From: Candidatus Omnitrophota bacterium
GTDB lineage: Bacteria > Omnitrophota > Gorgyraeia > Duberdicusellales > 4484-171
Direction: 5' to 3'
Length of the DNA stretch: 64,000 nt
Assembly: GCA_043820815.1 (NCBI GenBank)
Contig: JBDRDJ010000031.1
Span: 36,015-100,014, forward strand
Shown here: in pieces, positions 1-64,000 of the stretch
How the letters are laid out: every line of letters begins with the position of its first letter
How positions within the stretch are numbered: the first letter of the stretch is position 1
Position numbers and translations under genes: made by a program
Notes under the pieces: model-generated
Databases searched by the model: none
What the model was told of the DNA's origin: nothing
What the model saw: only the letters and a program-made list of their open reading frames with translations

Positions 1-293
1 AGGGCTCCTCCTAAACAAAATACTCCAATTATAAAAAATAATACAAATCCTAAAGAAAAAGGTAAACCCAAAAAACTACTCACATTCTTTAGAAAGCCTA
101 TAGCCAGCCCTAAAAAACCTATGCTTGAATCAATCATTTGCATTTCTTGATTAAAGATATAGTTTAACAGCGGCACAATCAGCATTATCTTTACTGCTTC
201 AACAAAAGCAACAGCTGACATTACAAAAACAATTAAGGAAAAATCTTTTTTCCTTTCATTCCAAATTTCTCTTAAATACCTAAAAAATGTCAT
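1..293 (-). CDS. 5' portion (97 codons) of a membrane protein gene that runs off the window. The N-terminus resembles the start of the TMD of an MsbA/PglK-type ABC exporter.
   Basis: Own translation from ATG 293-291: MTFFRYLREIWNERKKDFSLIVFVMSAVAFVEAVKIMLIVPLLNYIFNQEM... There is an ATGA overlap with the stop of the upstream radical SAM gene, and the sequence forms hydrophobic helices. It is absent from the ORF track because it has no stop in the window. Confidence 0.55.
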   Translation of the reverse strand, partial: MTFFRYLREIWNERKKDFSLIVFVMSAVAFVEAVKIMLIVPLLNYIFNQEMQMIDSSIGFLGLAIGFLKNVSSFLGLPFSLGFVLFFIIGVFCLGGA

Positions 294-1129
294 GTTCTTT
301 GTTCTTCTTTTGCAGCGTAATGATACCCCGTCGGCACACCCCAGAATTCACACAAACTGCATAGGGGTATTTTGTCTCTTCTTCCTTCTATATGATAATT
401 TAACCACTCTTTTCTCTTTGCGCTCATCCAGATATCTATCAAAGGTGTATTTAAAGCATCGTCTATTATTCCGAGGCCCTTAGGGTCAAACCTTACGCAA
501 ATTGATACTTTTCCGTCGTACCTTATTGCCATATGGCTTAAAAAATCAAGGCAGATGCCTATCTCAGGAACCGTAGGGGTTTTTTTATATTTAAAGCTTC
601 CCATTGGGGAATGAAGAATACGTGCTGCTATTATGCAGTTAAGTTTCTTATACCTTTCTAACTTCACTTCTCCGAGGCACCTTATTATTACGTTTGGTTT
701 ACGGCTGCCTTTTATTTTAAGAAATTCCTGGATAAGCTTATACTGGCTGTCACCCTCCTGATCAGACTCAAATACCGATATTGTAATTGTTTCAAGATTG
801 CCGATAATTTCATCTGCTTTCTCAACAACTAATTTTCCGTTTGTGTCTAAACACCGTATCTGGCGGTTAAAAAAGCCAAGCGCGGCTTTTAGCCGGGGAT
901 AAAGAAGGGACTCTCCGTTATTGTGAAGTTGAACTACAATGCCAGAGGGAAGCTGCTTTGTTATTTTCTGAATAAGATTAAAATCCATATCTGTGTATTC
1001 ACCGTAAAGGCCGGGATGGTCTTTTTCAATCTTTCTTCTGCCGCACATCCAGCAGGATTTATTACAGCGGCTGGTTAATTCAACATTTACAGTGGTTAAT
1101 CCGTTAAAACATTTATCCATATTTTTCAC
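290..1129 (-). CDS. Radical SAM enzyme with C-terminal auxiliary-cluster (twitch/SPASM-like) cysteines
   Basis: 279 aa ORF with CxxxCxxC (SRCNKSCWMC) near the N-terminus and further Cys pairs near the C-terminus (ICVRF, CSLCEFWG). It overlaps the upstream gene by 17 nt. Confidence 0.8.
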   Translation of the reverse strand: MKNMDKCFNGLTTVNVELTSRCNKSCWMCGRRKIEKDHPGLYGEYTDMDFNLIQKITKQLPSGIVVQLHNNGESLLYPRLKAALGFFNRQIRCLDTNGKLVVEKADEIIGNLETITISVFESDQEGDSQYKLIQEFLKIKGSRKPNVIIRCLGEVKLERYKKLNCIIAARILHSPMGSFKYKKTPTVPEIGICLDFLSHMAIRYDGKVSICVRFDPKGLGIIDDALNTPLIDIWMSAKRKEWLNYHIEGRRDKIPLCSLCEFWGVPTGYHYAAKEEQRT

Positions 1130-2519
1130 TCTTTGCCCCGTAAACTAAATCATTGAAATTATAGTAAATCTCTTCGAATCTCTTCTTTGAGATGCCGGTC
1201 ATTTTCAGTATTGAGGTGTAGCTGAATGATATATCATCGTAATACCTATCTTCTATTAAGCCCTTTTCAATACATTCTTTCCTAAGTTTTGTCCCGTAAT
1301 AAGGGACAAATATGGCAATCCCGATACTGTCAGCTCTGCACTCTTTGCAAAAATCAATTGTTTTTAATATATCTTCTTCTTTTTCACCGGGCAAACCAAC
1401 CATAACATTTGCGGTAGTCCTAATTCCGTATTTCCTGCAATTATCAAACGCCCTTAAATAAACCGAATTCTTAACGTTTTTATTTAGCTTAGAGGCCCTT
1501 ATGTGCCCATCGCCGGTTTCAATGCCCATGGAAATAGTCGCACATCCGGCATCTTTTATTTTTCTAAGCCTGCTTTCGTCTAACAATGTGTCTGCCCTGG
1601 TCATGATAAAAAAAGGTAAACCCACCCTGTCTTTATATTTAGCGCAAAATTCATCAAACCTCTCATCGCTCATCATGCAGAAATTCTCATCATGAAACCA
1701 GGCCAACTCAAGAGAATATCTGTCTTTCTTATAAACCATTTCTTCAATTGCGCCCTCGATCGAACGCTCTCTACGATATGGGCCTAAATCTTTAAAAGCT
1801 TGCTGATACCAATAATTATTACAATAAGAACAATTATAAGGGCACCCTCTTGAAAGCTCAAAATATCCGGTTTTCCAGACCCGTCCCATAAAAGGCTTGT
1901 AGAAATGCCTCTGGTCAAAAATTGACCAGTCTTGAAAAACAGGCGGCTGCCAGTTGTAATACGGGGCAGGCTTATTCCTGATTACCCTTCCCTTCTGCTT
2001 AACGATTAAATTCGCCACATCTGAATAATCCCGGTTTCTATCCATTCGTCCGGCCAGTTCAACAATTGCGGCCTCGCCTTCACCGACACAAATCATATCT
2101 ACATTCTTATCATTAATAAAAAAATCTTCGGCTACCGTGGGAAACATTCCTCCTGCTATTATCGGGATATCAAACTTAGCCTTTATTGCCGCAAATAAAT
2201 CTCTTGCGCAGACATAATTGTTTTCAACTACGGTAAAAGCAATAAGATCGGGTTTAAATAAGGAAATCTTATCAAGGAGTTTCTCTTTTATATTAACCTT
2301 CTCGGGCTTTCCCCAATATTTATCAATATCGGTTTTCTCAACAATCCTTAATTTCTCCCTTGCCTTATGGTCGGTGAATCTATCCTCTACCATAAAAGTT
2401 ATGTCGAATAAATCTACCGTGTGCCCTTGGTATTTTAGCACTCCCGATAACATGCCTATCGCGGCGGGAATAATGGGGTAAGATTCTTTGTTAGGGTATA
2501 TAAATAAAACTTTGCTCAT
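1113..2519 (-). CDS. Cobalamin-binding-domain (class B) radical SAM enzyme
   Basis: 468 aa. The N-terminal B12-binding-like Rossmann segment (MSKVLFIYPN..., ICVGEGEAA) is followed by SRGCPYNCSYC. Confidence 0.85.
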   Translation of the reverse strand: MSKVLFIYPNKESYPIIPAAIGMLSGVLKYQGHTVDLFDITFMVEDRFTDHKAREKLRIVEKTDIDKYWGKPEKVNIKEKLLDKISLFKPDLIAFTVVENNYVCARDLFAAIKAKFDIPIIAGGMFPTVAEDFFINDKNVDMICVGEGEAAIVELAGRMDRNRDYSDVANLIVKQKGRVIRNKPAPYYNWQPPVFQDWSIFDQRHFYKPFMGRVWKTGYFELSRGCPYNCSYCNNYWYQQAFKDLGPYRRERSIEGAIEEMVYKKDRYSLELAWFHDENFCMMSDERFDEFCAKYKDRVGLPFFIMTRADTLLDESRLRKIKDAGCATISMGIETGDGHIRASKLNKNVKNSVYLRAFDNCRKYGIRTTANVMVGLPGEKEEDILKTIDFCKECRADSIGIAIFVPYYGTKLRKECIEKGLIEDRYYDDISFSYTSILKMTGISKKRFEEIYYNFNDLVYGAKSEKYG

Positions 2520-3716
2520 TTATCCTCTCAGCTCAACTAACGCCTTTTTGGTTGAATCAATCATATAATCAAAATCACGTTCGCCCATCCACACATGAAA
2601 AGGAAAAGACACCATATTATCGAAGAAATCATCGGTGTTGGGACAATTGGCAACTCCCAAGCCCATTTTTTTAAATAAAGGGTAACGGTAGAGAGGGTAA
2701 TACTGAACAATTGCTTTTATCTTATATTTATATGCCAATAACTCAATAAAATCGTGATTTGTTTTCTTAAATTCTTTGCCGCAATACTTTGCTGATAAAA
2801 GATGATATACATGTTTATAGCCTAAAGGCACTCTCTGAAATGACAATTCATTAAATTCCCCAAGTTCTTTTTTAAACTTCTCAGCCCTTTTTATTCTTAT
2901 TTTGTTAGACTTATCAAGGTTTTTAAGAAGTTTAATGCCCATCGCGCACTGGGGTTCACTTAAACAGAAATTATAAGGCCAGACACTTTCTATATCACAA
3001 TCAACATCAACCATTGCCGGCTGCCAGTAGTTATCCCGTTTATGCGAATATTCCCTTACTCCGTTATGCCTTAAACCGGGAACTTTTTTCGCTAAATCAG
3101 GGGCTTTTACAACTAACATGCCTCCTTCGCCTAAAGTAGTTATGTTTTTCTGGCAATGGAAACTGAAAGCTCCAAAGTCTGCGAAACTTCCTGATTTCTC
3201 ACCTTTCAACTCTGCTCCAATTGCCTGAGCACAATCTTCAACCACCATGCAATTATTTCTTTTAGCAAGGCTCATTATAGATTCCATATCAGCCATTAAA
3301 CCGTAAAGATGAACCGCGACTATCAGCCTGGTTTCTGGGGTAATTAACTTCTCGATTGATTGGCAAGAAACAACGCGGGTATCTCTATCAATATCTGCCC
3401 AAACAATTTTCGCGCCTGTTCTTGCAAAAGGAATGGCTGCGGCGCAAAAAGTATGCGCCGGTATTATTACCTCATCGCCTTTTTTAACCCCTGAAAGTAT
3501 TGCCGCAAGGTCAAGCGCGTTTGTGCAGTTAGAAACAGCAAAACTGTTAGGCGTTGAATTATATTTGGCAAATTCAGCCTCAAACTGTTTTAGATATTTT
3601 CCCTGAGTAAGAGGGTCGGCATTTTTTATTACATCTAAAATAAAATCCAATTCCTCATCCGTGCAGGCAAGTGACCTGCCGCTCCAAGGAATCCTAAAAT
3701 TGTTTCTCTTATTCAC
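2520..3716 (-). CDS. DegT/DnrJ/EryC1-type PLP sugar aminotransferase
   Basis: Family motif FSFHCQKNITTLGEGG with the PLP lysine. I moved the start to GTG 3716, which is preceded by GGGAGGA 8 nt upstream and overlaps the stop of the upstream gene. The track's longer N-terminus overlaps the NeuB-like gene. Confidence 0.85.
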   Translation of the reverse strand: MNKRNNFRIPWSGRSLACTDEELDFILDVIKNADPLTQGKYLKQFEAEFAKYNSTPNSFAVSNCTNALDLAAILSGVKKGDEVIIPAHTFCAAAIPFARTGAKIVWADIDRDTRVVSCQSIEKLITPETRLIVAVHLYGLMADMESIMSLAKRNNCMVVEDCAQAIGAELKGEKSGSFADFGAFSFHCQKNITTLGEGGMLVVKAPDLAKKVPGLRHNGVREYSHKRDNYWQPAMVDVDCDIESVWPYNFCLSEPQCAMGIKLLKNLDKSNKIRIKRAEKFKKELGEFNELSFQRVPLGYKHVYHLLSAKYCGKEFKKTNHDFIELLAYKYKIKAIVQYYPLYRYPLFKKMGLGVANCPNTDDFFDNMVSFPFHVWMGERDFDYMIDSTKKALVELRG

Positions 3717-4587
3717 CTTCAAAATCCTCCCGGAAATAACGCAGCTTGTACATTGCTTCTTCTTCCATTTCGTGAATGGATTTCTCGCCTGTTCCAAGCA
3801 TCTTCTTAACCAGCCGGCAGTCTCTAACCACAAGTTCTAAACCTTTTCTCTCAAGCGAAGAAGACTGGTCAGAGCCGTACATGCTCCTGCTTAAAGTTAT
3901 ATGCCTTTCAATAGCAACCACTCCCTGCACAACAGCAACAGTAGAAGGCAGAATTCCTACTTCGTGGCCGCTGTAGCCGCAGGGGCAACCGTAGCGTTTC
4001 CTTAAAGACTGGGTCATGTTTATATTGCACCATTCATCAGGACAGGGGTAAATCGATATACAGTGCATAAGCGTAAAAGGACAATCTTCTTTCTTAAAAA
4101 CATCAACTACTCTGTCTATCTGCTCAAAACTGCTCATTCCCGTTGATATAAAGGTGTGTTTTTTCTCGCTGGCAACCATCTTTATTAAATTTATGTGAGT
4201 AAGCATGGGAGATGCTATTTTATTAAATGGTAAATTGAACTGGCGCAAGAAAATTTGGCTGTCCTCATCCCAGGCAGAGGCAAACCAGTAGATCTCTTTT
4301 TCTTTACAGTACTTATCGACCTCTGAATATTCGTCTTTGCCGAATTCCAGCCCTTCTTTCTGATCCCGCTGAGTATTACCCCAGGGGCTTTGCCTGGGGG
4401 ATGCGAGAAATTCTTTGCTGTAAACCTTATCCACTGTGCGCTTTTGAAACTTAACCGCGTCACAGCCGCAGTCCTTAGCCATATCAATCAGCTCTTTTGC
4501 TACCTGTAAATCTCCGTTATGGTTAATGCCGAGCTCGGCGATTATAAAGGGAAGCCTGCTTTCATCCTGATATGGGTTAATTGCCAT
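3709..4587 (-). CDS. NeuB-family ulosonic acid synthase, short form without a C-terminal SAF domain
   Basis: 292 aa. IIAELGINHNGDLQVAKELIDMAKDCGCDAVKFQKR is the NeuB TIM-barrel signature. The protein ends without the SAF/antifreeze-like segment that is present in the paralog at 47545-48684. Confidence 0.8.
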   Translation of the reverse strand: MAINPYQDESRLPFIIAELGINHNGDLQVAKELIDMAKDCGCDAVKFQKRTVDKVYSKEFLASPRQSPWGNTQRDQKEGLEFGKDEYSEVDKYCKEKEIYWFASAWDEDSQIFLRQFNLPFNKIASPMLTHINLIKMVASEKKHTFISTGMSSFEQIDRVVDVFKKEDCPFTLMHCISIYPCPDEWCNINMTQSLRKRYGCPCGYSGHEVGILPSTVAVVQGVVAIERHITLSRSMYGSDQSSSLERKGLELVVRDCRLVKKMLGTGEKSIHEMEEEAMYKLRYFREDFEGE

Positions 4588-4597
4588 TGTAAACCTC

Positions 4598-5305
4598 CTA
4601 ATATTTGTTTAATATTCTTCGTTTCATAAAGAATTCGCAGATTTCTACATCTTCTGCCTTATCAATTTCAAATGATTTCCACAAAGGCATAAGATACATC
4701 TCAATTTTTCCCCCAAAACGGTTGTTGTTTTTCCTTAAAATACCGGGTTTAAATATGTAAATTGAGCCGTTTTCCAGATAATAAGGTTTCCTCTCCTGAC
4801 GCCTGCCCCTGTTTTTATAATCGAAAGTTGCGCCTTTAAGCTTCTTGTTTTTAATTTCCCAGGCGCAGAAATCATCTAAAAGGCTTGACGAAAAGAGAGA
4901 GTCGGCTTTTTTGTTTATAAAATAATTAACAGCCTTACCTATATCGCACTCTTCTCTAAGCGGCGACGTAGCCTGGAGAAAAACACATATATCTATTTTC
5001 TTTCTCTTTTGCTTTTCTATGTTTTCTATAGCATGCAAAAGAGCCTGCTCTGAAGATGATTTACCGCCTGACAAAGATTTTGGCCGTTTTATCGATTTTG
5101 CTCCAAATACTTCTGATATATTTATAATTTCTTTGCTGTCTGAGGAAACATAAACATCTTTTATGTATTTGCTGTTTTTAGCCTGCAAAATTGACCATGC
5201 AATGAGAGGCTTACCGCAGAAATCCATTATATTTTTTCCTCGTATTCCTTTAGAGCCGCCTCTTGCCGGTATTACTGCAATTATTTCTTGGCTTTTCTTA
5301 TTCAT
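4598..5305 (-). CDS. neuA: CMP-nonulosonic acid synthetase (acylneuraminate cytidylyltransferase family)
   Basis: 235 aa. IAVIPARGGSKGIRGKNI P-loop-like motif, then LQATSPLR. Confidence 0.85.
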   Translation of the reverse strand: MNKKSQEIIAVIPARGGSKGIRGKNIMDFCGKPLIAWSILQAKNSKYIKDVYVSSDSKEIINISEVFGAKSIKRPKSLSGGKSSSEQALLHAIENIEKQKRKKIDICVFLQATSPLREECDIGKAVNYFINKKADSLFSSSLLDDFCAWEIKNKKLKGATFDYKNRGRRQERKPYYLENGSIYIFKPGILRKNNNRFGGKIEMYLMPLWKSFEIDKAEDVEICEFFMKRRILNKY

Positions 5306-5934
5306 TGCTTCTTAAAACCTTTGGGAAAAACTTTCTCTTTTTTAATCAAAAATACTATGTAATTCCCCAAAGCCGGGCCGAATAAATTAGCAAAACCGTT
5401 TAATGCCTTAAGGAGGCAAAACTCAAGTTTTGTTTTTGCCACCTTATGAATGGCAAAAAAACGCCTTAAGTCATACTTTAAAAATAGAGCTTTGCTCAAT
5501 TTCACAACATCGCGCTTATTAAAACGGTAAACATAGTTTCCGTGCTCGATTTCGTATTCACTTGCCCAGCCTAATTTCTCAAACAATCTCGTAAGCCAAG
5601 TATCATTTGGCTCAATTACTATAAGCCCTTCTTTCGCAACACGCAAAAGCTCATAAACTCCTCTTGCGGGCTCTTTTAAATGGTGAAGGCTGGCGGCAAT
5701 GACCACATAATCAAAAGAATTGTCTTTAAAGGCTAAATGTTGATTGTCAGTTAAAATAAACAATTCATCGGAGAAATTTGATTGGGATTTCTCCATAGCC
5801 TTCGTATTGATGTCGCTAAAACACACCTTCTTAGGATTATAAAACTTCTTTATGTAATGGGCATCGATGCCGCAGCCGCTGCTTGCAACTAGAAGCGTCT
5901 TGTTGCTTAAGCTAAGATTGTTGTCATCTAACAT
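5302..5934 (-). CDS. Class I SAM-dependent methyltransferase; the N-terminus is possibly truncated or frameshifted (see finding)
   Basis: 210 aa with LLVASSGCG (motif I) and DYVVIAASLHHL. The same reading frame stays open for 41 codons upstream, back to the GT4 stop codon. Confidence 0.75.
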   Translation of the reverse strand: MLDDNNLSLSNKTLLVASSGCGIDAHYIKKFYNPKKVCFSDINTKAMEKSQSNFSDELFILTDNQHLAFKDNSFDYVVIAASLHHLKEPARGVYELLRVAKEGLIVIEPNDTWLTRLFEKLGWASEYEIEHGNYVYRFNKRDVVKLSKALFLKYDLRRFFAIHKVAKTKLEFCLLKALNGFANLFGPALGNYIVFLIKKEKVFPKGFKKQ

Positions 5935-6020
5935 TTTTTTAAGCCTTATAAAAGGAACCGCCCGGAAATAATCATGAAAGTAATTATTTTCGTAAATAAA
6001 AGGACTGTCCCAAGAATAGG

Positions 6021-6030
6021 TTTTTTTTTT
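6021..6030 (-). repeat. A10 (T10 on plus) homopolymer tract between the GT4 stop and the methyltransferase ATG
   Basis: Direct reading: 6021-6030 tttttttttt. It is one of only two homopolymer runs of 10 nt or more that I saw in the window; the other is the T11 tract at 59817-59827. Confidence 0.95.
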
Positions 6031-6057
6031 CTTTAGGCTCAGCGATACTTTCTTTAT

Positions 6058-7287
6058 TTATACACATAATTTCTCCTCTCTGGGGACTTGGGTTTTATCT
6101 TTCATTTGCAAAGTGTATTTATTTAAAGTATCCTTATATATCCCTATTAATATTTCATAGTTTTTCTCTTCAGAATACTTTCTTCCATATTCTTTCCTGG
6201 CTTCTTCTCCCATCTGGCGCATTTTATCGGGATTTTTCCATGCCCATTCAATTTTAGAGGCAAGATCTTTTGGATCTTTAACATTAAAAAGCAGGCCCGT
6301 TTTTCCATCTTCAACAAGCTCGCTCATACCGCCGACCCTTGCGGCTATAACGGGAACCGAGCAGGCAAAAGACTCAACCACTGTACGAGGAACTTGCTCA
6401 TAAACCTCGGAGGGAAAAATAAGAAAAAGGGCACTACGTAAACATTCAAACTTTTTCTGATCGGACAATCTTCCTAATACTTCAATATTACCTCTTCCTT
6501 TTGCCCTTTCTTTTAACTTGCTATACATATATCCGTCGCCGATTATTTTAACCTTTGATTCTGAAAAATTTTCATAAGAAGAAAATAAAGTTTCAATACC
6601 TTTATAACCGAACAACCTTCCTATATATAAACCATAGCTTTTATCATTAGCATTGTCTTTTCTCTCTAAACTAACAAAATTTGGGCAAACCGCTATTTTA
6701 TTTTTGGATAAACCAAGATTTATGAATTTATTTCTACTGTAATTGCTTGCAGCAATATATGTCTGAATCTTTTCTTTAAATGTTTTCTTTTTGTGATGAT
6801 ATCTTAACAAACAAACCATGCATAAGGTTTGAAAAAAAGAACCCTTGCCGCAAAAATTAAACACAGCTGGTAAGAAATTACCCCCAAAGCATTCTTCACA
6901 TATTTTATCGTCTCTAAAGAATTTGCCTTTGTTTGGACAAAACATCCTGTGGTTATGCAACGACTGAACAACCGGAATATTGCAATCAGCCAGCGCACTA
7001 TAAACCGAAGGGCTAACCATAAAAAAAATATTATGAATATGGGCAATGTCAGGCTTTTCTTTCTTAACGATATCTTTTATTTCTGAATAGGTCTTTTTAG
7101 ACCAAATCATTTCATTTTTTAGGAGATTAATTCTTTTAAACAATGGAAATTTATCGATCTCTCTGTTTGATCGTTGATATAATATTACCTCGTGTCCGTA
7201 CTTTCTAAGCATTTGAACCTCTGAAGCAACAACAGACTCTTCTCCTCCTTCATATACGTAACAACAATGAATATTTAATATCTTCAT
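6058..7287 (-). CDS. GT4-family (GT-B, retaining) glycosyltransferase
   Basis: 409 aa. C-terminal EVYEQVPRTVVESFACSVPVIAARVGGMSELVEDGKTGLLF matches the GT4 EX7E-region pattern. Confidence 0.85.
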   Translation of the reverse strand: MKILNIHCCYVYEGGEESVVASEVQMLRKYGHEVILYQRSNREIDKFPLFKRINLLKNEMIWSKKTYSEIKDIVKKEKPDIAHIHNIFFMVSPSVYSALADCNIPVVQSLHNHRMFCPNKGKFFRDDKICEECFGGNFLPAVFNFCGKGSFFQTLCMVCLLRYHHKKKTFKEKIQTYIAASNYSRNKFINLGLSKNKIAVCPNFVSLERKDNANDKSYGLYIGRLFGYKGIETLFSSYENFSESKVKIIGDGYMYSKLKERAKGRGNIEVLGRLSDQKKFECLRSALFLIFPSEVYEQVPRTVVESFACSVPVIAARVGGMSELVEDGKTGLLFNVKDPKDLASKIEWAWKNPDKMRQMGEEARKEYGRKYSEEKNYEILIGIYKDTLNKYTLQMKDKTQVPREEKLCV

Positions 7288-7289
7288 GA

Positions 7290-8219
7290 CTAAATCCTTG
7301 ATAAATAATACCGGTAAGATTCTCTAAGACTCTGTTCAATAGAAATTAATCCGTTTGATTTTATAATCTTATTAATTTTACAACTCGAGCCCACAAAATC
7401 ATCTAAAGCGTTTTCTTTGCAATCTTTTTTATCCTCAATAACCTTAATATTTCTTATACCCGATAAATTTATAAGCTTTCTTAGCAGATATCTCATTTTG
7501 TAGGATTTACCTCTACAGATGTTATACACCTGTCCTTTTTCCCCAAATATTGCAACCGCCAATAAATAACGGCAAACATCATAAATGTCCAGAAAATCCC
7601 TCTTAGAATCAAGGCTTTTAGTGTTAATCACAGCTGGGACCTTACCTTTTTTTATCAACGCTAACACACGGGAGAATCTTCCTATTGATAAGCTCACCGG
7701 GGTTCCTTTTCCGAATATATTAAAAATTCTCGCAACCACAACATTAAGCCCTCCGGATGCGTAGAGTAAAGACAATCTTGATTGCATTGCTTTTGATAAA
7801 CCGTACAATGTTACCGGTTTTTCAGGGTAGCTTTCTTTAAATTTATTATTATTCAATTGTCTCTCGCCGTATTCGGCAGCAGAAGAAGGTATAACTATAC
7901 GGGGGTTATAATTATCCATGCTTTTTACCGCTTCTAAAATAGTAAACGTAGATACAACATTCTCCCTTAACAATTCTTTCAAATTATCTCGACAAGTACT
8001 GCCGGCTAGGTGGAAAATATAATCCGGTTTTTCCTTACTAATTATGCCCGCAAGCTTACTTTTATTAGTTACATTTATCTTAAATATTGTATTGGATTTA
8101 TTGCCCAAACGGTCTATCCCGTAAATATTCCAGCTAGGATATTTTTTATTGATTACCTCCTTAAGGCTGCTGCCAATAAAACCATTTATTCCGGTTATTA
8201 AAACAGTTTTTTTCTTCAT
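7290..8219 (-). CDS. Extended SDR, NDP-sugar epimerase/reductase
   Basis: I chose the start at ATG 8219 (MKKKTVLITGINGFIGSSL, Rossmann GxxGxxG). YGLSKAMQ is the catalytic YxxxK. The longer track ORF overlaps the upstream gene. Confidence 0.75.
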   Translation of the reverse strand: MKKKTVLITGINGFIGSSLKEVINKKYPSWNIYGIDRLGNKSNTIFKINVTNKSKLAGIISKEKPDYIFHLAGSTCRDNLKELLRENVVSTFTILEAVKSMDNYNPRIVIPSSAAEYGERQLNNNKFKESYPEKPVTLYGLSKAMQSRLSLLYASGGLNVVVARIFNIFGKGTPVSLSIGRFSRVLALIKKGKVPAVINTKSLDSKRDFLDIYDVCRYLLAVAIFGEKGQVYNICRGKSYKMRYLLRKLINLSGIRNIKVIEDKKDCKENALDDFVGSSCKINKIIKSNGLISIEQSLRESYRYYLSRI

Positions 8220-8238
8220 ATATTGAGTATATTCTCTT

Positions 8239-8940
8239 TTATAAGAATCTTTCCCTGTTTTTCTCAAATTCTTCCTGCGCTGTCTGAAAATCTTCGATTC
8301 TTCCAATATCAAGCCAGTAAGAGTCTGACTTGAAACAGGAAATATTCTCATTTGCCGCCTGCATTTTCCATATAAGTTCGGGAATTCCAATTGTTTCGCC
8401 TTTTAAAATATATTTTTTGCACTTTTTACTTAGAACATTAACCCCCATACTTACATAATCGTACCTTTTGGGCTTCTCAGTATATTTGATAAGCTTAGAA
8501 TCGGAGCTTATTTGCAAAACCCCAAAATCTATAGCAACTTCTCTTTTTACCGCAGAAATTGTAACTGCCGCATTACTCTTTAAGTGAAAATTATACAGCT
8601 CATTATAATCTAAATCTGTAAGAGTATCCCCGTTCATTAATATAAAATTATTAGCCAGGCCTTTTATATTTTTTATTGCCCCTGCAGTTCCCAGGGCTTT
8701 ATCTTCTCTGACATATCTTATTTTTACACCCCATTTATTTCCTTTTCTAAAATAAGCCTCGATGAGTTCGGCCAAATGGCCTGTTGAAATTATAATATCT
8801 TCGATTTTGTGGCGCTTCAGCTGCATGATAATTATCTCCAAAACAGGTAAATCGCCTATTGGGACCAAAGGCTTAGGTATTGCAACGGTATAAGGCTTAA
8901 GCCTAGTGCCTTTTCCGCCTGCTAAAATAACTGCTTGCAT
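8239..8940 (-). CDS. Sugar-1-phosphate nucleotidyltransferase
   Basis: 233 aa. MQAVILAGGKGTRLKPYT (GxGTRL motif), as in the RmlA/ManC/GlmU N-domain fold. Confidence 0.85.
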   Translation of the reverse strand: MQAVILAGGKGTRLKPYTVAIPKPLVPIGDLPVLEIIIMQLKRHKIEDIIISTGHLAELIEAYFRKGNKWGVKIRYVREDKALGTAGAIKNIKGLANNFILMNGDTLTDLDYNELYNFHLKSNAAVTISAVKREVAIDFGVLQISSDSKLIKYTEKPKRYDYVSMGVNVLSKKCKKYILKGETIGIPELIWKMQAANENISCFKSDSYWLDIGRIEDFQTAQEEFEKNRERFL

Positions 8941-8964
8941 ACTAAATTCCTTTCAAAGAATAAG

Positions 8965-9957
8965 TTATATATTATAAATATGTGGCTTGTACTTATTTAA
9001 ATTTTTCTTAAACCATTTACAGGTTAATTCAATACCTTTTTCAAGTGTTACTTTGGGCTGCCAGCCGCAAACATTCTTAAGTGCCCCGGAATCACAAACC
9101 AAGCGCTTGACCTCACTTTTTTCCGGCCGGATACGCTTTTTATCCTTAGCTATCCTCACTTTTTTACCAAGAACATTCCCAATAATACTTACTATTTCTT
9201 TAATAGATGCTTCCCGGCCGCTTCCGACATTATAGATATTACCGTGTGTATTTTTGGCCTCAGAAAGCAAGATAAAAGCATCAACCAGATTAGCTACATA
9301 ATTAAAATCCCTTGTTGTTTCTAAATTACCTAATTTTATAATTGATTTTCCTGATAATACCTGAGAAATAATTGTAGGTATTACTGCTCTGGCTGACTGC
9401 CTCGGGCCAAACGTATTAAATGGCCGCATTATTGTTAAAGGCAGGTTAAAAGACTTATTAAAAGAAAGCGCAAGATAATCCGCAGATGCTTTAGTCGCTG
9501 CGTAAGGCGACTGGGGATTTACAGGATGTTTTTCATCAATAGGAACGTATTGGGCTGTCCCAAATACCTCACTCGTTGAGGTATGAATTATCATATTTGT
9601 TTTAAATCTTCTTGCCGCTTGCAGTATGTTCAAAGCCCCTCTTATGTTGGTATCTATATAGGCGTCCTGGGATACGTAACTATACGGTATGCCTATTAGG
9701 GCAGCCAGATGAAAAACAGTATCTATTTGTTTCATAGCGTTATTTACGCTGTTAGGATCTCTTACATCTCCTAAAAATATTTCTATTCTTTTTAAATTAT
9801 CTCTGGATAACTCCTCAAGCCAGCCCCATGAATTAAAAGAATTATATAATACAAAAGCTTTTACTTTTGCACCTTTTCTTAACAGCCCTTCTACGAGATG
9901 ACTGCCTATAAACCCTTCTGAACCGGTAACTAATACTCTTTTATTTCTAAAATTCAT
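8965..9957 (-). CDS. Extended SDR, NDP-hexose 4,6-dehydratase/epimerase-like
   Basis: 330 aa with VLVTGSEGFIGSHL, STSEVFG and YAATKASADY (catalytic S/T-Y-K). Confidence 0.8.
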   Translation of the reverse strand: MNFRNKRVLVTGSEGFIGSHLVEGLLRKGAKVKAFVLYNSFNSWGWLEELSRDNLKRIEIFLGDVRDPNSVNNAMKQIDTVFHLAALIGIPYSYVSQDAYIDTNIRGALNILQAARRFKTNMIIHTSTSEVFGTAQYVPIDEKHPVNPQSPYAATKASADYLALSFNKSFNLPLTIMRPFNTFGPRQSARAVIPTIISQVLSGKSIIKLGNLETTRDFNYVANLVDAFILLSEAKNTHGNIYNVGSGREASIKEIVSIIGNVLGKKVRIAKDKKRIRPEKSEVKRLVCDSGALKNVCGWQPKVTLEKGIELTCKWFKKNLNKYKPHIYNI

Positions 9958-11783
9958 CCCGTCACCTTCCTATTTCTCTCTCTTAATTGGCGAGAGTAAG
10001 CCATTGTTGCTCCAAATAAACTCCAGAAGAAAACAGCCGAATAAGGCATCCCAAAAGTCACATAAAATAACGCAACTGTAAGCCAGTAAACAATAATGCT
10101 GACCAAAGATATTCCTGTAAATGATTTCTCCTTTATGAAAACCTTTACCATTCTAAATAAAACTGCAAACAGATTTATAATCAAAATTATCCCGATAATT
10201 CCTGTCCTGTAAATTACCTCAAGATATGAATTGTGAGCGGCAATCCATCCATCCCTGGTCCATTCACCGTAAGCCATTCTCATAATTTCAACACTTTCCG
10301 AACGAAGAGGCTTTCCAAAACTAAAACCAAATACCGCTTTCTCCTTTATCAGCTCCCTTATCATATCTCTCCAGGTAAATAACCGAAAAACTGTTGTGTT
10401 ATGCCGTTGGCCTAAACCTAAATCTATTCTAACTTCTTCGGCTTCGGCCGAAAGTTCCGGTTCTACTACAGGAGGAATAACAACTTGAGCAGTTTGAAAC
10501 TCTTTCTTAATCTCTTGCTTCTGAATAAAATTAACTATCTGCTCTCTTAATACCTTATCTTCGGGCAGAGCAACAATAAAATTACTTTCCTTATCCGGAA
10601 TCTTATAATCAATAGCCATTTCTTCCGGGGTTAAAAGAACCTCTTTATTAAAAGAGCTTTTATGCTGATTTAATATGACAGGTTCTACCTCTTTGGGTTC
10701 TACCTCTTTGGGTTCTACCTTATCGATAATACCTTTTTTAGCTATGATATACTCTATTATTTTTTCTCTTCGACTTAAATCGCTGGGTAATTTTATTAAT
10801 ATCTCTGAGGTTTCAATGTTTCTCAGAGCCCTTGCGGCTTCTTTTTCTCTGTTCTCATTCCATTCTTGCATTGTTTCTTTAGCAAACCGCATAACGCGGG
10901 GTAGTTCGGGTAAGTTTTCTTTACTTTCAGGGTTATAAAGCCTGACAGGAATGTCCATTTTCTTGTAATCTGCTCTCCTTTGCTCTATTAGCTTATCCCA
11001 ATCCTTTATAGATGACATCAATGTCTTGGGGGTCGTTAGAGATTGAATACTACTGTTATCTTTAAATCTAATCAGAACCGTAACAGAAATTAGTAAGCAT
11101 ATGCCAATTATAGCCGCCTTGTATCTATTTTTTAACTTTAAAATCAGAAGTGCAAGAAAAAGCAAAGACCCAAAACCAGCTACATGGCCGATTATCTGAG
11201 TCCGAGGACAATCTACAAGCAAAAATGGTTTAAAAAATATACACAAAATTATAAACCCTGAAATCTTAATAATCTTGCTTCTGCCGATAACTAAAAATAA
11301 AACCATTAGTATCAGATAGGTAAAATTATAATACGTGCCTATACCAAATAAAGCCAAAGCAAAGAATAGAAATAGTAGCATATTTACATTTACAAATTTA
11401 CTTTTATATACATCGTATGCAATTAAAGCAAATAAAGGATAATAAAACATTGCCGAATGCCTTAAGGCAAACGGCCCAAATTGGCTATACCCCCATAAAG
11501 CTTTTATCAAAATAAACAACAAATACGGAATCAGCAGCGCATACGCTTTGGTAAACTTTTTATTAATCAACCGCCATTTAAAAATAGTTAAAACAACGCA
11601 AATAAATAAAGAAATCTCACCGATAAAAACGGGAAAATTTAAGAATCCCGGCTCAATACGTATCTCGGAAAAGCTTTTATAATATGTCGAGTACCCTAAA
11701 AAAAGAAACCCTAAGATAGAAAGAATAAAAAAATCTATTTTATCTGCCTGGGATTCAATACCGAATTTCTTAAATAAATTCAT
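9954..11783 (-). CDS. Wzy_C-family membrane protein (O-antigen ligase / polymerase / O-oligosaccharyltransferase type) with a long charged insert
   Basis: 609 aa. It has multiple N-terminal TM helices, a KE-rich hydrophilic region of ~260 aa, then AHNSYLEVIYRTGIIGIILI (Wzy_C-like HN..L....G motif) and terminal TM helices. Confidence 0.65.
   Translation of the reverse strand: MNLFKKFGIESQADKIDFFILSILGFLFLGYSTYYKSFSEIRIEPGFLNFPVFIGEISLFICVVLTIFKWRLINKKFTKAYALLIPYLLFILIKALWGYSQFGPFALRHSAMFYYPLFALIAYDVYKSKFVNVNMLLFLFFALALFGIGTYYNFTYLILMVLFLVIGRSKIIKISGFIILCIFFKPFLLVDCPRTQIIGHVAGFGSLLFLALLILKLKNRYKAAIIGICLLISVTVLIRFKDNSSIQSLTTPKTLMSSIKDWDKLIEQRRADYKKMDIPVRLYNPESKENLPELPRVMRFAKETMQEWNENREKEAARALRNIETSEILIKLPSDLSRREKIIEYIIAKKGIIDKVEPKEVEPKEVEPVILNQHKSSFNKEVLLTPEEMAIDYKIPDKESNFIVALPEDKVLREQIVNFIQKQEIKKEFQTAQVVIPPVVEPELSAEAEEVRIDLGLGQRHNTTVFRLFTWRDMIRELIKEKAVFGFSFGKPLRSESVEIMRMAYGEWTRDGWIAAHNSYLEVIYRTGIIGIILIINLFAVLFRMVKVFIKEKSFTGISLVSIIVYWLTVALFYVTFGMPYSAVFFWSLFGATMAYSRQLRERNRKVTG
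10681..10721 (-). repeat. 15-bp in-frame tandem repeat, 2.7 copies, encoding EPKEV units
   Basis: Plus strand reads ggttctacctctttg ggttctacctctttg ggttctacctt. The protein reads KVEPKEVEPKEVEP. Confidence 0.95.
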
Positions 11784-11831
11784 AAAAACTCTTAGTTTTC
11801 TTCATGCTATTCCTTGTGTTACTGTTAATGA

Positions 11832-12857
11832 TTATGAAAACATTGCTTTTACGGCTTTTCTGTAAAACTTAGCCTCAAATATTGACAACGGGTAATTGCA
11901 AAAATTCTTTGTCAGCTGCTTCAATGAATAGCTTAAATTTGTTTTTGTAAGCTGTGGTATATAAAAAAGCACCATTTTAGATTGCAGTTTCCTGGTGATT
12001 ATAGCCTTCTCATTACTTTGTGAATACTTTTCAAAAAAGCAACCGAAAGCATCGATTACCCTTAGGCCATCCTCTTTTGAGCCCTGAGGCTTATACTGAA
12101 ACATACGAATCAAAACTCTAAGTTCGCTATCGCAAACTTCGGGAAAATAATACTTTATATTGGAAGAGATTATTTTTTCGGATTCTGAATCAATTACGCC
12201 TCTAAATTCTTTTGTCTGCTGATTAAGATACATGCGGCGCTTAAGCAAAAACTTGCCCATGTTAGCTATTTTATATTTTCTTACAATTCGCACCCATAGT
12301 TCATAATCCTGAAGGCGGTAATTTTCATCATAAAGCCCCACGTCATATAAAACATCTTTTCTCATAAGAACTGTCGGGTGCGAAACACAATAATAACTTA
12401 ACTCTCCGGGGCTTACCATATAACATTTAATTTCTATTGGGTCCGTGGGCATTCTAAAATATTTAAGGTGCCTTCCGCGGGCATCAATTTCTTTATGCCA
12501 TGAACCAACCACAGCTACAGAAGGATTACTGTTTAAATATTCATATTGCAGTGCTAAACGCTGTAGCAATGATATATCATCGGCATCCATCCTGGCAATA
12601 AGCTCAGCCCGGGAATTTCTTATTCCTATATTTAGCGCTTTGGTCTGGCCGAGATTCTCTTTGTTTTCAATTAGACTTATCCTATCATCTTTATAAGAGC
12701 GGATAATATCTTTTGTCTTATCGGTGCTATTATTATCAACAATAATAAATTCAAAATCAGAGAATGTCTGGTTTAATATGCTCTCAATTGCCTCGGCAAG
12801 AAACCTCTCGCCGTTGTAAACCGTCATAACCACGCTGATTTTGGGATTTGTATTCAT
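11832..12857 (-). CDS. GT2-family glycosyltransferase
   Basis: 341 aa. ISVVMTVYNGERFLAEAIESILNQTFSDFEFIIVDNNSTD plus RMDADD (DxD). Confidence 0.85.
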   Translation of the reverse strand: MNTNPKISVVMTVYNGERFLAEAIESILNQTFSDFEFIIVDNNSTDKTKDIIRSYKDDRISLIENKENLGQTKALNIGIRNSRAELIARMDADDISLLQRLALQYEYLNSNPSVAVVGSWHKEIDARGRHLKYFRMPTDPIEIKCYMVSPGELSYYCVSHPTVLMRKDVLYDVGLYDENYRLQDYELWVRIVRKYKIANMGKFLLKRRMYLNQQTKEFRGVIDSESEKIISSNIKYYFPEVCDSELRVLIRMFQYKPQGSKEDGLRVIDAFGCFFEKYSQSNEKAIITRKLQSKMVLFYIPQLTKTNLSYSLKQLTKNFCNYPLSIFEAKFYRKAVKAMFS

Positions 12858-12870
12858 TGGATTTAGTATC

Positions 12871-12902
12871 GGGTCGACACATCGGTCGACCCCTACAATA
12901 TT
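12871..12902 (-). repeat. REP-like element copy 1 (GTAG head plus perfect 8-bp stem hairpin)
   Basis: Minus strand reads AATATTGTAGGGGTCGACCGATGTGTCGACCC, starting 2 nt after the stop of 12903-13814. It is GC-rich in an AT-rich context. Confidence 0.8.
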
Positions 12903-13814
12903 TTAAACGTTGATGTATTCGGTCTTTTCCTTTATGTCATATTTGATAGAATTTAGAGCCTCGGTTAAATTGCTTAGTCTTGTTGTAAATATTCTTTTAA
13001 ATTTATCGGTGTTTAAATTTACACGCATCGGCCTTATCATATCAGCCTCCTCAGGCTCTATCTTAGGCTTGATAGAAGACGAATCCCAGCCTAAAACATG
13101 GCAAGCTTTAAGCATCCACTCATAGCGGTTTAGAAAACTTTCTCCGGTAATATGAAATATTCCCGATGATTCAAACTCAGCCAGCTCAACCAATGCCGAA
13201 GCTAAGTCCTTTACGTAAGTTGGATTTCCCCATCTAAACACCGGGGCTTCAATTTGTTTCTTTTTGATAATTGAGAAAAATAAATTCATAAGGGCATTTG
13301 GCGTTTTTGTATCCGGATCCCAGCCAAAAACAGACATTGTCCTTGCTATTGCATAATTTTTCATATTGTTAATAACCCATTTTTCGCTCATTGCCTTGTG
13401 TTTGCCGTAAATATTTAAGGGGCTGTGCAGGTCATCTTCAGAGTATTCTACCTTTTTGCCGTCAAACACACACTCACTCGATATAAAAATAAACCTCGAT
13501 TTATGGCGCAGGCACTCAGCTCCTAAATTGATTGTGCCGTTAAAATGAAATTTCTTTGCCATTTCGGGATTCTTCTGGCAGAAATCAACTCCTCCCGCTA
13601 AATTCGCACAGTGAATTACATGGGTGGGATGTGTTTTAAGAAAAACCTTTCTAACTTCTCGCTGGTTAGTAATATCTAATTTAAGCAATCCGTTTGAAGG
13701 CTTTGGATAAGTTGTCCCCTGCCAGACAGAATCACCACCAAGAGCATCAGAAACTGCTCTTCCGATTAATCCAGTTGCCCCTATTATTAAATATTTTTTT
13801 AATTTTTTATCCAT
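12903..13814 (-). CDS. RmlD-like NDP-4-keto-6-deoxyhexose reductase (SDR)
   Basis: 303 aa with YLIIGATGLIGRAV, SSECVFDG and YGKHKAMSE, as in the dTDP-4-dehydrorhamnose reductase family. Confidence 0.75.
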   Translation of the reverse strand: MDKKLKKYLIIGATGLIGRAVSDALGGDSVWQGTTYPKPSNGLLKLDITNQREVRKVFLKTHPTHVIHCANLAGGVDFCQKNPEMAKKFHFNGTINLGAECLRHKSRFIFISSECVFDGKKVEYSEDDLHSPLNIYGKHKAMSEKWVINNMKNYAIARTMSVFGWDPDTKTPNALMNLFFSIIKKKQIEAPVFRWGNPTYVKDLASALVELAEFESSGIFHITGESFLNRYEWMLKACHVLGWDSSSIKPKIEPEEADMIRPMRVNLNTDKFKRIFTTRLSNLTEALNSIKYDIKEKTEYINV

Positions 13815-13842
13815 GTTAAATATAAACCAATATCTGCATTCT

Positions 13843-13890
13843 CATTGCAAATATTAGATAATATATGCGTTGGCAATGCAAATATTATAT
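13843..13890 (-). promoter_or_regulatory. Two 17-bp direct repeats (15/17 identical) with 31-bp periodicity in an 80-bp intergenic gap
   Basis: Minus strand reads ATATAATATTTGCATTG (13890-13874) and ATCTAATATTTGCAATG (13859-13843). They lie between the rfbG stop and the next start. Only weak sigma70-like hexamers are present. Confidence 0.4.
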
Positions 13891-13894
13891 ATGG

Positions 13895-14896
13895 TTATAT
13901 TTTTACCGTCTGTATGCTGGATTTTGCATACCATTGAAACGTTTTCCTAACCCCTTCTTCCAGCGAATGTTGTGGCTTCCATCCCAACACAGACCTTGCT
14001 TTCTTAGAGCAAAGGTATTGTTTTTTTATCTCATGGTTCGCTTTATTTAATATTAAGGGTTTGGGAACCTTATTTCCGCTCACTCTTACAATCTTGTTAA
14101 AAAACCCTAAAACAGTATAGGGTTTTTCGTCGCTTAGGTTAAATGCCTCGCCAAAAAGATTCAGCTTCTTTGCTTTCTCGGCTATAAGCAGATAGCCATT
14201 TACAATATCTTCAACGTAAACATAATCCCTTATAAACTTTCCGTCACTTCTTATGGTAAAGCGCTTTTTCTTCAGGATGCTCACCACGGCATCAGGGATT
14301 AACCTTGAGAAATTTAAATCGCCGCCTCCGTAAATATTTCCGCATCTGGTCACGCACACAGGAAGCTGATACGTATTATAATAGGTAAAAGCTAAGAGGT
14401 CTGTGCAGCTTTTCGAAACATCATATGGATGATTTCCTTTTAAGGGTGCCTCTTCAGTATAAGGGAGCTTTTTATGCGGCCCGTATGCCTTATCGCTCGA
14501 TGCAATAATCACAGATTCGATAAACTTACTCTTCCTTGCCGCCTCAAGAACATTCCATGTGCCTTTGATATTAGATTCAAAAGCTAAAAGGGGACTTCGA
14601 TTGGCATTTCCAACAATTGCCTCAGCCGCTAAGTGAAACACAACTTGAGGCTTATATTTAGCAAATACCCGTTTGATTAAAGATAAATCACAAATATCGC
14701 CTTTTATACCGGTTATTGAACTGCGTACGCCTCCTAAAATCGAATCCTTACGCCCTTTAACCTTATCAACACCTACAACCTTGGCACCCTTCTCAACGAG
14801 CGCCTTTGCCAGCCATGAGCCGAGGAATCCTTCGTGGCCGGTGATTAGGATACGCTTGTGATTCCAGAACCTGCTTTTTCGGTGTTCGGGTTTCAT
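13895..14896 (-). CDS. rfbG: CDP-glucose 4,6-dehydratase
   Basis: 333 aa. FWNHKRILITGHEGFLGSWLAKAL is the typical RfbG N-terminus, and the gene lies directly downstream of rfbF. Confidence 0.8.
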   Translation of the reverse strand: MKPEHRKSRFWNHKRILITGHEGFLGSWLAKALVEKGAKVVGVDKVKGRKDSILGGVRSSITGIKGDICDLSLIKRVFAKYKPQVVFHLAAEAIVGNANRSPLLAFESNIKGTWNVLEAARKSKFIESVIIASSDKAYGPHKKLPYTEEAPLKGNHPYDVSKSCTDLLAFTYYNTYQLPVCVTRCGNIYGGGDLNFSRLIPDAVVSILKKKRFTIRSDGKFIRDYVYVEDIVNGYLLIAEKAKKLNLFGEAFNLSDEKPYTVLGFFNKIVRVSGNKVPKPLILNKANHEIKKQYLCSKKARSVLGWKPQHSLEEGVRKTFQWYAKSSIQTVKI

Positions 14897-14908
14897 TTTC
14901 TTGTTGTT

Positions 14909-14928
14909 GGTCGCGACCGACCCCTACA
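14909..14928 (-). repeat. REP-like element copy 2 (short variant)
   Basis: Minus strand reads TGTAGGGGTCGGTCGCGACC, immediately after the rfbF stop codon. It contains the 10-bp palindrome GGTCGCGACC. Confidence 0.65.
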
Positions 14929-15723
14929 TTACCATATTTTCCAAGGGGCGTTGCCTTTTGCCCAGAGGTCATTCAACAAATCCAGTTCGCGCTGGGTGTC
15001 CATGCATTGCCAGAAACCTTCGTGTTTGAAAACCGAAAGTTCGCCGTCTGACGCAAGCTTCTCAAGAGGCTCTGATTCTAAAGAGCAATCTTTGAAATCT
15101 GTAAGGTAGTTAAAGATGCCCTTGCTAAAAACGAAAAACCCTCCGTTTATTGAGCCTTTGGTTGTGCGGGATTTCTCATTAAACGAGATTACCTTATCAC
15201 CTTTGGCAATAAGCTCGCCAAACCGAGACGAAGGATGAACTCCCGTTACGCTTCCTATTCTTTTTTGCAGTTTATGAAACTCGAGCAGATTATTTATATT
15301 AATATCGGAGGCGCCGTCGCCGTAGGTAACCATGAAATTGTCTTCCTTAATATAGCGTTCTATTTTCTTAATCCTGGCTCCAGTTTGGGTATTTTCGCCT
15401 GTATCAACGAGCGTAACTTTCCAGCCATCCTCGGAATGGTTGGAATGATATTCTATTTTATTCTTTTTACCCAAATGAAGGGTAAAATCATTGTTCATTG
15501 CCTCATAATTTAGGAAATATTCTTTGATTCTTTCGCCTTTGTAACCCAAACAAAGAATAAAATCCTTAAATCCGTAATGAGCATAAATTTTCATTATATG
15601 CCAGAGCACCGGCCTGCCGCCAATTTCAACCATTGGTTTTGGTTTAAATTCTGTTTCTCCCCTTAAACGCGTGCCTCTACCGCCGCATAGAATTACAACC
15701 TTAAAATTGTTTGTTTTCATCAT
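14929..15723 (-). CDS. rfbF: Glucose-1-phosphate cytidylyltransferase
   Basis: 264 aa. VVILCGGRGTRLRGETEFKPKPMVEIGGRPVLWHIMKIYAHYGFKDFILCLGYKGE is a near-textbook RfbF sequence. Confidence 0.9.
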   Translation of the reverse strand: MMKTNNFKVVILCGGRGTRLRGETEFKPKPMVEIGGRPVLWHIMKIYAHYGFKDFILCLGYKGERIKEYFLNYEAMNNDFTLHLGKKNKIEYHSNHSEDGWKVTLVDTGENTQTGARIKKIERYIKEDNFMVTYGDGASDININNLLEFHKLQKRIGSVTGVHPSSRFGELIAKGDKVISFNEKSRTTKGSINGGFFVFSKGIFNYLTDFKDCSLESEPLEKLASDGELSVFKHEGFWQCMDTQRELDLLNDLWAKGNAPWKIW

Positions 15724-17717
15724 TACATTGCCCTCGCTAAGTTTTCGTAGTACCTATCACTTTTTTCATACAAAGATAAATACCGGCTTAACAATTCAAA
15801 ATCTGGTTTTGTATTGCAGCCGCCGTTTAAAACAATCTGCGACAATACATCATAAAGTTGTTTATGGCCATTGACATATGTAACCTGACTATCACCTACA
15901 CCTGAAAGAGGACACATATCAACTGTGCTATAAAGATATGGCACAATTACCGGAACCTCATTGTAAAGAGCATCAAAAACACACGATGACTCCTTAACTA
16001 CTATTGCCATTGAGCTATCTATAAACTCTGATAAAGGCACATCGCTAATTTCAAATACATCTTTATTTAAATACAACCCTATTGCTTCAACATCGCTTTT
16101 AACTGGGCAACAAGGATGACCCTTTAAAATGACTTTTAAGCCTAAATTATTATCATTTAAAGCATCATGGAGCATGCTTATTATTTCGCGGTTTTCTGAA
16201 GGTATGATGGATAGGGTTACAAGAATTTGCTTTCTTTTCGCTTTATCCCTTAATGCGCTTCGATAATTTAGAAGGCGCTGCATGCGAAAACCGCCTAAGA
16301 CAAACAATTCGTCATTTCTCCATCCACTCTTTAAAAACATGTTTCTTGTAATATCTCCAACGCACCCTAAGGAACTTGGCTTAGGCATGCTATTTATAAA
16401 ATCGTAATTATTCATATCTTGAGGATGATTAAAGTAATTAAGCAAAAGAAGGGGAACAATCGTATGTTGGATGCCGATTGATTTTATATCTTTTCTTCTT
16501 CTTGCGGCAATATTTAAGGCTTTTTCCCAAACATGCATCTCAGAGAAATAAATAATGCTTGAGCCTTCGGGCATTTGCGATATAAGATTTGTAAATGTGC
16601 GGTAGAATAACAGGCCTTGCATAAGAACTTTGCCTGAGAACGAAGAGATAAAATCTCTTTTAAAAAGAGGCCATAAATTTAAATAGTCACCATCTCCTTG
16701 CGAAAAACTAAAAAGGCTTTTGTATTTAAAATAATTCATCAAACACTTAAAAGAAATAATAAAATATGTAAACGCCGCTTTAACAAAATCCTTAGAGTTT
16801 AAAAAAGATTCAAGAGTAAAGAAACGCTCTCCTATATCTTTAATTCTTTGGGCAGTTTTTAAAGCATTACGCCAAGAAGAAGAATATATCGCTGTATACA
16901 TGGCGACCCAGGCATGAGGAAGCTTATGTGAATTATTAATTGCCTCCTGCAGAACGCCATAAGCTTTATTTACGAATTTACCGCGCCTTAGGGATTCGCG
17001 GTCAATAAAAGGAAACATTGTTATTAAAATCATATTGGTATCGCTTAAACTTTTTAAATCCCTCTTTTTAAAATAAAAAGACGCCTGTAAAACATGGCTC
17101 ATTTTCTTAATAAAAAAATTAAAAGCCCTTAAATGTTCCTTTAAAAAAATACATGATACAGAAATAAAACTTACAAAATATCTCATTATGCTTCGTAAAG
17201 ATACTCCTTGGGAGCTTTTGTTTTCCATCAAAGATTCTTTTAATATGCCAGGAGAAGAAAACCATACATTGTCACATTTAAGGTCTTTTTTTAGCCTCGC
17301 AATTGTAAGGGCTCTGCAAAAATCACCGAATGTATCGGTTTTTCCGGGGCTCTTCTCGGAAATTAAAGAGAACCACCATAAAGAAAAATCGGAAAATGGG
17401 TGTTTAAAATAATTTTTAAGGTTTTTCTTGCCTACCACCTCGTCATTGCCTGCTTTGTGAATGAATTCGATAAACACATCCTTAGAATCAAAAGCGCACT
17501 CATTAAATAAAGTGAGAAAGTCTACAGTTTCACAACTTACCTTCAAGCTTTCAAGCCTCTCTTTTACCTCTTTACTCACCTTAGCCGCCATATAACTAAT
17601 CGGGCAGATATAAACAAAAGAAGGCTCAGCCTTGGCTATATTTTTTAAAATTTCGCTTGCCTCATCGCGGTTGGTTAAAATTAATAAAATCCTCATACTA
17701 TTCCTATACACGTTCAA
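15723..17717 (-). CDS. Orphan 664-aa protein. The C-terminal part is GT-B-like, with an HP...SS motif pattern suggestive of a CMP-sugar transferase.
   Basis: I recognise no family by eye in the N-terminal ~400 aa. The C-terminal part reads KVILKGHPCCP...(about 40 aa)...VVKESSCVFDALYNEVPVIVPY. The CDS itself is solid; the function call is weak. Confidence 0.4.
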   Translation of the reverse strand: MNVYRNSMRILLILTNRDEASEILKNIAKAEPSFVYICPISYMAAKVSKEVKERLESLKVSCETVDFLTLFNECAFDSKDVFIEFIHKAGNDEVVGKKNLKNYFKHPFSDFSLWWFSLISEKSPGKTDTFGDFCRALTIARLKKDLKCDNVWFSSPGILKESLMENKSSQGVSLRSIMRYFVSFISVSCIFLKEHLRAFNFFIKKMSHVLQASFYFKKRDLKSLSDTNMILITMFPFIDRESLRRGKFVNKAYGVLQEAINNSHKLPHAWVAMYTAIYSSSWRNALKTAQRIKDIGERFFTLESFLNSKDFVKAAFTYFIISFKCLMNYFKYKSLFSFSQGDGDYLNLWPLFKRDFISSFSGKVLMQGLLFYRTFTNLISQMPEGSSIIYFSEMHVWEKALNIAARRRKDIKSIGIQHTIVPLLLLNYFNHPQDMNNYDFINSMPKPSSLGCVGDITRNMFLKSGWRNDELFVLGGFRMQRLLNYRSALRDKAKRKQILVTLSIIPSENREIISMLHDALNDNNLGLKVILKGHPCCPVKSDVEAIGLYLNKDVFEISDVPLSEFIDSSMAIVVKESSCVFDALYNEVPVIVPYLYSTVDMCPLSGVGDSQVTYVNGHKQLYDVLSQIVLNGGCNTKPDFELLSRYLSLYEKSDRYYENLARAM

Positions 17718-18606
17718 ATTCTTCCTTGCTAATATTTCTTGCCCTTTCCTGATATAGAATATTTAGCATATCGAGTATGCCTTGGCCCAAATCAACATAA
17801 CTGGAATCAATAACCCTTTTAGCTAATTTGGGGCGGAAATTATACGGTGTTATCTCATAATGGCCATCGTATGGCTCATCGATAAACTCTAAATCAATTT
17901 TATTATTGAGCATCTCTTTTATCATAATAAGCAAATCTTTAATACGCATTGGCTGCTGCCCGGTTATCATAACATACTGATTTTTAAATTTATCATCGAG
18001 AATCTTAACGCTAAGACGCGCTGCGTCATAAACATGGATATACTCTCTTATTTCATTTCCATCGCCCCGCCGGGTTATTTTATTATTGTTAAGCGCTTCT
18101 TCTAAAATACGGGCGATCCAGTTAGATTTATCAGCCCTTACACCATAGAGAGATCCATAACGTAAAATTGAAAAGTCTAAACCGTATTGTTTGTGAAAAC
18201 ACTCAATTATGAGCTCACATGCCTGCTTGCTTACGCGGTAAAAAGAACCGGCATCGCTATAAACATACACGGTGCTTGCGAAAATATAGCGTTTCACTTT
18301 ATTTAATCTGCAAGCTTCAAGAATATTTGTGTTTCCAACAATATTGGTTGATATTGTTTCTTTTGGTTTATGATAAGCGACATCGATATCTGTTATACCT
18401 GCGAAGTTGTATGCCGCATCCGCCCCTTTTAAAGCAAAAGAGACGGCATCTTGATCTAATATATCCCCTATTATCATTTCCTGGTCCTTTCTCAAATAAC
18501 GAGATTTATTTATGTCAAAAATCGAGACTTCGTATTTTTCTTCAGATAGATAATCAGCCACATGGCTTCCTAAGAAACCACTTCCTCCAAAAACTACTAC
18601 CTTCAT
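17704..18606 (-). CDS. Extended SDR, NDP-sugar epimerase/dehydratase family
   Basis: 300 aa with MKVVVFGGSGFLGSHV and YRVSKQACE (YxxxK). Confidence 0.8.
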   Translation of the reverse strand: MKVVVFGGSGFLGSHVADYLSEEKYEVSIFDINKSRYLRKDQEMIIGDILDQDAVSFALKGADAAYNFAGITDIDVAYHKPKETISTNIVGNTNILEACRLNKVKRYIFASTVYVYSDAGSFYRVSKQACELIIECFHKQYGLDFSILRYGSLYGVRADKSNWIARILEEALNNNKITRRGDGNEIREYIHVYDAARLSVKILDDKFKNQYVMITGQQPMRIKDLLIMIKEMLNNKIDLEFIDEPYDGHYEITPYNFRPKLAKRVIDSSYVDLGQGILDMLNILYQERARNISKEEFERV

Positions 18607-18622
18607 AAAACTCTCCTTTATT

Positions 18623-18636
18623 AATAACCGGTTATT
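18623..18636. promoter_or_regulatory. Perfect 14-bp palindrome AATAACCGGTTATT in the intergenic leader
   Basis: Direct reading. It lies 17-30 nt upstream of the SDR start codon (18606), just upstream of its AAGGAG RBS. Confidence 0.35.
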
Positions 18637-18673
18637 TTATTTATAAACTTCACATAATATTTGAAAACAAAAA

Positions 18674-19510
18674 TTAGCTACTTTTTTTTGGTTCTAATTC
18701 AAAAAAGTTAAAATATGATCCATGATTATTTTTATACTTACCCAAAGAGCTAAGATAATTTATTGGAAAATTCTTTGTGCATTTAAAAGAGGTGTAACTT
18801 ACCATATTTATAAAATCACTTGTTGATAATTCAAATATGTGGTAATCACAATCACGGTCAACTTCGCCTACGCCCCATCCGCCTTCATGTTCAGGAAGAC
18901 ATATAAGGCTATCCCAATACCTTTTATTGTATACTTTGGTTGCTCTTTGATAAGGCACAGAAATAAATATCTTTTTCTTTGCTACCCTGATAAGCTCTTT
19001 CAACCCCGCAAGAGGTGACTCAAGATGTTCCAGACATTGGAAAGCTAAAACATAATCGTAGGAGTTATCATCAAAGGGTAAATTATAAATGTTTGCGCGA
19101 TAAACATTAATACCTTTATCTTTAATACGGGCAACCGAATGAGGATTTATATTTACAGAATCCCCTCTTCTTTCCATGGCTTTTAGAAGCAGGCCGGATG
19201 AGTCCCCGGCATTCAGAACACGTATTGAATTATCAAACATCTCAGGGTAATTATGTTTAAAGTACTCATATATCCTGAAATAGCGTATTTGGTTGATAAA
19301 AAGATCGGGATGAAATATATTATTGCGCATGCCTTTATCGCCATAATGCTCACTAACTTCACTTTCAGGAAAAAGCTTGCCTATCTGAGATTCATCGGCA
19401 ATCAACCGCTTTAACTTTTCATAGTATTTTGTTTTTGGATACGTTTGAAGTTTCCGCTTAAAACCTTTTAAAAAGTTTTTCGCGCTGAATATTTTATCTT
19501 TCTTATCCAT
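18674..19510 (-). CDS. Class I SAM-dependent methyltransferase
   Basis: 278 aa with VLNAGDSSGLL (motif I-like) and YDYVLAFQCLEHLESP (Methyltransf_11-like). Confidence 0.7.
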   Translation of the reverse strand: MDKKDKIFSAKNFLKGFKRKLQTYPKTKYYEKLKRLIADESQIGKLFPESEVSEHYGDKGMRNNIFHPDLFINQIRYFRIYEYFKHNYPEMFDNSIRVLNAGDSSGLLLKAMERRGDSVNINPHSVARIKDKGINVYRANIYNLPFDDNSYDYVLAFQCLEHLESPLAGLKELIRVAKKKIFISVPYQRATKVYNKRYWDSLICLPEHEGGWGVGEVDRDCDYHIFELSTSDFINMVSYTSFKCTKNFPINYLSSLGKYKNNHGSYFNFFELEPKKSS

Positions 19511-19540
19511 AATTTAACTCCCCGTATTACAAAAGAAGTT

Positions 19541-21034
19541 TTAATTGAAATATTTATCCTGATATTCCCGGCTTAATGATTTAAAAATATCGTTGCCTTC
19601 TTTACTAAACTTCTCAGCCGCCCGTATCTCATCGAATCTACTCTCAGGAAATCTGCAGTAAAGAGGAAATACTCTTTGTAAACCCTTTAGCTCCTCTTTT
19701 GAAAGTACTGTATTTTTCATTAGACACCCATCAAGCGACTGCTTTGTTTTTGCCGATTTATCTAAATGGCCCTCTTGGATACAGTAATCATATAACTCTG
19801 TTCCTTTGTATGGAGTAAACATAAAACAATTAATTGTGCGGGGATTAATTTTTCGGTTAATGAAAATTGTATCAAAGATGTCCTTCCGGGTTTCCTTAGG
19901 AAATCCAATAATATTATTTACCGTATAGGCAATTCCGTGGCGTTCAACGGCGCACAAGGCATTGACTATCCTCTCATTACTATGGTTTCTTAAGAGAACC
20001 TTTCTTCTTAAATCCTCATTTCCTGACTCGATACCAAACTGCATACTGGCACACCCCATGGCTTTAAGAAGGGAGAGTTTACCGCCTGTAACATTTTCTA
20101 CCCTGCTTTGGCACCAGAATGGCAGCCCGATGCGGCTGCGGTAGGTATCTGCGAACTTTACAAATTCTTTTTCAGGAAAAGAAAGAAAGCTTTCCGCGTT
20201 AAAATAAATATAATCGACCTTAAACTGGCTTGTATAACATTCTATTTCTTCAATAACTCTCTGGTAGTCTTTTCTCCTGTAATAATTGCTGTAACCCTCT
20301 TTTTGGTATAATTTGCGCAACGCCGGCGCCCCGCAATAGGTACATTGAAAAGGACAGCCCCTTTCAACTTCTACATGAAGCATAGTATAATTCTTTCCGT
20401 ACATAGGCCTTAAAAGGCGTTTCTTCTCCCAAATTGAGAAATCCAAGATTGGATTTTTGTTAATATCAACAAGAGGCCTCATTGAATTTTTATAAACTTG
20501 GACGTTATCTTTAACCCATATATTTTTTATGTTTTTTATATCGTCGTTGGATTTAAGCTTTGAACATAATTGGGCCATGGCACCCTCGCCCTCGCCAACG
20601 CAAATAATATCGATATCTTCATGCTTTAACATCTCATCCGGGTATAGTGTTACATGGACCCCTCCGGCTACAACGGGTATATTAAAATCTGAAATTCCTT
20701 TAAGAAGTTTTAGGCCCAAATCAACGGTATCTTCCACAAATGTTACCCCTATTAAATCAGGCTTATAAACATTTACAACTTGCCTTAAATCGTCCACAAT
20801 ATCATTCTCTTTGTAATGAATTCCTGCTTCGGATAAGTCAAAAGGTTTAATTTGAAGCAGTTCAACTCTTCGCTCTTCAAAACTTTTATCTTCTGTTTTG
20901 TAAAATGTGGTGTCGAACAAACGCGTATCGATACCTTTCTCCTTTAAAACTCCCGCCAGCTGAGTGAGGCCCAAAGGAATAAGGGTTGCCATCATTGTGT
21001 TAGGATAGATAAAGAGAACTTTAAATTTACTCAC
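19541..21034 (-). CDS. Cobalamin-binding-domain (class B) radical SAM enzyme
   Basis: 497 aa with MSKFKVLFIYPN..., ICVGEGEGA and ERGCPFQCTYC. It is a paralog of 1113-2519. Confidence 0.85.
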   Translation of the reverse strand: MSKFKVLFIYPNTMMATLIPLGLTQLAGVLKEKGIDTRLFDTTFYKTEDKSFEERRVELLQIKPFDLSEAGIHYKENDIVDDLRQVVNVYKPDLIGVTFVEDTVDLGLKLLKGISDFNIPVVAGGVHVTLYPDEMLKHEDIDIICVGEGEGAMAQLCSKLKSNDDIKNIKNIWVKDNVQVYKNSMRPLVDINKNPILDFSIWEKKRLLRPMYGKNYTMLHVEVERGCPFQCTYCGAPALRKLYQKEGYSNYYRRKDYQRVIEEIECYTSQFKVDYIYFNAESFLSFPEKEFVKFADTYRSRIGLPFWCQSRVENVTGGKLSLLKAMGCASMQFGIESGNEDLRRKVLLRNHSNERIVNALCAVERHGIAYTVNNIIGFPKETRKDIFDTIFINRKINPRTINCFMFTPYKGTELYDYCIQEGHLDKSAKTKQSLDGCLMKNTVLSKEELKGLQRVFPLYCRFPESRFDEIRAAEKFSKEGNDIFKSLSREYQDKYFN

Positions 21035-21736
21035 TTATACTTTCTTTGTAATTAAGTTTTCCCTGTAATAATCTTTAAATTTTTCAATTTTATCCCAAAC
21101 CTTTTTATCAACCATATCTTTTATAACTTCTCGCGGAAAATCCCACCATTTTACTTTTAGCAAGAAATCAATATCATCTTTCTCAAAGCGATAACGCACA
21201 AGGCGCTGTTTATTTCCAACAACAATTGAATAAGGCTCAACATCTTTAGTTATAACTGACCCTGCCCCGACAATCGCCCCATCGCCTATTGTTACACCCT
21301 TTAGAATAACCGCATTTGCCCCAATCCAAACATCATTGCCGATTGAAACGCGCAGTTCGTCTTTTTCATAACTGCCGAATCCTTTAACAAATTCCCCGCA
21401 GGCCTCTGATAAATAGAACGAATGGGTAGATACCCATCTGTTATGCTCCCAAAGACCAATAAATACACCCGGCCCTATGGAATTAAACTTTCCTATATCA
21501 GATGCATTGATAATCGAAAAACTGCTGACAATACTATAATCTCCTAAAGTGCTCGATTTAAACTCAGTATTTGGTTTCAACCTGCTGTAATTCCCAAGGG
21601 TGCTGTTTTTAACCTCGCAGTCACAACAAACTACAGCTGTACTTTCAAAAATATTATTGTATTTTTTATCTTTGAATTTATCTTTAAAATCTTCGAACTT
21701 CATTATGCCCTCGCTTTTTTTAACCGCCGACTGCAC
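21035..21736 (-). CDS. Hexapeptide-repeat acetyltransferase (XAT/CatB-like)
   Basis: 233 aa with VWIGANAVILKGVTIGDGAIVGAGSVITKDVEPYSIVVGN and a C-terminal WWDF segment typical of the XAT class. The start could instead be the internal Met at 21703. Confidence 0.8.
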   Translation of the reverse strand: MQSAVKKSEGIMKFEDFKDKFKDKKYNNIFESTAVVCCDCEVKNSTLGNYSRLKPNTEFKSSTLGDYSIVSSFSIINASDIGKFNSIGPGVFIGLWEHNRWVSTHSFYLSEACGEFVKGFGSYEKDELRVSIGNDVWIGANAVILKGVTIGDGAIVGAGSVITKDVEPYSIVVGNKQRLVRYRFEKDDIDFLLKVKWWDFPREVIKDMVDKKVWDKIEKFKDYYRENLITKKV

Positions 21737-22808
21737 ACACTTTCTTCCGCTCTTTTAAACAAGTAGCAAACTCTTCCATTGCTTGGGTCGGTCCAAGTGT
21801 TAAACGAACACAGTTTTTAATGGGCTCACCAAAAGAGCCTCTTACATATATATTTCTCTTCTTTAAATACTCGATTAATTCGCTTGTTTCTTGTTCGCTA
21901 TTAAGAAAAATGAGCATCCCGTTAGTAAAACTCCCGCCCGAATATTTAAACCCCATCTTTGAAAGCTCTTCTTTTATATATTTTCTGCCTTGATTTAAGC
22001 TGTCTACATAATCATTGGTTATTTCAGGGTGCTTTAATATATACTCACCAATAGCCATAGAAACAGCGTTTGACTCAACCAAAGAACGGGTTTTAGATAA
22101 ATATTCTATGTTTTCTTCATTGCTTACCATATACCCAAGCCTGATTCCGGCAAGGCCCAAAGCTTTTGAGAAAGTCTGGAAAACAACTAAATTATCGAAC
22201 TCTTCAATAAGAGGAACTGCGCTTCTTGCTCCAAAAAAAGCATACGCTTCATCAACAACAAATACGGCTCCGGATTCCAAACACTTTTTTGCCAAACGTT
22301 TTAATTCTTCAATATTAAATACACTCTCAATTGGCAAATTGGGGTTTGGTAAGAATACGACTTTCGTATTGCCATCGATTGAACTATAAAGCTCATTAAA
22401 ACTTAATGTTAAATCATCCCTAAATTTTACCTCGCATAAATTTGCCTGATAAATATCGCTGTAAACTTTATACATTGGGTATGTCGGAGAAATAGTAACA
22501 ACTTTATCGCCGGGTGAAACCAGAGTTTCAAATACAACCCTTATCCCCTCGGTTATGCCGTTGGTTACATAGAACTTATCCTTGGTAATATTAAAGCTTT
22601 CACTCAATGCAGAATAGAAACTTTCCGGGTCAGGATAGGCATTGAATGCGTGTTTTGGTATAGAATTTAAGATATCATCGATAATATCTTTAGAAAACGG
22701 GATTACCCTCTCATTTCTATCGAGGCAAATGCCATTATCAAAATCTCTTCCCATAGATGTTCTAAGGCGCATCAATTTAACCAAATGAGGCTTATAATTA
22801 TTTTTCAT
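21720..22808 (-). CDS. Class I/II PLP aminotransferase of the histidinol-phosphate aminotransferase (HisC) type
   Basis: 362 aa. The motif FSKALGLAGIRLGY contains the PLP lysine, and an NPNLP-type segment is present. Confidence 0.8.
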   Translation of the reverse strand: MKNNYKPHLVKLMRLRTSMGRDFDNGICLDRNERVIPFSKDIIDDILNSIPKHAFNAYPDPESFYSALSESFNITKDKFYVTNGITEGIRVVFETLVSPGDKVVTISPTYPMYKVYSDIYQANLCEVKFRDDLTLSFNELYSSIDGNTKVVFLPNPNLPIESVFNIEELKRLAKKCLESGAVFVVDEAYAFFGARSAVPLIEEFDNLVVFQTFSKALGLAGIRLGYMVSNEENIEYLSKTRSLVESNAVSMAIGEYILKHPEITNDYVDSLNQGRKYIKEELSKMGFKYSGGSFTNGMLIFLNSEQETSELIEYLKKRNIYVRGSFGEPIKNCVRLTLGPTQAMEEFATCLKERKKVCAVGG

Positions 22809-22834
22809 TTATCTACCATCTCCTTTTTATCCAT

Positions 22835-23836
22835 TTACTTATCAAACGGCCTTGCGAATTCTTCACTTAAAGGCTCAGCGCAGCATTCTTTATTGTTTAA
22901 GCAATTAAAACATGTGAGCCCATCTAAATCAGCGTTTATATGACGGTTTCTAAGCTCAAGATACTTAGCATTATGCCAGGCTTCTTTAACCGAAACTTTA
23001 TTTAAATCGGCAACTACTAAAAAATTTTGATAATCAACAACGCATGCGGAAAGATACCCTTGAGGAGTTACTGTGCACCTAAAAAAGATATCCGGACACC
23101 TGCCGGTATACTGATTATTTTTTAAACTGCCCAATAAATTACGGCTATCGATATGTTCGGTCATGTTGTTTTCCAATATATTTCCACCCTGATTGCTGCA
23201 GCCTCGATAATCCATTTCGTCTACATAGGGCTTAAGTATCTCGTAAAGAGTTGGCCACTGCCCCTGAGTGAGACTGGAAGGAACCATACTTACATAAATA
23301 CCGTAATCTAAGGCGCTTTCTTCTCTATAATTGTAAAACCATTTTACGTTTTCAATTACCTTATCAAAAGCATCAACGCCATGGACTTTTTTATAAGTTT
23401 CTCTGTTCCCGGCATTTATTGAAAACTTAATACTGTTTAGGCCGGCGTCTAAGACCGGCTTTGCGCGATTGCGATTGGCAATAATGCCATTGGAAGATAT
23501 AAATATATACTCATAACCTATTAAACGCGCCTTTTCAACAAAATCTGCGAGATCATCACGCAGGAAAGGCTCTCCCGTTGCATAAAATGCGACTTCTCTG
23601 GTTCCGTTATCATAGAAATCTTTAAGAAGTTTAAAGCCTAATTCCTTATCAAGATAATCTCTTTGTGTAACCTTATGGTTACTGCAAAAAAAACATTTGC
23701 TGTTACAGGCATTATTTAAGTCAAAAAATACTTCTCTGGGAAACGGCGGATAAGGATTATTTAAATCGACAGCCATTCTTCTCGATTTCTTAACCGCTAA
23801 GCTTTCTTTCTTTGAAGTATGTGCTTTATTTACCAA
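22835..23836 (-). CDS. Radical SAM enzyme with a SPASM/twitch-like C-terminal Cys-rich domain
   Basis: 333 aa with NNACNSKCFFC (CxxxCxxC). C-terminal cysteines: CPDIFFRC, ACVVD and CFNCLNNKECC. Confidence 0.8.
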   Translation of the reverse strand: MVNKAHTSKKESLAVKKSRRMAVDLNNPYPPFPREVFFDLNNACNSKCFFCSNHKVTQRDYLDKELGFKLLKDFYDNGTREVAFYATGEPFLRDDLADFVEKARLIGYEYIFISSNGIIANRNRAKPVLDAGLNSIKFSINAGNRETYKKVHGVDAFDKVIENVKWFYNYREESALDYGIYVSMVPSSLTQGQWPTLYEILKPYVDEMDYRGCSNQGGNILENNMTEHIDSRNLLGSLKNNQYTGRCPDIFFRCTVTPQGYLSACVVDYQNFLVVADLNKVSVKEAWHNAKYLELRNRHINADLDGLTCFNCLNNKECCAEPLSEEFARPFDK

Positions 23837-24755
23837 AATTAAATCCTTTCAGCAGATTATCAACCGCCATAAACTCCATCGCAACCCTTGCTTCTTTTGC
23901 ATATGAACCAATGTGGCTTGATAAAATAACGTTATCAAGATCCTTTAAATGGCCCTTATATGGCTCATTTTCGAATACATCTAAAGCGGCACCCCCGATT
24001 TTGTTTTCGGATAGATAATCATAAAGAGCTTTCTCATCCACAATGCCGCCGCGTGAAGTATTGATCAAAAGCGCGCAAGGCTTAATTAACTCTAAATTGT
24101 CCCTGTTTATTAAATTTTTGGTATTTTCATTTATTGGCAAATGGATTGATATAATATCGCTATTCTTTAACAAACTGTTTAAATCAACATACTGTATTGA
24201 AAACTTATCGGCAAAATTATTATCATGGTTTATGTCGTATGCTAGATACTTCAAATAAAAACTGCCGGTTAGCTCAACTACTTTTTTTGCAATATTTCCC
24301 AAACCAACAAATCCGATAGTTTTGCCTTTAAGAAGATTGCCCATCGGCTTATTCCAGATGCCGCATCTTATATTGCGGTCAACCAAGGGTATCTTTCTAA
24401 GAAGTGAAAAAATATGGGCTAAAGTCAGTTCGGCAACCGCATCAACAACAGGATCAAGAGTTTTATAAACCTGTATCCCTTTTGCTTTTACCGCAACCAT
24501 GTCTATGTTGTCAACACCAATACCGCAACGGGATATAACTTTTAGCGACTTTGCCCTATTAATAACATCTTTTGTAATGGGTTCTGTGCCGGCAATAACG
24601 CCGGCAATATCAGGGCCATAATAATCAATGGTCTCTTTAGCTGTCATTTTTCTGCCAAATGGATTCTGAACAATTTCAAGCCCTTTTTCTTTTAAAGGGT
24701 CCAAAACTGAACTTTCAAATTTTCCAAACGTGCTTGTTGTAATTAAAACTTTCAT
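23826..24755 (-). CDS. D-isomer-specific 2-hydroxyacid dehydrogenase (PGDH/GyaR-like)
   Basis: 309 aa with GKTIGFVGLGNIAKKV (NAD site), SRGGIVDE and SSHIGS (catalytic His region). Confidence 0.85.
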   Translation of the reverse strand: MKVLITTSTFGKFESSVLDPLKEKGLEIVQNPFGRKMTAKETIDYYGPDIAGVIAGTEPITKDVINRAKSLKVISRCGIGVDNIDMVAVKAKGIQVYKTLDPVVDAVAELTLAHIFSLLRKIPLVDRNIRCGIWNKPMGNLLKGKTIGFVGLGNIAKKVVELTGSFYLKYLAYDINHDNNFADKFSIQYVDLNSLLKNSDIISIHLPINENTKNLINRDNLELIKPCALLINTSRGGIVDEKALYDYLSENKIGGAALDVFENEPYKGHLKDLDNVILSSHIGSYAKEARVAMEFMAVDNLLKGFNFGK

Positions 24756-24756
24756 A

Positions 24757-25524
24757 TCATTTAACTCCCGGTTTATACTTTTTAAATAATCCGTCGTTTA
24801 AAAGAGCTTTTTCTACTCTTTTTCTATCATCTTCATTATCTACCGCCATGGTTTTTATTTCTGTTTCAACGAGCTTAATTTTATAGCCGTACTCTAACAC
24901 TCTTACCATATCAACACTCTCAACACATTCAGTAGGGCTTGGTTTCAACTCAACGAATTTAAGCAGGAAATCTCTTCTAAAAGGGAGTATACAAACCTGT
25001 CTATATCTGTCAAAGCTTCCGGGATGCTTTTTAGCTGAAGGTATAGGCTCCCGGGAAAAATAAAGAGCATAATTTGATAAGTCTTTTACTACTTTTATAA
25101 AATTAGGGCTGTTAAAATCTCTATCATTATCTATCTTAGAAATAACATTGGTACAAACAAGGCTCTTGTCTTTAAAAAAGGGCTTAACGCCATCTTCAAT
25201 CATCTGAGGATAAATTAACGGCTCATCGCCCTGTATATTTACAACTACATCTGCATCGCTTTTAATATTTATACACGCCTCAGCAACTCTGTCTGAACAA
25301 GTCTTATGGGTATCCTTTGTCATGACGGCTAAACCGCCAAAACGCTCAACTTCATCTTTTATTTCGCGATCACATGTTGCAACATACAATTCATCCAAGA
25401 TCTTGCACATAGCCGAACGCCTGTAAACATGCTCAACCATCGTCATACCGCACATTTTACATAGCGGTTTACCGGGAAATCTTGTTGATGCCATGCGTGC
25501 CGGTATTATCCCAATAACTTTCAT
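24757..25524 (-). CDS. kdsB: KdsB-family 3-deoxy-2-ulosonic acid cytidylyltransferase
   Basis: 255 aa with IIPARMASTRFPGKPL and NIQGDEPL, the KdsB signatures. No kdsA is present in the window. Confidence 0.75.
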   Translation of the reverse strand: MKVIGIIPARMASTRFPGKPLCKMCGMTMVEHVYRRSAMCKILDELYVATCDREIKDEVERFGGLAVMTKDTHKTCSDRVAEACINIKSDADVVVNIQGDEPLIYPQMIEDGVKPFFKDKSLVCTNVISKIDNDRDFNSPNFIKVVKDLSNYALYFSREPIPSAKKHPGSFDRYRQVCILPFRRDFLLKFVELKPSPTECVESVDMVRVLEYGYKIKLVETEIKTMAVDNEDDRKRVEKALLNDGLFKKYKPGVK

Positions 25525-25529
25525 ATTTT

Positions 25530-26324
25530 CTACACCTTAACCTTAACTTTGCCCTTTACCATGTTATTAATTCTTTCGACTGAAGAAGAAGTATAATCCT
25601 GTAAAATTATCGCATCCGTACTGTAAGCAATAAAGTTGAATCCTTGATTAATTTTCTCCTCAACTTCTTGATAGCGGGGATAGACAATGTGCACACCCAA
25701 TGATTTGTTGTGTTTCTTTGCTGCAGCTTTTATTTTTGAAACAGCTTCAACAACCAAAGGATTATCAAAACCACCTGCCACCCCTAAAGATGCTGATATA
25801 TCATAAGGGCCAATTAAAATTCCATCTATATCTGTTTCTAATATACTGTCAATGTTTGAAAGTGCATCTTTATGTTCAATTTGCGCTATAACAATCATCT
25901 CTTTATTAGCCCTATCAAAATATTCTTTAAAATTAGAACCGTACCCCTGAGAACGGGCAATACCGGTTCCTCTTTTGCCTATAGGCGGATACATAGAAGA
26001 ACAAAGAGCTTCTTTTGCTTGATCTGCAGTGTTAACATTGGGAACAATTATACCGGCTGCTCCGGCATCTAAAACTCTCTTTATTTCTACATTATCATTG
26101 GATGAGAGCCTAACTAAAGGAATAATCCCTTTTGACTCTATTATCTGAAATAATACCTGTGTGGTTGATATATCAATTGCACTGTGCTCTAAATCAACTA
26201 CCAGCCAATCAAAACCTGCCTGAGCCATGATTTCAGCTGTAACAGGATGGCCAATTTGAAGCCAGCTTCCTATTGTAGTTTTACAATTTATTAACTTTTT
26301 CTTAAAAACTTCTCTTGCATTCAT
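25530..26324 (-). CDS. HpcH/HpaI-family class II (pyruvate-specific) aldolase
   Basis: 264 aa with GSWLQIGHPVTAEIMAQAGFDWLVVDLEHS and PPIGKRG, typical of HpcH/GarL/YfaU. Confidence 0.85.
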   Translation of the reverse strand: MNAREVFKKKLINCKTTIGSWLQIGHPVTAEIMAQAGFDWLVVDLEHSAIDISTTQVLFQIIESKGIIPLVRLSSNDNVEIKRVLDAGAAGIIVPNVNTADQAKEALCSSMYPPIGKRGTGIARSQGYGSNFKEYFDRANKEMIVIAQIEHKDALSNIDSILETDIDGILIGPYDISASLGVAGGFDNPLVVEAVSKIKAAAKKHNKSLGVHIVYPRYQEVEEKINQGFNFIAYSTDAIILQDYTSSSVERINNMVKGKVKVKV

Positions 26325-26371
26325 ATAAACCCCCTTAAGGTTTCGATTGCGCCTAATTAAATTTAGTATAT

Positions 26372-27043
26372 TTATTTCTTATTAACAATCCTATCGGCAT
26401 TTATCTCATCGATAAATTCTAAAACGCCTTCCATGCTTTTAAATTTTCCTTGAGTAATTTCATCTTGCGCCCATAACGCATTATCTTCTATAATACGGGC
26501 AATGAACTTAACGCCTGTATTTTTAGCTGCTTTAAGATCGTTTACCGCATCTCCGATAAAAACCGCCTCGCAAGGATTAAGTTTTAGGTCTTCTAAAATA
26601 TCTCCGATCAACTTAGCCTTTGTCGAAGGCGAACCAAAAACACCTTTAAAATACCCCCCTAAACCACGCCCTTTAACTATTTTTTTAATTTCTTTATCCG
26701 GCGTACCAGAAACAATAAATAAATCAAACTTTAAGCTGCATTTATCTATAAGCTCTTTGGCTCCCTTTACAAAAGGAGCGCTAATTACTTTCTCAACAAC
26801 TAAATTACTGAATTGGTCGCACAAGCTTAAAAATCGCTCTTTGGTCAAATCTTCCTTGATAATTGTTGAATAATAATATTTAAACTTATCATATCTTGAC
26901 ATTCCGCCGTTTTTAACGTGAAAATCGACAATCTCATCAACATACTCAGGATAACACTCAAACAAAGCCCTAAAAGCTTCTGTCTTAACATCAACCGATT
27001 CTGCAATAACACCGTCAAAATCAAATAGTATGCACTTTATCAT
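26372..27043 (-). CDS. HAD-IA phosphatase (PGP/beta-PGM-like)
   Basis: 223 aa with ILFDFDGVIAES (DxD nucleophile motif) and GDAVNDLKAA (motif IV). Confidence 0.85.
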   Translation of the reverse strand: MIKCILFDFDGVIAESVDVKTEAFRALFECYPEYVDEIVDFHVKNGGMSRYDKFKYYYSTIIKEDLTKERFLSLCDQFSNLVVEKVISAPFVKGAKELIDKCSLKFDLFIVSGTPDKEIKKIVKGRGLGGYFKGVFGSPSTKAKLIGDILEDLKLNPCEAVFIGDAVNDLKAAKNTGVKFIARIIEDNALWAQDEITQGKFKSMEGVLEFIDEINADRIVNKK

Positions 27044-27770
27044 CTTCTCTCATTCCTTGAAACCCTAAATTATCAACTATAAATTCAAACCATCTTATGT
27101 CATCTATAGTGTGGACGTCTACAAAACAATTATGGTTATGGTAGGATTGTTTTATACCTTTTATTTTCCTGCCCAAATAACTCCACGGCTTAATGCCATT
27201 GCTTTTATTGAGCCAAGAACTGTATCTAAAACACTCAACCGTATGATCTATCTCATAAGCCTCGCTGTCTTGACGTGAACCTGAAACTTTATCTTGAGTA
27301 TCAGGAAAATATGGGTTTAGAAAGCCCCCGCTCTCCTTCATTAAAGCCTCGGGGATATAGCCTGTTCTTCTTATGGTAACCGCAGAATCATAATCCTTAT
27401 TCTTTATAAGAAAACCTATGCATTTATCGAATATATCGGGATCGCGAAACGGCACAACGCACTGGGGCATCGCTATTATTTCTAAATCAGCGTGTTTTTC
27501 TTTAATAAAATTTATCGCGTGGTCAACTGACTCCATAAACTTTTCATTTTTGGCCAGCTCATCATCTCGCATTATTATTTGAGCGCCGGATTCTCTGGCA
27601 ATTTGGGCTGTTTTTTTACCGTTTGTGCTGACAAAAACACAATCCGCTTCTTTTGAATTCTTTGCATCATCAATCGCCCAGCTCAAAAGAGTTTTATCTT
27701 TTACTTTCCAGATATTTTTGCCGGGAAGCCCGATGCTTCCTTCTTTTGCCATAATCAAAACTATATTCAT
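27021..27770 (-). CDS. Divergent cytidylyltransferase of the acylneuraminate (CTP_transf_3) type
   Basis: 249 aa. IVLIMAKEGSIGLPGKNI stands in place of the canonical ARGGSKG..KN, and the overall layout is NeuA-like (VFVSTNG..., MPQCVVPFR). Confidence 0.55.
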   Translation of the reverse strand: MNIVLIMAKEGSIGLPGKNIWKVKDKTLLSWAIDDAKNSKEADCVFVSTNGKKTAQIARESGAQIIMRDDELAKNEKFMESVDHAINFIKEKHADLEIIAMPQCVVPFRDPDIFDKCIGFLIKNKDYDSAVTIRRTGYIPEALMKESGGFLNPYFPDTQDKVSGSRQDSEAYEIDHTVECFRYSSWLNKSNGIKPWSYLGRKIKGIKQSYHNHNCFVDVHTIDDIRWFEFIVDNLGFQGMREDDKVHTI

Positions 27771-27837
27771 TTCTCTCTTTTCCTTTTTTTATACGCAGAT
27801 TAACGCTAATCAACCGCATATGGTCGCAGATAAAGAT

Positions 27838-29898
27838 TCATCTAAGTCTATCTGCGTTAGATTTGCGTGCATCCGGGTTATACAAAGCAAAGAGATCTTC
27901 TTTAATATTTTTAGAAGACACATCACAGCCATATTCCTTACCCTCTAAAGAGGAATTAACAAAATTAAAGAAATTTTTCCTGTACTCCTTTGGATATTTA
28001 AAATCTATTAACTCAGAATCGGTTAATGGGTTATTTTTAAAAATATTTATCACTTTCTGGAGCTTTACATTTAGAGTAATATTATCAGTAAAATAATATA
28101 CTGGGCTTCTTTTAACTTCATTAACTTCTTTGGTTTCGTCAACATTAAAATGATTATACCTTTGCCATTTATCATATAAAATGACAGGGATATTACTTTG
28201 AAGAGCTTCCTCTATGCAGGTAGATGAATAACTTACAAGCAAATCCGCAATTGAAAGAAGATTTACAAACGGGCCGTTTTTTACTACTGATAATCTGTTA
28301 CGGACAGGAAGAAGTTTATGAAATTCTCTCTCAGACATATCACAAACCGGATGCGGCCTGATAATCAAATATGTATCATCCAATGAATTAACTGCATGGG
28401 TTAAATCTATTAAGCTCGATATATATTCGTCAAGGGTTTCTTCCATATGAAATCGAAGAGCGTTTCTTGCCTTCTGAGTTGTTGCGTGCAAAATAATCTT
28501 TTTATTTGATGCTTTTTTAGGCAATTGCTTAATTACCTTAAGGCGCAAATCATCCCTTTTTATAGAGTAAAGCAGCGGCCCGCTCATTACCCGTGGACGA
28601 TCATCTTCATAAAAATTAAGAAATTTATCTGTCCAGGGAGTCTGAACAGCAACGTGCTTATATGTGTTAATTATTACACTGGTGGCCAACCGGTAATTCT
28701 CAATTCTTTCGGCCTGGTTGTTGGGAGGAACATGTGTGCCATGACTTATATTAAGAGACGGAAACCCTAAAATGTGGCTTAATTCTCCCATCATATAATA
28801 TGGGCCCACACTATACATTGCCATAAGCAGTTTTGGACGCAAACGCTTAAAAATGTGATACAGCACAAGCGTTGAATGCTGCAATGAAATGATTTCATGC
28901 CTCAAGCCGATATCTATTTTATCTAAAAGGTATCTATTGAAAGCAATCCCTTTATATGTTAAGAGCCCGGCAATATTTAAATTAACTTCTTTTATAAAAT
29001 TATTAAAAACTTTATTAAAAATATAAATTTGGCGGTGATTCTTCTTAAACTTCTTTCGCAGTAAATCTAAAGGAAGTGCTGCATGGAGTAGTTTTTCCTT
29101 TTTACCTATTTTTAAAATACTTTTGGCAAGCAAAATGACTTTAAAAACCTCTCTCTTAAATGTAAACTTATCTTCCCACAACATTATACTTTTAACTTGA
29201 GGGCTTTTCTCTTCGATTGCTCTTAGCAGATTTCCCATGTTATACGAAAGGCTAGGGATAACGATATATTTATCCTTATCTAATTTTTCTTTGTTAAGTT
29301 TGCTATATTCAATCGAAGCAAGGATTTGGCCAGCTATCCGAATTGCTCTTGCCATAAATACTGATAAATATTTGCTTCTTTTTCCTTTTATTTCATAACC
29401 AAAGAACTCAATGTTGTTAATCTTACAAAAATCTTCAACCAAAAACCCTAAAAACCTCTCACTATCCTGTATATAGCCCTTCTTTTTATACATAGACACA
29501 TAATTTCTAATTATCGGACAATGTATTTGGGTGATTTTGTGTTTTTTATTTATGGATCCAAGAACCTCAATAATCCAAAGGAAATGATTAATGTATAAAC
29601 GCAAATGGTGAATAAATGTTTCTTGATAGCCGTTTTTTATGCCAAATACATCAGTTAGGTTAATTTCTTCAACTAGCCTTAAGGTGATCTCTTCGGTTTT
29701 CTTGATTATTCTGCTTTGGGCCTCATTATCTAAGTATTTTATAGTATCGCCTGAGGAAATACCTTTTTTATTAAGAAAAATACGCACTTTAGGATGAAAA
29801 CATATTACAGAAACATCCTTATCGAGAAAAAAATCTTTCCTAGTTTTCTTTAATAATACTTTCACCTCGTCAATGAATTCAAATATTACTATTTTCAT
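27838..29898 (-). CDS. Orphan 686-aa protein. The C-terminal part is GT-B-like, with an HP...SST motif pattern suggestive of a CMP-sugar (sialyl/Kdo-type) transferase.
   Basis: LIIRPHPVCD...(about 40 aa)...LLVSYSSTCIEEALQSNIPVILYD. I cannot place the N-terminal ~420 aa by eye. The CDS itself is solid; the function call is weak. Confidence 0.4.
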   Translation of the reverse strand: MKIVIFEFIDEVKVLLKKTRKDFFLDKDVSVICFHPKVRIFLNKKGISSGDTIKYLDNEAQSRIIKKTEEITLRLVEEINLTDVFGIKNGYQETFIHHLRLYINHFLWIIEVLGSINKKHKITQIHCPIIRNYVSMYKKKGYIQDSERFLGFLVEDFCKINNIEFFGYEIKGKRSKYLSVFMARAIRIAGQILASIEYSKLNKEKLDKDKYIVIPSLSYNMGNLLRAIEEKSPQVKSIMLWEDKFTFKREVFKVILLAKSILKIGKKEKLLHAALPLDLLRKKFKKNHRQIYIFNKVFNNFIKEVNLNIAGLLTYKGIAFNRYLLDKIDIGLRHEIISLQHSTLVLYHIFKRLRPKLLMAMYSVGPYYMMGELSHILGFPSLNISHGTHVPPNNQAERIENYRLATSVIINTYKHVAVQTPWTDKFLNFYEDDRPRVMSGPLLYSIKRDDLRLKVIKQLPKKASNKKIILHATTQKARNALRFHMEETLDEYISSLIDLTHAVNSLDDTYLIIRPHPVCDMSEREFHKLLPVRNRLSVVKNGPFVNLLSIADLLVSYSSTCIEEALQSNIPVILYDKWQRYNHFNVDETKEVNEVKRSPVYYFTDNITLNVKLQKVINIFKNNPLTDSELIDFKYPKEYRKNFFNFVNSSLEGKEYGCDVSSKNIKEDLFALYNPDARKSNADRLR

Positions 29899-29901
29899 AT
29901 G

Positions 29902-31701
29902 CTAAACCGGCTCTGCCTGCGCCTCCCTGTTATACAGGCTGAAATAAAGACCGCCTTTATTTAAAAGCGCTTGATGCACCCCCTGCTCAACTACACTGCC
30001 TGAATCTAAAACAATAATTTTATCGGCTCCCATTACCGTTGAAAGCCTGTGGGCTATTAAAATAACCGTATGATTTGAAGATATTTTATTCAACGCATTC
30101 TGAATCATTGTTTCAGAATGGTTATCTAAAGAGCTAGTTGCCTCATCAAAAAGAAGAATTTCAGGATCATTATACATTGCCCGGGCAATTGCTATTCTCT
30201 GGCGCTGTCCGCCGGAAAGCTTCATACCCCTGTCTCCAACTAAAGTATCGTAACCGTTTTCAAGATTTTGTATAAACTCATCAACATTAGCCAGCTCTAT
30301 TGCCTTTAACAGCTTGCTACTGTCAAATGGCCTGCCAAAAACAATGTTATCTGCAACCGTAGCATTGAATATAAAAGTATCTTGGGCAACATACCCAATC
30401 TTGGATAACCAGGTATCAATCTTTAAATCATTCATATTTATGTTATCGATTAATATTCTCCCGTTCTTAACCGTAAACAGCCTTAAGATTAAATTCGCGA
30501 TTGTGGTTTTTCCCGAACCTGATTTACCTACAATGGCAATGGTTTCGCCTTTTTTAATTTCAAAACTGATATGCTTAAGCACATCTTTGCCCTGCGGATA
30601 GCTAAAATCAACATTTTCCAGATTTATTGAATTATCAAATCTTTTTAAACTCACTTTTCCGTCATTTATTTCCTTTATATCCTGCTTTAAAAATTCATAG
30701 AGATTTTCAACTATGGCGAGGTTCCCTACATAGCTTAGGCGTTTTGCGCTAATGTTCTTAAATGAAGGCATAAAGCGATAGAAAGAATAAACATAAACCC
30801 CGAGCATTGATAACTGGCTTGCTGAAATGCCTGCGTTTGTTATTTTAAATGAAACCAAAAGCATCCCGAGCAGCCCCACAGCCAGCAATTCAAGGACATT
30901 AGGCGGCAGAGCCCGCCAGCTTTCATCTTTAACATAGAGGTTAAAATAACGGCACATGGCCTGGTCATACTCTTTTATCCATCTATTTTGAGATAGAAAA
31001 ATCTTAATAGGCTTTATGCCGTTTATAAGTTCGGCCAAGATAACTGTCTGGCTTACAGAAGACTCCTGCCTTCCTTTACCTATATAATACGTTACTTTTT
31101 TGGCTATAATGTTTGTAAGCATATAAAAAAGAGCTGAAAACACAACAATAACAAAAGAAAATTTAAGTGAGATTGCAAAAAGAACTCCCATTATTATAAT
31201 AAGTTTGACTATTTCAGCTAAAAACTCACAGCTGTATTGAAGCGTTACCCCCATTACCGAAGGGGCGGTAAAGCCACGGTATATAATTTCCCCTTCTTTG
31301 GTATCGAGAAAAAACTGATAATCAGCGTAAACACATTTGTTAAACACTTTATACTGGACATCGTGCCAGATCTTACAGCTTGCAAAAGCCGTAAAATAGC
31401 GCCTGAAGAAATCAAGAATACATTTCAATAAAATTATTAAAAATATTACCGTTACCGCCGAAAGAAGCTTATTGTCAAAGCCTATTACTTTAACTATCTT
31501 CATTGTAAAAAGGGCAAATCTGCCTTGGGGCACCTCCGAAGAAAGGACAGTCTTAAGAAGCCCGAAAATAACAAGAATGTTAAACCCTTCCAGTATGGAT
31601 ACTGTTAAAATAAGCAGAACAACTCCTAAAATAAGGCGTGGATACGGCTTTATAAAATACAACAAAGGCGCTAGGAATTTTCTCCTTTTTAAGCTACTCA
31701 T
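29902..31701 (-). CDS. ABC exporter, fused TMD-NBD half transporter (MsbA/PglK-like)
   Basis: 599 aa with six predicted TM helices, Walker A GKSGSGKTT, the signature LSGGQRQR and Walker B LLFDEATS. Confidence 0.9.
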   Translation of the reverse strand: MSSLKRRKFLAPLLYFIKPYPRLILGVVLLILTVSILEGFNILVIFGLLKTVLSSEVPQGRFALFTMKIVKVIGFDNKLLSAVTVIFLIILLKCILDFFRRYFTAFASCKIWHDVQYKVFNKCVYADYQFFLDTKEGEIIYRGFTAPSVMGVTLQYSCEFLAEIVKLIIIMGVLFAISLKFSFVIVVFSALFYMLTNIIAKKVTYYIGKGRQESSVSQTVILAELINGIKPIKIFLSQNRWIKEYDQAMCRYFNLYVKDESWRALPPNVLELLAVGLLGMLLVSFKITNAGISASQLSMLGVYVYSFYRFMPSFKNISAKRLSYVGNLAIVENLYEFLKQDIKEINDGKVSLKRFDNSINLENVDFSYPQGKDVLKHISFEIKKGETIAIVGKSGSGKTTIANLILRLFTVKNGRILIDNINMNDLKIDTWLSKIGYVAQDTFIFNATVADNIVFGRPFDSSKLLKAIELANVDEFIQNLENGYDTLVGDRGMKLSGGQRQRIAIARAMYNDPEILLFDEATSSLDNHSETMIQNALNKISSNHTVILIAHRLSTVMGADKIIVLDSGSVVEQGVHQALLNKGGLYFSLYNREAQAEPV

Positions 31702-31713
31702 CGCTACTTACCT

Positions 31714-33435
31714 CTATATATCTAATTTATCAATATAATAATCCTTTGACATATATATAGCCGCTATCTCTCCAGTATCAACATTGTTTTCTTTTAAATA
31801 TTCTAGTGCATCCTCTTTTGAGAGAACAATAACTTTCCTATATTTCTCATTTATCAAGAATTCCTGACAGAATTCCTCTAAGGGCCTTTTTTTATATTGC
31901 CTGGGTATATCTGTCCTTAACAGATCTTTGTAATAGACAGCTGCATTAAAACAGGCTAAGTCACCCGCCCCGATAACATCTCCAACCCTTTCAAAGCCTC
32001 CCGTGGAATGATATGAGCTGTAGTCATGAGTAAATATGATGATACCTCCCTCGGCAAAATGACCAATTTTATTATTAATCTTGCTATATATCTTACCGGG
32101 TCCTTTTATCGCTGCCTTGGAAAGGCCAAAGAAAGACTTGCGGTAACAATCGTCAAATTTATCAAAAACAGTCCATACGCTTGTAATGAAATAAAAACCT
32201 AATGCTGCTAATCCAATTCTATAGTAAACCTTTTTACCGCTGCGCAAAAAACAGATAATTAAATCTGCGGCAATAACACTGCTAAATAATGCTATGGCAT
32301 TAGCAATATCTGTTCGATAAAAAACAAGTATGTATACCGCGAATAAACATCCGTATATTGCTAAGAACAAGATGCTTTTGGTTCGGACACGGGTTAATAT
32401 TCTAACTATTACAAAAATAAGCACTGTAACGGCAAGAAAAATAAATATTGATAATATGGCTAGTATTTTTACAGATGTACTTAAAGATGTAAGGCTCCCA
32501 CCTTCTCTTATCAGCCGCCTAACATCTTCTTTAAGCTTTACATTATGCTTTAGCCGATTAAAAATTATATTGTTATACATTATGGAGAAACCCGTTGATT
32601 TTATAAATAAATCGTTAGCATTAAAGGCGTACCCCTGGATGTTCCTGTTCCACCTTTGGGATGCAGTTTTAAATCTATAGCTTAAAGGAATGGGTTTGCC
32701 GGTTTTCATATATGCTCCCAGAGGGAAAAGGGCGGCGACCATTAATAAAACTATTAAAATCAATAGTAATTTCCTAAAACATATTTCCTTTCTCAATAAT
32801 GAAAGAAAACCAGTTATTGCAAGAACTGGCAAGAAAACAAAGCCGCTTTCGTAGTTGAATATAGTTAACAGGAGAAAAACCGCACAAGCCATCAGAGAAA
32901 AATTCTTCTTTTCCTGAATATATCTAATAAGGAAATAAAGGCTTGCAGCTCCCGTCAAGGTGTTAGTGGCATGAGAATGAAAAGCATTCCAATTAAGCGC
33001 CTTAAAACCGATATAATAGTTAAGCGCAAACAGTGTTGCCGCTAGAATGGCCAAGGCTTTATCTTGATAGTATCTATCAACAATGAGAAAAACAAAGAAT
33101 GCTGTTAAAATGTAGAAGGCCATGATAATAAAGTGGAAAAATACAGGGCTTAAGGATATCGATGTAATTAGAAGATTTATCAAATTATAAAAAGGTGCAA
33201 AATGCCCACCCTGGACGTGCCCGCCGGTAGTATCAAAAATCAAAGGAAGAATTGGAGAGAATTTCGCTTTCACCATGATTAAATTTGTATATTGATAATC
33301 ATCGCTCCAATTTCCCGTATCAAAAGTAAGAATTAATAAAGGGAGATTAACGATAATTAGATAAGCCAAAACTGATTTTCTGTCTTTAGATATAACCGAA
33401 TATATTTTTCTTAAAATATTCATGGAACAAAACAA
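31714..33435 (-). CDS. Polytopic membrane protein, GT-C-like (ArnT/PMT_2-type) glycosyltransferase candidate
   Basis: 573 aa with about 11-13 hydrophobic helices. An Asp-rich motif (NWSDDYQY) follows directly after TM1, as in GT-C first-loop motifs. The C-terminal ~130 aa domain is soluble. Confidence 0.5.
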   Translation of the reverse strand: MFCSMNILRKIYSVISKDRKSVLAYLIIVNLPLLILTFDTGNWSDDYQYTNLIMVKAKFSPILPLIFDTTGGHVQGGHFAPFYNLINLLITSISLSPVFFHFIIMAFYILTAFFVFLIVDRYYQDKALAILAATLFALNYYIGFKALNWNAFHSHATNTLTGAASLYFLIRYIQEKKNFSLMACAVFLLLTIFNYESGFVFLPVLAITGFLSLLRKEICFRKLLLILIVLLMVAALFPLGAYMKTGKPIPLSYRFKTASQRWNRNIQGYAFNANDLFIKSTGFSIMYNNIIFNRLKHNVKLKEDVRRLIREGGSLTSLSTSVKILAILSIFIFLAVTVLIFVIVRILTRVRTKSILFLAIYGCLFAVYILVFYRTDIANAIALFSSVIAADLIICFLRSGKKVYYRIGLAALGFYFITSVWTVFDKFDDCYRKSFFGLSKAAIKGPGKIYSKINNKIGHFAEGGIIIFTHDYSSYHSTGGFERVGDVIGAGDLACFNAAVYYKDLLRTDIPRQYKKRPLEEFCQEFLINEKYRKVIVLSKEDALEYLKENNVDTGEIAAIYMSKDYYIDKLDI

Positions 33436-33455
33436 TAATTAACCCACCCGAAAAA

Positions 33456-34910
33456 CTACCGGGAAAAAAGGTAATCAACGGCTCTTTTCAAAATTATCTT
33501 TAAATGATTAAAGCTTTTTATCTCTGTCAGCATTTTAAACAAAATAAGCGGCCTTAAGTGGAATTCAAGAAATGCCCTGCGCTGTAACTGCTTTAATTTA
33601 TTTTTTGATATCCCTTTCGGGGAATACGCCACCTTCGAATAAAAAAGTTTACTCCAATCCGTATGAGATATCTCTCCGCTTTCGATAAGTTTTTCTGTTA
33701 TAGTTGTCCCGGGAAGGGGAAGAAAATTGCTAAAATGGGCCCTTTTGATTTTCAAGCGTTTAGCAAACTTTATGGTAAGCTTTATATCTTCAATTGTTTC
33801 GCCGGGATAGCCTATCAAAAAAAACCCGCTAGGCTCCAAACCTGATTTTCTTATCAGATTGACTTTTTCTTCAATCAACTCTATGGTTAAATCTTTTTTC
33901 ATGGCATTTAGAATATTTTGAGAACCCGACTCGATTCCAACCGTAAACGCATAAGCCCCCGTATCCTTCATATTCTTAAGAATGTTTGAATCAAGGTTAT
34001 TCAGGCGCAGCCCGTTTGGAAAGGTGTAGCTTATTTTAAGGTTCCTCCTTTTTATGCCCTGGCAAAAATCAATAACCCTTTGCTTGTTAAAATTAAACAT
34101 ATCATCTATTATATGAAACTCCCTTACCTTAAAGTCACCGTAAAGCATTTCCATTTCATCTAAAACACGCTCAATATTCCTAAAACGCAGCTTATGGCCC
34201 ATATTCACTCCGCTTCCGCAGAAAGTACACTGATAGGGGCATCCGCGTGTGGTTGAAATCGGGGCTATGGGAAAATTCTTATAAAATCCTCCTTGAGGGC
34301 TGTCAGGATACAATAAGGGGTTAATTAAATCCCATGCCGGATAGCCTAAGCTATCGAGGTCATCTATGTATGTGCGGGGATTCTTCAAAACCCTTTTGTT
34401 TTCGCGCCAAACTAAGCCTGGGATATCTTCATAACTAATCGAATCTTTTCTTAATAAGCGTTTAAGAAGCATGGGAAACCCAATTTCTGCCTCCCCCACA
34501 AACCCAAAATCGGCCCCTTCTAAATCATAAAGAGAATCGCCTTTAGTTGCAGAAACATGCGGACCCCCGATAACAATTTTTGTTTTGGGGCTGATTTTCT
34601 TTATCAGGCCGATACTCCTTTTAACGGAATTGAAATCGTAAGAGAAAACCTGAAAGCCTGCTATTTCAGGTTTATTCTCGCTGAAATAACTAAAGAAATT
34701 ATCAAATGACATCTTTTCTTTTACGCAATCCAATATTCTTATATTATTAAAGCCTTCCCTTCTTAAAGATGATGCTATATAACCTAAGCCAATGGGAGGA
34801 ACGACATAATGAGTATGGCTTACCGGCAAAACCAACAACACGCCATTTGCTGTTTTTTTCCTGCCTGATAAATGCATATCTTTTAGAACTATTCTTCCTG
34901 TTTCAGCCAT
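33456..34910 (-). CDS. Cobalamin-binding-domain (class B) radical SAM enzyme
   Basis: 484 aa with an N-terminal B12-binding-like domain (GVLLVLPVSH..., FVGEAE) and TRGCPYQCTFC. Confidence 0.85.
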   Translation of the reverse strand: MAETGRIVLKDMHLSGRKKTANGVLLVLPVSHTHYVVPPIGLGYIASSLRREGFNNIRILDCVKEKMSFDNFFSYFSENKPEIAGFQVFSYDFNSVKRSIGLIKKISPKTKIVIGGPHVSATKGDSLYDLEGADFGFVGEAEIGFPMLLKRLLRKDSISYEDIPGLVWRENKRVLKNPRTYIDDLDSLGYPAWDLINPLLYPDSPQGGFYKNFPIAPISTTRGCPYQCTFCGSGVNMGHKLRFRNIERVLDEMEMLYGDFKVREFHIIDDMFNFNKQRVIDFCQGIKRRNLKISYTFPNGLRLNNLDSNILKNMKDTGAYAFTVGIESGSQNILNAMKKDLTIELIEEKVNLIRKSGLEPSGFFLIGYPGETIEDIKLTIKFAKRLKIKRAHFSNFLPLPGTTITEKLIESGEISHTDWSKLFYSKVAYSPKGISKNKLKQLQRRAFLEFHLRPLILFKMLTEIKSFNHLKIILKRAVDYLFSR

Positions 34911-34911
34911 C

Positions 34912-36477
34912 TTAGTTCTTTATTTGAACGGGTCTTCCTTGATAGTTTTTTCGTATTATCCTGCGCCATATTAATTTTAATAATAGCTTAAAATAATTAG
35001 GGCCGGTTTTGCATATTTTAAAAGTTGAGAGGCCCATTATCGAAGAGCGATCCACCCAGGAAATGGGAACCTCATCCACACGATAACCAAGCAGCAAGGG
35101 CTTTAATCCTGTTTCAACATTTGCGGCAAAATCGTTTGACTCTATAATAATGCTTTTGGCAACGTGCCGGCGGAAAATTTTTAAGTTGTTAGACAAATCA
35201 CGAAACCGTTTCCCCAGAAAAATATTCGCTAGCATATGGAATGCCCGGTTAGCTATAATTTTTGTAAAGGCATAATTTACCAGCACGGAATTGCGGGAAA
35301 AACGCGACCCCACCGCCACATCGGCGCCGTTTTTAATTGCGTTGAACAAATCCCGCATTTCAGGGATTATATGCTGAAAATCACTGTCCATAATTACAAT
35401 GTATTCGCCTTTTGCCGCTTTTAAGCCATCTCTCAAGGCACGCCCCACGCCGTTAGGAGGCGCTCTTTTTATTACTTTTACCCTGTGGTCTTTTTGAGAT
35501 ATATCACTGGCAACAGAATAAGTCTTATCTGTTGAATTGTCATCAATTATTAATATTTCATAAACATACTTTCCGTAAAAGTTATTTATGTTTTCGATGA
35601 GCGGCCCGACATTCATCTCTTCGTTATGGCAAGGTATAACAAAGGAAACTCTGTCAAAAAATTCCTCATGTTCGCATAAATCGACAAAATTTGCTTTAAA
35701 GTCATCGGGCGCCGGGTTACGGGCCCAGATATAAAGAGATCCGGCAAAATTTCGCAAATAGGGCGTGTTTTCCATAATAATGCTCATATGCTGAGCCGGC
35801 CAAAGTAAAAATTTTGGCACCGGCGAATAAAGAAAATCATAAGGCAGGGTATTAATCTGGGTAAAGCCTATATCGGACAAAACAGAAAACATTTGCAAAC
35901 GGTTTAATGTAATCTGCTCAACGGGCCTCCTCCATTTAAGAGGGATTATAGTTTTTATAATTCTTCTAAGCCGGTAGTAAGGATTCCAAGGGTTAGGCTC
36001 AAATAAAAGTATGCCTCCTTTGGGCTTTAAAAGTTTTTTAACCATAATAAGGAATTCGCTGGTAAATTCGTTGTTTAGCATATGGTGAGAAATTATAAAA
36101 TCAAATTTGCCCCTTTTGGCTATGTCAAACAATTCATCCACATAATCAACATTTACATTAGCGTTTTGTAATAATGCGTCAATCTGTTTCTTGAACTTTA
36201 AAGAAAAAACACAGGCTGTTATATCACATTCTCCTCTGGTTACCCTCATAAGAGAAGCGGTAAATTTTCCGTTACCCGCCCCGATTTCAAGGATTTTTTG
36301 CCCGGGAAGAATATGAAAAAGATGGCGCATCATAGAAGAACGCCAATGCATTCTGTAATTTACAAAAGGATCAAAATTATTCCAGTATTCCACCCTGCGC
36401 CTTTCCTGTTCAGAAAGACAACTTATAAGAGCACAATCACGCGTTTCACTGAGAATTGCCGGCTTTAAAATACTCAT
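34912..36477 (-). CDS. Fusion protein: N-terminal class I SAM methyltransferase plus C-terminal Dpm1/ArnC-like GT2 (polyprenyl-phosphate glycosyltransferase type)
   Basis: 521 aa. The N-terminal part has ILEIGAGNGKFT. From ~aa 275 it reads VSFVIPCHNEEMNVGPLI...IIDDNSTDKT...IMDSDFQH. Confidence 0.8.
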   Translation of the reverse strand: MSILKPAILSETRDCALISCLSEQERRRVEYWNNFDPFVNYRMHWRSSMMRHLFHILPGQKILEIGAGNGKFTASLMRVTRGECDITACVFSLKFKKQIDALLQNANVNVDYVDELFDIAKRGKFDFIISHHMLNNEFTSEFLIMVKKLLKPKGGILLFEPNPWNPYYRLRRIIKTIIPLKWRRPVEQITLNRLQMFSVLSDIGFTQINTLPYDFLYSPVPKFLLWPAQHMSIIMENTPYLRNFAGSLYIWARNPAPDDFKANFVDLCEHEEFFDRVSFVIPCHNEEMNVGPLIENINNFYGKYVYEILIIDDNSTDKTYSVASDISQKDHRVKVIKRAPPNGVGRALRDGLKAAKGEYIVIMDSDFQHIIPEMRDLFNAIKNGADVAVGSRFSRNSVLVNYAFTKIIANRAFHMLANIFLGKRFRDLSNNLKIFRRHVAKSIIIESNDFAANVETGLKPLLLGYRVDEVPISWVDRSSIMGLSTFKICKTGPNYFKLLLKLIWRRIIRKNYQGRPVQIKN

Positions 36478-36491
36478 ACTAATCCTTTATA

Positions 36492-37283
36492 CTATTTATC
36501 GTTATTAATAGATTTGGCATATTTATTACCAAGATTTTTTGGCACGGCAATTCTTTTCTTAAGATAGTCCCCTCTTGAAAGCCACTTCTCAAGAAGGACA
36601 TAAAAAATAATAAACATATAGCGGCTTCCCATTTCTTTGATTTTGAATTTAGCGACGCCTTCGACTCTGCCATACCAATTTATAGGGACGGTTGCATACG
36701 TATAACCTCTTACGATTGCTTTTAAGGGCATCTCGACAGTTAAATTAAAATGGTGCGACAACAAAGGCTTAACTCCTTCTATAACTTCCCGCCGGTAACA
36801 TTTAAAGGCGTTTGTTATATCGTTGTTTCTAAGTCCTAATAAAAGCTTTATAAAAATATTTCCGGCCCGGTTAAAAATATACTTAATATACGGGTAGTTT
36901 ACGACTTTGGCTGATTTAACAAATCTTGAACCAAATACGCAATCATAGCCTTCTTCTAATTTCTTGTAATATTTAACAATATCTTTGGGTTCGTCAGAGC
37001 CGTCTGCCATAACAATAACAACGGCATCGCCCATATAAACCTCGAGGCCTCGCCTGACAGCTAACCCAAATCCGTGAGGCGGATGATTCCGAACATAGTT
37101 AATTCTCTTATCGTACTTTGCTATGTCCTGCATTGCTTCATAAGTCGAATCAGTTGAACCGTCATCAACCATAACTATCTCAAAATCAATATTCTCTGCG
37201 TGCAGCTCTTTAACAATGGCTAAAACTGTTTTTGTCAAAGAAGCCTCTTCATTGCGCGCTGGTATAACTACCGACAAAAGCAT
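36492..37283 (-). CDS. Dpm1/ArnC-like GT2 (polyprenyl-phosphate glycosyltransferase type)
   Basis: I chose the start at ATG 37283 (AAGGAG lies 6 nt upstream): MLLSVVIPARNEEASL...MVDDGSTDST...VMADGSD. The longer track ORF overlaps the upstream gene by 176 nt. Confidence 0.8.
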   Translation of the reverse strand: MLLSVVIPARNEEASLTKTVLAIVKELHAENIDFEIVMVDDGSTDSTYEAMQDIAKYDKRINYVRNHPPHGFGLAVRRGLEVYMGDAVVIVMADGSDEPKDIVKYYKKLEEGYDCVFGSRFVKSAKVVNYPYIKYIFNRAGNIFIKLLLGLRNNDITNAFKCYRREVIEGVKPLLSHHFNLTVEMPLKAIVRGYTYATVPINWYGRVEGVAKFKIKEMGSRYMFIIFYVLLEKWLSRGDYLKKRIAVPKNLGNKYAKSINNDK

Positions 37284-39351
37284 CCCCATCTCCTTTACAT
37301 TCCTTGAAAGCGGCTGGTTCACCGTCAAGGCCTGCCACCTTATCCTTTCCCCATTTTTCCCGGTAAGAATTAACAGCATGATTAACTGCTTCATTTCTAT
37401 TGAGTTTTTTATCAAATCCATCAATTAAGTTTTTAATAAAAAAACCGATTCTTTCGGAAGATCTTCCGTCTCTGAAAGGATCGACATCTTCAGGTATAAT
37501 CAATGGGGCTTTTCCCGCATTTAAATATTCCTTTATTTTACCCATGGCTTTCTCCAAATCATTAAAGACATAAGAATTTAAATTTCTTTTATAAAACGGG
37601 TGGCTTGAGAGATTTTGTAAATCGATAGTTATTGCAGGGACCCCTGAAAGAGCTGCCTCAATTGCCGGTGTTGAATAAACCCCAAAACCAACAACCAGAT
37701 CCGCGGCCTGGGCGGCTTCATTGGGAAAGGTATCTTTGTTTAAAAGAATGCAGCGGCCGGTTTTAAGAGCTTTCTTTGCTAAAAGCTCAAATTCTTTCAA
37801 TGCCGGCTGGCTCCAGAATTCTCCATTTTTCTTAGGCTTTGTGATAAGCCCGAATCTCGAGTCGTTTATGGCCTTATTTAAAAGAGCTTTATACACATCA
37901 GCGATTGCCTTATTGGCCTTTGGCCAATCATCAGAATAAGATTGATCAAAAAACGTAACGATGAACTGTGCTCCATTTTCTATTAATTGCCTGCGGTAGG
38001 GATGGGAACTATCTTTACAATTAGAAAAGAAGTTATCATAGGGGTATCCTGTGTAAACAAAATAATTTACATTGTAGAAATCTTTATTGAAGAAATTATT
38101 CTTATAATAAGACCCCCAGACAAAATATATGTCGTAAGGCTTTCCGATAGAAATCTCGGTATGGTCATAATTTGACCAGTGATGGCAGGCATCAATGCCT
38201 CCTGAACGTTCAATTGCGATATTCGAAGCCGTCATATCTATTCCTGTTTCATAAAGTCCGTAATGAACTTTAATGCCGTATATCTTAAAAAAAGACTCAT
38301 AAACGGCCGTTCTATTCGCTAAATCCGACAGGATATGCCACTGCCAGAATGAAATACGGCTTACTTTAAATAAACAATAAAAAAACGATTTTGTCATTCT
38401 ATATAAACAGAGAATCTGGTTCTTAACGAATAGGATGTGCGGCAGTTTGTAGAATTCAGGCGAGGTGCTCGTTGAACCTACCCGCGGCATCTTCCAGGGA
38501 AGCAAATTTACCCATTTCATGCCGTAGGATTCTATAAAATTTATGGTTTCTTTGGCCGGCGGCCAGCAGTCATACCTGAAATAAACTAAAATTTTAGAAG
38601 GGTCAATGCCTGAAGCAGGAAACCAGAAATAATCCGACCTTTTGCTTAAATCCGCGCCTTGAGCATGAAGAACAGCTATTTTAGGCTTGTTACCCTTGGC
38701 AGCCGGGATATTTTTCCCGGGTAAAAACATAAAAATCAGGTTTGCCGTAATTTCAATTGCTACCTTAAAAGGGATGAATAACCCTGAGGCTGTCCTTTTT
38801 ATGTCGGGATAACCCAAAACAAGATAAAACAGCCTGTGCCCGTAACCGGATAAATGTTTTTTCCATGGACTGCTTTTTATTATCAAAACATCCCGTAAAT
38901 CTTTCTGGTTATTTAAGTTTTCTTTTTCCCAGCGCATAAAATTACTCAAAATAAAAAAATCCTCAATATCCTTAGCGATTTCCTGTTTTAAGAATAAATC
39001 TATTTTTGATTTATTAAAAATGCCTGATATAATTCTGGCAAGCCAATCATTTTTTAAATACTGATTGCCAAAATCTATCGCGGCTTTTGATTTCTCGCGG
39101 TATGCTCTATGGTAAAGCTCTCTTTCATCGCAGGCAGACATTTCAGGTTCAATCCGGGATACATGTCTAAAATCAAACATTCTGTTAATCCCGCATATAC
39201 GGATTACAATCTCTGCACCTTTTGTTATTCGAATATATATTATTCTTTTATAACCGCGGCTAAAATGCAGCAAAATTATACACGCAAGCGAAATAACGCC
39301 AACGGTGTCTGCCCAGCATTGAAAAATACTTTCTTTTTCTCTCTCCATCAT
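37249..39351 (-). CDS. Orphan 700-aa protein with an N-terminal hydrophobic segment and a GT-B-like C-terminal part (KP in place of the HP motif)
   Basis: GLITKPKKNG...(about 45 aa)...LVVGFGVYSTPAIEAALSGVPAITID. I recognise no other family by eye. Confidence 0.35.
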   Translation of the reverse strand: MMEREKESIFQCWADTVGVISLACIILLHFSRGYKRIIYIRITKGAEIVIRICGINRMFDFRHVSRIEPEMSACDERELYHRAYREKSKAAIDFGNQYLKNDWLARIISGIFNKSKIDLFLKQEIAKDIEDFFILSNFMRWEKENLNNQKDLRDVLIIKSSPWKKHLSGYGHRLFYLVLGYPDIKRTASGLFIPFKVAIEITANLIFMFLPGKNIPAAKGNKPKIAVLHAQGADLSKRSDYFWFPASGIDPSKILVYFRYDCWPPAKETINFIESYGMKWVNLLPWKMPRVGSTSTSPEFYKLPHILFVKNQILCLYRMTKSFFYCLFKVSRISFWQWHILSDLANRTAVYESFFKIYGIKVHYGLYETGIDMTASNIAIERSGGIDACHHWSNYDHTEISIGKPYDIYFVWGSYYKNNFFNKDFYNVNYFVYTGYPYDNFFSNCKDSSHPYRRQLIENGAQFIVTFFDQSYSDDWPKANKAIADVYKALLNKAINDSRFGLITKPKKNGEFWSQPALKEFELLAKKALKTGRCILLNKDTFPNEAAQAADLVVGFGVYSTPAIEAALSGVPAITIDLQNLSSHPFYKRNLNSYVFNDLEKAMGKIKEYLNAGKAPLIIPEDVDPFRDGRSSERIGFFIKNLIDGFDKKLNRNEAVNHAVNSYREKWGKDKVAGLDGEPAAFKECKGDGDAFVGSYTSAQ

Positions 39352-40487
39352 ACCTTTATTAAATCCGGTTGCTTCAGCTTAAATTCCTTCTTTAATTCCC
39401 AGTAGCCTCTGACTTTCTCAAACAGATCCCTGTTGTAAAATTTATCAACGATATTGAAGAATTCCTCATGGCTGTAGCCGGCAAACTGCAAAAAGTCATC
39501 CAGAATTTTGTCGTCGAGCTTATGGTCATGCTCATTAATCAATTCCATCGCCTCTTTCTTTGTAACCCTACCGCTTCTTATCCAGTAACCAACAACATCC
39601 GTTGCGCGGGCAAATCCGAATTTTGGATACTTCATCCACGCATTAATAAGGTAGGCTATGGAATCAATTTGGTCATAATCTTCGATATAGCCTTCTCTCT
39701 TCCACTCATGTACTAAATCCTTAAAACCGTACATCTTTGCGATTTTATAATTCCGGTAACCGTCCCATGGAATAAAATAACTTAAGTATATGGGGTCTAA
39801 GTTTGACTCGTCAATTTCATGTTTAGTCGGGTACTTAAGCATATTTATTTCATTGTCGGCGATTCCATTCTTATACCAGAGGCCAAAATCAACTTTTTTT
39901 GCAACATCATTATTTATTTGATTGATAGCGCTATATGTTTCTTCTTGAAGCACTCCGCCATACTCCCATGATACATTTTCTCCGTAAACAACAAGAGGTA
40001 TTCTCATATTTATAGCCATACGTATTGGAAAACAGTAAATCGCCCTATCAACCGGCCAAGTCGGGCTGCCAAATTCTTCAAAAGCTATCTTTACCATTCT
40101 TTTAACCAAATCAGGGCTTAAATTAAAAGATATAAAATCGCAGTTAAAAGCTTGTGCAATATTCTTTGCATTGTGCATACCTGCTTTTGTTTTAGAAAAT
40201 GGGTCTCCTACTCCAATAAGTAAAGGGTTCATACCAAGAAGCTTTTTAAACACATACGCCTGAAAGTGGCTGTCTTTACCTCCGCTTACGGCAATAATGC
40301 TGTCATAGTATCCGTCTTTTCTCTTATATTTATTGCATAAATCTTTAAGCTCTTCGAATCTTTTATTATAATCTATAGTCTTTTTTTGCTCAGCACGCTG
40401 GCATGCCTGGCAGATACCTTGTTCATTTAATACCAGCCCGGGTTTTGTATCAGCCATCAAACAATTATTACATCGTTTCATTCTCAC
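39348..40487 (-). CDS. N-acetyl sugar amidotransferase (WbpG/PseA/LfnA type, PP-loop ATPase); forms acetamidino groups
   Basis: 379 aa with an N-terminal Cys4 ribbon (CNNC...CQAC) followed by the PP-loop IIAVSGGKDS. Confidence 0.8.
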   Translation of the reverse strand: MRMKRCNNCLMADTKPGLVLNEQGICQACQRAEQKKTIDYNKRFEELKDLCNKYKRKDGYYDSIIAVSGGKDSHFQAYVFKKLLGMNPLLIGVGDPFSKTKAGMHNAKNIAQAFNCDFISFNLSPDLVKRMVKIAFEEFGSPTWPVDRAIYCFPIRMAINMRIPLVVYGENVSWEYGGVLQEETYSAINQINNDVAKKVDFGLWYKNGIADNEINMLKYPTKHEIDESNLDPIYLSYFIPWDGYRNYKIAKMYGFKDLVHEWKREGYIEDYDQIDSIAYLINAWMKYPKFGFARATDVVGYWIRSGRVTKKEAMELINEHDHKLDDKILDDFLQFAGYSHEEFFNIVDKFYNRDLFEKVRGYWELKKEFKLKQPDLIKV

Positions 40488-40499
40488 CTCCTCTTTAAC

Positions 40500-41210
40500 T
40501 TATATTCTGACAATTTCTTCTCTTACTAATAACTCAATTAGTTTAAAATCAACTTCTCTGTCAATATCTGTTGCAGACTCATCTTTCATCTTGTAAACAT
40601 AGCATTTTCCCGAATAGGGTGTTTTGTTGTCAGGGTTTAATAAAAATTCTCTGCTGTAAACATAAAGCGATGCGTTCATATCATAAACTAAAGGGACATC
40701 CTGCCTTCTTGTAATATCCCGAACAAGACTTTTGCAAACTTTAACGCTTCCGTCTTTTTGCTCCTCAACCATGTTAAAATAAGGGTTTCTATGGGCTTTA
40801 ACTACGGAAAAAACACAATCGGCCTTTTTCTCTTTAAATAAGTTTACAATATTCTCTATATCCTCAACTGTCCTTATCGGGGCAGTTACATCTAAATCAA
40901 GAAGCGCGTCAAATTTCACACCGTAATATTTCTCTGCCTCTACATATGCATGCCTTAAGGCATCCATTTTATTTGATTTATCAGTTGCCAATTCCTGCGG
41001 CCTCATAAAGGGGACTTCTGCGCCATATTCTTTAGCAACAGAAGCAATCTCTTGAGAATCAGTTGATACAATAAATTTTTCGAATTTACCCCATCTTTTT
41101 AATTGCTCAATTGAACAAGCAATTAAAGGCTTTCCCAAAAGAGGCCTTATGTTTTTGTTTTTTACTCCTTTTGACCCGCCTCTTGCGGCAATTACAGCTA
41201 ATATCTTCAT
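40500..41210 (-). CDS. neuA: CMP-nonulosonic acid synthetase (acylneuraminate cytidylyltransferase family)
   Basis: 236 aa with ILAVIAARGGSKGVKNKNIRPLLGKPLI. Confidence 0.85.
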   Translation of the reverse strand: MKILAVIAARGGSKGVKNKNIRPLLGKPLIACSIEQLKRWGKFEKFIVSTDSQEIASVAKEYGAEVPFMRPQELATDKSNKMDALRHAYVEAEKYYGVKFDALLDLDVTAPIRTVEDIENIVNLFKEKKADCVFSVVKAHRNPYFNMVEEQKDGSVKVCKSLVRDITRRQDVPLVYDMNASLYVYSREFLLNPDNKTPYSGKCYVYKMKDESATDIDREVDFKLIELLVREEIVRI

Positions 41211-42166
41211 ATTCTTTGCTTAAGCCACTGGGTAGTTTTTTCTATTCCCTCTTTTAAACCTACTTTTGCCTGCCATCCTAATACTTTTTTCGCCTTATCC
41301 GATGATGCACGCATATGCATTATTTCCGCATGAAGATGATGGTGCTCAACAAACTTTACCGAAACTGCGTCTTCAGATATACTATCTGCTAAATCCTTAA
41401 TTCTTACCTCATTCCCTGATCCGGCATTGAAAATTTCACCGACCGCAGAATCAGACAAAGAAGCCTTTACAATAAAATCAGCGCAGTCTTCCACATAAAA
41501 AAAATCACGGCTCTGATTGCCGCTGCCGAATACTTCAAGCGGTTTTTCTTTTAATTTCCGGTCAATAAATATACTCATTACTCCGCCTTCTGAGTCATTT
41601 CTCTGCCAAGGTCCATATATGCTAAAAGGCCTTAAGATTACACAAGGAAGATCATAAGTTTTATGGTATGCAATTGTCATTTCTTCGCCAAAAATTTTAC
41701 TCGCCGTATAAGGGCAACTCGGATTTAATGGGTGAGTTTCAGCGATTTCTTCTTTATTCTTGGGTGTCTGGTAAATAAGCGCTGAACTTATAAAAACCAT
41801 CTTTGTTTTAGCTTTTCTACACTCTTCAAGCAGTAAAAAAGTACCGAGCACATTATCGTCGAAACACTTTCTAGGATTATCGATACTTTCCTGAACGTTT
41901 ATCGCTGCAGCCATATGTATGCAAATATCAAAATTGTTTTTAAAGGCTTGGGAGAGCGTATTCTTATCTTTAATGTCGTCTTTTATAAAACCCGATAATT
42001 TATTACTGAATTCTTTGATATTTTCCTCGGCACAATTAGAAAGATTATCCAAAATCCATACCTCATGCCCCTTTTCAAGGAGATTCTTACAAACCCACCT
42101 TCCCATGAAACCGCATCCGCCGGTAACTAAAATGTTTAGAGATAATTTTGAATTTTGATTTGTCAT
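41207..42166 (-). CDS. Extended SDR, NDP-sugar epimerase/dehydratase family
   Basis: 319 aa with ILVTGGCGFMGRWV and YTASKIFGE (YxxxK). Confidence 0.8.
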   Translation of the reverse strand: MTNQNSKLSLNILVTGGCGFMGRWVCKNLLEKGHEVWILDNLSNCAEENIKEFSNKLSGFIKDDIKDKNTLSQAFKNNFDICIHMAAAINVQESIDNPRKCFDDNVLGTFLLLEECRKAKTKMVFISSALIYQTPKNKEEIAETHPLNPSCPYTASKIFGEEMTIAYHKTYDLPCVILRPFSIYGPWQRNDSEGGVMSIFIDRKLKEKPLEVFGSGNQSRDFFYVEDCADFIVKASLSDSAVGEIFNAGSGNEVRIKDLADSISEDAVSVKFVEHHHLHAEIMHMRASSDKAKKVLGWQAKVGLKEGIEKTTQWLKQRI

Positions 42167-42197
42167 TTTAATTTTTGATATTTGATTTTTGATTTAT
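42128..42197 (-). repeat. Copy A of a ~70-nt duplicated segment (31-nt A-rich leader plus the first 13 codons of the SDR gene)
   Basis: Minus strand reads ATAAATCAAAAATCAAATATCAAAAATTAAA ATG ACA AAT CAA AAT TCA AAA TTA TCT CTA AAC ATT TTA. It is ~90 percent identical to 53978-54048. Confidence 0.85.
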
Positions 42198-42208
42198 TTA
42201 CGTTACCG

Positions 42209-43630
42209 TTACCCCTTGTATCCATAGTCCCACCAATTTACCGGCAGCCCGTACTTTTTCATTTTATCCTGAACCGCCTTAAAGGCTTTGGCTTTAAAAG
42301 CCTCTATTTCTTTAGTGCTTATATCATAAGGCTCACCGACACTGGTATTACAATCGTAAAGCTCCCAATTCTTATGAAAAATCTTATACCTGAATTTTTC
42401 TTGATTCTGAAATATAGCCGTTCCCGGATTGGGGGCTAAAAGATTAAATTCCGCCCGGGAGTTCTCGACAATAAGCTTAAAAGGCATAATATCTAGGAGG
42501 GCAGAGAAATTTCTTTTAACCACATCAAAGGTTGAATCACAGCACTTCAATGCAACATCTAATGTTTCTTTTAAGGTATCTTTGGTTTCACCGGGTAAGC
42601 CCAAAATAAAACCTCCGTGAAAAAGCATATCGTTCTTATTGAACATATCTGCGATTTCCAAAATCTTCCCGACTCTAAAACCGCGTTTATTAAGCCTAAG
42701 TACTTCGTCGGAACCTGATTCCATTCCTATATACAAATTGGTACAGCCTGAATCTTTTAATAATCTTAATATTTCCGGATTCAGGCTGTCGGGCCGGGTT
42801 GCGGCGCGAAACTGGCCTACTTTCTTATTTTTTACGGCTTTTAAAATCTTCTTGGTCCTTTCGGTATCCTTGCCCATAAACTCATCTTCATAGCGGATTT
42901 CAAGTTTAGGGTTTAACGATAAGGCGAGCTCTAATTCTTTTAATACATCTTCCACCCTGCGGTATCTTATGCCTTGGCCATGAAGCTGCGGCAATTCGCA
43001 AAAACTGCACTGATACGGGCACCCTCTGGTGCACGTTAAAACTACATATGCATAATTTCTCATATCTAGCATATCATAAGCGGGAACGGGTATTTCTTCT
43101 GGTTCAAGGCAAGCAGCAAAAGGGGTATCAACAATCTCATTCTCATCACGATAAGTTATCCCTTTTATATCGCTTAGCTTTTTACCTTCTGCTAAATCAA
43201 GCATAGGTTTCTCGCCTTCACCGCGCACAACAATATCTATCCAGGGACATTCATTTAAAGTCTCGTGTGCAGTAAACGTAACATGTATTCCGCCAATAAC
43301 AACCCTGATCTTCGGCAAAGCTTGTTTTACCGCTTTGGCTATTCTTGTAGCCGGAATATAGGATATAGTTGTAGATGTAATACCAACCACATCGGGATTT
43401 ATTTGTTTTACCCTGTTTTTGACAAATTCTTCTATCTCATTTAATGATCTTCGCAATAATGATGGTTTTTCATACTGAAGCTGTTTGGTATCTAAAACAC
43501 TGGCTTCAACGCCGGCATGACGTAAATAGGCAGCAATATACATAAGTCCTTTGGGAGGAAACTGTGTCAGCCAGTTTATATCCCAGGGCCTCTCAGGAAA
43601 CGGCGGGTCTATGAGTAATACTCTTTTCAC
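42209..43630 (-). CDS. Cobalamin-binding-domain (class B) radical SAM enzyme
   Basis: 473 aa with MKRVLLIDPP..., VVRGEGE and TRGCPYQCSFC. Confidence 0.85.
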   Translation of the reverse strand: MKRVLLIDPPFPERPWDINWLTQFPPKGLMYIAAYLRHAGVEASVLDTKQLQYEKPSLLRRSLNEIEEFVKNRVKQINPDVVGITSTTISYIPATRIAKAVKQALPKIRVVIGGIHVTFTAHETLNECPWIDIVVRGEGEKPMLDLAEGKKLSDIKGITYRDENEIVDTPFAACLEPEEIPVPAYDMLDMRNYAYVVLTCTRGCPYQCSFCELPQLHGQGIRYRRVEDVLKELELALSLNPKLEIRYEDEFMGKDTERTKKILKAVKNKKVGQFRAATRPDSLNPEILRLLKDSGCTNLYIGMESGSDEVLRLNKRGFRVGKILEIADMFNKNDMLFHGGFILGLPGETKDTLKETLDVALKCCDSTFDVVKRNFSALLDIMPFKLIVENSRAEFNLLAPNPGTAIFQNQEKFRYKIFHKNWELYDCNTSVGEPYDISTKEIEAFKAKAFKAVQDKMKKYGLPVNWWDYGYKG

Positions 43631-43640
43631 ATTAATCCTC

Positions 43641-44642
43641 TTAAGTTCTTTCGAGAAACTCTTTTATTTGTTTATCATTCATATGTTTACCCTGGCTTGA
43701 ATCTATAATAGGGCTCTTTATCCTGCTGATATTTTTATATTTGCGCCTTGCGTTTACATGGTCGATTAGAGGAAAAACCACATAAAGGTCATCCATCTCG
43801 GCTGCGCGATAAACTTCTTCTTCATCCATTATGTCTTCGTGTAATTTTTCGCCTTTTTCCCTGCCTATGGTAACCATATTAACCTTCCTGCCCTTGCCGT
43901 ACTTAGAACCCATACAACGGGCAAGGTCAATAACTTTTAAAGACCTCATTTTCCAAACAAAGGTTTCTCCCCCCCTTGCAAGCTCAACTGCCCGGCAAAT
44001 CAATTCAGTAGCCTCATCCATGGTAATAACAAAACGGGTCATCTTCTCGTCTGTAATCGTTAAAGGCTTACCGTTTTGGATTTGCCTTTTAAAAATGGGT
44101 ACCGCTGAACCGTTTGAACCGACAACATTGCCAAAACGCACTGATGCAAATATTGTCCTTTTATTTCCCTTGTAGAAGTTTGCCAAAGATATAAGCTTTT
44201 CTCCCAAAAGCTTAGTCATACCCATAACATTAGAAGGCCGTGCGGCTTTATCTGTGCTTGAGAAAATAACTTTTTTAACGTTTCCGTGCCTTGCAACATC
44301 AATAATGTTCTGAAGGCCGTCTATGTTTGTTTTTATTGCTTCGAAAGGGTTATATTCACAGGCATAAACATGCTTCATTGCCGCAAGATGAATTACTATA
44401 TCTACATTTTCCATGGCCAGCTTAAGCCTGTTTGAATCGCGGATATCGCCGATTAGATACCTTACTTTTTTTGCTTTTATTTTTCCTAAGTCGCTGCGCA
44501 TCTGAGCAACTTCATTTTCTGAAATATCCAATATGCGTATGGCCCGGGGGTTATAATCTAAAATCCTGTCTGTAAGCGCCCTGCCTACCGAACCTGCTCC
44601 TCCTGTTATCAATATCCTCTTTCCTTTAAATACATCTCTCAT
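43641..44642 (-). CDS. UDP-GlcNAc 4,6-dehydratase of the PseB/PglF/CapD type (first step of 2,4-diacetamido-sugar / legionaminic acid synthesis)
   Basis: I chose the start at ATG 44642, which has an ATGA overlap with the upstream stop and AAGGAG 9 nt upstream. The protein reads MRDVFKGKRILITGGAGSVGRAL, with the catalytic region MGMTKLLGE. Confidence 0.8.
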   Translation of the reverse strand: MRDVFKGKRILITGGAGSVGRALTDRILDYNPRAIRILDISENEVAQMRSDLGKIKAKKVRYLIGDIRDSNRLKLAMENVDIVIHLAAMKHVYACEYNPFEAIKTNIDGLQNIIDVARHGNVKKVIFSSTDKAARPSNVMGMTKLLGEKLISLANFYKGNKRTIFASVRFGNVVGSNGSAVPIFKRQIQNGKPLTITDEKMTRFVITMDEATELICRAVELARGGETFVWKMRSLKVIDLARCMGSKYGKGRKVNMVTIGREKGEKLHEDIMDEEEVYRAAEMDDLYVVFPLIDHVNARRKYKNISRIKSPIIDSSQGKHMNDKQIKEFLERT

Positions 44643-45754
44643 ATCTTCGCTCTCCTTACTGCTTCGCATACCGTTATGCATACTCTCTCAATCTGTTCCT
44701 CAGTCATCCCGATAAAAAAAGGAATGATAAAACCGCTCTTTGATACTTTCTCGGTTACAGGAAGCTCGCCGCCGCGGTAGCCGAACAAATTTCTGTAAAT
44801 TGGCTGAAGATGAATAGGGGGGTCAAAATACCCTCTTGAACTTATTCCCTGTTCATTTAAATATCCGATTATCTTATTTCTGTTGTAGCCTTCTTCTGCC
44901 CTCAGGTAATACACCCACCATGACCTTTTTACACGGGGGTCTGTGTATGGGACAACCAACCCTTTAACATCTTTGAATCTGTTTGTATATTTATCGGCTA
45001 GCTCTTTGCGCAGCTTAAGGATGGTATTTATTTTCTTTAGCTGTTCTATTCCTACGGCGCAGCTCATCTCATCGAGACGGTAATTATGGCCTAAGCGCAC
45101 ATGATTTAGCCACTCGCCGCAGTCGTCTCTGCCCTGGTTGCGCAGGCTTCTTAAAACTTTGGCCATCTCATCACAATCGGTAACAATCATTCCCCCTTCT
45201 CCGGTAGTAATTTGCTTATTGGGGTAAAAACCAAATACTGCTGCCTTGCCAAACTTACCGGCCATCCTGCCGTTAAATTGGGCGCCGGGAGCCTCGCAGG
45301 CATCTTCTATAATTGCCGCCTCTGGTGCGGCTTCAATTAAAGCTTCTACATCAAGAGGCTGGCCGAAAATATGAACCGCCATTATAGCTTTTGTCTTTTT
45401 GTTCACAGCCTGCTTAACTTTTGAAATATCCATATTGTAAGTTTTCTCATCTATGTCAATAAAAACCGGCTTTGCATTCTCAAGAACAACAGGGTTTGAA
45501 GACGCTACAAAAGAAAAAGAAGTTGTTATAACCTCATCGCCCTTCTTTAAATTCAAAGCCTTTATACAAATCTCTAACCCGCTTGTTCCTGAATTTACAG
45601 CAACAGCATGTTTTGTGCCGATAAACTCCCGGAAATTTTTCTCAAACTCATCAAGTTTAGGCCCTAAACTTAAGAACCCTGAGCGGACAACGCCGGCAGC
45701 TGCCATTGCTTCTTCTTCTCCGACAAACGGTTTTGCAAGGGGCACTTTATCCAT
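44639..45754 (-). CDS. DegT/PglE/LegC-type PLP sugar aminotransferase
   Basis: 371 aa with LAKPFVGEEE..., FYPNKQITTGEGG (PLP Lys). Confidence 0.85.
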   Translation of the reverse strand: MDKVPLAKPFVGEEEAMAAAGVVRSGFLSLGPKLDEFEKNFREFIGTKHAVAVNSGTSGLEICIKALNLKKGDEVITTSFSFVASSNPVVLENAKPVFIDIDEKTYNMDISKVKQAVNKKTKAIMAVHIFGQPLDVEALIEAAPEAAIIEDACEAPGAQFNGRMAGKFGKAAVFGFYPNKQITTGEGGMIVTDCDEMAKVLRSLRNQGRDDCGEWLNHVRLGHNYRLDEMSCAVGIEQLKKINTILKLRKELADKYTNRFKDVKGLVVPYTDPRVKRSWWVYYLRAEEGYNRNKIIGYLNEQGISSRGYFDPPIHLQPIYRNLFGYRGGELPVTEKVSKSGFIIPFFIGMTEEQIERVCITVCEAVRRAKI

Positions 45755-46385
45755 TGTTTTTCCTTATAATTCTCGCCGGGACTCCGGCAACTACCATTTT
45801 ATCAGGCACATCTTTCAAAATTACCGCACCCGCGCCCACGATAACATCACTGCCCACAGATATATTTTCCACTGTGCATGAATTTATGCCGAAAAAAGTG
45901 TTATTACCGGCTTTTGTATGGCCCGCCAGAGAAACACCCGGGGAGAGATATACGTTGTTGCCGATTTTCGCGTCGTGTTCTATTATAACGCCGGAAAAGA
46001 GGAAAACATTATCACTTAGCCGGGCAAAGGCACCAACAACACAATTAGGTAATATAATTGCACCTTTTGAAATTTCTGCCGTTTTATCAATTACAGCGCT
46101 CTTATGAATAATATTTACCGGTTTAAGGCCGGCTTTTTTTGCTTTCTCAAAAAGACTCCTTCGCGCTTTGATGTTTAAACCTATAGCAACAACAAAACCA
46201 TAGCCAGAGAACTTATTCAGGTCAGATGTGCGGCCGAGAACCCTGTATCCGTTGATTTTCTTCCCCTGCAGGGATTTATTGTCATCGATAAACCCTTCGA
46301 GTTTTAAACCCTTCTGGCCTTTAACCAGCTGGGATACGACTCTTGCCCCGTCTCCTGCGCCTATTATCACTAATTTCTTCATCAA
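45747..46385 (-). CDS. NeuD/PglD/LegH-family hexapeptide N-acetyltransferase
   Basis: 212 aa. An N-terminal Rossmann-like segment KKLVIIGAGDGARVV is followed by a left-handed beta-helix repeat region. Confidence 0.8.
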   Translation of the reverse strand: MMKKLVIIGAGDGARVVSQLVKGQKGLKLEGFIDDNKSLQGKKINGYRVLGRTSDLNKFSGYGFVVAIGLNIKARRSLFEKAKKAGLKPVNIIHKSAVIDKTAEISKGAIILPNCVVGAFARLSDNVFLFSGVIIEHDAKIGNNVYLSPGVSLAGHTKAGNNTFFGINSCTVENISVGSDVIVGAGAVILKDVPDKMVVAGVPARIIRKNNG

Positions 46386-47548
46386 TAAGCTATCCTCTTT
46401 TGCAAAAGGTTAAAAGTTATTTCGAGGGTTGAAAGAATTTCCGCAACCCTTACGCCGGCATTTGCGTCATTAAAAGGGTCATATGGTTTTTCACATGTAT
46501 TTACTACATTTCTGAACTCTTTATCGTTTAGAGCCTTATCAAGGGCTTTTAGAATTTCATCTTTATTATAATCTGCCTCCAAAATACTCTCTGCTTTCTC
46601 CCTGCCCGACTGCCTGGTTCCCACAAGCACATAGGGAGTTCGACAGCTAGGCGCCTCTATCACGCCGCTGCTTGAGTTTCCCGCCATAACTGCGGTCTGT
46701 TTCATTGTGCTTAGATAAACCTCGTGGGGTAAAGATTTAAACAGCTTTATAGTGTTTTTCATTCCGGACTCAATGATTCTTGATTCAATGACACCCATCA
46801 TTTTCGAAAACCCCGCGTCTGAATTTGCATAAATACAGGCTGTTTGCTGTTTGAATTCTATAAGAGACTCTATAAAATGCCTTGTATTATTTTGTGCCTG
46901 ATCAAATTCAGTTGTTACAGGGTGCAGCACAGCAAGGATAATTGGTTTATCTTCATCGAAACCAAAGTAAGATGCAACTTCCTCTCTGGACATTGTGCCC
47001 TTTTTCTTAACTGAGTCCACCCCGGGAGCACCGACAAGGTATACATCTTTTTCTTTTTCACCGAGCTTAATCAGCCTTTGCCTGCTCTTTTTTGTGGCAG
47101 CAAAGTGTATGTGAGAGAATTTGCTTATAGCATGCCTTATGCTTTCATCGATTGTGCCGGAAACCTCGCCTCCGTGAAGGTGGGCTACCGCGATATTCAT
47201 ATGCGCCGCTGCAAGTGCCGCGGCTAACTGCTCGCCCCTGTCTCCTAAGACAAGGACAACCTCGGGCCTAAGATCAGCAAGAACATCGGCTATGCCGATT
47301 ACGGCAACGCCGGTATTTTTTGTCATACCTAGAAGCGAATCGCCGTTGACGAGCATGGGAACTTTAGCAAATATTTTCCTTTTATCTTTCTCTATCTCAG
47401 AAACCGTATAGCCGAACTTTTCCGATAGATGCATACCAGTAACTATCAATTCATATTCGATACCGCTTAGTGAATCAATTGCGTCTAAAACTGATGAATA
47501 AACGCTGTAATCGCCTCTTGAACCGGTAATAACCGCTATTTTTCTCAT
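46382..47548 (-). CDS. neuC: Hydrolysing UDP-sugar 2-epimerase (NeuC/LegG type)
   Basis: 388 aa with MRKIAVITGSRGDY...LGDRGEQLAAALAAAHMNIAVAHLHGGE. Confidence 0.85.
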   Translation of the reverse strand: MRKIAVITGSRGDYSVYSSVLDAIDSLSGIEYELIVTGMHLSEKFGYTVSEIEKDKRKIFAKVPMLVNGDSLLGMTKNTGVAVIGIADVLADLRPEVVLVLGDRGEQLAAALAAAHMNIAVAHLHGGEVSGTIDESIRHAISKFSHIHFAATKKSRQRLIKLGEKEKDVYLVGAPGVDSVKKKGTMSREEVASYFGFDEDKPIILAVLHPVTTEFDQAQNNTRHFIESLIEFKQQTACIYANSDAGFSKMMGVIESRIIESGMKNTIKLFKSLPHEVYLSTMKQTAVMAGNSSSGVIEAPSCRTPYVLVGTRQSGREKAESILEADYNKDEILKALDKALNDKEFRNVVNTCEKPYDPFNDANAGVRVAEILSTLEITFNLLQKRIAY

Positions 47549-48684
47549 TCAATCACATCCCACGTAAGATGGTTTCCCTCTTTTATTAAACATTTTGCTT
47601 TCTTCCCGATAACTTTCTCATAATCATAAGGAGAAATCCCTGCCTCGGGCCTTTTAACCCCTGTATTATTACTGTTAAAAACCTCTCCTTTTTTTATGTC
47701 GCGGCTGGCAACAACACTTTTCCTTGCCCACAGGCGCTGGCTGGCCTCCTCTTCAGATATTGTGCGCCGGGGATTACCTAAAATAACCTTAATTTCTTGA
47801 CTGGCAACAGGAACTCCTGCCCGGTTAAGAGCGTTTAATAAATCATGCTCCCCTACAGGCTTCTTTTCTACAATGCGGACCAGCCGGATGAGCTCTTTCA
47901 TTTGAGCCTTATCCATAGACATGCTGTGGTCAGAGCCAGGGAGATTTTTATCGATTGTAAAATGCTTCTCTATCATTGGCGCTCCCAGCGCAGCAGCAGC
48001 GGCACTGACTGTTATTCCTTCTGTGTGGTCGGAATTTCCGCAAAAAATATTGAATTTGCCCTCAAGATACTTCATGCGCCGCAAATGAGAATTTTCTAAT
48101 TTTGAAGGGTATCCTGTTGAGCAATTCATTAAAACTATCTGGCAATTGCCTTCTTTTCTGAAAGAATTAACGCAAGCACTTATTTCCTCTTCATCAGCCA
48201 TTCCAGTTGAAAAAATGCAGGGTTTATTCTTTAAGGCAATATGCCTTATGAAAGGTATATTTGTTATTTCGCCTGAACCAAGCTTAAAAATATTTACCCC
48301 CATGCTCTCAATTAAATCCGCGCTCTCTTGGTCGAAAACAGAGTAAAAAATCGCGATTTTTACTCTGTTTGCGTGTTCGATAAGCGCCCTGTGATCTTTT
48401 TCTGTAAGTTCCAGGCTTTTAAGCATTTCCAGCTGGCTGGCACCTTTGCTTTTATTCCTTTGGTACTCGGCTTTAACGGCTTTTTTTGTAACAAGTTTAT
48501 CCGCTTTAAAGGCCTGAAATTTTACTGCGTCACATCCGCATTCTTTTGCTGCCTCAATCAACTTCTTTCCAAGCTGTAAATCTCCGTTATGGTTGCTTCC
48601 CGCTTCAGCTACAACCAGGCATTTACCGGCAGTGCCTATGGAAAAACCCAATTTGCCAGGGATTGTGATAATTTTATTGTTCAT
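47545..48684 (-). CDS. neuB: Nonulosonic acid synthase (NeuB/LegI type) with a C-terminal SAF domain
   Basis: 379 aa with VVAEAGSNHNGDLQLGKKLIEAAKECGCDAVKFQAF and a C-terminal SAF-like segment RDIKKGEVFNSNNTGVKRP. Confidence 0.85.
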   Translation of the reverse strand: MNNKIITIPGKLGFSIGTAGKCLVVAEAGSNHNGDLQLGKKLIEAAKECGCDAVKFQAFKADKLVTKKAVKAEYQRNKSKGASQLEMLKSLELTEKDHRALIEHANRVKIAIFYSVFDQESADLIESMGVNIFKLGSGEITNIPFIRHIALKNKPCIFSTGMADEEEISACVNSFRKEGNCQIVLMNCSTGYPSKLENSHLRRMKYLEGKFNIFCGNSDHTEGITVSAAAAALGAPMIEKHFTIDKNLPGSDHSMSMDKAQMKELIRLVRIVEKKPVGEHDLLNALNRAGVPVASQEIKVILGNPRRTISEEEASQRLWARKSVVASRDIKKGEVFNSNNTGVKRPEAGISPYDYEKVIGKKAKCLIKEGNHLTWDVIE

Positions 48685-49747
48685 TAGAAATTGATTTGCA
48701 GTAAGCCTCTATAACTCTTATTAGGCCGTCTTTTAAATCTGTCTTGTGGTGCCAGCCGAGGCTTTGAATTTTCGAAACATCGAGAAGCTTCCGGGGGGTG
48801 CCGTCAGGTTTTGATTTGTCAAAAACTATACTTCCCTTAAACCCTATAATATCTTTTACAATTACCGCTATGTCTTTGATTTTTGTATCTATACCCTGTC
48901 CAATGTTTACGAGCTCTCCGGTATCAGAATAATTGTATTTTCCCATTAGAAAAAAACAGGCATCGGCAAGGTCGTCAGAGTAGAGAAATTCCCTGTAGGG
49001 CTCACCTGTCCCCCAGAGCTCAACTGATTCTCCGGTTATTCCGATATTTTTAAGGGCATGCCTTATTTCTTGCTCATCTTCGATGTCCAGCTTCTTCTCC
49101 AGCCCAAAGCCCAAAGGCCTCTTATGTAAATCTTCTCTGATTAAATCTTCCCTTTTATCGCTTAGAAGTTTAGCAAGGTAAAATTTCCGGATAAGTGAAG
49201 GCAGGACATGGGCGGTTTCTAAGTTAAAATTATCGTTTATTCCGAATAAATTTGTCGGCATAACCGATATAAAATTAGTTCCATACTGCTCATTATAATA
49301 CCGGCACAGTTTTATCGCAGAAATCTTGGCAACCGCATAAGGCTCATTGGTCGGTTCAAGGCTGCCGGTTAAAAGATGCTCTTCTTTTATGGGCTGAGGG
49401 GCTTCTCTTGGATAAATACAGGAAGAACCGAGGTTAAGAAGCTTTTTTACGCCGTATTTGTATGATGCGTTTATCACATTTGCCGCAATCATAATATTGT
49501 CATATATAAACTCCCCTTTGTAAGTGCTGTTTGCAAGGATACCGCCTACTTTAGCCGCGGCGAGAAATACGTATTCGGGCCTTTCGTTCTTAAAAAAACT
49601 TTCGGCCTCAACCTGGCGCCTTAAGTCCAGTTGGGATATTTCTTTCGTTACAATGCTCGAATAACCCCTGGAATGAAGGCTTCTTAAGAAAGAAGAACCG
49701 ACTAACCCCGTATGCCCTGCAATGTAAATCTTTGAGTTTTTTTCCAT
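48674..49747 (-). CDS. fcl: GDP-L-fucose synthase (GDP-4-keto-6-deoxymannose 3,5-epimerase/4-reductase)
   Basis: 357 aa with KIYIAGHTGLVGSSFLRSL, SSCIYP and YAVAKIS. It carries an insertion of ~40 aa relative to typical Fcl proteins. Confidence 0.8.
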   Translation of the reverse strand: MEKNSKIYIAGHTGLVGSSFLRSLHSRGYSSIVTKEISQLDLRRQVEAESFFKNERPEYVFLAAAKVGGILANSTYKGEFIYDNIMIAANVINASYKYGVKKLLNLGSSCIYPREAPQPIKEEHLLTGSLEPTNEPYAVAKISAIKLCRYYNEQYGTNFISVMPTNLFGINDNFNLETAHVLPSLIRKFYLAKLLSDKREDLIREDLHKRPLGFGLEKKLDIEDEQEIRHALKNIGITGESVELWGTGEPYREFLYSDDLADACFFLMGKYNYSDTGELVNIGQGIDTKIKDIAVIVKDIIGFKGSIVFDKSKPDGTPRKLLDVSKIQSLGWHHKTDLKDGLIRVIEAYCKSISNEQ

Positions 49748-49764
49748 AAATAATTATTAATGGC

Positions 49765-50175
49765 TTATTTATTCAGGCTAAAACTTTCCTCATCCACCAG
49801 GCTTTTTTGCGCCCCTTCTTCATCAATGAACAACTCGTTCTTTAACTTTTCCCATTCCTGCTTTAAGTTATTGTATTCGTTTTCTTTTCTTTTTAAAAAA
49901 TGATAAGTCAGGCGTATTTTTTCTTGTGCCCCTTTGGGAGTTAGAATATAACTTATCTTGTGCAGTTTGCCCGGATTAAAAGAGAAATTTTTTACCTTAA
50001 CCATACCCTTTCTGCTCAATTGTTTGATAAGGTAATTGGTTTTGCCAAGGGAAACATTGAGCCTGAGGGATAACTCTCTTTGTGTTAGATGTGGGTATTT
50101 GTGGATTTCGGAAAGCAAAAAGAAAGCGTCTTCTTTTTCGCGGGGGTCTCTTTGGTTATTTTCATGTTCATTCAT
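49765..50175 (-). CDS. Winged-helix MarR-family regulator of the EPS-associated subtype
   Basis: 136 aa with HLTQRELSLRLNVSLGKTNYLIKQLSRKGMVKVKNF (HTH plus wing) and a C-terminal coiled-coil-like tail. Confidence 0.65.
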   Translation of the reverse strand: MNEHENNQRDPREKEDAFFLLSEIHKYPHLTQRELSLRLNVSLGKTNYLIKQLSRKGMVKVKNFSFNPGKLHKISYILTPKGAQEKIRLTYHFLKRKENEYNNLKQEWEKLKNELFIDEEGAQKSLVDEESFSLNK

Positions 50176-50184
50176 TGAACAACT

Positions 50185-50212
50185 ATTATATTCCTGTATC
50201 TTCCTATGTCAA
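50185..50212 (-). promoter_or_regulatory. Consensus sigma70-type promoter (TTGACA-N16-TATAAT) ending 9 nt upstream of the regulator ATG, which implies a leaderless or near-leaderless mRNA
   Basis: Minus strand reads cTATTGACAtaggaagatacaggaaTATAATagttgttcaATG. No SD is present. Confidence 0.6.
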
Positions 50213-50229
50213 TAGATTAATTGGTACAT

Positions 50230-50260
50230 TTAATATTATATAACTACCTGTTGTCAATAG
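50230..50260 (-). promoter_or_regulatory. Second CTATTGACA box, with a TATAAT at a non-optimal 11-nt spacing and a TATTAA at 16-nt spacing
   Basis: Minus strand reads tcCTATTGACAacaggtagttaTATAATATTAAatg. The same 9-mer is found at 50207-50215. Confidence 0.35.
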
Positions 50261-50306
50261 GAATATGCATAGGGTATAAATTAAGAAGGTAAAGATCGGG
50301 GCAAGC

Positions 50307-51254
50307 TTAGATTAACTGATGCGGGTTTATTTTTCCCCTAAAATAGTCAATGGTCTTTTTAAGTCCGTCTTCTAACTTAAATTTTGGCTGCCAGCTAAGC
50401 TGCTTAATTGCCTTTGTAATATCAGGGCATCTCATTTTCGGGTCATCCTGGGGTAAAGGAGAAAATTGTATTTTTGAGCTTGATTTTGCCATCTCAATAA
50501 CTAACTCTGCGAGGTTTATCATTGTAAATTCTGAAGGATTGCCTAAATTTAAAGGTTTAGAATAATCTATCTTCATCATCGTCATAATACCCTGGACTAA
50601 ATCATCTATATAACAGAAAGAACGTGTTTGGCTGCCGTCTCCGTAAACTGTCAGGGCTTGCGAGCGTAAAGCCTGAATTATAAAATTCGAAACGACTCTG
50701 CCGTCATCAATCTGCATATTAGGCCCGTATGTATTAAAAATTCTCACAACTCTTATATCTAAGTTATGCTTTCGCATATATGCATAGGTTAAAGCCTCAG
50801 CCCCTCTTTTTGACTCATCGTAACAACTACGCACTCCCGTTGAACTTACATTACCCCAGTACTCTTCTATTTGAGGATGAACATGAGGGTCTCCGTAAAC
50901 TTCGGAAGTTGAGGCAAGAAGAAATTTTGCCCCTTTTGCCATTGCAATGCCGAGACAATTATGAGTGCCTAAAAGGCCTGATTTAAGAGTTTTGATAGGG
51001 TAAGTTAGGTAGTATTTGGGTGAAGCTAAAGAGGCAAAATGCAAAACCCAGTCAATATCTTCGGTTACATAAAGGGGCTGGGATATATCATGCTCAACTA
51101 ATTTAAATTTCGGGCTGCCGATAAGTTCTGAAATATTGTCACGGGATCCGGTAATAAAATTATCAACACATGTAACTGTTGCCCCTGTCTTTATGAATTT
51201 TTTACAAAGATGCGAACCTATAAATCCGGCTCCTCCTGTTAATAATATCCTCAT
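50307..51254 (-). CDS. uxs: UDP-glucuronate decarboxylase (UDP-xylose synthase)
   Basis: 315 aa with MRILLTGGAGFIGSHLC, STSEVYGDP, CYDESKRGAE, RIFNTYGP and DGSQTRSFCY. Confidence 0.9.
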   Translation of the reverse strand: MRILLTGGAGFIGSHLCKKFIKTGATVTCVDNFITGSRDNISELIGSPKFKLVEHDISQPLYVTEDIDWVLHFASLASPKYYLTYPIKTLKSGLLGTHNCLGIAMAKGAKFLLASTSEVYGDPHVHPQIEEYWGNVSSTGVRSCYDESKRGAEALTYAYMRKHNLDIRVVRIFNTYGPNMQIDDGRVVSNFIIQALRSQALTVYGDGSQTRSFCYIDDLVQGIMTMMKIDYSKPLNLGNPSEFTMINLAELVIEMAKSSSKIQFSPLPQDDPKMRCPDITKAIKQLSWQPKFKLEDGLKKTIDYFRGKINPHQLI

Positions 51255-51270
51255 TTCTTTCCTTTTTTAA

Positions 51271-51609
51271 TTAAGAGCGGCCGAAATCATCATCGATCCT
51301 TTCTATATCGTCTTCCTCAAGATAGCTGCCGCATTGAACTTCAACTATCTTTAAAATAATATCATCGAGATTTTCAAGCCTATGGATGCCCTCAATCGGG
51401 ATATAAATACTCTCGTTCTCGCCGAGGTAATGTTCATTTTTTTCATGGGTAACTTTAGCTCTGCCTTCTACAACAACCCAATGTTCGCTTCTTTTATTGT
51501 GCTTTTGCAGACTAAGTTTTTTATGGGGCATAACCTCAACTAACTTAACTTTAAAGCCTGCCCCCTCACTTAAAACAGTATAACTTCCCCATGGCCTATT
51601 TATTTTCAT
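51271..51609 (-). CDS. Stand-alone cupin homologous to the type II phosphomannose isomerase C-terminal domain of ManC
   Basis: 112 aa with RPWGSYTVL...KLSLQKHNKRSEHWVVVEG...IHRLEN...VEVQCGSYLEEDDIERIDDDFGR. Confidence 0.75.
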   Translation of the reverse strand: MKINRPWGSYTVLSEGAGFKVKLVEVMPHKKLSLQKHNKRSEHWVVVEGRAKVTHEKNEHYLGENESIYIPIEGIHRLENLDDIILKIVEVQCGSYLEEDDIERIDDDFGRS

Positions 51610-51627
51610 AACTTAATATTATAAATG

Positions 51628-52605
51628 TTACGGGCTGACACAGGGGCCGGCCCCTACATATTTAGCAGTGAACCACTCTACGGTTTTTCTTAAGCCTTCT
51701 TTAAAATCAATTTCTGGCTTCCAATCTAATTTTTCCTGTATCTTGTTTATGTCTGCATGGGTTTTTTTAACATCGCCCTGCCGGGGAGGTAAATATTCGG
51801 CTTTGATTTCTTTTTTAAAAATGATGTTTAACTCATCTAAAAGGCCATTCACAGACTGAGGAAAACCGTTTGCAACATTATAAACACCCGGCTCAATAAC
51901 GTCTCTTGATAACGCTGCGATATTTGCATTAACAACATTCTCAACATATGTAAAATCCCGCTCCTGGAGGCCGTCGCCGTATATCGGGGGCTGCTGGCCT
52001 TTAATGAGGCAAACGATAAATTTAGGGACAACCACGGCATATTCATCTTCCAGAGACTGCCGCGGCCCGAATACATTAAAATATCTTAGAGAAATAACAT
52101 TAACTTTATATTGCTCGGAGAAAATATAGCCGTAATGCTCCCCGAACAGCTTAGTAGCCGCGTAAGGAGAAATAGGGCAAGGCAAATCACCTTCTTTCTC
52201 GGGAAAATCAGTTCTATCTCCATACACCGAACTGCTCGACGCGAAAACAATGCGCTTTATTCCTTTTTCTTTTGCTTTTAGATATAAGTTTAATGTACCT
52301 GTTACATTTACATCGTGATAATCTAAGGGCCTGTTTATTGATTTTGGCACGCTTCGAAGTGCTGCCTGATGGCATATTAAATTTACGCCTTTAAGAATAT
52401 TATCAAGCAATCCAACATTTTTTATATCGCCTTCGATAAACTCTAAACTATCGCGGCAATGAGCGATATTGTCAAGGGTTCCGCTTGATAAATCATCAAG
52501 AATGCTGACTTTAGCTTTTAGCTTAATCAATTCATCAACAATATGCGAACCAATAAAACCGCAGCCGCCTGTTACTAAAACTCTTTTTCCTTCTAAACTA
52601 CCCAT
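51628..52605 (-). CDS. UDP-HexNAc(A) 4-epimerase (WbpP/TviC/CapD-like extended SDR)
   Basis: 325 aa with VLVTGGCGFIGSHI, SSSSVYG and YAATKLFGE. The last 9 codons (VGAGPCVSP) are encoded by a REP-like element. Confidence 0.8.
   Translation of the reverse strand: MGSLEGKRVLVTGGCGFIGSHIVDELIKLKAKVSILDDLSSGTLDNIAHCRDSLEFIEGDIKNVGLLDNILKGVNLICHQAALRSVPKSINRPLDYHDVNVTGTLNLYLKAKEKGIKRIVFASSSSVYGDRTDFPEKEGDLPCPISPYAATKLFGEHYGYIFSEQYKVNVISLRYFNVFGPRQSLEDEYAVVVPKFIVCLIKGQQPPIYGDGLQERDFTYVENVVNANIAALSRDVIEPGVYNVANGFPQSVNGLLDELNIIFKKEIKAEYLPPRQGDVKKTHADINKIQEKLDWKPEIDFKEGLRKTVEWFTAKYVGAGPCVSP
51632..51663 (-). repeat. REP-like element copy 3 (degenerate stem), lying inside the 3' end of the epimerase ORF
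   Basis: Minus strand reads AAATATGTAGGGGCCGGCCCCTGTGTCAGCCC followed by gTAA. Confidence 0.7.
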
Positions 52606-52615
52606 GTTCTACTCC

Positions 52616-53920
52616 TTACAGTCTTATGACGTTTGAGAAATCCTTTTTATATACGTTTCGGGTGTCGAAAATAAGCCTTGCGTGTTTGCGTAAAAAAGAA
52701 TAATTTATATCGGTATGATCCGTAATTAGAATAATGCAATCGGATTTCTCTATGTTCGATTGACTTAAATCGCTGCGTTTTAAGTCAATATTATGCATTT
52801 TTAAGAAAGGTATCATGGGGTCGTAATAAGAGACTCTTGAGCCTTTCTTTTTCAGCTCATCTATAACCGCAAGGGAAGGCGATTCTCTTAAATCTTTAAC
52901 GTCTTTTTTATAGGTTACCCCTAAAATCATAACTTTCGCCTTTGAAATTGATATTCCTTTTTTTCGTAGGATCTCGCCGACTCTTTTTACAATATAGCGC
53001 GGCATAAAATGATTTATATATGACGCTAAATCAATCATTTTTGTTTTAAACCCGAGCTTTTTTGCCTTCCAGGATAAATATAACGGGTCGCAAGGCAAAC
53101 AATGGCCTCCGCATCCGGGCCCGGGATAAAAAGGCATAAAACCGAATGGTTTTGTCTTTGCAGCTTCGATTACTTCCCATATGCTGATTCCTAATTTATT
53201 ACAAACAATTGTAAACTCCTGCGCCAAAGCAATATTTACTAAACGAAATGTATTTTCAAGAAGCTTAGAAGTTTCCGCAACTTCGGGAGATGATACGGCA
53301 TAAACTTCTTTAATAATATTCTTATAAAGGTTTCTTGCCAATAGTGTCGATTTCTTTGATAATCCGCCTACAATTTTTGGAATTTTTGTTAAAGGGTACT
53401 TTTTATCTCCCGGGTTAACCCTTTCAGGAGAAAAACAGAGAAAAAAGCCTTCCTCTTCTTTAAGGCCGGTCTTTTTAAGCTCAGGAAGTATTACTTCACG
53501 GGTAGTTGTAGGATACGAAGTGCTCTCTAAAATAATAAGCTGGCCGGCTTTAAGATGTTTCTTAATTGTTTTGGATGCTTTGACAACATAAGAAATATCA
53601 GGTATTTTTACCCTGCGTATGGGAGTAGGAACACAAATAATAACAACATCGCTTTTGCCTAATGCATTTTCATCGTCAGTAGGTATGAATTTACCTCTAT
53701 CGATTAGTTTAGTAGTATCTTTAGGGTCTACATCTATAATATACTGTTTTCCTTTTTTCAGTTCATCAATTCTCTTTAAGCTTGTATCAAAACCAAACAC
53801 TTTATAGCCTTTTTTTCCGAAAGCAACCGCAAGAGGCAGGCCTACATAGCCTAAACCTACTATGCATATTACCGCACTCTTCTTCTCAATCTTTTCTTTC
53901 AATATCTCGTAACTATCCAT
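52616..53920 (-). CDS. UDP-N-acetyl-hexosamine 6-dehydrogenase (WecC/WbpO/TviB/Cap5O family)
   Basis: I chose the start at ATG 53920 (MDSYEILKEK...); the track start at 53947 is a TTG. Motifs: ICIVGLGYVGLPLAVAF and the catalytic-Cys region GPGCGGHCLP. Confidence 0.85.
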   Translation of the reverse strand: MDSYEILKEKIEKKSAVICIVGLGYVGLPLAVAFGKKGYKVFGFDTSLKRIDELKKGKQYIIDVDPKDTTKLIDRGKFIPTDDENALGKSDVVIICVPTPIRRVKIPDISYVVKASKTIKKHLKAGQLIILESTSYPTTTREVILPELKKTGLKEEEGFFLCFSPERVNPGDKKYPLTKIPKIVGGLSKKSTLLARNLYKNIIKEVYAVSSPEVAETSKLLENTFRLVNIALAQEFTIVCNKLGISIWEVIEAAKTKPFGFMPFYPGPGCGGHCLPCDPLYLSWKAKKLGFKTKMIDLASYINHFMPRYIVKRVGEILRKKGISISKAKVMILGVTYKKDVKDLRESPSLAVIDELKKKGSRVSYYDPMIPFLKMHNIDLKRSDLSQSNIEKSDCIILITDHTDINYSFLRKHARLIFDTRNVYKKDFSNVIRL

Positions 53921-53977
53921 AATATTCCGTTTAATATTAAATATCAAAATGTAAAAATCAAAATTACATATTAAAAT

Positions 53978-54048
53978 GTAAAATGTTTAGAAATAATCTT
54001 TAATTTTGGTTTGTCATTTTTATTTTTGATATTTAATTTTTGATTTAT
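53978..54048 (-). repeat. Copy B of the ~70-nt duplicated leader segment; here the reading frame closes after 5 codons (MTNQN*)
   Basis: Minus strand reads ATAAATCAAAAATTAAATATCAAAAATAAAAA ATG ACA AAC CAA AAT TAA AGA TTA TTT CTA AAC ATT TTA. Confidence 0.85.
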
Positions 54049-54051
54049 CAA

Positions 54052-55413
54052 TTATCTTCCCATACCTATATATTCAAATCCTAAAGAAGTTAAAAACTTA
54101 CGGTCAAACATATTCCTGCCATCAGCTATTAAAGGATAGTTCATCATTTTCTTAATTCTTTTAAAATCAAGTTTTAAGAATTCATCCCACTCGGTAAGAA
54201 AACACAGACAATCGCTCTTTTTTGCGGCTTCGTAAGGATTATTAAAAAAACTATATGGCCTCTTAGATTTCTTAGAAGACGGCTTTGTTTTTACTGAAAG
54301 GAGCCCTTTAATCTCACTGCCGATTTTAGGGTCATAAAGAGACGCCTTGGCTCCCTGTTCAAGCAAATAATTAACAATATCAACCGAGGGAGCTTCGCGA
54401 ATATCATCTGTATCCGGTTTAAATGAAAGGCCGCAAACACAAATTGTTTTATCTTTAAGCATCCATAAGTGTTCTTTTATCTTATCAACGAAATAACGGC
54501 GCTGGTCATCATTAATAGATTTTACCGATTTGAGCAGGCTAAAATCGTAGCCTAATTTCTTTGAAATGTATATAAAAGCCTCGACATCTTTGGGAAAACA
54601 GCTTCCTCCATAACCGACACCGGCCTGCAAGAATTCTTTACCTATACGGCTGTCTAAGCCCATTGCCAAAGCGACTTTTTTAATATCGGCACCGGCTACA
54701 TCACAAATTCTAGCCACGGCATTAATAAAAGAAATCTTTGTGGCCAGGAATGAATTCGATGCGTGTTTAATAAGCTCGGCGGTGTTAATATCAGTGACAA
54801 TGACCGGTGATTTAATGGAAGAATAAATGCATCTAAATAATTTTTCAGCCCGCTCAGACTCAACTCCTATCACAATTCTGTCGGGATAAAAGAAATCATA
54901 TACGGCACGCCCCTCGCGTAAAAATTCAGGGTTAGATGCAACATCAAAATCCACCGACGTTTTTCTGTAGCGGTATATTGTCTCTTTAACTTTTTGCCCT
55001 GTTTGGACAGGGACAGTTGACTTTTCAACGATAAGCTTATAGGAATTTAAATTCTTTGCGATTGTTCTTGCAACATTTTCAATTGAAGTTAAATCGGCTG
55101 AACCGTCTGCCTGCGGAGGAGTCCCCACTGCGAGAAAAATTATCTTAGATTTACTAAAAGCATCATCAAGAGATGCAACAAAGTGCAAATTTCCCCTTTT
55201 AATATTTTTCTTAACCAGCGCCTCAAGATCAGGCTCATAAAACGGGAGCTTCATTTTGTTTAAAGAATTTATTCTTTTTGCGTCGCTATCGGCACATATT
55301 ACGCTGTGGCCCAGCTCAGCAAAGCAAGCAGCAGCGACAAGGCCTACATGGCCTGCGCCTACTACACATATATTCTGAAGCTTGCTTTGTTTAACACAAG
55401 TTGATTTTGCCAT
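54052..55413 (-). CDS. ugd: UDP-glucose 6-dehydrogenase
   Basis: I chose the start at ATG 55413 (GGGAGG lies 9 nt upstream): MAKSTCVKQSKLQNICVVGAGHVGLV... The catalytic region reads GGSCFPKD. Confidence 0.9.
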   Translation of the reverse strand: MAKSTCVKQSKLQNICVVGAGHVGLVAAACFAELGHSVICADSDAKRINSLNKMKLPFYEPDLEALVKKNIKRGNLHFVASLDDAFSKSKIIFLAVGTPPQADGSADLTSIENVARTIAKNLNSYKLIVEKSTVPVQTGQKVKETIYRYRKTSVDFDVASNPEFLREGRAVYDFFYPDRIVIGVESERAEKLFRCIYSSIKSPVIVTDINTAELIKHASNSFLATKISFINAVARICDVAGADIKKVALAMGLDSRIGKEFLQAGVGYGGSCFPKDVEAFIYISKKLGYDFSLLKSVKSINDDQRRYFVDKIKEHLWMLKDKTICVCGLSFKPDTDDIREAPSVDIVNYLLEQGAKASLYDPKIGSEIKGLLSVKTKPSSKKSKRPYSFFNNPYEAAKKSDCLCFLTEWDEFLKLDFKRIKKMMNYPLIADGRNMFDRKFLTSLGFEYIGMGR

Positions 55414-55485
55414 ATAAAATTTCCTCCCATTATAAAAAAATCCCGTTAGAAATTTAGCCGGCTCCTGCCGGCTTAGCTTCACTTT

Positions 55486-57648
55486 TTAATACACGTGCTT
55501 TGCATCATTGTAGTTGTGGTCAATTTCAATACGGTTGCCAGGAAATGCCTTGGGCGTAAAAGTGACTAAAAAAGCGTGTTCTTTAATGCCTTCTCGCTGT
55601 TTTTTAATATTTACTCCAAAATCAAGCCACCAGCAATGCAAATCAATACGCATGTTATGATACCGTTCTTTGAAATCTCCGGTATTATACTCGTAACGCA
55701 AGTAATGTTCAAAAGATATTTTTGGCGTCAGGCGGTGCTCGAAACCAATAACAGCCTGCGATGAACTCTGTCTCAGATAACGATGCCCAAGGGTAAGTTT
55801 AAAAAGATCCTTCGGCCCGGGATCGCGTAAAGTCATATCAATGTTAAAAAAAGATATTCTTCGGGTGGGAATACTATACTCAATATCTGAATTAAGCGAT
55901 AACCAATCTGTCGGGTATATTTCTAAATCTGAATATATTCTTGTAAAATAACTTCCCTTTGCTTCTTCATGAATCATATATTCTACAGACGGGCTGAAAT
56001 ATAGAAAATCCCATTTACGTTTATCATTTTTGGCCTGTAATTTATTGTATAGGGTAAAAACTGCCGACTCTTGCCTTTCTAAGCTGTCAATATCATCAAA
56101 TTGAAAAAGGTTTTCTGATGCGACTGTCGGGTCATGCCGGTATGTATATTGAAGGGTCGGAGTGACAACATGGCGCATTTGCCTGACATTGATACCTAAT
56201 AAATTAATATTGGCATTAAACATCTTATATAATTTTGTGCTAAGAGATGTCCCTGTTTCAAGGGCGTTTCTTAAAATATGCTCCCGGCCGAAAGCATTAT
56301 TGGTGTAGAATGTTGTATAAGAACCTGCGTAAGGATTAACATAAAGCCACTTTATATTCTTTACATAGCTTAAGGTATTGTGGGAATGAACCCTGACCGA
56401 ATCATCGTCAGTGCCGGAATATTCCCGTTTATAAGTTAAATTACCGGCACTCGACTCTGACCCAAAATACAAAGAACTATTTCCCAAACGCTGCTGGAAA
56501 AAGTTGTATTCGAGCTGGGGAAGGTATTCGGTTTCGGTGAAAAAACGGTTTGCTCTTTTACGTGTAAGAAAAGACATTGAGGAATAGTCTGAATTATAAT
56601 CCACAAGCAGGTAGCTCATCGGGTGAGGCTCGACTTCGTATTCTCTATAGAAAAAATCCCGCATAAAATATTTATCGGAGAATTTATGAAATTCACCTTT
56701 TACAGAAAGGCGCTCGTTTGGATCCCATACATATGATAGCTGGCTCTTGTAGCGGTTGTTTTCCAAATACTTAGACGGCTCACCCGCTCTTTCGGGATAA
56801 TAATTTTCAAACATCGAATTTCTTTTTTCACTTTTATATAAATTGTCGTTTAATGAATACAAATTAATCAGCGCTTCTCCGAACTTAGGGCTCTCCCATT
56901 TATGAGTTATACCTGTTGCGAAACCTCTCCTTTCATACCAGTCAAAGTGGACCTTTCCCCTGTTTGTATAATCCTTGGTATTATAACGCCAGCTTGTAAA
57001 CAGGTATTTACCCCAGTATTTGTACTGTCCGGGAAAAATCTGAACGGGAAAGTGTTCATCGGCAAGTGAATGCGAATAATACGGAATATAGAATACGGGA
57101 ATTTTCCCAATCCTGAAAGTCACACCTCTGGCGATTGTTTTCACCTTTGGATAAACTGTTATTTTCTTCGCGGTTAAACGATAATGGGGATTCTCAAGGT
57201 CGCATGTAGTTAAATAACCATTTTCAAAATTATAAGAATTATCTTCGGCCTTATGCGCAAAAGGAGCGGCTCCGTAAAAAGGCGTTGATTTCATAGTCAT
57301 AGATTCTAATTTCGCCGTTTGCGTATTAAAATCATATACAACATCAGTGCCTTTGATAACTCCATCTAAACGTTTTAAGGTAACATCTCCTTTTATATTT
57401 GCAATATGGCTTCTTGTGCTATACTCGGCTTCGTTACAGAATAATTCTGTATCTTCATATTTCATATGCACATTACCCTTGGCAATCACGGAACCCTTAT
57501 TATTATCATAACTTACTTCATCGCCGTCAATTGTAACGGGAATTATGTCCTCGGCGCAAAAAGCAAAAACAGGCCACAGACAACAGGCCACAGACAACAG
57601 ACAAAGTATTCTAACGGTGTTCGGGGTTGGGTGTCCGGTGTTCGTCAT
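55486..57648 (-). CDS. lptD: LPS-assembly outer membrane protein LptD (OstA N-domain plus beta-barrel)
   Basis: 720 aa with a signal peptide (ILCLLSVACCLWPVFAFCA/ED) and an OstA-like N-domain (ITIDGDEVSYDNNKGSVIAKGNVHM...). The C-terminal region is long, rich in Y/F/N, and ends with an aromatic residue (HVY). Confidence 0.85.
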   Translation of the reverse strand: MTNTGHPTPNTVRILCLLSVACCLWPVFAFCAEDIIPVTIDGDEVSYDNNKGSVIAKGNVHMKYEDTELFCNEAEYSTRSHIANIKGDVTLKRLDGVIKGTDVVYDFNTQTAKLESMTMKSTPFYGAAPFAHKAEDNSYNFENGYLTTCDLENPHYRLTAKKITVYPKVKTIARGVTFRIGKIPVFYIPYYSHSLADEHFPVQIFPGQYKYWGKYLFTSWRYNTKDYTNRGKVHFDWYERRGFATGITHKWESPKFGEALINLYSLNDNLYKSEKRNSMFENYYPERAGEPSKYLENNRYKSQLSYVWDPNERLSVKGEFHKFSDKYFMRDFFYREYEVEPHPMSYLLVDYNSDYSSMSFLTRKRANRFFTETEYLPQLEYNFFQQRLGNSSLYFGSESSAGNLTYKREYSGTDDDSVRVHSHNTLSYVKNIKWLYVNPYAGSYTTFYTNNAFGREHILRNALETGTSLSTKLYKMFNANINLLGINVRQMRHVVTPTLQYTYRHDPTVASENLFQFDDIDSLERQESAVFTLYNKLQAKNDKRKWDFLYFSPSVEYMIHEEAKGSYFTRIYSDLEIYPTDWLSLNSDIEYSIPTRRISFFNIDMTLRDPGPKDLFKLTLGHRYLRQSSSQAVIGFEHRLTPKISFEHYLRYEYNTGDFKERYHNMRIDLHCWWLDFGVNIKKQREGIKEHAFLVTFTPKAFPGNRIEIDHNYNDAKHVY
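57570..57604 (-). repeat. 14-bp tandem repeat (2 full copies plus a partial one) inside the lptD signal-peptide coding region
   Basis: Plus strand reads caggccacagacaa caggccacagacaa cagacaa. Confidence 0.9.
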
Positions 57649-58550
57649 TTTTCTGATATTTGGCGTGCCAGAAGCGCGGCTCCGATTACGCCGGCGTCTT
57701 TAAGTTTCGCTTTTACGACCTTCAAGTTTTTAAGCTGAGGCCACATCGCCTGATTATGTATTTCACTGATAAGAAAAGGCTTAAATAAATTGAAAGCCTC
57801 TGAAATTCCCCCGCCGATAACTATTATTTCCGGATTAAAAACATTTATCATTCCGGCGAGAAATTTTCCTAAACTATGCGAAAATTCCTTCCACACTCTC
57901 AAGGCTTCCTGTTCGCCTAACAAAGCTTTTTCAAATATTCCTTTTACATCTTTTACTCCGCTTTTTCTTTCTTTTAAATCATAATACCTCTTAAGCAGGT
58001 ATCTGTTGCCGGCATATGTTTCAATGCATCCCCGCCCGCCGCACCCGCACAATTTACCCTCAAGAGAAATAGGAACATGCCCTAACTCTGAAGCGCTGAC
58101 TTCTCCTTCTACTATTTTCCCGTTATAAACGATTGCCCCTCCAAGCCCTGTGCCAAGAGTTATAAATATAACCCGTTCTTTTTCTTTTGCCGCTCCAAGA
58201 AGTGCTTCTGCTAAAGCAAATACATTAGCGTCATTATCTATGAAAACCGGAACCTTTATCTTCTTTTCAATAACTTTCTTAAGCTCAAAATTCTCCCATC
58301 CGGGAATATTCGGCAGATAATAAATAAAACCTTTGGGTATGTTTATAATACCTGGTGCGCCTATGCCTACCGCTTTAATTTTATAATTTTTTAGCTCCTG
58401 AAATAAGTTTTCAATTTGGGCAAGGAAAGGTTCTTTCTTCCTTAACTCCGGGCATGAGTAAACTTTGCGCTTAATAAGCTTGCCAGCTGAATCAACAACA
58501 CCTGCCTTAATAAAAGTTCCTCCCCAGTCTATGCCAAGATAATTACTCAT
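57645..58550 (-). CDS. ROK-family glucokinase
   Basis: I chose the start at ATG 58550 (MSNYLGIDWGGTFIKAG); the track start at 58580 is a GTG. The Zn motif is GHVPISLEGKLCGCGGRGCIE. There is an ATGA overlap with the lptD start. Confidence 0.8.
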   Translation of the reverse strand: MSNYLGIDWGGTFIKAGVVDSAGKLIKRKVYSCPELRKKEPFLAQIENLFQELKNYKIKAVGIGAPGIINIPKGFIYYLPNIPGWENFELKKVIEKKIKVPVFIDNDANVFALAEALLGAAKEKERVIFITLGTGLGGAIVYNGKIVEGEVSASELGHVPISLEGKLCGCGGRGCIETYAGNRYLLKRYYDLKERKSGVKDVKGIFEKALLGEQEALRVWKEFSHSLGKFLAGMINVFNPEIIVIGGGISEAFNLFKPFLISEIHNQAMWPQLKNLKVVKAKLKDAGVIGAALLARQISEK

Positions 58551-58570
58551 ATTTGGTTTGCTCCATTCCT

Positions 58571-58600
58571 GCGAAGCCACGAGCGAAGCGAAGGCGAAGC
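58571..58600. repeat. Three direct GCGAAGC heptamers at 11-12 bp spacing between tRNA-Pro and the glucokinase start
   Basis: Plus strand has gcgaagc at 58571-58577, 58583-58589 and 58594-58600. Confidence 0.8.
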
Positions 58601-58604
58601 AGAA

Positions 58605-58679
58605 TCGGGGCGAGCAGATTTGAACTGCTGACTTCTTGGTCCCGAACCAAGCGCTCTAGCCAAGCTGAGCCACGCCCCG
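58605..58679 (-). tRNA. tRNA-Pro(CGG): tRNA-Pro, anticodon CGG, 75 nt, with no encoded CCA
   Basis: Manual fold of the minus strand: acceptor CGGGGCG/CGCCCCG (C1:G72, typical for Pro), D stem GCTC/GAGC, anticodon stem CTTGG/CCAAG with loop TTCGGGA, T stem AGCAG/CTGCT with loop TTCAAAT, and discriminator A. Confidence 0.9.
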
Positions 58680-58701
58680 TTATTGATAAATGGCAAAATA
58701 T

Positions 58702-59292
58702 TTATTTAAATAGGCTGCCTTGAGCCTGCGCTTTAAGGAGATAGTCGAATTCGGCATTAAGATAATCTCCTGTCCTTTTATATTTAAGATTTGTATGGCC
58801 GTATGTATAAGGGGTAACATCAAGGGAAAAACTTTTTGGATATATTTTCTTTACGGTTAATGATATTCCATCAATGGCCACAGAGCCTTTTTCAATAATA
58901 TATTTCCTGTATGGTGCCGGTAAGTCTATTTCCAAACTGAAATAATTATTTTGTTTATTTTTCCGCTTAAGCCGTAACTCACAATCAACATGGCCAAGAA
59001 CAAAATGCCCGCCTAACTTATCGCCAACTTTTAAAGAAACTTCCAGGTTAACGAAGCAGCCTATTGTTAACCGCTTCAGGTTTGTTGTGTCAAGCGTCGG
59101 CTTAACAGCATCGAAGAAAACTACTTTTGATTTATTCTCAACAATTGTTAAACAAACTCCGTTTACAGAAACACTGTCTGAAACAGAACAGTCTTTGCTG
59201 AAAATCCCGCTTTCAATGTCAAATCTAGTTAAGCTTCCCTTGCGGCTGATATATTTTACACAGCCGATTTCCTGAATGATTCCCGTAAACAT
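58702..59292 (-). CDS. ribE: Riboflavin synthase (alpha chain)
   Basis: 196 aa with MFTGIIQEIG... and the internal duplication (GDSVSVNGVCLT / GSVAIDGISLT) typical of RibE. Confidence 0.9.
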   Translation of the reverse strand: MFTGIIQEIGCVKYISRKGSLTRFDIESGIFSKDCSVSDSVSVNGVCLTIVENKSKVVFFDAVKPTLDTTNLKRLTIGCFVNLEVSLKVGDKLGGHFVLGHVDCELRLKRKNKQNNYFSLEIDLPAPYRKYIIEKGSVAIDGISLTVKKIYPKSFSLDVTPYTYGHTNLKYKRTGDYLNAEFDYLLKAQAQGSLFK

Positions 59293-59375
59293 AGTGATAT
59301 TTTGCTTTTTACCGCAAGAACCGTTTTAGCTGTCAATTTTTTAATTACAGGGGAAAATTGTGGCATATTGTTAAG

Positions 59376-59384
59376 ATTATACCA
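59376..59384 (-). promoter_or_regulatory. Extended -10 promoter candidate (TGGTATAAT) ~85 nt upstream of ribE
   Basis: Minus strand reads aatgTGGTATAATcttaac. The -35 region is poor. Confidence 0.35.
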
Positions 59385-59483
59385 CATTGCCGTTATAAAT
59401 CTATATGATTTATAATCAGCAAAAGCGATTGATTTTAAAGGATAATCGATAGCTGATCTAAAGATATAGCTCCAAAAACCCCG

Positions 59484-59519
59484 AAAAAAATAAACCGCAG
59501 ACTCGACAGATTTCCGCGG
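59484..59519 (-). terminator. Terminator-like hairpin plus T-run in the long region upstream of ribE
   Basis: Minus strand reads CCGCGGA-aatctgtcgag-TCTGCGG followed by TTTATTTTTTT. The stem is 7 bp with one G-U pair. Confidence 0.4.
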
Positions 59520-59614
59520 GATTTTATGAATTATAAAATTTTCTAATGATAATTTAAAAATTAGAAAACCCGCCGCCAAAATTTATACTGGCACAGCCGC
59601 GATGTTTAATGACT

Positions 59615-59648
59615 AAAAAACCCCGCACTGAAAACAGTGCGGGGTTTT
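59615..59648 (-). terminator. Rho-independent terminator, bidirectional in form
   Basis: Plus strand reads aaaaaa CCCCGCACTG aaaa CAGTGCGGGG tttt: a perfect 10-bp GC-rich stem with a 4-nt loop, with a T-run on the minus strand after the small ORF. Confidence 0.9.
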
Positions 59649-59670
59649 AAAATAAAAATCTTATGATGCC

Positions 59671-59727
59671 TTACTTTTTCTTTTTCTTAGCTACTTTTTT
59701 CTTAGCGGCTTTTTTCTTTACTGCCAT
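59671..59727 (-). CDS. 18-codon poly-lysine small ORF (MAVKKKAAKKKVAKKKKK)
   Basis: Own translation. AAGGAGGTGA lies 3 nt upstream of the ATG (GGAGG core spacing 6). A near-consensus promoter lies upstream and a strong terminator ~23 nt downstream. The ORF is too short for the ORF track. Confidence 0.55.
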   Translation of the reverse strand: MAVKKKAAKKKVAKKKKK

Positions 59728-59777
59728 TTGTCACCTCCTTTTAAACTGTAACAACAATAAATATCACCTTATATTTT

Positions 59778-59806
59778 AATTTAACAAATTAAACAAGGTA
59801 TGTCAA
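59778..59806 (-). promoter_or_regulatory. Sigma70-type promoter: TTGACA-N17-TAAATT with a TGT extended -10 and an upstream A-tract (UP-like)
   Basis: Minus strand reads ttgAAAAAAAAAAAcgaaaaagtaTTGACAtaccttgtttaattTGTTAAATTaaaat, ~50 nt upstream of the small ORF. Confidence 0.6.
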
Positions 59807-59904
59807 TACTTTTTCGTTTTTTTTTTTCAAAATTTTTTAGAAACAGCTGAAGGAAAAATCTGGAGAGAAGACTGGCGGTTAGAGAAAAAATAAAAAGTGA
59901 TTGC

Positions 59905-60291
59905 TCAACGGAGGCGCTTTGCGGTTTTCCATAGCTCCTCGAGCCTGTAATAATTTCTTTTTTCTTCTGTAAAGATATGCACGATTACATCGAAGCAATC
60001 AATTAGTAACCATTGCCGCGAATCATCTTTTTCCCAATGGTGTACAGCAATATTGTTTTCTTTACAGTTTCTAACTATTTCTTTGCATATTGCGTCTATT
60101 TGCGGCGGTGTGTCACCTGAGCAAATTATAAAATAATTTCCCAAGATAGGAAAATCTCTGACATCAAGAATTACCGGCCTCTGCGCCTGCTTGTTCTTGG
60201 CGAATTCAACTATCTTTCGGGCTTTAAGCCTGCTTTCTGAAGCTTTTCGTGGAATAGTTTCTCCTCCTAGACAAATGTTTTTAGAAATCAA
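59905..60291 (-). CDS. rsfS: Ribosome silencing factor RsfS (iojap family)
   Basis: 128 aa with ILDVRDFPILGNYFIICSGDTPPQIDAI...WLLIDCFDVIVHIFTEEKRNYYRLEELW. Confidence 0.85.
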   Translation of the reverse strand: MISKNICLGGETIPRKASESRLKARKIVEFAKNKQAQRPVILDVRDFPILGNYFIICSGDTPPQIDAICKEIVRNCKENNIAVHHWEKDDSRQWLLIDCFDVIVHIFTEEKRNYYRLEELWKTAKRLR

Positions 60292-60294
60292 ATC

Positions 60295-61080
60295 CTAAGG
60301 GGAAATAAACCCTCTAATATATTTTGTTAATAGCTTTGAAAAAGACTTTTTTCTGAAATTGCTTTCTATGAATTTAACCAGAGCGCTTCCCACAATGGCC
60401 CCGTCACAGAATGAATTTATATGTTTTAGCTGAGCTGGTTTATGAATTCCAAATCCTATGCAAACAGGGAGGTGCGTTATCGATTTAAGCTTGACGATAT
60501 TGGACTTGATTCTTTTATAATTGAGAAATTTCGGACCGGTTATTCCTGTAACCGATATATAATAAATAAACCCCCGGGATACTTTTGCGATTTTTACGGC
60601 ATTGCTGCGTTTTGTTGTAGGTGTAATAAAAAATACTGTCTCTAAATCATATTGCCTCGATTTCTTTATATAATCTCTGGCCTCATAAACCGGTAAATCT
60701 ACTACCATAATTCCCGAAGCCCCTACCTCTTTCATTTTCTTAAAGAACTTATCTTGATTATACCTATATAAAGGATTGTAGTAAGTCATTATAACTATCG
60801 GTATGTTTAGGCTGTTTTTAATGTTTTTTAAAACTTTAAAAGCCTTATCAACAGTTGCACCGTTTGCGAGCGCGATAGCACTTGCTTTCTGAATAATAGG
60901 CCCATCGGCGAGGGGATCAGAAAAAGGTATGCCTAATTCAATTATATCAACTCCCGAATCTTGCAGGGTTAAAATAATATCTCCGGTGCAGGCAGGTTTA
61001 GGAAAACCAAAAGGAACATACGCGATGAATGCTTTTCTTCCTTCTTTTTTTAATTGTTTGAATTTATCTTCTATTCGCAT
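60295..61080 (-). CDS. trpA: Tryptophan synthase alpha chain
   Basis: 261 aa with IELGIPFSDPLADGPIIQ and YISVTGITG. Confidence 0.9.
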   Translation of the reverse strand: MRIEDKFKQLKKEGRKAFIAYVPFGFPKPACTGDIILTLQDSGVDIIELGIPFSDPLADGPIIQKASAIALANGATVDKAFKVLKNIKNSLNIPIVIMTYYNPLYRYNQDKFFKKMKEVGASGIMVVDLPVYEARDYIKKSRQYDLETVFFITPTTKRSNAVKIAKVSRGFIYYISVTGITGPKFLNYKRIKSNIVKLKSITHLPVCIGFGIHKPAQLKHINSFCDGAIVGSALVKFIESNFRKKSFSKLLTKYIRGFISP

Positions 61081-61096
61081 TAGGAATTAGGGTAAC

Positions 61097-61128
61097 GGGC
61101 CGACACATCGGTCGGCCCCTACAATATT
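61097..61128 (-). repeat. REP-like element copy 4 (GTAG head plus perfect 8-bp stem)
   Basis: Minus strand reads AATATTGTAGGGGCCGACCGATGTGTCGGCCC and overlaps the trpB stop codon. Relative to copy 1 the stem carries a compensatory T:A to C:G change. Confidence 0.8.
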
Positions 61129-62308
61129 ATTTGGTATTTTTCTTGTATTCGGAGACTATGTCGAGGTCTTTATCTCCTCTTCCCGAGAGACAAAGAATAA
61201 CTAAAGCATTCTTTTTCTTAATTGCCAGTTTCTTTAGATAATAAATAGCATGGGAAGATTCTAGCGCGGGAATTATTCCCTCGGTTTCGCTCAACATATT
61301 AAAACCTAAGATAGCTTCTTTATCTTTAACCGCCGCATACTCCGCTCTGCCGATTGATTTATAAAACGCGTGCTGGGGCCCGACTCCGGGATAATCAAGG
61401 CCTGCGGCTATAGAGTGCGCATTTTTTATCTGGCCAAATTTATCCTGCAAAACAAATGATTTAGCACCATGAAGTATACCGGGCTTACCCTTAACGAGTG
61501 AAGCTGCATGAGCGCTATTTAGCCCAAATCCTCCTGCCTCAACCCCGATGAACTTAACATTTTTGTCTTTGGCAAACGGGTGGAATAGGCCCAGCGAATT
61601 ACTGCCGCCGCCGACACAGGCAACTAAATAATCGGGCAAGCGCCCCTCTTTGGAAATTATTTGCCTGCGGGATTCAATACCTATTACAGATTGAAAATCA
61701 CGCACAATTAAAGGGTAGGGATGGGGCCCTACGGTTGAGCCGATTAAATAATATGTGTCTCTTACATTAGTAACCCAATCTCTTATCGCTTCATTGCAGG
61801 CATCCTTTAATGTTTTAGAGCCGCTCTTAACAGGAATTACCCTTGCTCCGAGAATGCGCATGCGGAAAACATTCATCTTCTGCCGGGCGATATCTTCTTC
61901 ACCCATATATACATCGCAATTAAACCCGAACAAGCTTGATACCGTTGCGGTAGCGACACCGTGCTGGCCGGCTCCTGTCTCGGCAATAATACGGCGCTTA
62001 TTCATATACTTGGCTAATAATATCTGGCCTAAGGCATTATTAATTTTATGCGCACCTGTGTGCAATAAATCTTCGCGCTTAAGATATACCTTAATGCCTA
62101 GGGCATGGCTGAGCTTACGGGCATGATATAACGGTGTGGGCCGGCCTGCGTATTCGGCAAGATAATATTTAAGCTCTTTTATGAATTTCTTATCTCTCGA
62201 AGCATTGCCATATGCTTTTGTCAGCTCATCAAGACATAATGATAGCGTTTCGGGAACAAACTTTCCTCCAAAATCTCCATAATAACCTTTTTTATTAGGT
62301 ACTTTCAT
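61127..62308 (-). CDS. trpB: Tryptophan synthase beta chain
   Basis: 393 aa with [16 protein letters not shown] (PLP Lys) and GGGSN. Confidence 0.95.
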
Positions 62309-62357
62309 AATTTCTTATCTGTAATACTAATCCTATCTGGCATGTATTTATTGATGA

Positions 62358-62996
62358 TTATCCTTTGGCTCTTTTGATAAATAGCTTCACAAGGCCGTGG
62401 TCTTTTTTGCCTACAAGATTCTCAACGCCGCTTGCAACATCCACAGCATAGGGGTTTAGATTTTTTACCGTCGAAATATTATCCGGGTTTAACCCTCCTG
62501 ATAAAATAACGCGTTTACCTTTTCCAATAATTCCTCCTATCTCTTTTAAGGCATCCATGGGAAGAATTTTTTTGCCTTTAAGTTTATCTTGAAGTTTTAC
62601 ATCAAATAAAAAACCGTCAATTCTATACGGAGATATTTTAACGGAAAACGGCATATCTTGCGGAAAAAAAGTTTTAATAACCTTATACTTTTTTGTGAAC
62701 GAATTGCAGTAAGAAGCTGTTTCTTTACCGTGGAATTGCAAAACGGACAAACCGAGACAATCTGCTGTTTCTAAAACCTTTTCTTTATCTTCATCGGCAA
62801 AAACGCCGGTTTTTGTTACAAAAGGGTCAAGGCAAGATATTATTTTCTTTGCTTCCTTAACGGTTATAAATCTGGGGCTTTTCTTAGAGAATATAAACCC
62901 TATTGCATCTGCGCCTTCTTGAGACGCAAATTGCGCATCTTCTAAATTAGTTATGCCGCATATTTTTACCTTCATCTTGATTCGTGCATCAGGCAT
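62358..62996 (-). CDS. trpF: Phosphoribosylanthranilate isomerase
   Basis: 212 aa with KVKICGITNLEDA. The start may be the internal Met at 62975. Confidence 0.85.
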   Translation of the reverse strand: MPDARIKMKVKICGITNLEDAQFASQEGADAIGFIFSKKSPRFITVKEAKKIISCLDPFVTKTGVFADEDKEKVLETADCLGLSVLQFHGKETASYCNSFTKKYKVIKTFFPQDMPFSVKISPYRIDGFLFDVKLQDKLKGKKILPMDALKEIGGIIGKGKRVILSGGLNPDNISTVKNLNPYAVDVASGVENLVGKKDHGLVKLFIKRAKG

Positions 62997-63768
62997 CGAT
63001 ATTAAGTTCTTTTATTTTCTCTTCAATATCCGGTGCCTCCATAATGGCTTTTCCTACCAATATGGCATCAACCCCCATGCCCTTAAGCAACAGTACGTCT
63101 TTGCGAGAAGAGATTCCGCTCTCGCTTACCTTAACCACATCAGAAGGAACAAAAGGTATAAGTTTCTCGGTTTTATTCAGGTCTACCTTGAGCGTGTGTA
63201 AATTACGGTTGTTTATACCTACTATGTCAACCCCTGCTTTGAGCACTTTACGAAGTTCTTTTTCGGTATGTACCTCAATCAATGCATCCATGCCCATCTC
63301 TTTAGTAAAATAATACAATCGCTGGAATTGCTCTTCTGACAAAATGCCCATTATTAGAAGCACCGCATCAGAACCTACGGCGCGTGCTTCTAAAATCTGA
63401 ACTTCATCAAGTATAAAATCCTTGCACAAAACAGGCATGGTTACAATTTTCTTTACCTCTTCTATGAAATTAAGTTTGCCCAGGAAAAACTGCTCTTCCG
63501 TGACAATCGACAATGCGTCTATTTTTAATTTATCGTATGTCTTAGCGATATCCATGTAGGAAAATTCTTTACGTAAAATACCCGTTGAAGGAGAAGCTTG
63601 CTTAATTTCCCCTATAATTGAAATTTTACCTTCTTTGCGTATCGCGTCTTTAAAAGACAAGGGGCCGGGGGCATTCTTGGCTAATGAAGCTATAGCCTCG
63701 CGGTTTTTTTTCAAAACCTCAATCTTTTTCTTTTTTGAGTCGATGATAATTGAAAGAATGTTATGCAT
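62989..63768 (-). CDS. trpC: Indole-3-glycerol phosphate synthase
   Basis: 259 aa with IIGEIKQASPS, KDFILDEVQILEARAVGSDAVLLI and GINNRNL. Confidence 0.9.
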   Translation of the reverse strand: MHNILSIIIDSKKKKIEVLKKNREAIASLAKNAPGPLSFKDAIRKEGKISIIGEIKQASPSTGILRKEFSYMDIAKTYDKLKIDALSIVTEEQFFLGKLNFIEEVKKIVTMPVLCKDFILDEVQILEARAVGSDAVLLIMGILSEEQFQRLYYFTKEMGMDALIEVHTEKELRKVLKAGVDIVGINNRNLHTLKVDLNKTEKLIPFVPSDVVKVSESGISSRKDVLLLKGMGVDAILVGKAIMEAPDIEEKIKELNIDA

Positions 63769-63786
63769 ATTATTTCGAGTTAAGAT

Positions 63787-64000
63787 TTAGATTTTACTAT
63801 CGAGAGTGTTCTTAAAATATTCGTATTTTTTATAAGCAGCCTTGCTGTCGATAAGGCTGGCTCCCATGCTTACGCCTTCTCTAAAATTCTTTACTTTCCC
63901 CAAAATGTAAAAACAACTGCTTGCGTTGGCCAGAACTATATCTCTGGCAGGGCCCTTTTGGCCTTTTAGAATATTTTTTATAATAACTGTGCTCTCTTTA
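63787..64000 (-). CDS. trpD: 3' end (70 codons) of anthranilate phosphoribosyltransferase
   Basis: Own translation: ...KESTVIIKNILKGQKGPARDIVLANASSCFYILGKVKNFREGVSMGASLIDSKAAYKKYEYFKNTLDSKI*. This is the TrpD C-terminal pattern (G..GP.RD.V.LNA...EG...A...IDSG.A). There is no start in the window. Confidence 0.75.
   Translation of the reverse strand, partial: KESTVIIKNILKGQKGPARDIVLANASSCFYILGKVKNFREGVSMGASLIDSKAAYKKYEYFKNTLDSKI

Follow-up and report, generated by a model that had tools for sequence, protein, structure and literature searches.

Homopolymeric contingency genes are represented by lgt and pgl of Neisseria and by the poly-A and poly-C tracts of Helicobacter pylori, and poly-G tracts are found in the phase-variable capsule, LOS and flagellar-glycosylation genes of Campylobacter jejuni. 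Long A-runs have also been shown to act on the transcript. The A11 tract of tssM1 in C. rodentium gives rise to transcripts with 10-15 A's, by which the frame is restored (PMC4256274), Shigella mxiE and dnaX of T. thermophilus (A9) are rescued by transcriptional slippage (reviewed in PMC1088944), and poly(A) frameshifts have been reported from the endosymbionts Buchnera and Blochmannia (PMC3017870). Ribosome sliding on poly(A) lysine codons is robust at A11 and was little observed at A9 or A10 (Koutmou et al. 2015, PMC4363877).

The methyltransferase gene discussed herein belongs to a surface-glycan/nonulosonic-acid cluster of an uncultivated Omnitrophota bacterium. It was found in a 64-kb stretch of DNA, which is termed the window and comprises the whole sequence analysed, and the features of the locus are all located on the minus strand:

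6058 to 7287, minus strand: GT4 glycosyltransferase gene, 409 aa (MFH1772657.1), with its stop TAA at 6060-6058; Pfam Glycos_transf_1 at 4e-31 and Glyco_transf_4 at 6e-14
6073 to 6078, minus strand: Shine-Dalgarno (SD) sequence GAGGAG, with a 5-nt spacer to ATG 6067 and an anti-SD duplex of -9.1 kcal/mol
6065 to 6067, minus strand: ATG, the inferred true start of the methyltransferase, with a strong SD and a 10-nt overlap with the GT4 end
5984 to 6067, minus strand: 27-codon ORF from ATG 6067, MCINKESIAEPKEKKNLFLGQSFYLRK, with its stop at 5986-5984, in the correct frame only as far as the A-tract
6021 to 6030, minus strand: A10 homopolymer, the site of the frame break (T10 on the plus strand), flanked by G and C
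5935 to 6021, minus strand: orphaned N-terminal coding segment, residues 16-44, TYSWDSPFIYENNYFHDYFRAVPFIRLKK, in the methyltransferase frame and 5' of any ATG, GTG or TTG
5302 to 5934, minus strand: annotated methyltransferase ORF, N-terminally truncated, 210 aa (MFH1772656.1); Pfam Methyltransf_11 at 3.9e-12
5302 to 6067, minus strand: whole reconstructed methyltransferase gene, 254 aa with the tract as A9
4598 to 5305, minus strand: downstream cytidylyltransferase gene, a PseF-like CMP-nonulosonate synthetase; CTP_transf_3 at 7e-25 and TIGR03584 PseF at 4e-37, the latter under its cutoff

Positions 6067-5302 of the minus strand very probably constitute one methyltransferase gene, whose frame is broken at the tract and whose annotation is truncated. 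The coordinates and strings given in an earlier note for the GT4 gene, the methyltransferase, the A10 tract and the SD-preceded ATG were all reproduced from the sequence. Deletion of one A from A10 affords an ORF of 254 aa, which exceeds the annotated 210 aa by 44 residues, and the proposal that this deletion joins ATG 6067 to the methyltransferase frame is strongly supported by homologues that carry the extension. The GT4 stop and Met 5934 are in the same frame with exactly 41 sense codons between them (IKKVSLSLKKKKTYSWDSPFIYENNYFHDYFRAVPFIRLKK), and no other ORF of the window (59 in all) has a stop-to-first-start lead of this length, the runner-up being 25. The view that such an open stretch is rarer than chance would allow proved correct to a modest extent, the probability of 41 open codons being 0.02 when derived from the off-frame stop frequency of the window genes and 0.04 when derived from base composition. 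Homology, rather than these open-stretch statistics, is judged to be the decisive evidence for the extension of the gene.

About 250 homologues with lengths of 240-260 aa were retrieved, which cover 90-96% of the A9-joined query. When the 44-residue extension was aligned with them and their starts were compared, as the earlier note had suggested, the extension turned out to be conserved, and none of these homologues starts at the position of Met 5934. The stretch of 29 codons that separates the tract from Met 5934 encodes HDYFRxxPF, a segment whose conservation is among the highest in the family: an alignment of 36 sequences shows F34, P38 and F39 without any substitution, and over 90% of the sequences keep D32 and R35. 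Mean identity to the relatives is 54% across residues 16-44; the annotated part reaches 61% and the tail 11%. The AF2 model (pLDDT 90.2 overall, 77-98 for residues 16-44) displays an alternating strand/helix, Rossmann-like fold, and more than 1200 methyltransferase matches to the protein were obtained from the PDB at E<=1e-3. Residues 16-44 of the model make up an ordered segment and the greater part of a 20-residue helix, 29-48, which runs across Met45, and the tail comprising residues 1-15 is disordered.

Judged from its sequence, the protein is a class I SAM-dependent methyltransferase (Methyltransf_11/25). The Pfam thresholds were passed with 47.1 bits for Methyltransf_11 (cutoff 21.2) and 36.7 bits for Methyltransf_25 (cutoff 27), and G64, G66 and D68 of motif I (G-x-G-x-D) are invariant or nearly so. 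Position ~50 of full-length methyltransferase profiles aligns with residue ~55, and the ~50 residues that precede motif I in these profiles are present only in the A9-joined 254-aa reading; in the annotated 210-aa ORF, motif I would begin at about residue 20, with an incomplete N-terminal region. The annotated 210-aa product is probably inactive, because HDYFRxxPF and most of the modelled helix 29-48 are missing from it.

With respect to translation initiation, the SD at 6067 ranks fourth among the 59 gene starts of the window and is equalled in strength by 1.7% of random positions, and the SD at ATG 5934 (-2.7 kcal/mol) is at background, being matched by 43% of random sites. From ATG 6067 to the HDYFR motif there are 30 aa, the family median being 33 aa. 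The column of Met45, which corresponds to Met 5934, is occupied by Leu in 24 and by Met in 9 of the 36 sequences; Met 5934 is an internal Leu/Met position of the family without an SD. Translation of the methyltransferase is coupled to that of the GT4 gene upstream of it via the SD GAGGAG and the start/stop overlap. Moreover, translational coupling of the cytidylyltransferase needs ribosomes in the methyltransferase frame, because the methyltransferase stop and the ATG of the cytidylyltransferase share the sequence ATGA.

The A-tract corresponds to codons 13-16 (E-K-K-T) and falls in the disordered N-terminal tail. A tract of A9 gives a product of 254 aa and A12 one of 255 aa, and A8, A10, A11 and A13 lead to peptides of 27-40 aa; the length of the repeat sets the reading frame, as is characteristic of the hypermutable simple-sequence repeat of a contingency locus. 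TYSWDSPFIYENNYFHDYFR is a tryptic peptide translated only when the frame is restored, MLDDNNLSLSNK is the beginning of the N-terminal peptides that are set against it, and AAGAAAAAGA is an interrupted version of A10. At the homologous Lys-Lys site, relatives carry A5, A6 and A8, all in frame. A metagenome scan reached 49 informative loci, the genome-contig scan having given 11, 5 of which were too distant for the motif. All 49 relatives' loci with the motif possess an in-frame start upstream of it (median 33 aa) and A-runs of at most 8; no frameshift, no conserved tract with a frame discontinuity and no recurrence of the tract at the same site were found among them, and there is no other coding run of at least 9 among the 59 window genes. 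A search with exact flanks and a variable tract (N{7,13}) through 185k species genomes and 241M metagenome records revealed no other copy of the locus, the contig lookup for the exact protein returned no record, and the GT4 and methyltransferase proteins were both singletons in the cluster lookup.

The coding DNA around the tract is depleted of long A-runs. Sense A-runs of at least 8 were observed twice, compared with 16.8+-3.0 expected from synonymous shuffles, and those of at least 9 were observed 0 times against 5.8+-1.9 expected, a count as low being reached in 0 of 300 synonymous shuffles; the A10 tract is the only sense A-run of at least 9 within ~62 kb of coding DNA, and KKK is always interrupted by AAG in the genes examined. 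Such avoidance is a signature of selection against slippage according to Baranov et al. (PMC1088944). As a useful side result, slippage is a real cost in the Omnitrophota lineage sampled, since its genes avoid A-runs of at least 8. About 60 other homopolymers of 7-8 nt are located in intact ORFs of the 64-kb window, and no other split gene was found within it at a coding density of 96.7%, so the assembly is not generally indel-prone. One other run of at least 10 exists in the window, namely an A11 at 59817-59827, which is promoter-proximal and, being intergenic, was rejected as a second broken gene.

The frame break is an ordinary homopolymer frameshift caused by one extra A, which is either a real slipped allele or an assembly miscount. 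We tentatively take A10 to be a genuine and incidental allele that arose from an in-frame A9 by replication slippage, at a likelihood a little short of even. The tract would have drifted upward in the lineage from lengths such as those of the relatives before the step from A9 to A10, and ribosomes starting at 6067 on the A10 message would make a 27-residue peptide. This event would be recent, because everything downstream is intact, and intrinsically reversible, because A9 and A10 runs are hypermutable. It would probably also be leaky, because RNA polymerase slippage on at least nine A's yields some A9 and A12 transcripts, which would encode the full-length enzyme; against this, the efficiency of transcriptional slippage is organism-dependent, and ribosome sliding, which is weak at A9 and A10 (PMC4363877) and for that reason only marginal here, was rejected as the main rescue route. 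Such an incidental slip would represent a nascent pseudogene or a de facto OFF state and no evolved recoding device.

The absence of any other indel-type break in the 64 kb argues for a genuine A10, and the avoidance of A-runs in the genes fits a slippery polymerase. Stutter in Illumina reads and homopolymer errors in nanopore reads tend to be deletions, and a change from A9 to A10 would be an insertion. That the slip is incidental rather than programmed is suggested by the short and uniformly in-frame A-runs of the relatives and by the lack of flanking RNA structure. On the other side, the locus and both proteins occur only once in all of the collections searched, A10 is the most error-prone single site in the window, the same A10 would be read from a true A12 if two bases were under-called, which is typical of nanopore data, and an artefact would be expected to leave precisely such an intact downstream ORF with every invariant residue in place.

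It is a realistic, if somewhat more doubtful, alternative that the break was introduced by sequencing or assembly. The genome would then be in frame, with A9 or an A12 under-called by two, and would encode an intact methyltransferase of 254 or 255 aa, from which the annotation pipeline took the first in-frame ATG downstream of the miscounted homopolymer. The frame break falls exactly at the longest coding homopolymer of the window, in a gene that is otherwise flawless, keeps all invariant residues and has no second lesion, the sequence comes from a MAG contig that has been sampled a single time, and 49 of 49 relatives are intact; in addition, a broken gene at an A-run of at least 8 in a genome that purges such runs resembles a homopolymer error. 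This explanation has to reckon with the ~60 runs of 7-8 nt that show no indel-type break in 64 kb and with the insertion that it demands, which is the rarer direction for both Illumina and nanopore. The tract itself is no artefact, because even a corrected A9 stays an exception to the avoidance of long A-runs.

It is unlikely that the tract represents an adaptive switch, that is, a lineage-specific contingency locus selected for reversible ON/OFF methylation of the glycan by replication slippage, or a transcriptional-slippage throttle tuning a low methyltransferase level, retained against the purge of A-runs. Such a device is recommended by a homopolymer of at least 9 near the 5' end, placed where the disordered tail can accommodate one more Lys (A12 = 255 aa), in a gene that modifies a surface glycan, the typical contingency target; the persistence of the tract in a genome that otherwise purges long A-runs could indicate positive selection, and functional slippage on A-runs has precedents (PMC4256274; PMC1088944). 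The tract is, however, unconserved, the 49 relatives having in-frame runs of at most 8, and it is the only one among the 59 genes of a glycan-rich window, whereas phase-variable organisms usually have many. Moreover, the cytidylyltransferase, with its ATGA overlap, would lose its translational coupling as well in the OFF state, which would be an awkward design. No stimulatory RNA structure was found near the tract, as the fold of 5960-6095 (z=0.20) was no better than shuffles, and restoration of the frame needs a +1/-2 shift, in contrast with the -1 shift typical of A-AAA-AAG sites; programmed ribosomal frameshifting was rejected on both counts.

A functional enzyme of 210 aa starting from ATG 5934, or one starting from ATA 6057 or CTG 6042, with the upstream stretch as a relic, is very improbable. 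NCBI annotates the same start (MFH1772656.1), a gene caller gave P0037 of locus L003 an equivalent one, and reinitiation 50 nt past the 27-codon ORF is conceivable. Nevertheless, ATG 5934 has an SD at background level, falls within helix 29-48 of the AF2 model and occupies a column that is internal Leu/Met in the relatives, and the invariant F34, P38 and F39 would be missing; ATA 6057 lies 15 nt from the SD and would use a frame-0 reading that is unconserved 5' of the tract. The upstream full-length ORF of L003 is in fact intact, so P0037 (208 aa), once suspected of a second frameshift, reflects only the start chosen by the gene caller.

Readthrough of TAA, the most efficient bacterial stop, or a decayed ancestral GT4-methyltransferase fusion, by which the shared frame would once have been or still be a continuous polypeptide, is hardly credible despite the two ORFs lying in one frame with 41 open codons between them, given that fused homologues number 0 of 252 (lengths 144-290 aa), that relatives have separate GT4 and methyltransferase genes with stop/start overlaps in different frames (4 nt in L001/L002, 23 nt in L004/L005), and that the frame-0 peptide before the tract (IKKVSLSLKKKK) is without a counterpart in relatives. 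Frame-0 conservation is limited to the part downstream of the tract, and the DNA 5' of it is explained by the SD-ATG in the other frame. Both of these proposals of the earlier note were accordingly abandoned, and its other two, phase variation or slippage and a homopolymer sequencing error, were retained; the shared frame on which they drew is true, but as a clue it is a coincidence with a prior of 1 in 3, irrelevant to the gene structure.

The public entry MFH1772656.1 (210 aa) gives the gene in truncated form, with the same internal Met mis-called in P0037, and the appropriate annotation would be a 254-aa methyltransferase with a homopolymer frameshift. If A10 is real, methylation of a nonulosonic-acid-containing surface glycan has been lost or turned down in this cell line via the commonest reversible type of mutation. 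Variation of surface glycans is an unexplored subject in Omnitrophota, a group with many small cells that may be under pressure from hosts or phages, and a contingency switch or slippage throttle, if true, would be a first sign that surface glycans of this phylum undergo phase variation through homopolymers. The findings at the methyltransferase locus challenge no current understanding.

As for described proteins, Foldseek and PDB sequence searches gave matches only to generic class I methyltransferases. The nearest solved structures are the uncharacterised methyltransferases 3mgg, 3l8d and 2p7h and the sugar O-methyltransferases RebM (3bus) and AtmM (6uv6), which have the Rossmann-like fold, the G-x-G-x-D motif I and an acidic loop in common with the methyltransferase here, at an identity to any solved structure of only 10-20%; its N-terminal HDYFRxxPF element and conserved pairing with GT4 are undescribed for those proteins.

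Among the recoding and contingency systems, the locus shares with the genes of Campylobacter, Neisseria and H. pylori a run of at least 9 near the 5' end of a glycan-modifying gene, which is located in a tolerant disordered part and in which a change of one nucleotide toggles between a full-length enzyme and a short peptide. It differs from them in that the tract is poly-A rather than poly-G or poly-C, is a single instance in the window and is unconserved in the 49 relatives. In tssM1, mxiE and dnaX and in the endosymbionts, either strains or species have the run out of frame in common, or experiments have demonstrated mRNA heterogeneity together with the two products, whereas the relatives here are without the run. 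Like all of these systems, the locus presents a sense A-run of at least 9 exactly where two frames join into a conserved full-length protein, with no requirement for RNA structure and in a genome whose avoidance of long A-runs is a mark of slippage-competent polymerases; and as in ribosome sliding on poly(A), an AAA-AAA lysine run lies inside the ORF, where a change of frame is possible without a stimulator.

The junction between the glycosyltransferase gene (GT4) and the methyltransferase gene (MTase) was re-read on the minus strand over positions 5100-6300, together with the ORF list and translation, and the coordinates, frames, 41 codons, A10 run and SD-preceded ATG described in the earlier note were all reproduced. 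The junction contains the following features:

6067, minus strand: ATG preceded by GAGGAG with a 5-nt spacer; its frame differs from that of the MTase and stops after 27 codons
6060-6058, minus strand: TAA stop codon of GT4
123 nt (41 sense codons): interval between GT4 and the annotated MTase ORF
6021-6030, minus strand: A10 run
5302-5934, minus strand: annotated MTase ORF, in the same frame as GT4

The suggestion that an open stretch of 41 codons is uncommon by chance was borne out (P = 0.02-0.04); of the 59 ORFs in the window none has a longer stop-to-start lead, the runner-up having 25 codons. The G+C content of the window is 37.6%. The 210-aa MTase product corresponds to NCBI MFH1772656.1 ('MAG: methyltransferase domain-containing protein [Candidatus Omnitrophota bacterium]') and the GT4 product to MFH1772657.1, both encoded on one 117,272-bp contig. 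All 59 predicted genes in positions 1-64000 are located on the minus strand with a coding density of 96.7%; so long a run of genes in one orientation is unusual, and many of the genes overlap by 4 nt in the ATGA manner.

The MTase has been demonstrated to be a single gene spanning 6067-5302, whose frame is broken by one additional nucleotide at the poly(A) run, and the annotated 210-aa ORF to be a truncated gene model. Deletion of one A from A10 joins the SD-preceded ATG at 6067 to the MTase frame, as previously proposed; the resulting 254-aa ORF takes in conserved residues 16-44. Searching with this A9-joined protein at a cut-off of E<=1e-5 gave 252 homologues, nearly all of 240-260 aa and covering 90-96% of the query, among which the sole 100% match was the truncated product of the window itself. 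In an alignment of 36 sequences, the conserved stretch begins right after the A-tract (K-[KT]-Y-S-x-x-N/D-P-F-x-Y-E), with F34, P38 and F39 invariant and D32 and R35 conserved above 90%, all of them upstream of Met-5934. The mean identity of the relatives to the window is 11% in the N-terminal tail (residues 1-15), 54% in the orphaned segment (residues 16-44) and 61% in the annotated part (residues 45-245). The column of Met-45 is occupied by Leu in 24 and Met in 9 sequences, and this residue is thus an internal hydrophobic position; in the full-length MTase profiles UbiE, BioC and PRK05785, position ~50 pairs with residue ~55 of the A9-joined protein. The AF2 model built from the alignment is confident (pLDDT 90.2, pTM 0.86), with residues 1-15 disordered, 16-28 ordered, and a helix at 29-48 that spans Met-45, so that the 210-aa ORF would begin four residues before the helix end.

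The same start was indicated by the SD pairing, which reaches -9.1 kcal/mol at ATG 6067 (rank 4/59 in the window; 1.7% of random sites are as strong) and lies at background level, -2.7 kcal/mol, at ATG 5934, where 43% of random sites are as good. The GT4 gene lies immediately 5' of the MTase in relatives, overlapping it by 4 nt (loci L001/L002) or 23 nt (L004/L005), an arrangement that the 10-nt overlap at 6067/6058 fits. The proposal was to be refuted if orthologues began at the position of Met 5934 and lacked a conserved upstream extension, and this check did not refute it: an in-frame start upstream of the HDYFRxxPF motif was found in 49 of 49 relatives' loci carrying it, none with a frameshift, at a median start-to-motif distance of 33 aa (30 for the ATG-6067/A9 reading). 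The 208-aa relative P0037 (L003:29-781, Logan SRR22388045 contig) was called from the internal Met equivalent to the annotated start, although an upstream ATG opens an unbroken full-length ORF at that locus; mis-calls from this internal Met recur in the family.

The TAA at 6060 closes the MTase frame on its upstream side, a stop at 5986 ends the SD-ATG frame, and MTase-frame conservation begins at codon T16 (6021-6019); therefore, the frame switch must fall between 6057 and 6021, an interval in which no site other than the A10 run is plausible. Translation of each tract length gave:

A9: 254 aa (…EPKEKKTYSW…)
A12: 255 aa
A10: 27 aa
A8 or A11: 39-40 aa

The homologous Lys-Lys site of relatives carries shorter in-frame runs, namely A6 in L001/L006 (GAT AAA AAA GGG), A5 in L004 (ACT AAA AAG ACA) and A8 in L007 (GAA AAA AAA TAT), implying that the AAA-coded Lys pair is ancestral. 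The run was presumably lengthened to A9 in the window's lineage (GAA AAA AAA ACC), A10 being seen now. The A8 of L007 is the longest in-frame run at this site; L007 (CAZQEY010000001.1) belongs to a MAG labelled 'uncultured Planctomycetales', a label that may be unreliable, and its MTase is 70% identical to the Omnitrophota one.

As to the origin of the extra A, a genuine slipped allele of recent and incidental origin, which would be reversible and probably leaky, is tentatively preferred, at a little short of even probability. Across the 59 ORFs, coding A-runs of at least 8 nt on the sense strand number 2 versus 16.8±3.0 expected from synonymous-codon shuffles, and those of at least 9 nt number 0 versus 5.8±1.9 (0 of 300 shuffles as low); AAG interrupts every KKK triplet, and depletion of T-runs is far weaker. 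Such under-representation, typically from 9 nt, has been attributed to selection against slippage in transcription and replication (Baranov et al., PMC1088944), which implies that this organism does pay a price for slippage. In C. rodentium tssM1, an A11 run yields transcripts with 10-15 A's (PMC4256274), and some A9 or A12 transcripts would be expected from A10. Ribosomes slide only weakly on A9/A10 (PMC4363877) and no flanking RNA structure was detected at the tract (z=0.20), so any rescue would act through the DNA or through RNA polymerase.

A homopolymer miscount in the assembly is a less probable, still substantial possibility. The absence of a second lesion in the MTase gene means that the break is very recent, compensated, or not real. 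Some 60 runs of 7-8 nt occur in intact ORFs of the window with no other gene split, so the assembly is not generally indel-prone. The only other run of at least 10 nt (A11, 59817-59827) is intergenic and uninformative on assembly errors. Exact-flank scans of species genomes and metagenomes, allowing 7-13 nt between flanks, gave 0 matches to other copies of the lineage, the exact MTase protein was not found in the contig index, and MFH1772656.1 and MFH1772657.1 are each a singleton 90% cluster among ~15 billion sequences. The chief practical outcome is a corrected MTase gene model with a specific read-level test.

A selected phase-variation or slippage device is unlikely, since the tract is not conserved in the 49 relatives and is the sole one of its kind in 59 genes. 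That the real product is the 210-aa protein, or one from a non-canonical start, is very improbable. The TAA readthrough or GT4-MTase fusion raised in the earlier note is rejected, its probability being practically negligible, as homologues include no fused proteins, relatives carry the two as separate overlapping genes, and conservation is lacking in the frame-0 peptide that precedes the tract; the common frame of GT4 and MTase is a coincidence.

The neighbourhood is a surface-glycan/nonulosonic-acid cluster, which comprises the following members besides MTase and GT4:

a B12-radical-SAM enzyme
a DegT aminotransferase
a NeuB-family synthase
a PseF-like cytidylyltransferase
two epimerase/dehydratases
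a nucleotidyltransferase
a Wzy_C protein

Were A10 genuine, ribosomes would stop at 5986 and the downstream cytidylyltransferase would also be uncoupled, because its ATG shares bases with the MTase stop (ATGA at 5305-5302). The NeuB-family synthase (3709-4587, minus strand) has just 292 aa and aligns to 1-272 of the 329-position NeuB profile; its SAF-like C-terminal domain appears absent, and the downstream DegT gene leaves no space for one. Two paralogues of the MTase family lie ~3.4 kb apart on the metagenomic contig Ga0172375_10000385 (L026, 20418-24119; L032, 16990-20712), indicating that the family can be tandem within glycan clusters. Elsewhere (59614-59827, minus strand), the A11 run, the longest homopolymer of the window, resides in its largest intergenic gap just 5' of a TTGACA/AT-rich -10-like promoter, followed by a strong SD (AAGGAGGTG), a 22-codon Lys/Ala-rich ORF (MAVKKKAAKKKVAKKKKK*) and a GC hairpin with a T-run terminator; this element could be a tiny basic-protein gene with an UP-element-like A-tract.

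The MTase is a clear class I SAM methyltransferase of a family conserved in Omnitrophota and other uncultivated lineages, where it is paired with GT4; the nearest structures, 10-20% identical to it, are those of generic methyltransferases, among them the sugar O-methyltransferases RebM and AtmM. The tract works like those of surface-glycan homopolymer contingency loci and of slippage-rescued interrupted genes (tssM1, mxiE, and endosymbiont poly(A) frameshifts), but in contrast with these systems it shows neither conservation of tract and discontinuity nor multiplicity of loci. The frame break is a further instance of a well-known type of event.

Follow-up and report, generated by a model that had tools for sequence, protein, structure and literature searches.

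[quoted passage not shown] Knowledge of nonulosonic-acid transferases is scarce; proteins of the BFO_1060 family, which contain an HP motif and a GT-B/TagB domain, are genetically required for the transfer of Pse/Leg derivatives (PMC5420450). We compared with these systems a 657-aa protein encoded in a Candidatus Omnitrophota genome. The balance of evidence tips slightly towards a GT-B transferase whose donor, an acidic sugar activated with CMP, would come from the cassette encoded upstream.

The window, that is, the whole stretch of 64,000 nucleotides that was analysed, has a GC content of about 37%, its genes are ordered on one strand, and LIC-named families are encoded in it. The open reading frame 15723..17717 on the minus strand comprises 664 aa when counted from TTG 17717, as was done in the initial annotation. 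This frame is real and contains the C-terminal sequence quoted there, but the TTG is only its mechanical start. The supported start is ATG 17696, which yields 657 aa and agrees with the deposited protein and with the N-termini of homologs. AGGAA is located 4 nt 5’ of this ATG, and the spacing from the preceding gene is 7 nt. The deposited protein ABH872_07615 (Candidatus Omnitrophota MAG) is 100% identical to the 657-aa product. An SDR epimerase/dehydratase gene, such as the one found here, is the commonest immediate upstream neighbour among related loci. At the other end, the stop codon shares a nucleotide with the start of rfbF, as had been noticed: the last A of TAA is the A of ATG. The rfbF gene (14929-15723) encodes a glucose-1-phosphate cytidylyltransferase (TIGR02623, 345 bits against a cutoff of 300), and an overlap with rfbF, of 4 nt, is retained in a 45%-identical homolog (locus L001). 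Coordinates of all features are listed in the table.

Table. Positions in the window of the 657-aa gene, of the predicted regions and motifs of its product, and of other genes considered
Feature	Coordinates	Strand	Basis
TAATG, stop of the 657-aa gene overlapping the rfbF start	15721..15725	-	translation
657-aa TIGR04326-family CDS (stop TAA 15723-15725)	15726..17696	-	translation
C-terminal Rossmann-like half of predicted GT-B core, residues 490-625	15822..16229	-	hhalign, Pfam, DSSP
E569-S570-S571, strand end just before helix	15984..15992	-	conservation, translation
HP motif K525-G-H527-P528	16113..16124	-	conservation, translation
S496-I-I-P-S-E501-N, loop after first strand of C-terminal half	16191..16211	-	conservation, translation
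N-terminal Rossmann-like half of predicted GT-B core with inserted helices, residues 222-481	16254..17033	-	DSSP, Foldseek, conservation
E-M-H-V-W-E-K with invariant E386 and E391-K392	16521-16541	-	conservation
Long helix with hydrophobic N-terminal half, residues 167-208	17073..17198	-	model H167-208
Extra N-terminal α/β region before predicted GT-B core, residues 1-160	17217..17696	-	AlphaFold DSSP
Near-invariant S-L-W-W-F-S-L-I-S-E-K-x-x-x-K-T, residues 105-120	17337-17384	-	conservation
SDR epimerase/dehydratase gene directly upstream, 7-nt gap	17704..18606	-	gene annotation
KdsB-type CTP_transf_3 cytidylyltransferase	24757..25524	-	NF009905, 283.7 bits, cutoff 255
HpaI-type aldolase gene	25530-26324		
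Second CTP_transf_3 gene	27021-27770		PseF and KdsB-like matches
686-aa remote relative	27838..29898	-	PF27859 ‘LIC12162’ (precomputed Pfam)
S-Y-S-S-T of the 686-aa protein, residues 556-560	28219-28233	-	translation
R-P-H-P of the 686-aa protein, residues 514-517	28348-28359	-	translation
Third CTP_transf_3 gene	40500-41210		Pfam CTP_transf_3
Bona fide NeuC gene	46382-47548		403.6 bits

A CTP_transf_3 (NeuA/KdsB-type) gene is the conserved partner of the 657-aa family. Of the 23 fully flanked related loci, 20 (87%) have such a gene at a distance of at most 10 kb, and it is upstream in 24 of 28; these cases are spread over at least eight phyla or classes, and the co-occurrence with NeuA/KdsB-type genes that the initial annotation had proposed to look for is real. 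The upstream cassette consists of CTP_transf_3 together with a 2-hydroxyacid dehydrogenase, an SDR protein, a radical SAM protein, an aminotransferase and a HAD phosphatase, joined by an HpaI-type aldolase in some loci, and its conservation extends over Omnitrophota, Planctomycetota, Nitrospirota, Elusimicrobiota and further groups. Within the window, the first of the three CTP_transf_3 genes in the table encodes a candidate maker of the CMP-activated donor. No more than roughly half of the loci have a gene for a condensing enzyme nearby (HpaI in 6 of 23, NeuB in 5 of 23). The initial annotation had further tied the gene to the CDP-hexose genes. The overlap with rfbF exists, also in locus L001, but linkage to the CDP-hexose genes is not a property of the family: an RfbF-like gene is found within 10 kb in only 7 of the 23 loci and never upstream, and the CDP-hexose genes were rejected as a conserved functional partner.

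The protein had been labelled an orphan, and this label is wrong. In a profile search TIGR04326 matches it with E=3.1e-59 (200.9 bits) over one collinear, nearly full-length stretch, residues 72-621 corresponding to model positions 28-577 of 602. The same model is matched by all 36 aligned relatives, the best E-value among them being 3e-76. A word-indexed search yielded 42 homologs, three of which already carry TIGR04326 in their JGI names, and the profile built from the relatives reached 7561 representative clusters with E≤1e-3; with the stricter limit of E≤1e-30 it reached 1651. The curated cutoff of TIGR04326 is 250 bits, and the 657-aa protein does not reach it; hence the Omnitrophota-centred clade is a divergent TIGR04326 branch, annotated as ‘hypothetical’. 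These profile matches place the protein, below the cutoff, in a widespread, catalogued but uncharacterised surface-polysaccharide family. A literature search for TIGR04326 found no paper mentioning the family, searches for ‘LIC12162’ and ‘surface carbohydrate biosynthesis protein’ returned an incidental genome mention only, and the combination of HpcH, cytidylyltransferase and polysaccharide gave nothing relevant.

The initial annotation proposed that the 657-aa protein and the 686-aa protein of the same window are paralogs sharing an HP...SS architecture. The pattern is indeed shared in both order and spacing, since in the profile alignment 43 residues separate H527 from S570 as well as H516 from S559, and both N-termini are strand-like (E2-7 and E2-6 in the AlphaFold models). 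Direct comparison by BLASTP gives a borderline match of 83 aa (26.6 bits, E=0.003), whereas hhalign aligns the two families over 149 columns at 17% identity (E=1.3e-8, probability 95.6%). The aligned region covers residues 505-657 of the 657-aa protein and 495-651 of the 686-aa protein and places the E569-S570-S571 site on S559-T560 of the 686-aa family. When all six-frame ORFs of at least 100 aa from the window were searched with the family profiles, the 686-aa ORF was the only significant non-self match (E=3.7e-6 at full length, E=1.3e-7 with the C-terminal domain). The N-terminal ~500 residues have no detectable sequence similarity to the 686-aa protein, the global hhalign score of 49 being lower than the local scores of 75-80; an extension of the similarity into this part, tried by relaxed local and global hhalign, was not supported.

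The 686-aa protein is itself modelled with a GT-B fold (pLDDT 89.4). In a crude alignment of the secondary-structure strings from the two AlphaFold models, the elements follow one another in collinear order from end to end (score 335; segment-shuffled controls, 165±19), as they do in the N-terminal parts taken separately (248 against 128±20). The 686-aa protein has weak matches to BFO_1060, TIGR04396 and TIGR04331; BFO_1060 is matched by 27 of the 35 members of its family (best E=4e-9), and both families cross-match BFO_1060 and TIGR04396. They occur together within 10 kb in three of 35 related loci (L006, L007 and L016). It is very improbable that the HP...SS resemblance is convergent or trivial, reflecting a generic Rossmann β-loop-α unit in functionally unrelated genes: the marginal BLASTP value and the lack of detectable similarity in the N-terminal ~500 residues would fit this explanation, but the profile-profile E-value, the exclusive cross-match among the window ORFs, the common fold with collinear secondary structure, the shared BFO_1060 and TIGR04396 matches and the co-occurrence in three loci all argue against it. 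What holds of the paralogy proposal is thus remote homology at the superfamily level, with significant profile similarity and a glycosyltransferase fold predicted on both sides; the two proteins nevertheless belong to different families, and their detectable sequence similarity is confined to the C-terminal ~150 residues. That the locus encodes two related transferases with different specificity is a plausible prediction and agrees with the evidence.

The AlphaFold model of the 657-aa protein (pLDDT 91.6, pTM 0.92) gave 130 Foldseek matches in PDB at E≤1e-3. The best 50 of these 130 are all GT-B enzymes; among the matches listed are UDP-sugar 2-epimerases including NeuC, trehalose-6-P synthase and TagF. 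Alignments to GT-B enzymes extend over ~460 columns, with TM-scores on the target of at most 0.63. A GT-B fold with two Rossmann-like α/β halves can therefore be predicted with confidence.

The top structural matches are the UDP-sugar 2-epimerases, including the hydrolysing NeuC 5xvs (best E=1.8e-9). This would agree with an enzyme like NeuC, LegG or PseG that frees a (deoxy)hexose by hydrolysis of an NDP- or CDP-sugar, whether or not 2-epimerisation accompanies this step; an HpaI-type aldolase or a NeuB-type synthase would then condense the freed sugar with pyruvate or PEP, ahead of its activation with CMP. HpaI-type aldolases need a free aldehyde substrate, and one such enzyme is encoded in the window; epimerases, too, show a His...D-S-G-G arrangement, and in the corresponding domain; and both here and in locus L001 there is translational coupling of the gene to CDP-hexose genes. 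However, a Foldseek rank among GT-B folds at ~10% identity cannot discriminate function, Pfam Epimerase_2 is matched by none of the 36 family members even at E≤1, and the family profiles reach the window’s own NeuC only at E=0.13-0.72. The gene counts also speak against such an activity, HpaI, NeuB and RfbF-like genes (6, 5 and 7 of 23 loci) being much less frequent than CTP_transf_3, and we consider it unlikely.

TagF 3l7j is also among the Foldseek matches of the 657-aa model (E=4.5e-7), and the TagF-like capsule polymerase 8qoy matches the model of the 686-aa protein. In TagF-family enzymes, too, His-Pro is conserved and Ser-Ser follows downstream. Together with the stop/start overlap with rfbF, these resemblances would suit a TagF/TagB-like phosphotransferase making a phosphodiester-linked surface polymer from a CDP donor, either the CDP-(deoxy)hexose of the downstream RfbF/RfbG or a CDP-polyol, and a TagB-superfamily domain has been reported in Tannerella NulO transferases (PMC5420450). 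Such a function is nonetheless unlikely: the match is at the fold level only, as Pfam Glyphos_transf (PF04464) is matched by none of the 36 members at E≤1, the linkage to RfbF is not conserved, and there is no TagD/TarI-type CDP-polyol gene among the annotated neighbours. Transfer from a CMP-activated donor remains the preferred reading, and the regions of the protein are described below with respect to it.

The N-terminal region preceding the GT-B core contains the strands E2-7, E27-32, E54-57 and E143-146. Residues F97, W107, W108, S110, E114 and K115 in it are invariant, K119 and T120 are near-invariant, and translation confirms the slightly wider stretch 17334-17384 (through D121). The long helix 167-208 includes the Kyte-Doolittle maximum for a 19-residue window (1.52 at residue 167; the median maximum in the family is 1.71) and may mediate peripheral membrane association or oligomerisation. 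The N-terminal Rossmann-like half, presumed to be the acceptor-binding side, contains R471, which is invariant in the family, in addition to the invariant residues listed in the table. The C-terminal half is presumably the nucleotide-binding domain. Here, H527 is the sole invariant histidine of the family, position 525 is K or R in every member, and P528 is present in at least 90% of members; E569-S570-S571 is the presumed phosphate-binding site, with S or T at position 570 in 100% of members. In the loop following the first strand of this half, position 496 is S or T and position 501 is D or E in 92% of members each. Compared by sequence position and secondary structure rather than by residue-level alignment, this loop may correspond to the QXXXD nucleophile loop of β-Kdo transferases. 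The literal QXXXD is absent from it: the sequence is S-I-I-P-S-E here and S-I-S-P-x-E in the family consensus, with no conserved Gln. Of the features of bacterial sialyltransferases (GT38/52/80), the 657-aa protein has HP and lacks D/E-D/E-G, no [DE][DE]G triplet being conserved in at least 30% of sequences anywhere in the family alignments A1 or A2.

Pfam Capsule_synth (KpsC/KpsS) weakly matches residues 499-585 (16.7 bits, E=0.0054), under its gathering threshold of 20, and is matched by 11 of the 36 family members at E≤1 (best E=3.8e-4); BFO_1060 is matched by three of the 36 (best E=1e-5). In PDB, sequence searches with the single protein and the full-length profile brought up only two designed proteins at E~1, neither of them informative. 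The C-terminal profile reached only five sequences, from KpsC and SiaD, at sub-threshold E=0.16-0.32. In these sub-threshold HMMER alignments K-G-H-P stands opposite K-V-H-P of KpsC and K-L-H-P of the polysialyltransferase SiaD, and E569-S570-S571 opposite T-S of KpsC. The links to KpsC and the polysialyltransferase are individually non-significant; weak as they are, all sequence links of both families point to cytidine-nucleotide (CMP-sugar) GT-B transferases.

For the donor, we propose as most likely an acidic sugar of the ulosonic type, activated with CMP, whose source would be the conserved cassette upstream. Of the three CMP-sugar branches in the locus, the 686-aa protein probably acts in a different one. 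In the proposed mechanism, the C-terminal Rossmann half would bind the cytidine-nucleotide-activated donor, with H527 of K-x-H-P contacting or protonating the leaving phosphate and S570/S571 at the helix N-terminus binding it. The growing surface glycan would occupy the N-terminal half, where invariant acidic residues, for instance E386 or E391, could activate the acceptor hydroxyl. More speculatively, TIGR04326 proteins and the PF27859 and PF27878 proteins of this locus might form a non-CAZy family of cytidine-nucleotide glycosyltransferases that install an undescribed CMP-activated acidic sugar. If so, in a subset of loci a pyruvate-dependent HpaI-type aldolase and a KdsB-type activator would build this sugar in place of the PEP-dependent KdsA/NeuB route.

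What results is progress at the level of annotation, for a single member of a catalogued family, and no new kind of system is described. A large family, with thousands of clusters labelled ‘hypothetical protein’, gains a predicted GT-B fold, candidate catalytic residues (K525, H527, S570, E386, E391 and R471) and CTP_transf_3 as a genomic partner, which makes the donor hypothesis directly testable.

Compared with known systems, NCBIfam TIGR04326 (O_ant_LIC13510, ‘surface carbohydrate biosynthesis protein’) offers a near full-length match and the same setting of a surface-polysaccharide locus, but the 657-aa protein scores under its curated cutoff and the family has no assigned activity. The UDP-GlcNAc 2-epimerases and NeuC (PF02350) are the best structural matches, whereas none of the 36 members has a sequence-profile match to them. 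The 686-aa protein is of similar size and has in common the N-terminal β-strand, the GT-B fold and basic-x-H-P...S-S/T in a homologous C-terminal domain; it differs in having S-H-G-T-H in the N-half where the 657-aa family has E-M-H-x-W-E-K. KpsC/KpsS (PF05159, CAZy GT107) and WbbB (GT99) share the GT-B-like fold with inserted helices, the CMP-sugar context and K-x-H-P followed by T/S-S 43-46 residues further on, but the 657-aa protein is much larger, with an extra N-terminal region and with S-I-x-P-x-E, not the literal QXXXD, in the presumably corresponding loop. SiaD (5wc6, GT38) and the Tannerella forsythia Pse/Leg transferases (NF046086, BFO_1060), although shorter (380-445 aa against 657 aa) and linked by weak E-values, likewise have HP in a GT-B C-terminal domain and are likewise encoded beside CMP-nonulosonate synthesis genes.

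The 664-aa ORF of the initial annotation is counted from a TTG and does exist, but the ATG at 17696 is supported as the start codon, giving a 657-aa product that begins with MRILLILTN. AGGAA is located 4 nt 5' of this ATG, the N-termini of homologs line up at its methionine, and the preceding SDR gene has its stop codon 7 nt away. A deposited 'hypothetical protein' from a Candidatus Omnitrophota MAG has the identical sequence. At the 3'-end, the TAA stop codon shares one nucleotide with the ATG of the next gene (TAATG), as had been noted; the latter encodes glucose-1-phosphate cytidylyltransferase RfbF (TIGR02623, 345 bits; cutoff 300).

The protein had been called an orphan, which does not hold. 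Residues 72–621 match the NCBIfam family TIGR04326 ('O_ant_LIC13510', surface carbohydrate biosynthesis) with E=3.1e-59; the score of 200.9 bits falls short of the curated cutoff (250). TIGR04326 is matched by 36 of 36 aligned relatives. A word-indexed search yielded 42 homologs, three of them already labelled TIGR04326 by JGI. The profile of the 36 relatives, searched against 1.84 billion representatives, retrieved 7561 clusters at E<=1e-3, of which 1651 reached E<=1e-30. No paper naming TIGR04326 was found in a literature search. The protein is a divergent member of a catalogued, uncharacterised family and no new kind of system.

All 55 ORFs of at least 150 aa in the window are on the minus strand, many of their boundaries overlap or nearly abut, and GC content is about 34–43%; the entire 64 kb is one co-directional polysaccharide super-locus. 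In the order of transcription, the gene is preceded by those of the 686-aa protein, a CTP_transf_3 cytidylyltransferase, a HAD phosphatase, an HpaI-type aldolase, a KdsB-type cytidylyltransferase (283.7 bits, above the cutoff), a 2-hydroxyacid dehydrogenase, a radical SAM/SPASM protein, a HisC/CobD-like aminotransferase, a hexapeptide acetyltransferase, a B12-radical SAM protein, a methyltransferase and an SDR. It is followed by RfbF, a CDP-glucose-4,6-dehydratase-like SDR, an RmlD-like reductase and GT2. Given these annotated genes, its placement at the junction of a tailoring block and a CDP-hexose branch was accurate.

We fetched 53 related loci from named genomes of Omnitrophota, Planctomycetota, Nitrospirota (including Magnetominusculus), Clostridia, Dehalococcoidia, Thermodesulfobacteriota, Gammaproteobacteria (including Coxiellaceae), Elusimicrobia and Prochlorococcus, and scored six-frame ORFs with iterated profiles. 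Gene types within 10 kb were counted in the 23 loci having more than 8 kb on both sides. The check for NeuA/KdsB-type genes proposed earlier was positive: CTP_transf_3 is found in 20 of the 23 loci, along with GT2 (21), 2-hydroxyacid dehydrogenase (15), RfbF-like (7), HpaI-type aldolase (6), NeuB (5) and NeuC (4). Chance co-occurrence is expected in a few percent of loci at most, assuming a 20-kb interval in genomes with 1–3 such cytidylyltransferase genes each; this is our own estimate rather than a measured control. The genes keep a strikingly conserved order and run in one direction. CTP_transf_3 precedes the TIGR04326 gene in 24 of the 28 loci that have upstream sequence; an RfbF-like gene never does. 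Four metagenomic contexts with precomputed Pfam annotation give the same picture. The overlap with rfbF, from which coupling to the CDP-hexose genes had been suggested, recurs in a locus with a 45%-identical homolog (L001, 4 nt), but RfbF is directly downstream in about five loci only. It is the NeuA/KdsB-type cytidylyltransferase, not the CDP-hexose genes, that is the true conserved partner. Three loci (L011, L026, L051) contain two TIGR04326-family matches each (E<1e-20), close to one another and on one strand: in L051 they are direct neighbours, in L026 and L011 they lie at a distance of one to three genes. These may include split genes.

The C-terminal text quoted in the initial annotation is found in the translated protein, with K-G-H-P at residues 525–528 and E-S-S at 569–571. 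By BLASTP, similarity to the 686-aa protein, the proposed paralog, reaches a marginal 26.6 bits over 83 aa (E=0.003, 23% identity). Profile-profile alignment of the two families aligns residues 505–657 with 495–651 (95.6% probability, E=1.3e-8, 149 columns, 17% identity), placing K525-x-H527-P528 in register with R514-P-H516-P517 and S570-S571 with S559-T560; the His-to-Ser distance is 43 residues in both proteins. Over the first ~500 residues, neither relaxed nor global profile-profile mode gave supported similarity. When all six-frame ORFs of the window were searched, only the 686-aa ORF gave a significant non-self match (E=3.7e-6 with the family profile, 1.3e-7 with the C-terminal-domain profile). 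Its own family is Pfam PF27859 'LIC12162' (precomputed), with weak NCBIfam matches to BFO_1060, TIGR04396, TIGR04331 and TIGR04326. The observation of an HP...SS pair was essentially right.

AlphaFold2 models were built with family alignments (657-aa protein: pLDDT 91.6, pTM 0.92; 686-aa protein: pLDDT 89.4). Among the Foldseek matches listed against PDB, both models yielded GT-B proteins only, with TM-scores on target of 0.5–0.64. UDP-sugar 2-epimerases including NeuC are common to both; the 657-aa model also matches trehalose-6-phosphate synthase (Tps1) and TagF, and the 686-aa model VldE/ValL, CalG-type and other glycosyltransferases, a TagF-like capsule polymerase and polysialyltransferase. 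Alignment of DSSP strings scored 335 for the two models (165±19 for segment-shuffled controls) and 248 for the N-terminal 460–480 residues alone (controls 128±20). The collinear strings and GT-B matches imply one predicted architecture: an extra N-terminal alpha/beta region, a long helix (residues 167–208; counterpart 177–203 in the 686-aa model) and a GT-B core with inserted helices. Because of this shared architecture 'paralogs' is acceptable, at superfamily depth only, for members of different families. The 42-residue predicted helix joins the N-terminal region to the core, is hydrophobic in its first half (KD19 1.52; family median maximum 1.71) and may be a membrane-interaction element.

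The Foldseek ranking, together with the aldolase's need for a free aldehyde, would suit a NeuC/PseG-like nucleotide-sugar hydrolase feeding the aldolase; we consider this unlikely, as there is no Epimerase_2 sequence signal whatever and linkage to condensing enzymes is weak. Similarly improbable is a TagF-like phosphotransferase with a CDP donor, to which the TagF fold match and the rfbF coupling point, given no PF04464 signal and an RfbF link that is not conserved. Neither Epimerase_2 nor Glyphos_transf is matched by any of the 36 members.

The HpcH/HpaI-type pyruvate-dependent class II aldolase lies directly beside the KdsB-type gene in the window and in ten loci (L001, L003, L006, L007, L012, L025, L039, L040, L047, L048), which suggests a 3-deoxy-2-ulosonic acid made via pyruvate aldolase and not PEP-dependent KdsA/NeuB; no literature on such pairing was found. 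A PF27859-type gene directly precedes CTP_transf_3 in L003/L007, L006 and L057, with a GT2 gene between them in L016. A canonical nonulosonic-acid cluster in the window contains NeuB (368.8 bits), hydrolysing NeuC (403.6 bits), GDP-L-fucose-synthase-like SDR, NeuD-type acetyltransferase, DegT aminotransferase, PseB/Polysacc_synt_2 dehydratase, B12-radical SAM, SDR, CTP_transf_3 and WbuX N-acetyl-sugar amidotransferase (332 bits), the last suggesting an acetimidoyl-modified Leg/Pse-type sugar.

The 700-aa protein, encoded two genes downstream of the third CTP_transf_3, has no match in local Pfam or NCBIfam libraries; for one homolog, P0244, the newer Pfam family PF27878 'PFTS_polysacc' is precomputed. 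Aligned with TIGR04326 (hhalign, 53% probability, E=1.4e-4, 343 columns), its L-I-T-K-P-K-K falls on I-L-K-G-H-P (Lys in place of His), Y-S-T-P-A-I-E-A-A-L on E-S-S-C-V-F-D-A-L, and E368 on E386. It appears to be a third relative with the same architecture, more distant still. With three CTP_transf_3 genes and three large proteins of different families (GT-B in the 657- and 686-aa models, a weak profile link only for the 700-aa protein), there could be one transferase per CMP-sugar branch.

Features of the window discussed in the text
Feature	Coordinates	Strand	Length	Remarks
TIGR04326 gene	15726-17696	-	657 aa	stop codon 15723-15725
ORF as flagged	15723-17717	-	664 aa	TTG start
TAATG	15721-15725			junction with rfbF
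Long helix 167-208	17073-17198	-	42 aa	predicted
PF27859 gene	27838-29898	-	686 aa	large protein
Third large protein	37249-39351	-	700 aa
CTP_transf_3	27021-27770
CTP_transf_3	24757-25524
CTP_transf_3	40500-41210			third
Aldolase and KdsB-type pair	24757-26324	-
Nonulosonic-acid cluster	39348-49747	-
ORF	31714-33435	-	573 aa	no Pfam/NCBIfam match; hydrophobic by eye, suggesting multiple membrane-spanning segments; from sequence, may be polymerase or GT-C-like
ORF	9954-11783	-	609 aa	sole match Wzy_C, sub-threshold (30 bits vs 31.7)

H527 is the sole invariant histidine of the TIGR04326 alignment, K525 is K/R and S570 is S/T in all members; E114, K115, K119, D348, S352, E386, E391, K392, D427, R471, S496 and E501 are also invariant or nearly so. 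The D/E-D/E-G motif of sialyltransferases is absent from the alignment, as is the literal QXXXD of beta-Kdo transferases; the loop at the corresponding position is S-I-I-P-S-E, whose E501 is acidic in 92% of members. In the C-terminal half, H527, K525 and S570/S571 would make up a phosphate site; the acceptor would be bound by the N-terminal half, and E386 and E391 are candidate catalytic bases. The earlier idea of a transferase was reasonable. A GT-B transferase with a cytidine-nucleotide-activated donor is the best-supported reading, with chances slightly better than even. Family membership, fold, conserved motifs, the distant kinship with the 686-aa protein and the gene linkage are shown; the donor, the parts played by single residues and a transfer as opposed to a hydrolysis reaction are inferred. 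That the protein stands for a novel glycosyltransferase family, acting in a CMP-sugar pathway not yet described, is possible but rather doubtful.

The weak sequence signals of the family all agree in direction. KpsC/KpsS beta-Kdo transferases (Pfam Capsule_synth) are the sole recurrent meaningful Pfam match (11 of 36 members, best E=3.8e-4; residues 499–585 of the 657-aa protein, 16.7 bits). The C-terminal-domain profile retrieved five PDB sequences in all, every one sub-threshold: three KpsC (E=0.16–0.21) and two polysialyltransferase SiaD (E=0.32). Their K-V-H-P or K-L-H-P falls on K-x-H-P of the family, and T-S of KpsC also falls on S-S. In KpsC and WbbB the CMP phosphate is protonated by a conserved His, and the HP motif is common to these enzymes and CMP-sialic-acid transferases (PMC10148158). 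The BFO_1060 family (NF046086) is matched by 3 of 36 TIGR04326 relatives and by 27 of 35 sequences in the family of the 686-aa protein; its proteins, with a sialyltransferase HP motif and a GT-B/TagB domain, are genetically required for decorating the O-glycan of Tannerella forsythia with a Pse or Leg derivative (PMC5420450). Because of the CTP_transf_3 linkage and these affinities to KpsC, polysialyltransferase and BFO_1060, a CMP-activated sugar of ulosonic type is the most likely donor.

Follow-up and report, generated by a model that had tools for sequence, protein, structure and literature searches.

In the biosynthesis of butirosin 2-deoxystreptamine, BtrN, a small radical SAM enzyme with a single four-cysteine auxiliary cluster, turns a secondary alcohol into a ketone, which the PLP aminotransferase BtrS (BtrR), of the DegT type, then converts to an amine. 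In the Kdo8N pathway of Shewanella, KdnB, a metal-dependent oxidase of the alcohol-dehydrogenase type, and KdnA, a sugar aminotransferase, act on Kdo, and the oxidised and transaminated octulosonic acid is used as a CMP-sugar. Methylation, oxidation and transamination at C6' of gentamicin involve GenK, GenQ and GenB1, which combine a class B radical SAM enzyme with the conversion of an alcohol to an amine on a sugar. Fom3, a B12-radical SAM enzyme that methylates CMP-hydroxyethylphosphonate, provides a class B precedent on a cytidylylated substrate. Finally, the canonical Kdo and nonulosonic acid pathways (KdsA/KdsC/KdsB and NeuB/NeuA) follow a logic of synthase, phosphatase and CMP-transferase.

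The locus described here, from a Candidatus Omnitrophota MAG, shares elements with each of these systems, and we found no characterised counterpart. Its small radical SAM enzyme resembles BtrN best by both sequence profile and fold, but at about 19% identity; it is paired with a HisC-type (class I/II) rather than a DegT-type aminotransferase, and it presumably acts on an acidic sugar, CMP-linked or free, of a surface glycan rather than on the aminocyclitol of an antibiotic. The likeness to the Kdo8N pathway is one of logic only; a KdsB-type enzyme occurs in both settings. In a comparison made by family rather than by direct sequence, the Pfam and NCBIfam matches noted for the block include neither the KdnA nor the KdnB family, and neither protein was noticed among the listed solved-structure matches. 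Oxidation here would be oxygen-independent, and a pyruvate aldolase instead of KdsA would provide the skeleton of the acid. The B12-radical SAM enzyme lacks close homology to GenK and Fom3; its closest solved relative is AprD4, a dehydratase (E 2e-16). Where the canonical pathways use a PEP-dependent synthase, 12 of 19 related loci have an HpcH/HpaI class II pyruvate aldolase, and the module further includes a 2-hydroxyacid dehydrogenase, a GalE-like SDR, a B12-radical SAM enzyme and methyltransferases.

Gene content of the block and its flanks

We analysed a stretch of 64,000 nucleotides (the window). Six minus-strand open reading frames occupy 17704-23836 fully (Table 1), and Pfam matches in all six proteins exceed gathering thresholds, so that ORF coordinates and domains bear out the first-pass annotation, which had described six consecutive genes with tight boundaries. 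The radical SAM gene overlaps the upstream 2-hydroxyacid dehydrogenase gene by 11 nt and is followed after 26 nt by the HisC-like gene, which as called overlaps the XAT gene by 17 nt. The XAT gene directly abuts the B12-radical SAM gene; gaps of 30 nt and 67 nt precede the methyltransferase and SDR genes, respectively, and the SDR gene overlaps the downstream gene for the 664-aa protein by 14 nt. In a pattern scan, none of the intergenic gaps of the block held a promoter-like or terminator-like site, and counts were not above those of shuffled sequence. The six genes look co-transcribed, within an Omnitrophota surface-glycan locus. They had been placed immediately downstream of the aldolase/KdsB cassette; they do adjoin it, but the dehydrogenase gene, the sixth of the cassette, separates kdsB from the radical SAM gene.

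Table 1 Genes of the six-gene block and the adjoining cassette in the window
Feature	Position	Strand	Length (aa)	Basis of assignment
Putative GT-B glycosyltransferase (cassette head)	27838-29898	-	686	weak Pfam Epimerase_2
CT3b, second CTP_transf_3 cytidylyltransferase	27021-27770	-	249	Pfam CTP_transf_3, E 1e-14
HAD-IA phosphatase	26372-27043	-	223	Pfam HAD_2, Hydrolase
Class II HpcH/HpaI pyruvate aldolase	25530-26324	-	264	Pfam HpcH_HpaI
KdsB-type CMP-ulosonic-acid synthetase	24757-25524	-	255	two NCBIfam KdsB models
D-2-hydroxyacid dehydrogenase	23826-24755	-	309	Pfam 2-Hacid_dh, 2-Hacid_dh_C
BtrN-like radical SAM enzyme	22835-23836	-	333	Pfam Radical_SAM, SPASM
HisC-like class I/II PLP aminotransferase	21720-22808	-	362	Pfam Aminotran_1_2, E 1e-42
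XAT-class hexapeptide acyltransferase	21035-21736	-	233 (as called)	Pfam Hexapep
B12-binding-domain radical SAM enzyme	19541-21034	-	497	Pfam B12-binding, Radical_SAM
Class I SAM methyltransferase	18674-19510	-	278	Pfam Methyltransf_11, MetW
GalE-like extended SDR	17704-18606	-	300	Pfam Epimerase, E 9e-43
664-aa protein	15723-17717	-	664	NCBIfam TIGR04326, below cut-off

In the cassette, the KdsB-type protein passes the cut-offs of both NF009905 (283.7 bits, cut-off 255) and TIGR00466 kdsB (155.6 bits, cut-off 155.2). The aldolase, whose closest solved relatives are HpaI, GarL and YfaU (E 1e-42 to 1e-36), falls under the cut-off of every NCBIfam equivalog; we propose it as the builder of the keto-deoxy acid. 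The dehydrogenase is similar to phosphoglycerate dehydrogenase and glyoxylate reductase (NCBIfam PGDH, 242 bits, under cut-off). CT3b matches its Pfam model by the N-terminal half only and is distantly PseF-like, far under the NCBIfam PseF cut-off at 56 bits. The 686-aa protein gave weak NCBIfam matches to the BFO_1060 glycosyltransferase and TIGR04396 and has orthologs in loci L001 and L008. For the 664-aa protein a Pfam search gave no domain; it scores 200.8 bits against TIGR04326, 'O_ant_LIC13510 surface carbohydrate biosynthesis protein' (cut-off 250), and its positional equivalent in L104 weakly matches the C-terminal domain of GT28. The 664-aa protein is probably the transferase or polymerase using the product of the module.

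Enzymes of the block

The small radical SAM enzyme has invariant cysteines at C44/C48/C51 and at C247/C265/C309/C312. The enzyme looks like a 'twitch' enzyme with one auxiliary cluster because only these four C-terminal cysteines are invariant; it had been labelled SPASM-type, a term that implies two clusters when taken in full. The earlier comparison with BtrN held: BtrN ranked first when the family profile was compared with solved structures (E 6e-23), with both domains aligned and the positions of its auxiliary-cluster cysteines matching the four C-terminal cysteines, and a Foldseek search with the AlphaFold2 model (pLDDT 90) returned BtrN 4m7t as best match (E 7.8e-14). By fold, BlsE, DesII and SuiB come close to BtrN in score, which together with the low identity to BtrN leaves dehydrogenase chemistry unassured. 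We propose that the enzyme may act as an alcohol-to-ketone dehydrogenase. A sister subfamily of twitch enzymes shares the four-cysteine pattern; there the next gene encodes either a HisC-like aminotransferase or a short-chain ketoreductase, the latter replacing the aminotransferase in L088 and L089. Both kinds of partner would take a carbonyl as substrate, which implies such an intermediate.

We propose that the HisC-like enzyme aminates the ketone that the radical SAM enzyme would form. K215, D186, Y189, N157, R223 and R335 are invariant across its 19 orthologs, and R323 is nearly so. It had been asked whether this gene is simply the housekeeping histidinol-phosphate aminotransferase; this identity is disfavoured, as the protein scores 221.6 bits against TIGR01141 hisC, under the equivalog cut-off of 276.55, and its gene lies beside the radical SAM gene, in glycan loci, in 19 of 19 cases.

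For the XAT-class enzyme, the best NCBIfam matches (TIGR03308, Vat and CatB) are all under cut-off, and solved CatB and VatD align at E 1e-28. Since the L001 ortholog has 220 aa and the ORF finder takes as gene start the first start codon following a stop, translation more likely begins at an ATG 33 nt downstream of the called start, giving a protein of about 222 aa; the overlap with the HisC-like gene would then vanish. We infer N-acetylation by this enzyme from gene position only, and its relatives are mostly O-acetyltransferases. The acyltransferase slot varies among the 19 loci anchored on the radical SAM gene: XAT orthologs occur in L001 and L002 only, a GNAT gene directly follows the HisC-like gene in eight loci, and hexapeptide proteins just precede the radical SAM gene in two.

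The remaining three enzymes would modify the sugar further. In the B12-radical SAM enzyme C227/C231/C234 are invariant, and the architecture is that of class B; it scores far under the cut-offs of NCBIfam PhpK and other class B families, and we propose that it may be a C-methylase, although AprD4, its closest solved relative, is a dehydratase. The methyltransferase has orthologs in L001 (61%) and L008 (55%), and other class I methyltransferases (MT_23, MT_11 and FkbM) lie between or beside the aldolase and kdsB genes in L129, L146, L153, L155 and L161. The SDR matches solved UDP-hexose 4-epimerases at E 1e-25 to 1e-18 and is fused to a HAD domain in L089.

Two units and the pathway that they may serve

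We compared two sets of loci: 19 non-redundant loci anchored on the BtrN-like enzyme (at least 42% identity; Omnitrophota, Campylobacterales, Flavobacteriaceae, Brocadiaceae, Planctomycetales, Pelagibacteraceae, Rhodospirillales and others), and 50 independent loci of at least 9 kb anchored on the B12-radical SAM family, which has 1408 matches at E ≤ 1e-20. The gene set is widely conserved, and the block divides into two evolutionary units. The amination unit consists of the BtrN-like and HisC-like enzymes with a variable acyltransferase; the core unit consists of the B12-radical SAM enzyme and the SDR, which in most of the 50 loci keep company with the dehydrogenase, the HAD phosphatase and a cytidylyltransferase, and beside which class I methyltransferases recur. 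The two units were found apart in most genomes, so the six genes do not form a single indivisible unit.

In all 19 loci of the first set, the radical SAM gene is immediately followed by the HisC-like gene, the two often overlapping. A KdsB-type gene is found within 10 kb of this pair in 17 loci and a keto-deoxy-acid synthase nearby in 18: the HpcH aldolase in 12, an HMGL-like protein adjoining a cytidylyltransferase in three more, and NeuB in three of the other four (L003, L016 and L020). Relatives of the HAD phosphatase and of the dehydrogenase each occur in 10 of the 19. Among the 50 loci of the second set, the B12-radical SAM enzyme is most often accompanied by the SDR (45 loci, mostly at 51-63% identity), followed by the HAD phosphatase (39), the dehydrogenase (37), cytidylyltransferases of CT3b type (28, at 26-33% identity) or KdsB type (10), the aldolase (11) and NeuB (4); relatives of the 664-aa protein at 21-33% identity occur in 20. 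The B12-radical SAM gene lies directly against the aldolase-kdsB pair in L104, L146 and L166. All or most of aldolase, kdsB, B12-radical SAM, SDR, dehydrogenase and HAD genes are contiguous, with a large unknown protein, in these three loci and in L155 and L161; class I methyltransferase genes lie among them in L146, L155 and L161, as they do in the related loci L129 and L153. The window-type BtrN-like enzyme and an adjacent HisC-like gene are absent from these loci. A glycan locus of the cultured Methanolobus sp. ZRKC4 likewise combines dehydrogenase, SDR, aldolase, B12-radical SAM enzyme and cytidylyltransferase without the amination unit, and in L172 aldolase and cytidylyltransferase adjoin a protein like Maf/MptE, a family that includes transferases putting nonulosonic acids on flagellin. 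The tie between block and aldolase/KdsB cassette was thus upheld from both anchors, in several independent loci for the B12-radical SAM gene. The whole module is syntenic in L001/L002 at 44-76% protein identity, and this one further metagenomic lineage, in which the six genes stand together and in order, is the only other holder of the full set. The first-pass annotation would have been refuted had the six genes failed to co-occur beyond this genome, and they do co-occur.

We put at about even the chance of one overall reading, in which the block is the tailoring half of an operon-like module of about 12 kb, from 27770 to 15723 on the minus strand, and this module makes a CMP-activated modified 3-deoxy-2-ulosonic acid of Kdo or sialic-acid type for a surface glycan. 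The analysis shows which genes and families are present, the two units of co-occurring genes and the ways in which these combine; the chemistry of each step, the sequence of events (tailoring could precede CMP activation or follow it) and the kind of sugar made are inferred. In the proposed pathway, the HAD phosphatase and dehydrogenase would supply or adjust the precursor, and the aldolase would join pyruvate to an aldehyde or aldose, yielding a 2-keto-3-deoxy acid and substituting for the PEP-dependent KdsA/NeuB reaction. The KdsB-type enzyme would form the CMP-sugar. C-methyl and O- or N-methyl groups would come from the B12-radical SAM enzyme and the methyltransferase, and the SDR would epimerise or reduce one position. 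In an add-on branch of the window genome, the BtrN-like enzyme would oxidise a hydroxyl group in an oxygen-independent way, the HisC-like enzyme would transaminate the resulting carbonyl and the XAT enzyme would acylate the new amine; the 664-aa and 686-aa proteins would transfer the sugar. Against this reading, within the DNA fetched most loci of the second set show neither aldolase nor NeuB, so the core unit may act on a product of another kind; this absence is weak evidence, as loci of this kind can be longer than 50 kb and many of the contigs are short. Also against it, the window carries four CTP_transf_3, two NeuB and four B12-radical SAM genes, and pairing enzyme with substrate by adjacency alone is uncertain.

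The separation of the two units would also fit independent pathways whose adjacency reflects locus packing rather than a common substrate, which we consider unlikely. The radical SAM, HisC-like and XAT trio could then tailor another CMP-sugar, for example by C8 or C4 amination of a legionaminic- or pseudaminic-type acid encoded at 40500-48684, and the B12-radical SAM enzyme, methyltransferase and SDR could serve another product, such as an aldolase-derived acid or a CDP-6-deoxyhexose encoded at 12903-15723. NeuB lies within 10 kb of the pair in 7 of 19 loci and is the sole synthase seen in the three loci named above; glucose-1-phosphate cytidylyltransferase and 4,6-dehydratase genes come after the block in the window, L087, L088, L090 and L104; and the window carries four cytidylyltransferase and two NeuB genes. 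However, the pair is linked to KdsB-type genes much more often than to NeuA-type genes, gene order and spacing are kept over all 12 genes between the window and L001/L002, with frames overlapping or abutting, and in L087 a cytidylyltransferase gene lies between the radical SAM and aminotransferase genes, which argues that the trio shares one substrate.

The aldolase could instead make a 4-hydroxy-2-oxo acid, the HisC-like enzyme transaminating its C2 keto group to a gamma-hydroxy amino acid that is N-acetylated, methylated and attached to a sugar as an unusual acyl or amino-acid substituent, an option that the first-pass annotation had raised. HisC-family substrates are normally 2-oxo acids or keto-phosphates, the two C-terminal arginines (R335 and R323) are conserved, and HpcH aldolases yield 2-oxo acids. 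Yet this would leave unexplained the obligatory radical SAM partner, the ketoreductase in place of the aminotransferase and the KdsB-type partner, which is nearly universal and requires the 2-keto group to form a CMP-glycoside, and Pfam annotation of the block gave neither an amide or CoA ligase nor an ATP-grasp enzyme; we regard it as quite improbable.

A CMP-activated small molecule other than a sugar acid, such as a phosphonate or a glycerol- or serinol-type head group, would accord with the Fom3 precedent and with the best NCBIfam match of the XAT enzyme, a phosphonate-associated family. Radical SAM relatives at 35-42% identity have no HisC-like gene next to them and belong to phosphonate clusters (with PEP mutase and phosphonopyruvate decarboxylase) or to NeuB/NeuA clusters, which also speaks against the ulosonic-acid reading; about half lie between a cytidylyltransferase-PEP-mutase fusion and phosphonopyruvate decarboxylase. 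Enzymes of the 2-Hacid_dh and Aminotran_1_2 families are known branch points from phosphonopyruvate (PMC8942020). But tblastn found neither PEP mutase nor phosphonopyruvate decarboxylase in the window, no such annotation occurs in the BLAST-defined gene clusters of the 19 loci anchored on the radical SAM gene or is listed in four Pfam-annotated loci of the B12 set, and the cytidylyltransferases of the window are of the ulosonic-acid type (PF02348) rather than TagD or LicC type, making this a very remote prospect. If the ulosonic-acid reading is true, the module would build a methylated and aminated sugar like Kdo or sialic acid by means of oxygen-independent radical enzymes.

The six-gene block and its glycan locus

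The interval 17704–23836 had been described in the first-pass annotation as a run of six tailoring genes, and six open reading frames fill it exactly, with the claimed domains all above their Pfam gathering thresholds. The sizeable open reading frames of the window, which derives from a Candidatus Omnitrophota contig, lie on the minus strand throughout. Within the block, the reading frames overlap or are spaced by 0–67 nt, and a pattern scan placed no promoter-like or terminator-like site in its intergenic gaps; the counts were not above those of shuffled sequences. The block is embedded in a locus for surface glycans, about 58 kb long, with four B12-radical SAM (class B) genes and at least two genes for small radical SAM proteins that have auxiliary-cluster domains; it also has four genes of the CTP_transf_3 family, two for NeuB and one for an HpcH aldolase. 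Housekeeping genes form the upstream, high-coordinate boundary of this locus.

Features of the block, its neighbours and other gene sets in the window (upstream and downstream follow the direction of transcription)
Feature	Positions	Strand	Length	Place	Family match or remark
BtrN-like radical SAM enzyme		-	333 aa	block	Pfam Radical_SAM and SPASM
HisC-like aminotransferase		-	362 aa	block	Pfam Aminotran_1_2
XAT-class protein		-	233 aa	block	Pfam Hexapep
B12-radical SAM enzyme		-	497 aa	block	Pfam B12-binding and Radical_SAM
Methyltransferase		-	278 aa	block	Pfam Methyltransf_11
SDR		-	300 aa	block	Pfam Epimerase/SDR
U686, putative GT-B protein			686 aa	upstream	
CT3b, divergent CTP_transf_3 protein				upstream	
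HAD phosphatase				upstream	
HpcH/HpaI aldolase				upstream	
KdsB-type cytidylyltransferase				upstream	passes NCBIfam KdsB cut-offs
D-2-hydroxyacid dehydrogenase				upstream	stop overlaps start of radical SAM gene
U664			664 aa	downstream, overlapping SDR gene	TIGR04326 'surface carbohydrate biosynthesis protein', 200.8 bits (cut-off 250)
Glucose-1-phosphate cytidylyltransferase				downstream	equivalog cut-off met
CDP-glucose 4,6-dehydratase-like protein				downstream	
RmlD-like reductase				downstream	
GT2 glycosyltransferase				downstream	
Second small module	290–5934	-			similar arrangement in comparison locus L003
Methyltransferase	5302–5934	-		second small module	
PseF-like cytidylyltransferase	4598–5305	-		second small module	
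Short NeuB	3709–4587	-		second small module	without SAF domain
DegT aminotransferase	2520–3833	-		second small module	
B12-radical SAM gene number 4	1113–2519	-		second small module	30% identical to that of the block
Radical SAM protein	290–1129	-	279 aa	second small module	SPASM domain
B12-binding radical SAM gene	33456–34910			same glycan locus	
B12-binding radical SAM gene	42209–43630			same glycan locus	
Legionaminic/pseudaminic-type nonulosonic acid gene set	40500–48684				PseB/LegB-like dehydratase, DegT, PglD-like acetyltransferase, NeuC-like 2-epimerase, NeuB with SAF domain, PseF-like cytidylyltransferase; B12-radical SAM gene number 3 embedded
Housekeeping genes	58702–63768			locus boundary	lumazine-binding (riboflavin-synthase-like) gene, trpA, PALP-family gene (likely trpB), PRA isomerase gene, indole-3-glycerol-phosphate synthase gene

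The KdsB-type cytidylyltransferase, encoded in the cassette immediately upstream, was the only protein of block or cassette to reach NCBIfam cut-offs (NF009905, 283.7 against 255; NF003952, 274.5 against 193; TIGR00466, 155.6 against 155.2). By these curated cut-offs it belongs to the KdsB family and is a putative CMP-Kdo synthetase. Elsewhere in the window, three pairs of open reading frames, within 2520–4587, 7290–8940 and 36492–39351, overlap by 125–176 nt if the first possible start is used; the overlapping frames start with TTG at 3833, 8390 and 37424, and the true starts probably lie further downstream.

Assignment of the tailoring enzymes

The first gene of the block encodes a radical SAM enzyme (Pfam Radical_SAM, 68 bits); its CxxxCxxC cysteines for the radical SAM [4Fe-4S] cluster (C44, C48 and C51) are shared by all 30 homologues aligned. 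In the C-terminal part of the same alignment the sole invariant cysteines are C247, C265, C309 and C312; C318 and C319 are variable, and a proline is conserved at position 322. The best solved protein for the homologue profile was BtrN (E = 6e-23), in an alignment that spans radical SAM core and C-terminal domain alike, and the four invariant C-terminal cysteines fall on BtrN cysteines in MSC, LPC and CKNC, which are reported as auxiliary-cluster ligands in the BtrN structure. An AlphaFold2 model (pLDDT 90) likewise returned BtrN (4m7t) at Foldseek rank 1 (E = 7.8e-14; TM-score 0.73 on the target), with BlsE, SuiB and DesII close behind. The enzyme had been labelled SPASM-type, and a Pfam SPASM match (28 bits) agrees with the name, but not with the two auxiliary clusters of a full SPASM enzyme: the seven-cysteine motif is absent and only four C-terminal cysteines are conserved. 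These four cysteines, together with the profile and fold matches to BtrN, argue for a one-cluster 'twitch' enzyme. Among characterised enzymes BtrN is the nearest; by oxidising a secondary alcohol it prepares the substrate for an aminotransferase. A two-electron oxidation that turns an alcohol into a carbonyl is a candidate reaction here too, supported indirectly by the partner genes. The gene downstream of the BtrN-like gene always encodes an aminotransferase among the close homologues sampled, while a sister twitch subfamily is followed by an aminotransferase in some loci and by a ketoreductase in others, as would be expected if the radical SAM enzyme made a carbonyl.

The aminotransferase scored 221.6 bits against TIGR01141 (hisC; cut-off 276.55), and all other HisC models fell far below their cut-offs. 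Its gene lies inside glycan loci, directly downstream of the BtrN-like gene and on the same strand, in all 19 comparison loci described below. On the score and the glycan gene contexts we rejected a housekeeping histidinol-phosphate aminotransferase, in line with the atypical role first proposed for this gene; no his genes were annotated among the window genes scanned. K215 (motif SKA), D186, Y189, N157 and R223 are invariant in 19 orthologues, as is R335, and R323 is nearly so. With the PLP lysine and cofactor residues present, the protein is assigned by sequence to the fold-type I, class I/II PLP aminotransferase family. The XAT-class protein, a putative O- or N-acyltransferase (Hexapep, 63.5 bits), matched the solved acetyltransferases CatB and VatD at E = 1e-28 over about 150 residues and fell far below the cut-offs of the Vat, CatB and TIGR03308 models.

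The B12-radical SAM enzyme has an N-terminal B12-binding domain (49.3 bits; cut-off 32.1) and a Radical_SAM core, with C227, C231 and C234 of its CxxxCxxC motif invariant. Its architecture places it among class B radical SAM enzymes, with methyl transfer to carbon as the putative reaction; its closest solved relative is AprD4, a dehydratase of similar architecture, and it reached the cut-off of no NCBIfam model (best TIGR04072, 111 bits against 360). The family is large, with 1408 matches at E ≤ 1e-20 and more than 100 clusters at ≥52% identity, and its hosts include Omnitrophota, Nitrospirae, Dehalococcoidia, Nealsonbacteria and Syntrophorhabdaceae. The enzymes encoded at 33456–34910 and 42209–43630 are 24–26% identical to each other and to that of the block.

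Two gene units in the comparison loci

We sampled the neighbourhoods of both radical SAM enzymes. For the BtrN-like enzyme, an alignment-based genome scan gave 80 loci and exact look-up another 6; open reading frames were called, compared with the window proteins and clustered, and 19 non-redundant loci encoded a radical SAM protein at least 42% identical to that of the window. They come from Omnitrophota, Campylobacterales, Flavobacteriaceae, Brocadiaceae, Planctomycetales, Pelagibacteraceae, Rhodospirillales, Kiloniella and a Bdellovibrio-like metagenome-assembled genome (MAG). For the B12-radical SAM enzyme, four look-ups and a metagenome scan yielded 50 loci of at least 9 kb.

Occurrence of partner genes in the two sets of comparison loci
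Partner	BtrN-like anchor (19 loci)	B12-radical SAM anchor (50 loci)
KdsB-type cytidylyltransferase	17 (within 10 kb)	10
CT3b-type cytidylyltransferase		28
HpcH aldolase	12	11
HAD phosphatase	10	39
2-hydroxyacid dehydrogenase	10	37
SDR	10	45 (300 aa, mostly 51–63% identity)
Second twitch radical SAM subfamily		25
HisC-like aminotransferase		24 (26–35% identity)
U664-like protein		20
Methyltransferase like that of the window		19
XAT		3

The proposed tie between the block and the aldolase/KdsB cassette held in the BtrN-anchored set, as the counts for the KdsB-type gene and the aldolase show. In three loci that lack the HpcH aldolase an HMGL-like protein is encoded beside the HisC-like and kdsB genes, and NeuB is present in three of the four loci with neither, so that a keto-deoxy-acid synthase is found nearby in 18 of 19. 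The acyltransferase and methyltransferase positions keep their function and not their family: a GNAT gene follows the HisC-like gene in eight loci, two loci have hexapeptide proteins ahead of the radical SAM gene, and MT_23 and FkbM stand in place of MT_11. All six block genes occur together and in the same order beyond this genome, as the reading of the first-pass annotation required, but only in L001 and L002, two JGI metagenome contigs with 44–76% protein identity across 16 syntenic genes.

More distant relatives of the BtrN-like enzyme (35–42% identity) lie, in about half of cases, beside a cytidylyltransferase–PEP-mutase fusion and phosphonopyruvate decarboxylase, and others adjoin a short NeuB and a NeuA-like gene; a cytidylyltransferase is the constant partner across the whole family. 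In the phosphonate-linked arrangement (L029–L070, for example L037, L042, L057 and L062) the relative sits between the fusion and the decarboxylase, often with a TagD-like cytidylyltransferase and a LicD-like gene and usually with no aminotransferase recognised nearby, in Clostridia, Bacteroidales, Synergistaceae, Selenomonadaceae and Gastranaerophilales. The arrangement suggests that phosphonate decoration of glycans involves a radical SAM step that is as yet uncharacterised. Such relatives in PEP-mutase clusters, and the XAT match to TIGR03308, raised the idea of a phosphonate pathway in the window, for which a cyanophage paper and a phosphonate inventory (PMC8942020) provide context on branch points. 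We rejected it, as tblastn with PEP mutase and phosphonopyruvate decarboxylase queries from related loci found no match in the window at E ≤ 1e-3.

The second twitch subfamily of the B12-anchored loci is 21–25% identical to the BtrN-like enzyme of the window and has an identical four-cysteine pattern; in L088 and L089 a short-chain ketoreductase gene follows it, replacing the aminotransferase. In five loci (L104, L146, L155, L161 and L166) all or most of the aldolase, kdsB, B12-radical SAM, SDR, dehydrogenase and HAD genes are contiguous with a gene for a large unknown protein, and neither a window-type BtrN-like enzyme nor a HisC-like gene adjoins this core set. Class I methyltransferase genes are interspersed in three of these loci (L146, L155 and L161), as they are in the related L129 and L153. 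The block is therefore not the single unit first described but two units joined, and the first-pass interpretation holds in part. The core unit comprises the B12-radical SAM enzyme, class I methyltransferase and SDR with the 2-hydroxyacid dehydrogenase, HAD phosphatase, cytidylyltransferase and a large transferase-like protein, to which the aldolase is often added; the add-on unit comprises the BtrN-like enzyme, HisC-like aminotransferase and acyltransferase.

In L104 the large protein matches the GT28 C-terminal domain weakly. A phmmer search for common ancestry among U664, U686 and protein clusters c14, c24, c25, c26, c31 and c35 found no cross-family similarity and so no large transferase shared by them; U664 matches TIGR04326, below its cut-off.

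In L089, from a Nealsonbacteria MAG of the candidate phyla radiation, the SDR and HAD phosphatase are fused in one 494-aa protein (2134–3618), which suggests consecutive steps on a phosphorylated substrate. In L172 the aldolase, cytidylyltransferase and cyclase genes adjoin that for a Maf/MptE-like protein. Variants of the module in L015, L022, L026 and L172 are extended by a GmhA-like SIS isomerase and an oxidoreductase of the Gfo/Idh/MocA type. The first three have an inositol-monophosphatase-family protein as well, in place of which L172 carries a DHQ-synthase-like protein, DUF386 and the Maf/MptE-like protein. The isomerase and phosphatase in these variants hint that the aldolase acceptor derives from a sugar phosphate.

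Nearly all near relatives come from MAGs, single-cell genomes or metagenomes, and the sole cultured carrier that we found, Methanolobus sp. ZRKC4 (L171; CP146983.1, 901428–920183), has the core set only. Its dehydrogenase, SDR (41% identity), aldolase (52%), B12-radical SAM (42%) and cytidylyltransferase genes lie together in a glycan locus, beside NeuB, DegT, ATP-grasp and CDP/dTDP-sugar genes. A further pyruvate aldolase in a nonulosonic-acid-like locus of a cultured organism is Cthe_2649 of Clostridium thermocellum, an HpcH/HpaI aldolase among the co-regulated genes Cthe_2641–2650, which include NeuC-like, NeuD, nucleotidyltransferase, DegT, ATP-grasp and CapD genes (PMC3880215).

A candidate route to a modified CMP-ulosonic acid

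The most economical reading of the module is that it makes a CMP-activated ulosonic acid from pyruvate by means of the aldolase, which is then methylated and, in this genome, also aminated and acylated. The B12-radical SAM enzyme would first C-methylate a carbinol carbon; the BtrN-like enzyme would next oxidise the resulting or a neighbouring secondary alcohol, and transamination and acylation would follow. The 2-hydroxyacid dehydrogenase, HAD phosphatase and SDR may either provide a precursor or take part in the tailoring. We infer this order, which would be chemically coherent, by analogy: it parallels the GenK/GenQ/GenB1 and BtrN/BtrS pathways. The general logic resembles that of the Kdo and nonulosonic acid pathways, and the style of amination that of BtrN/BtrS.

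Aldolase or NeuB synthase genes were not seen in most B12-anchored loci within the DNA fetched, so the core unit could serve another CMP-sugar that is encoded further away. The two halves of the block might even act on different CMP-sugars, their adjacency reflecting the packing of the locus; the window does encode several cytidylyltransferases and synthases, but we think this arrangement unlikely. Under the single-product reading, we rate the module as an uncharacterised, widely conserved and radical-SAM-rich route to a modified CMP-ulosonic-type sugar. Each of its proteins belongs to a known superfamily; our literature search found no paper describing these genes together.

To our knowledge, all known routes to sialic, legionaminic and pseudaminic acids and Kdo use PEP-dependent synthases, and the amino groups of these acids are set before condensation or through oxygen-dependent or NAD-dependent oxidation. 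The module instead sets a pyruvate aldolase and KdsB-type cytidylyltransferase beside a HisC-type aminotransferase and two radical SAM enzymes, one with a B12-binding domain and the other BtrN-like. It is conserved among poorly known lineages, in which metagenomes contain hundreds of such loci. Its carriers are mainly uncultured and largely anaerobic (Omnitrophota, Nitrospirae, Dehalococcoidia, candidate-phyla-radiation and anammox bacteria), and it also occurs in SAR11 and methanogenic archaea. We tentatively advance the possibility that the module specifies an unrecognised family of surface sugars. These would be C-methylated ulosonic acids, some of them also bearing amino and acyl groups; a class II aldolase would make them from pyruvate, in place of the PEP-dependent KdsA or NeuB, and oxygen-independent radical SAM chemistry would do all of the tailoring. 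On this view the BtrN-like enzyme and its HisC-type partner would serve CMP-sugars in general as an anaerobic 'hydroxyl to amine' device.

Acidic eight-carbon and nine-carbon sugars govern surface recognition by hosts, phages and predators. If the proposal is true, it would extend the known chemistry of sugars and bring two radical SAM classes new substrates. A testable function would also be at hand for the many glycan-locus genes of uncultured bacteria and archaea that carry the very common annotation 'radical SAM protein', and the core set in cultured Methanolobus sp. ZRKC4 makes a chemical test feasible and identification of the product possible.
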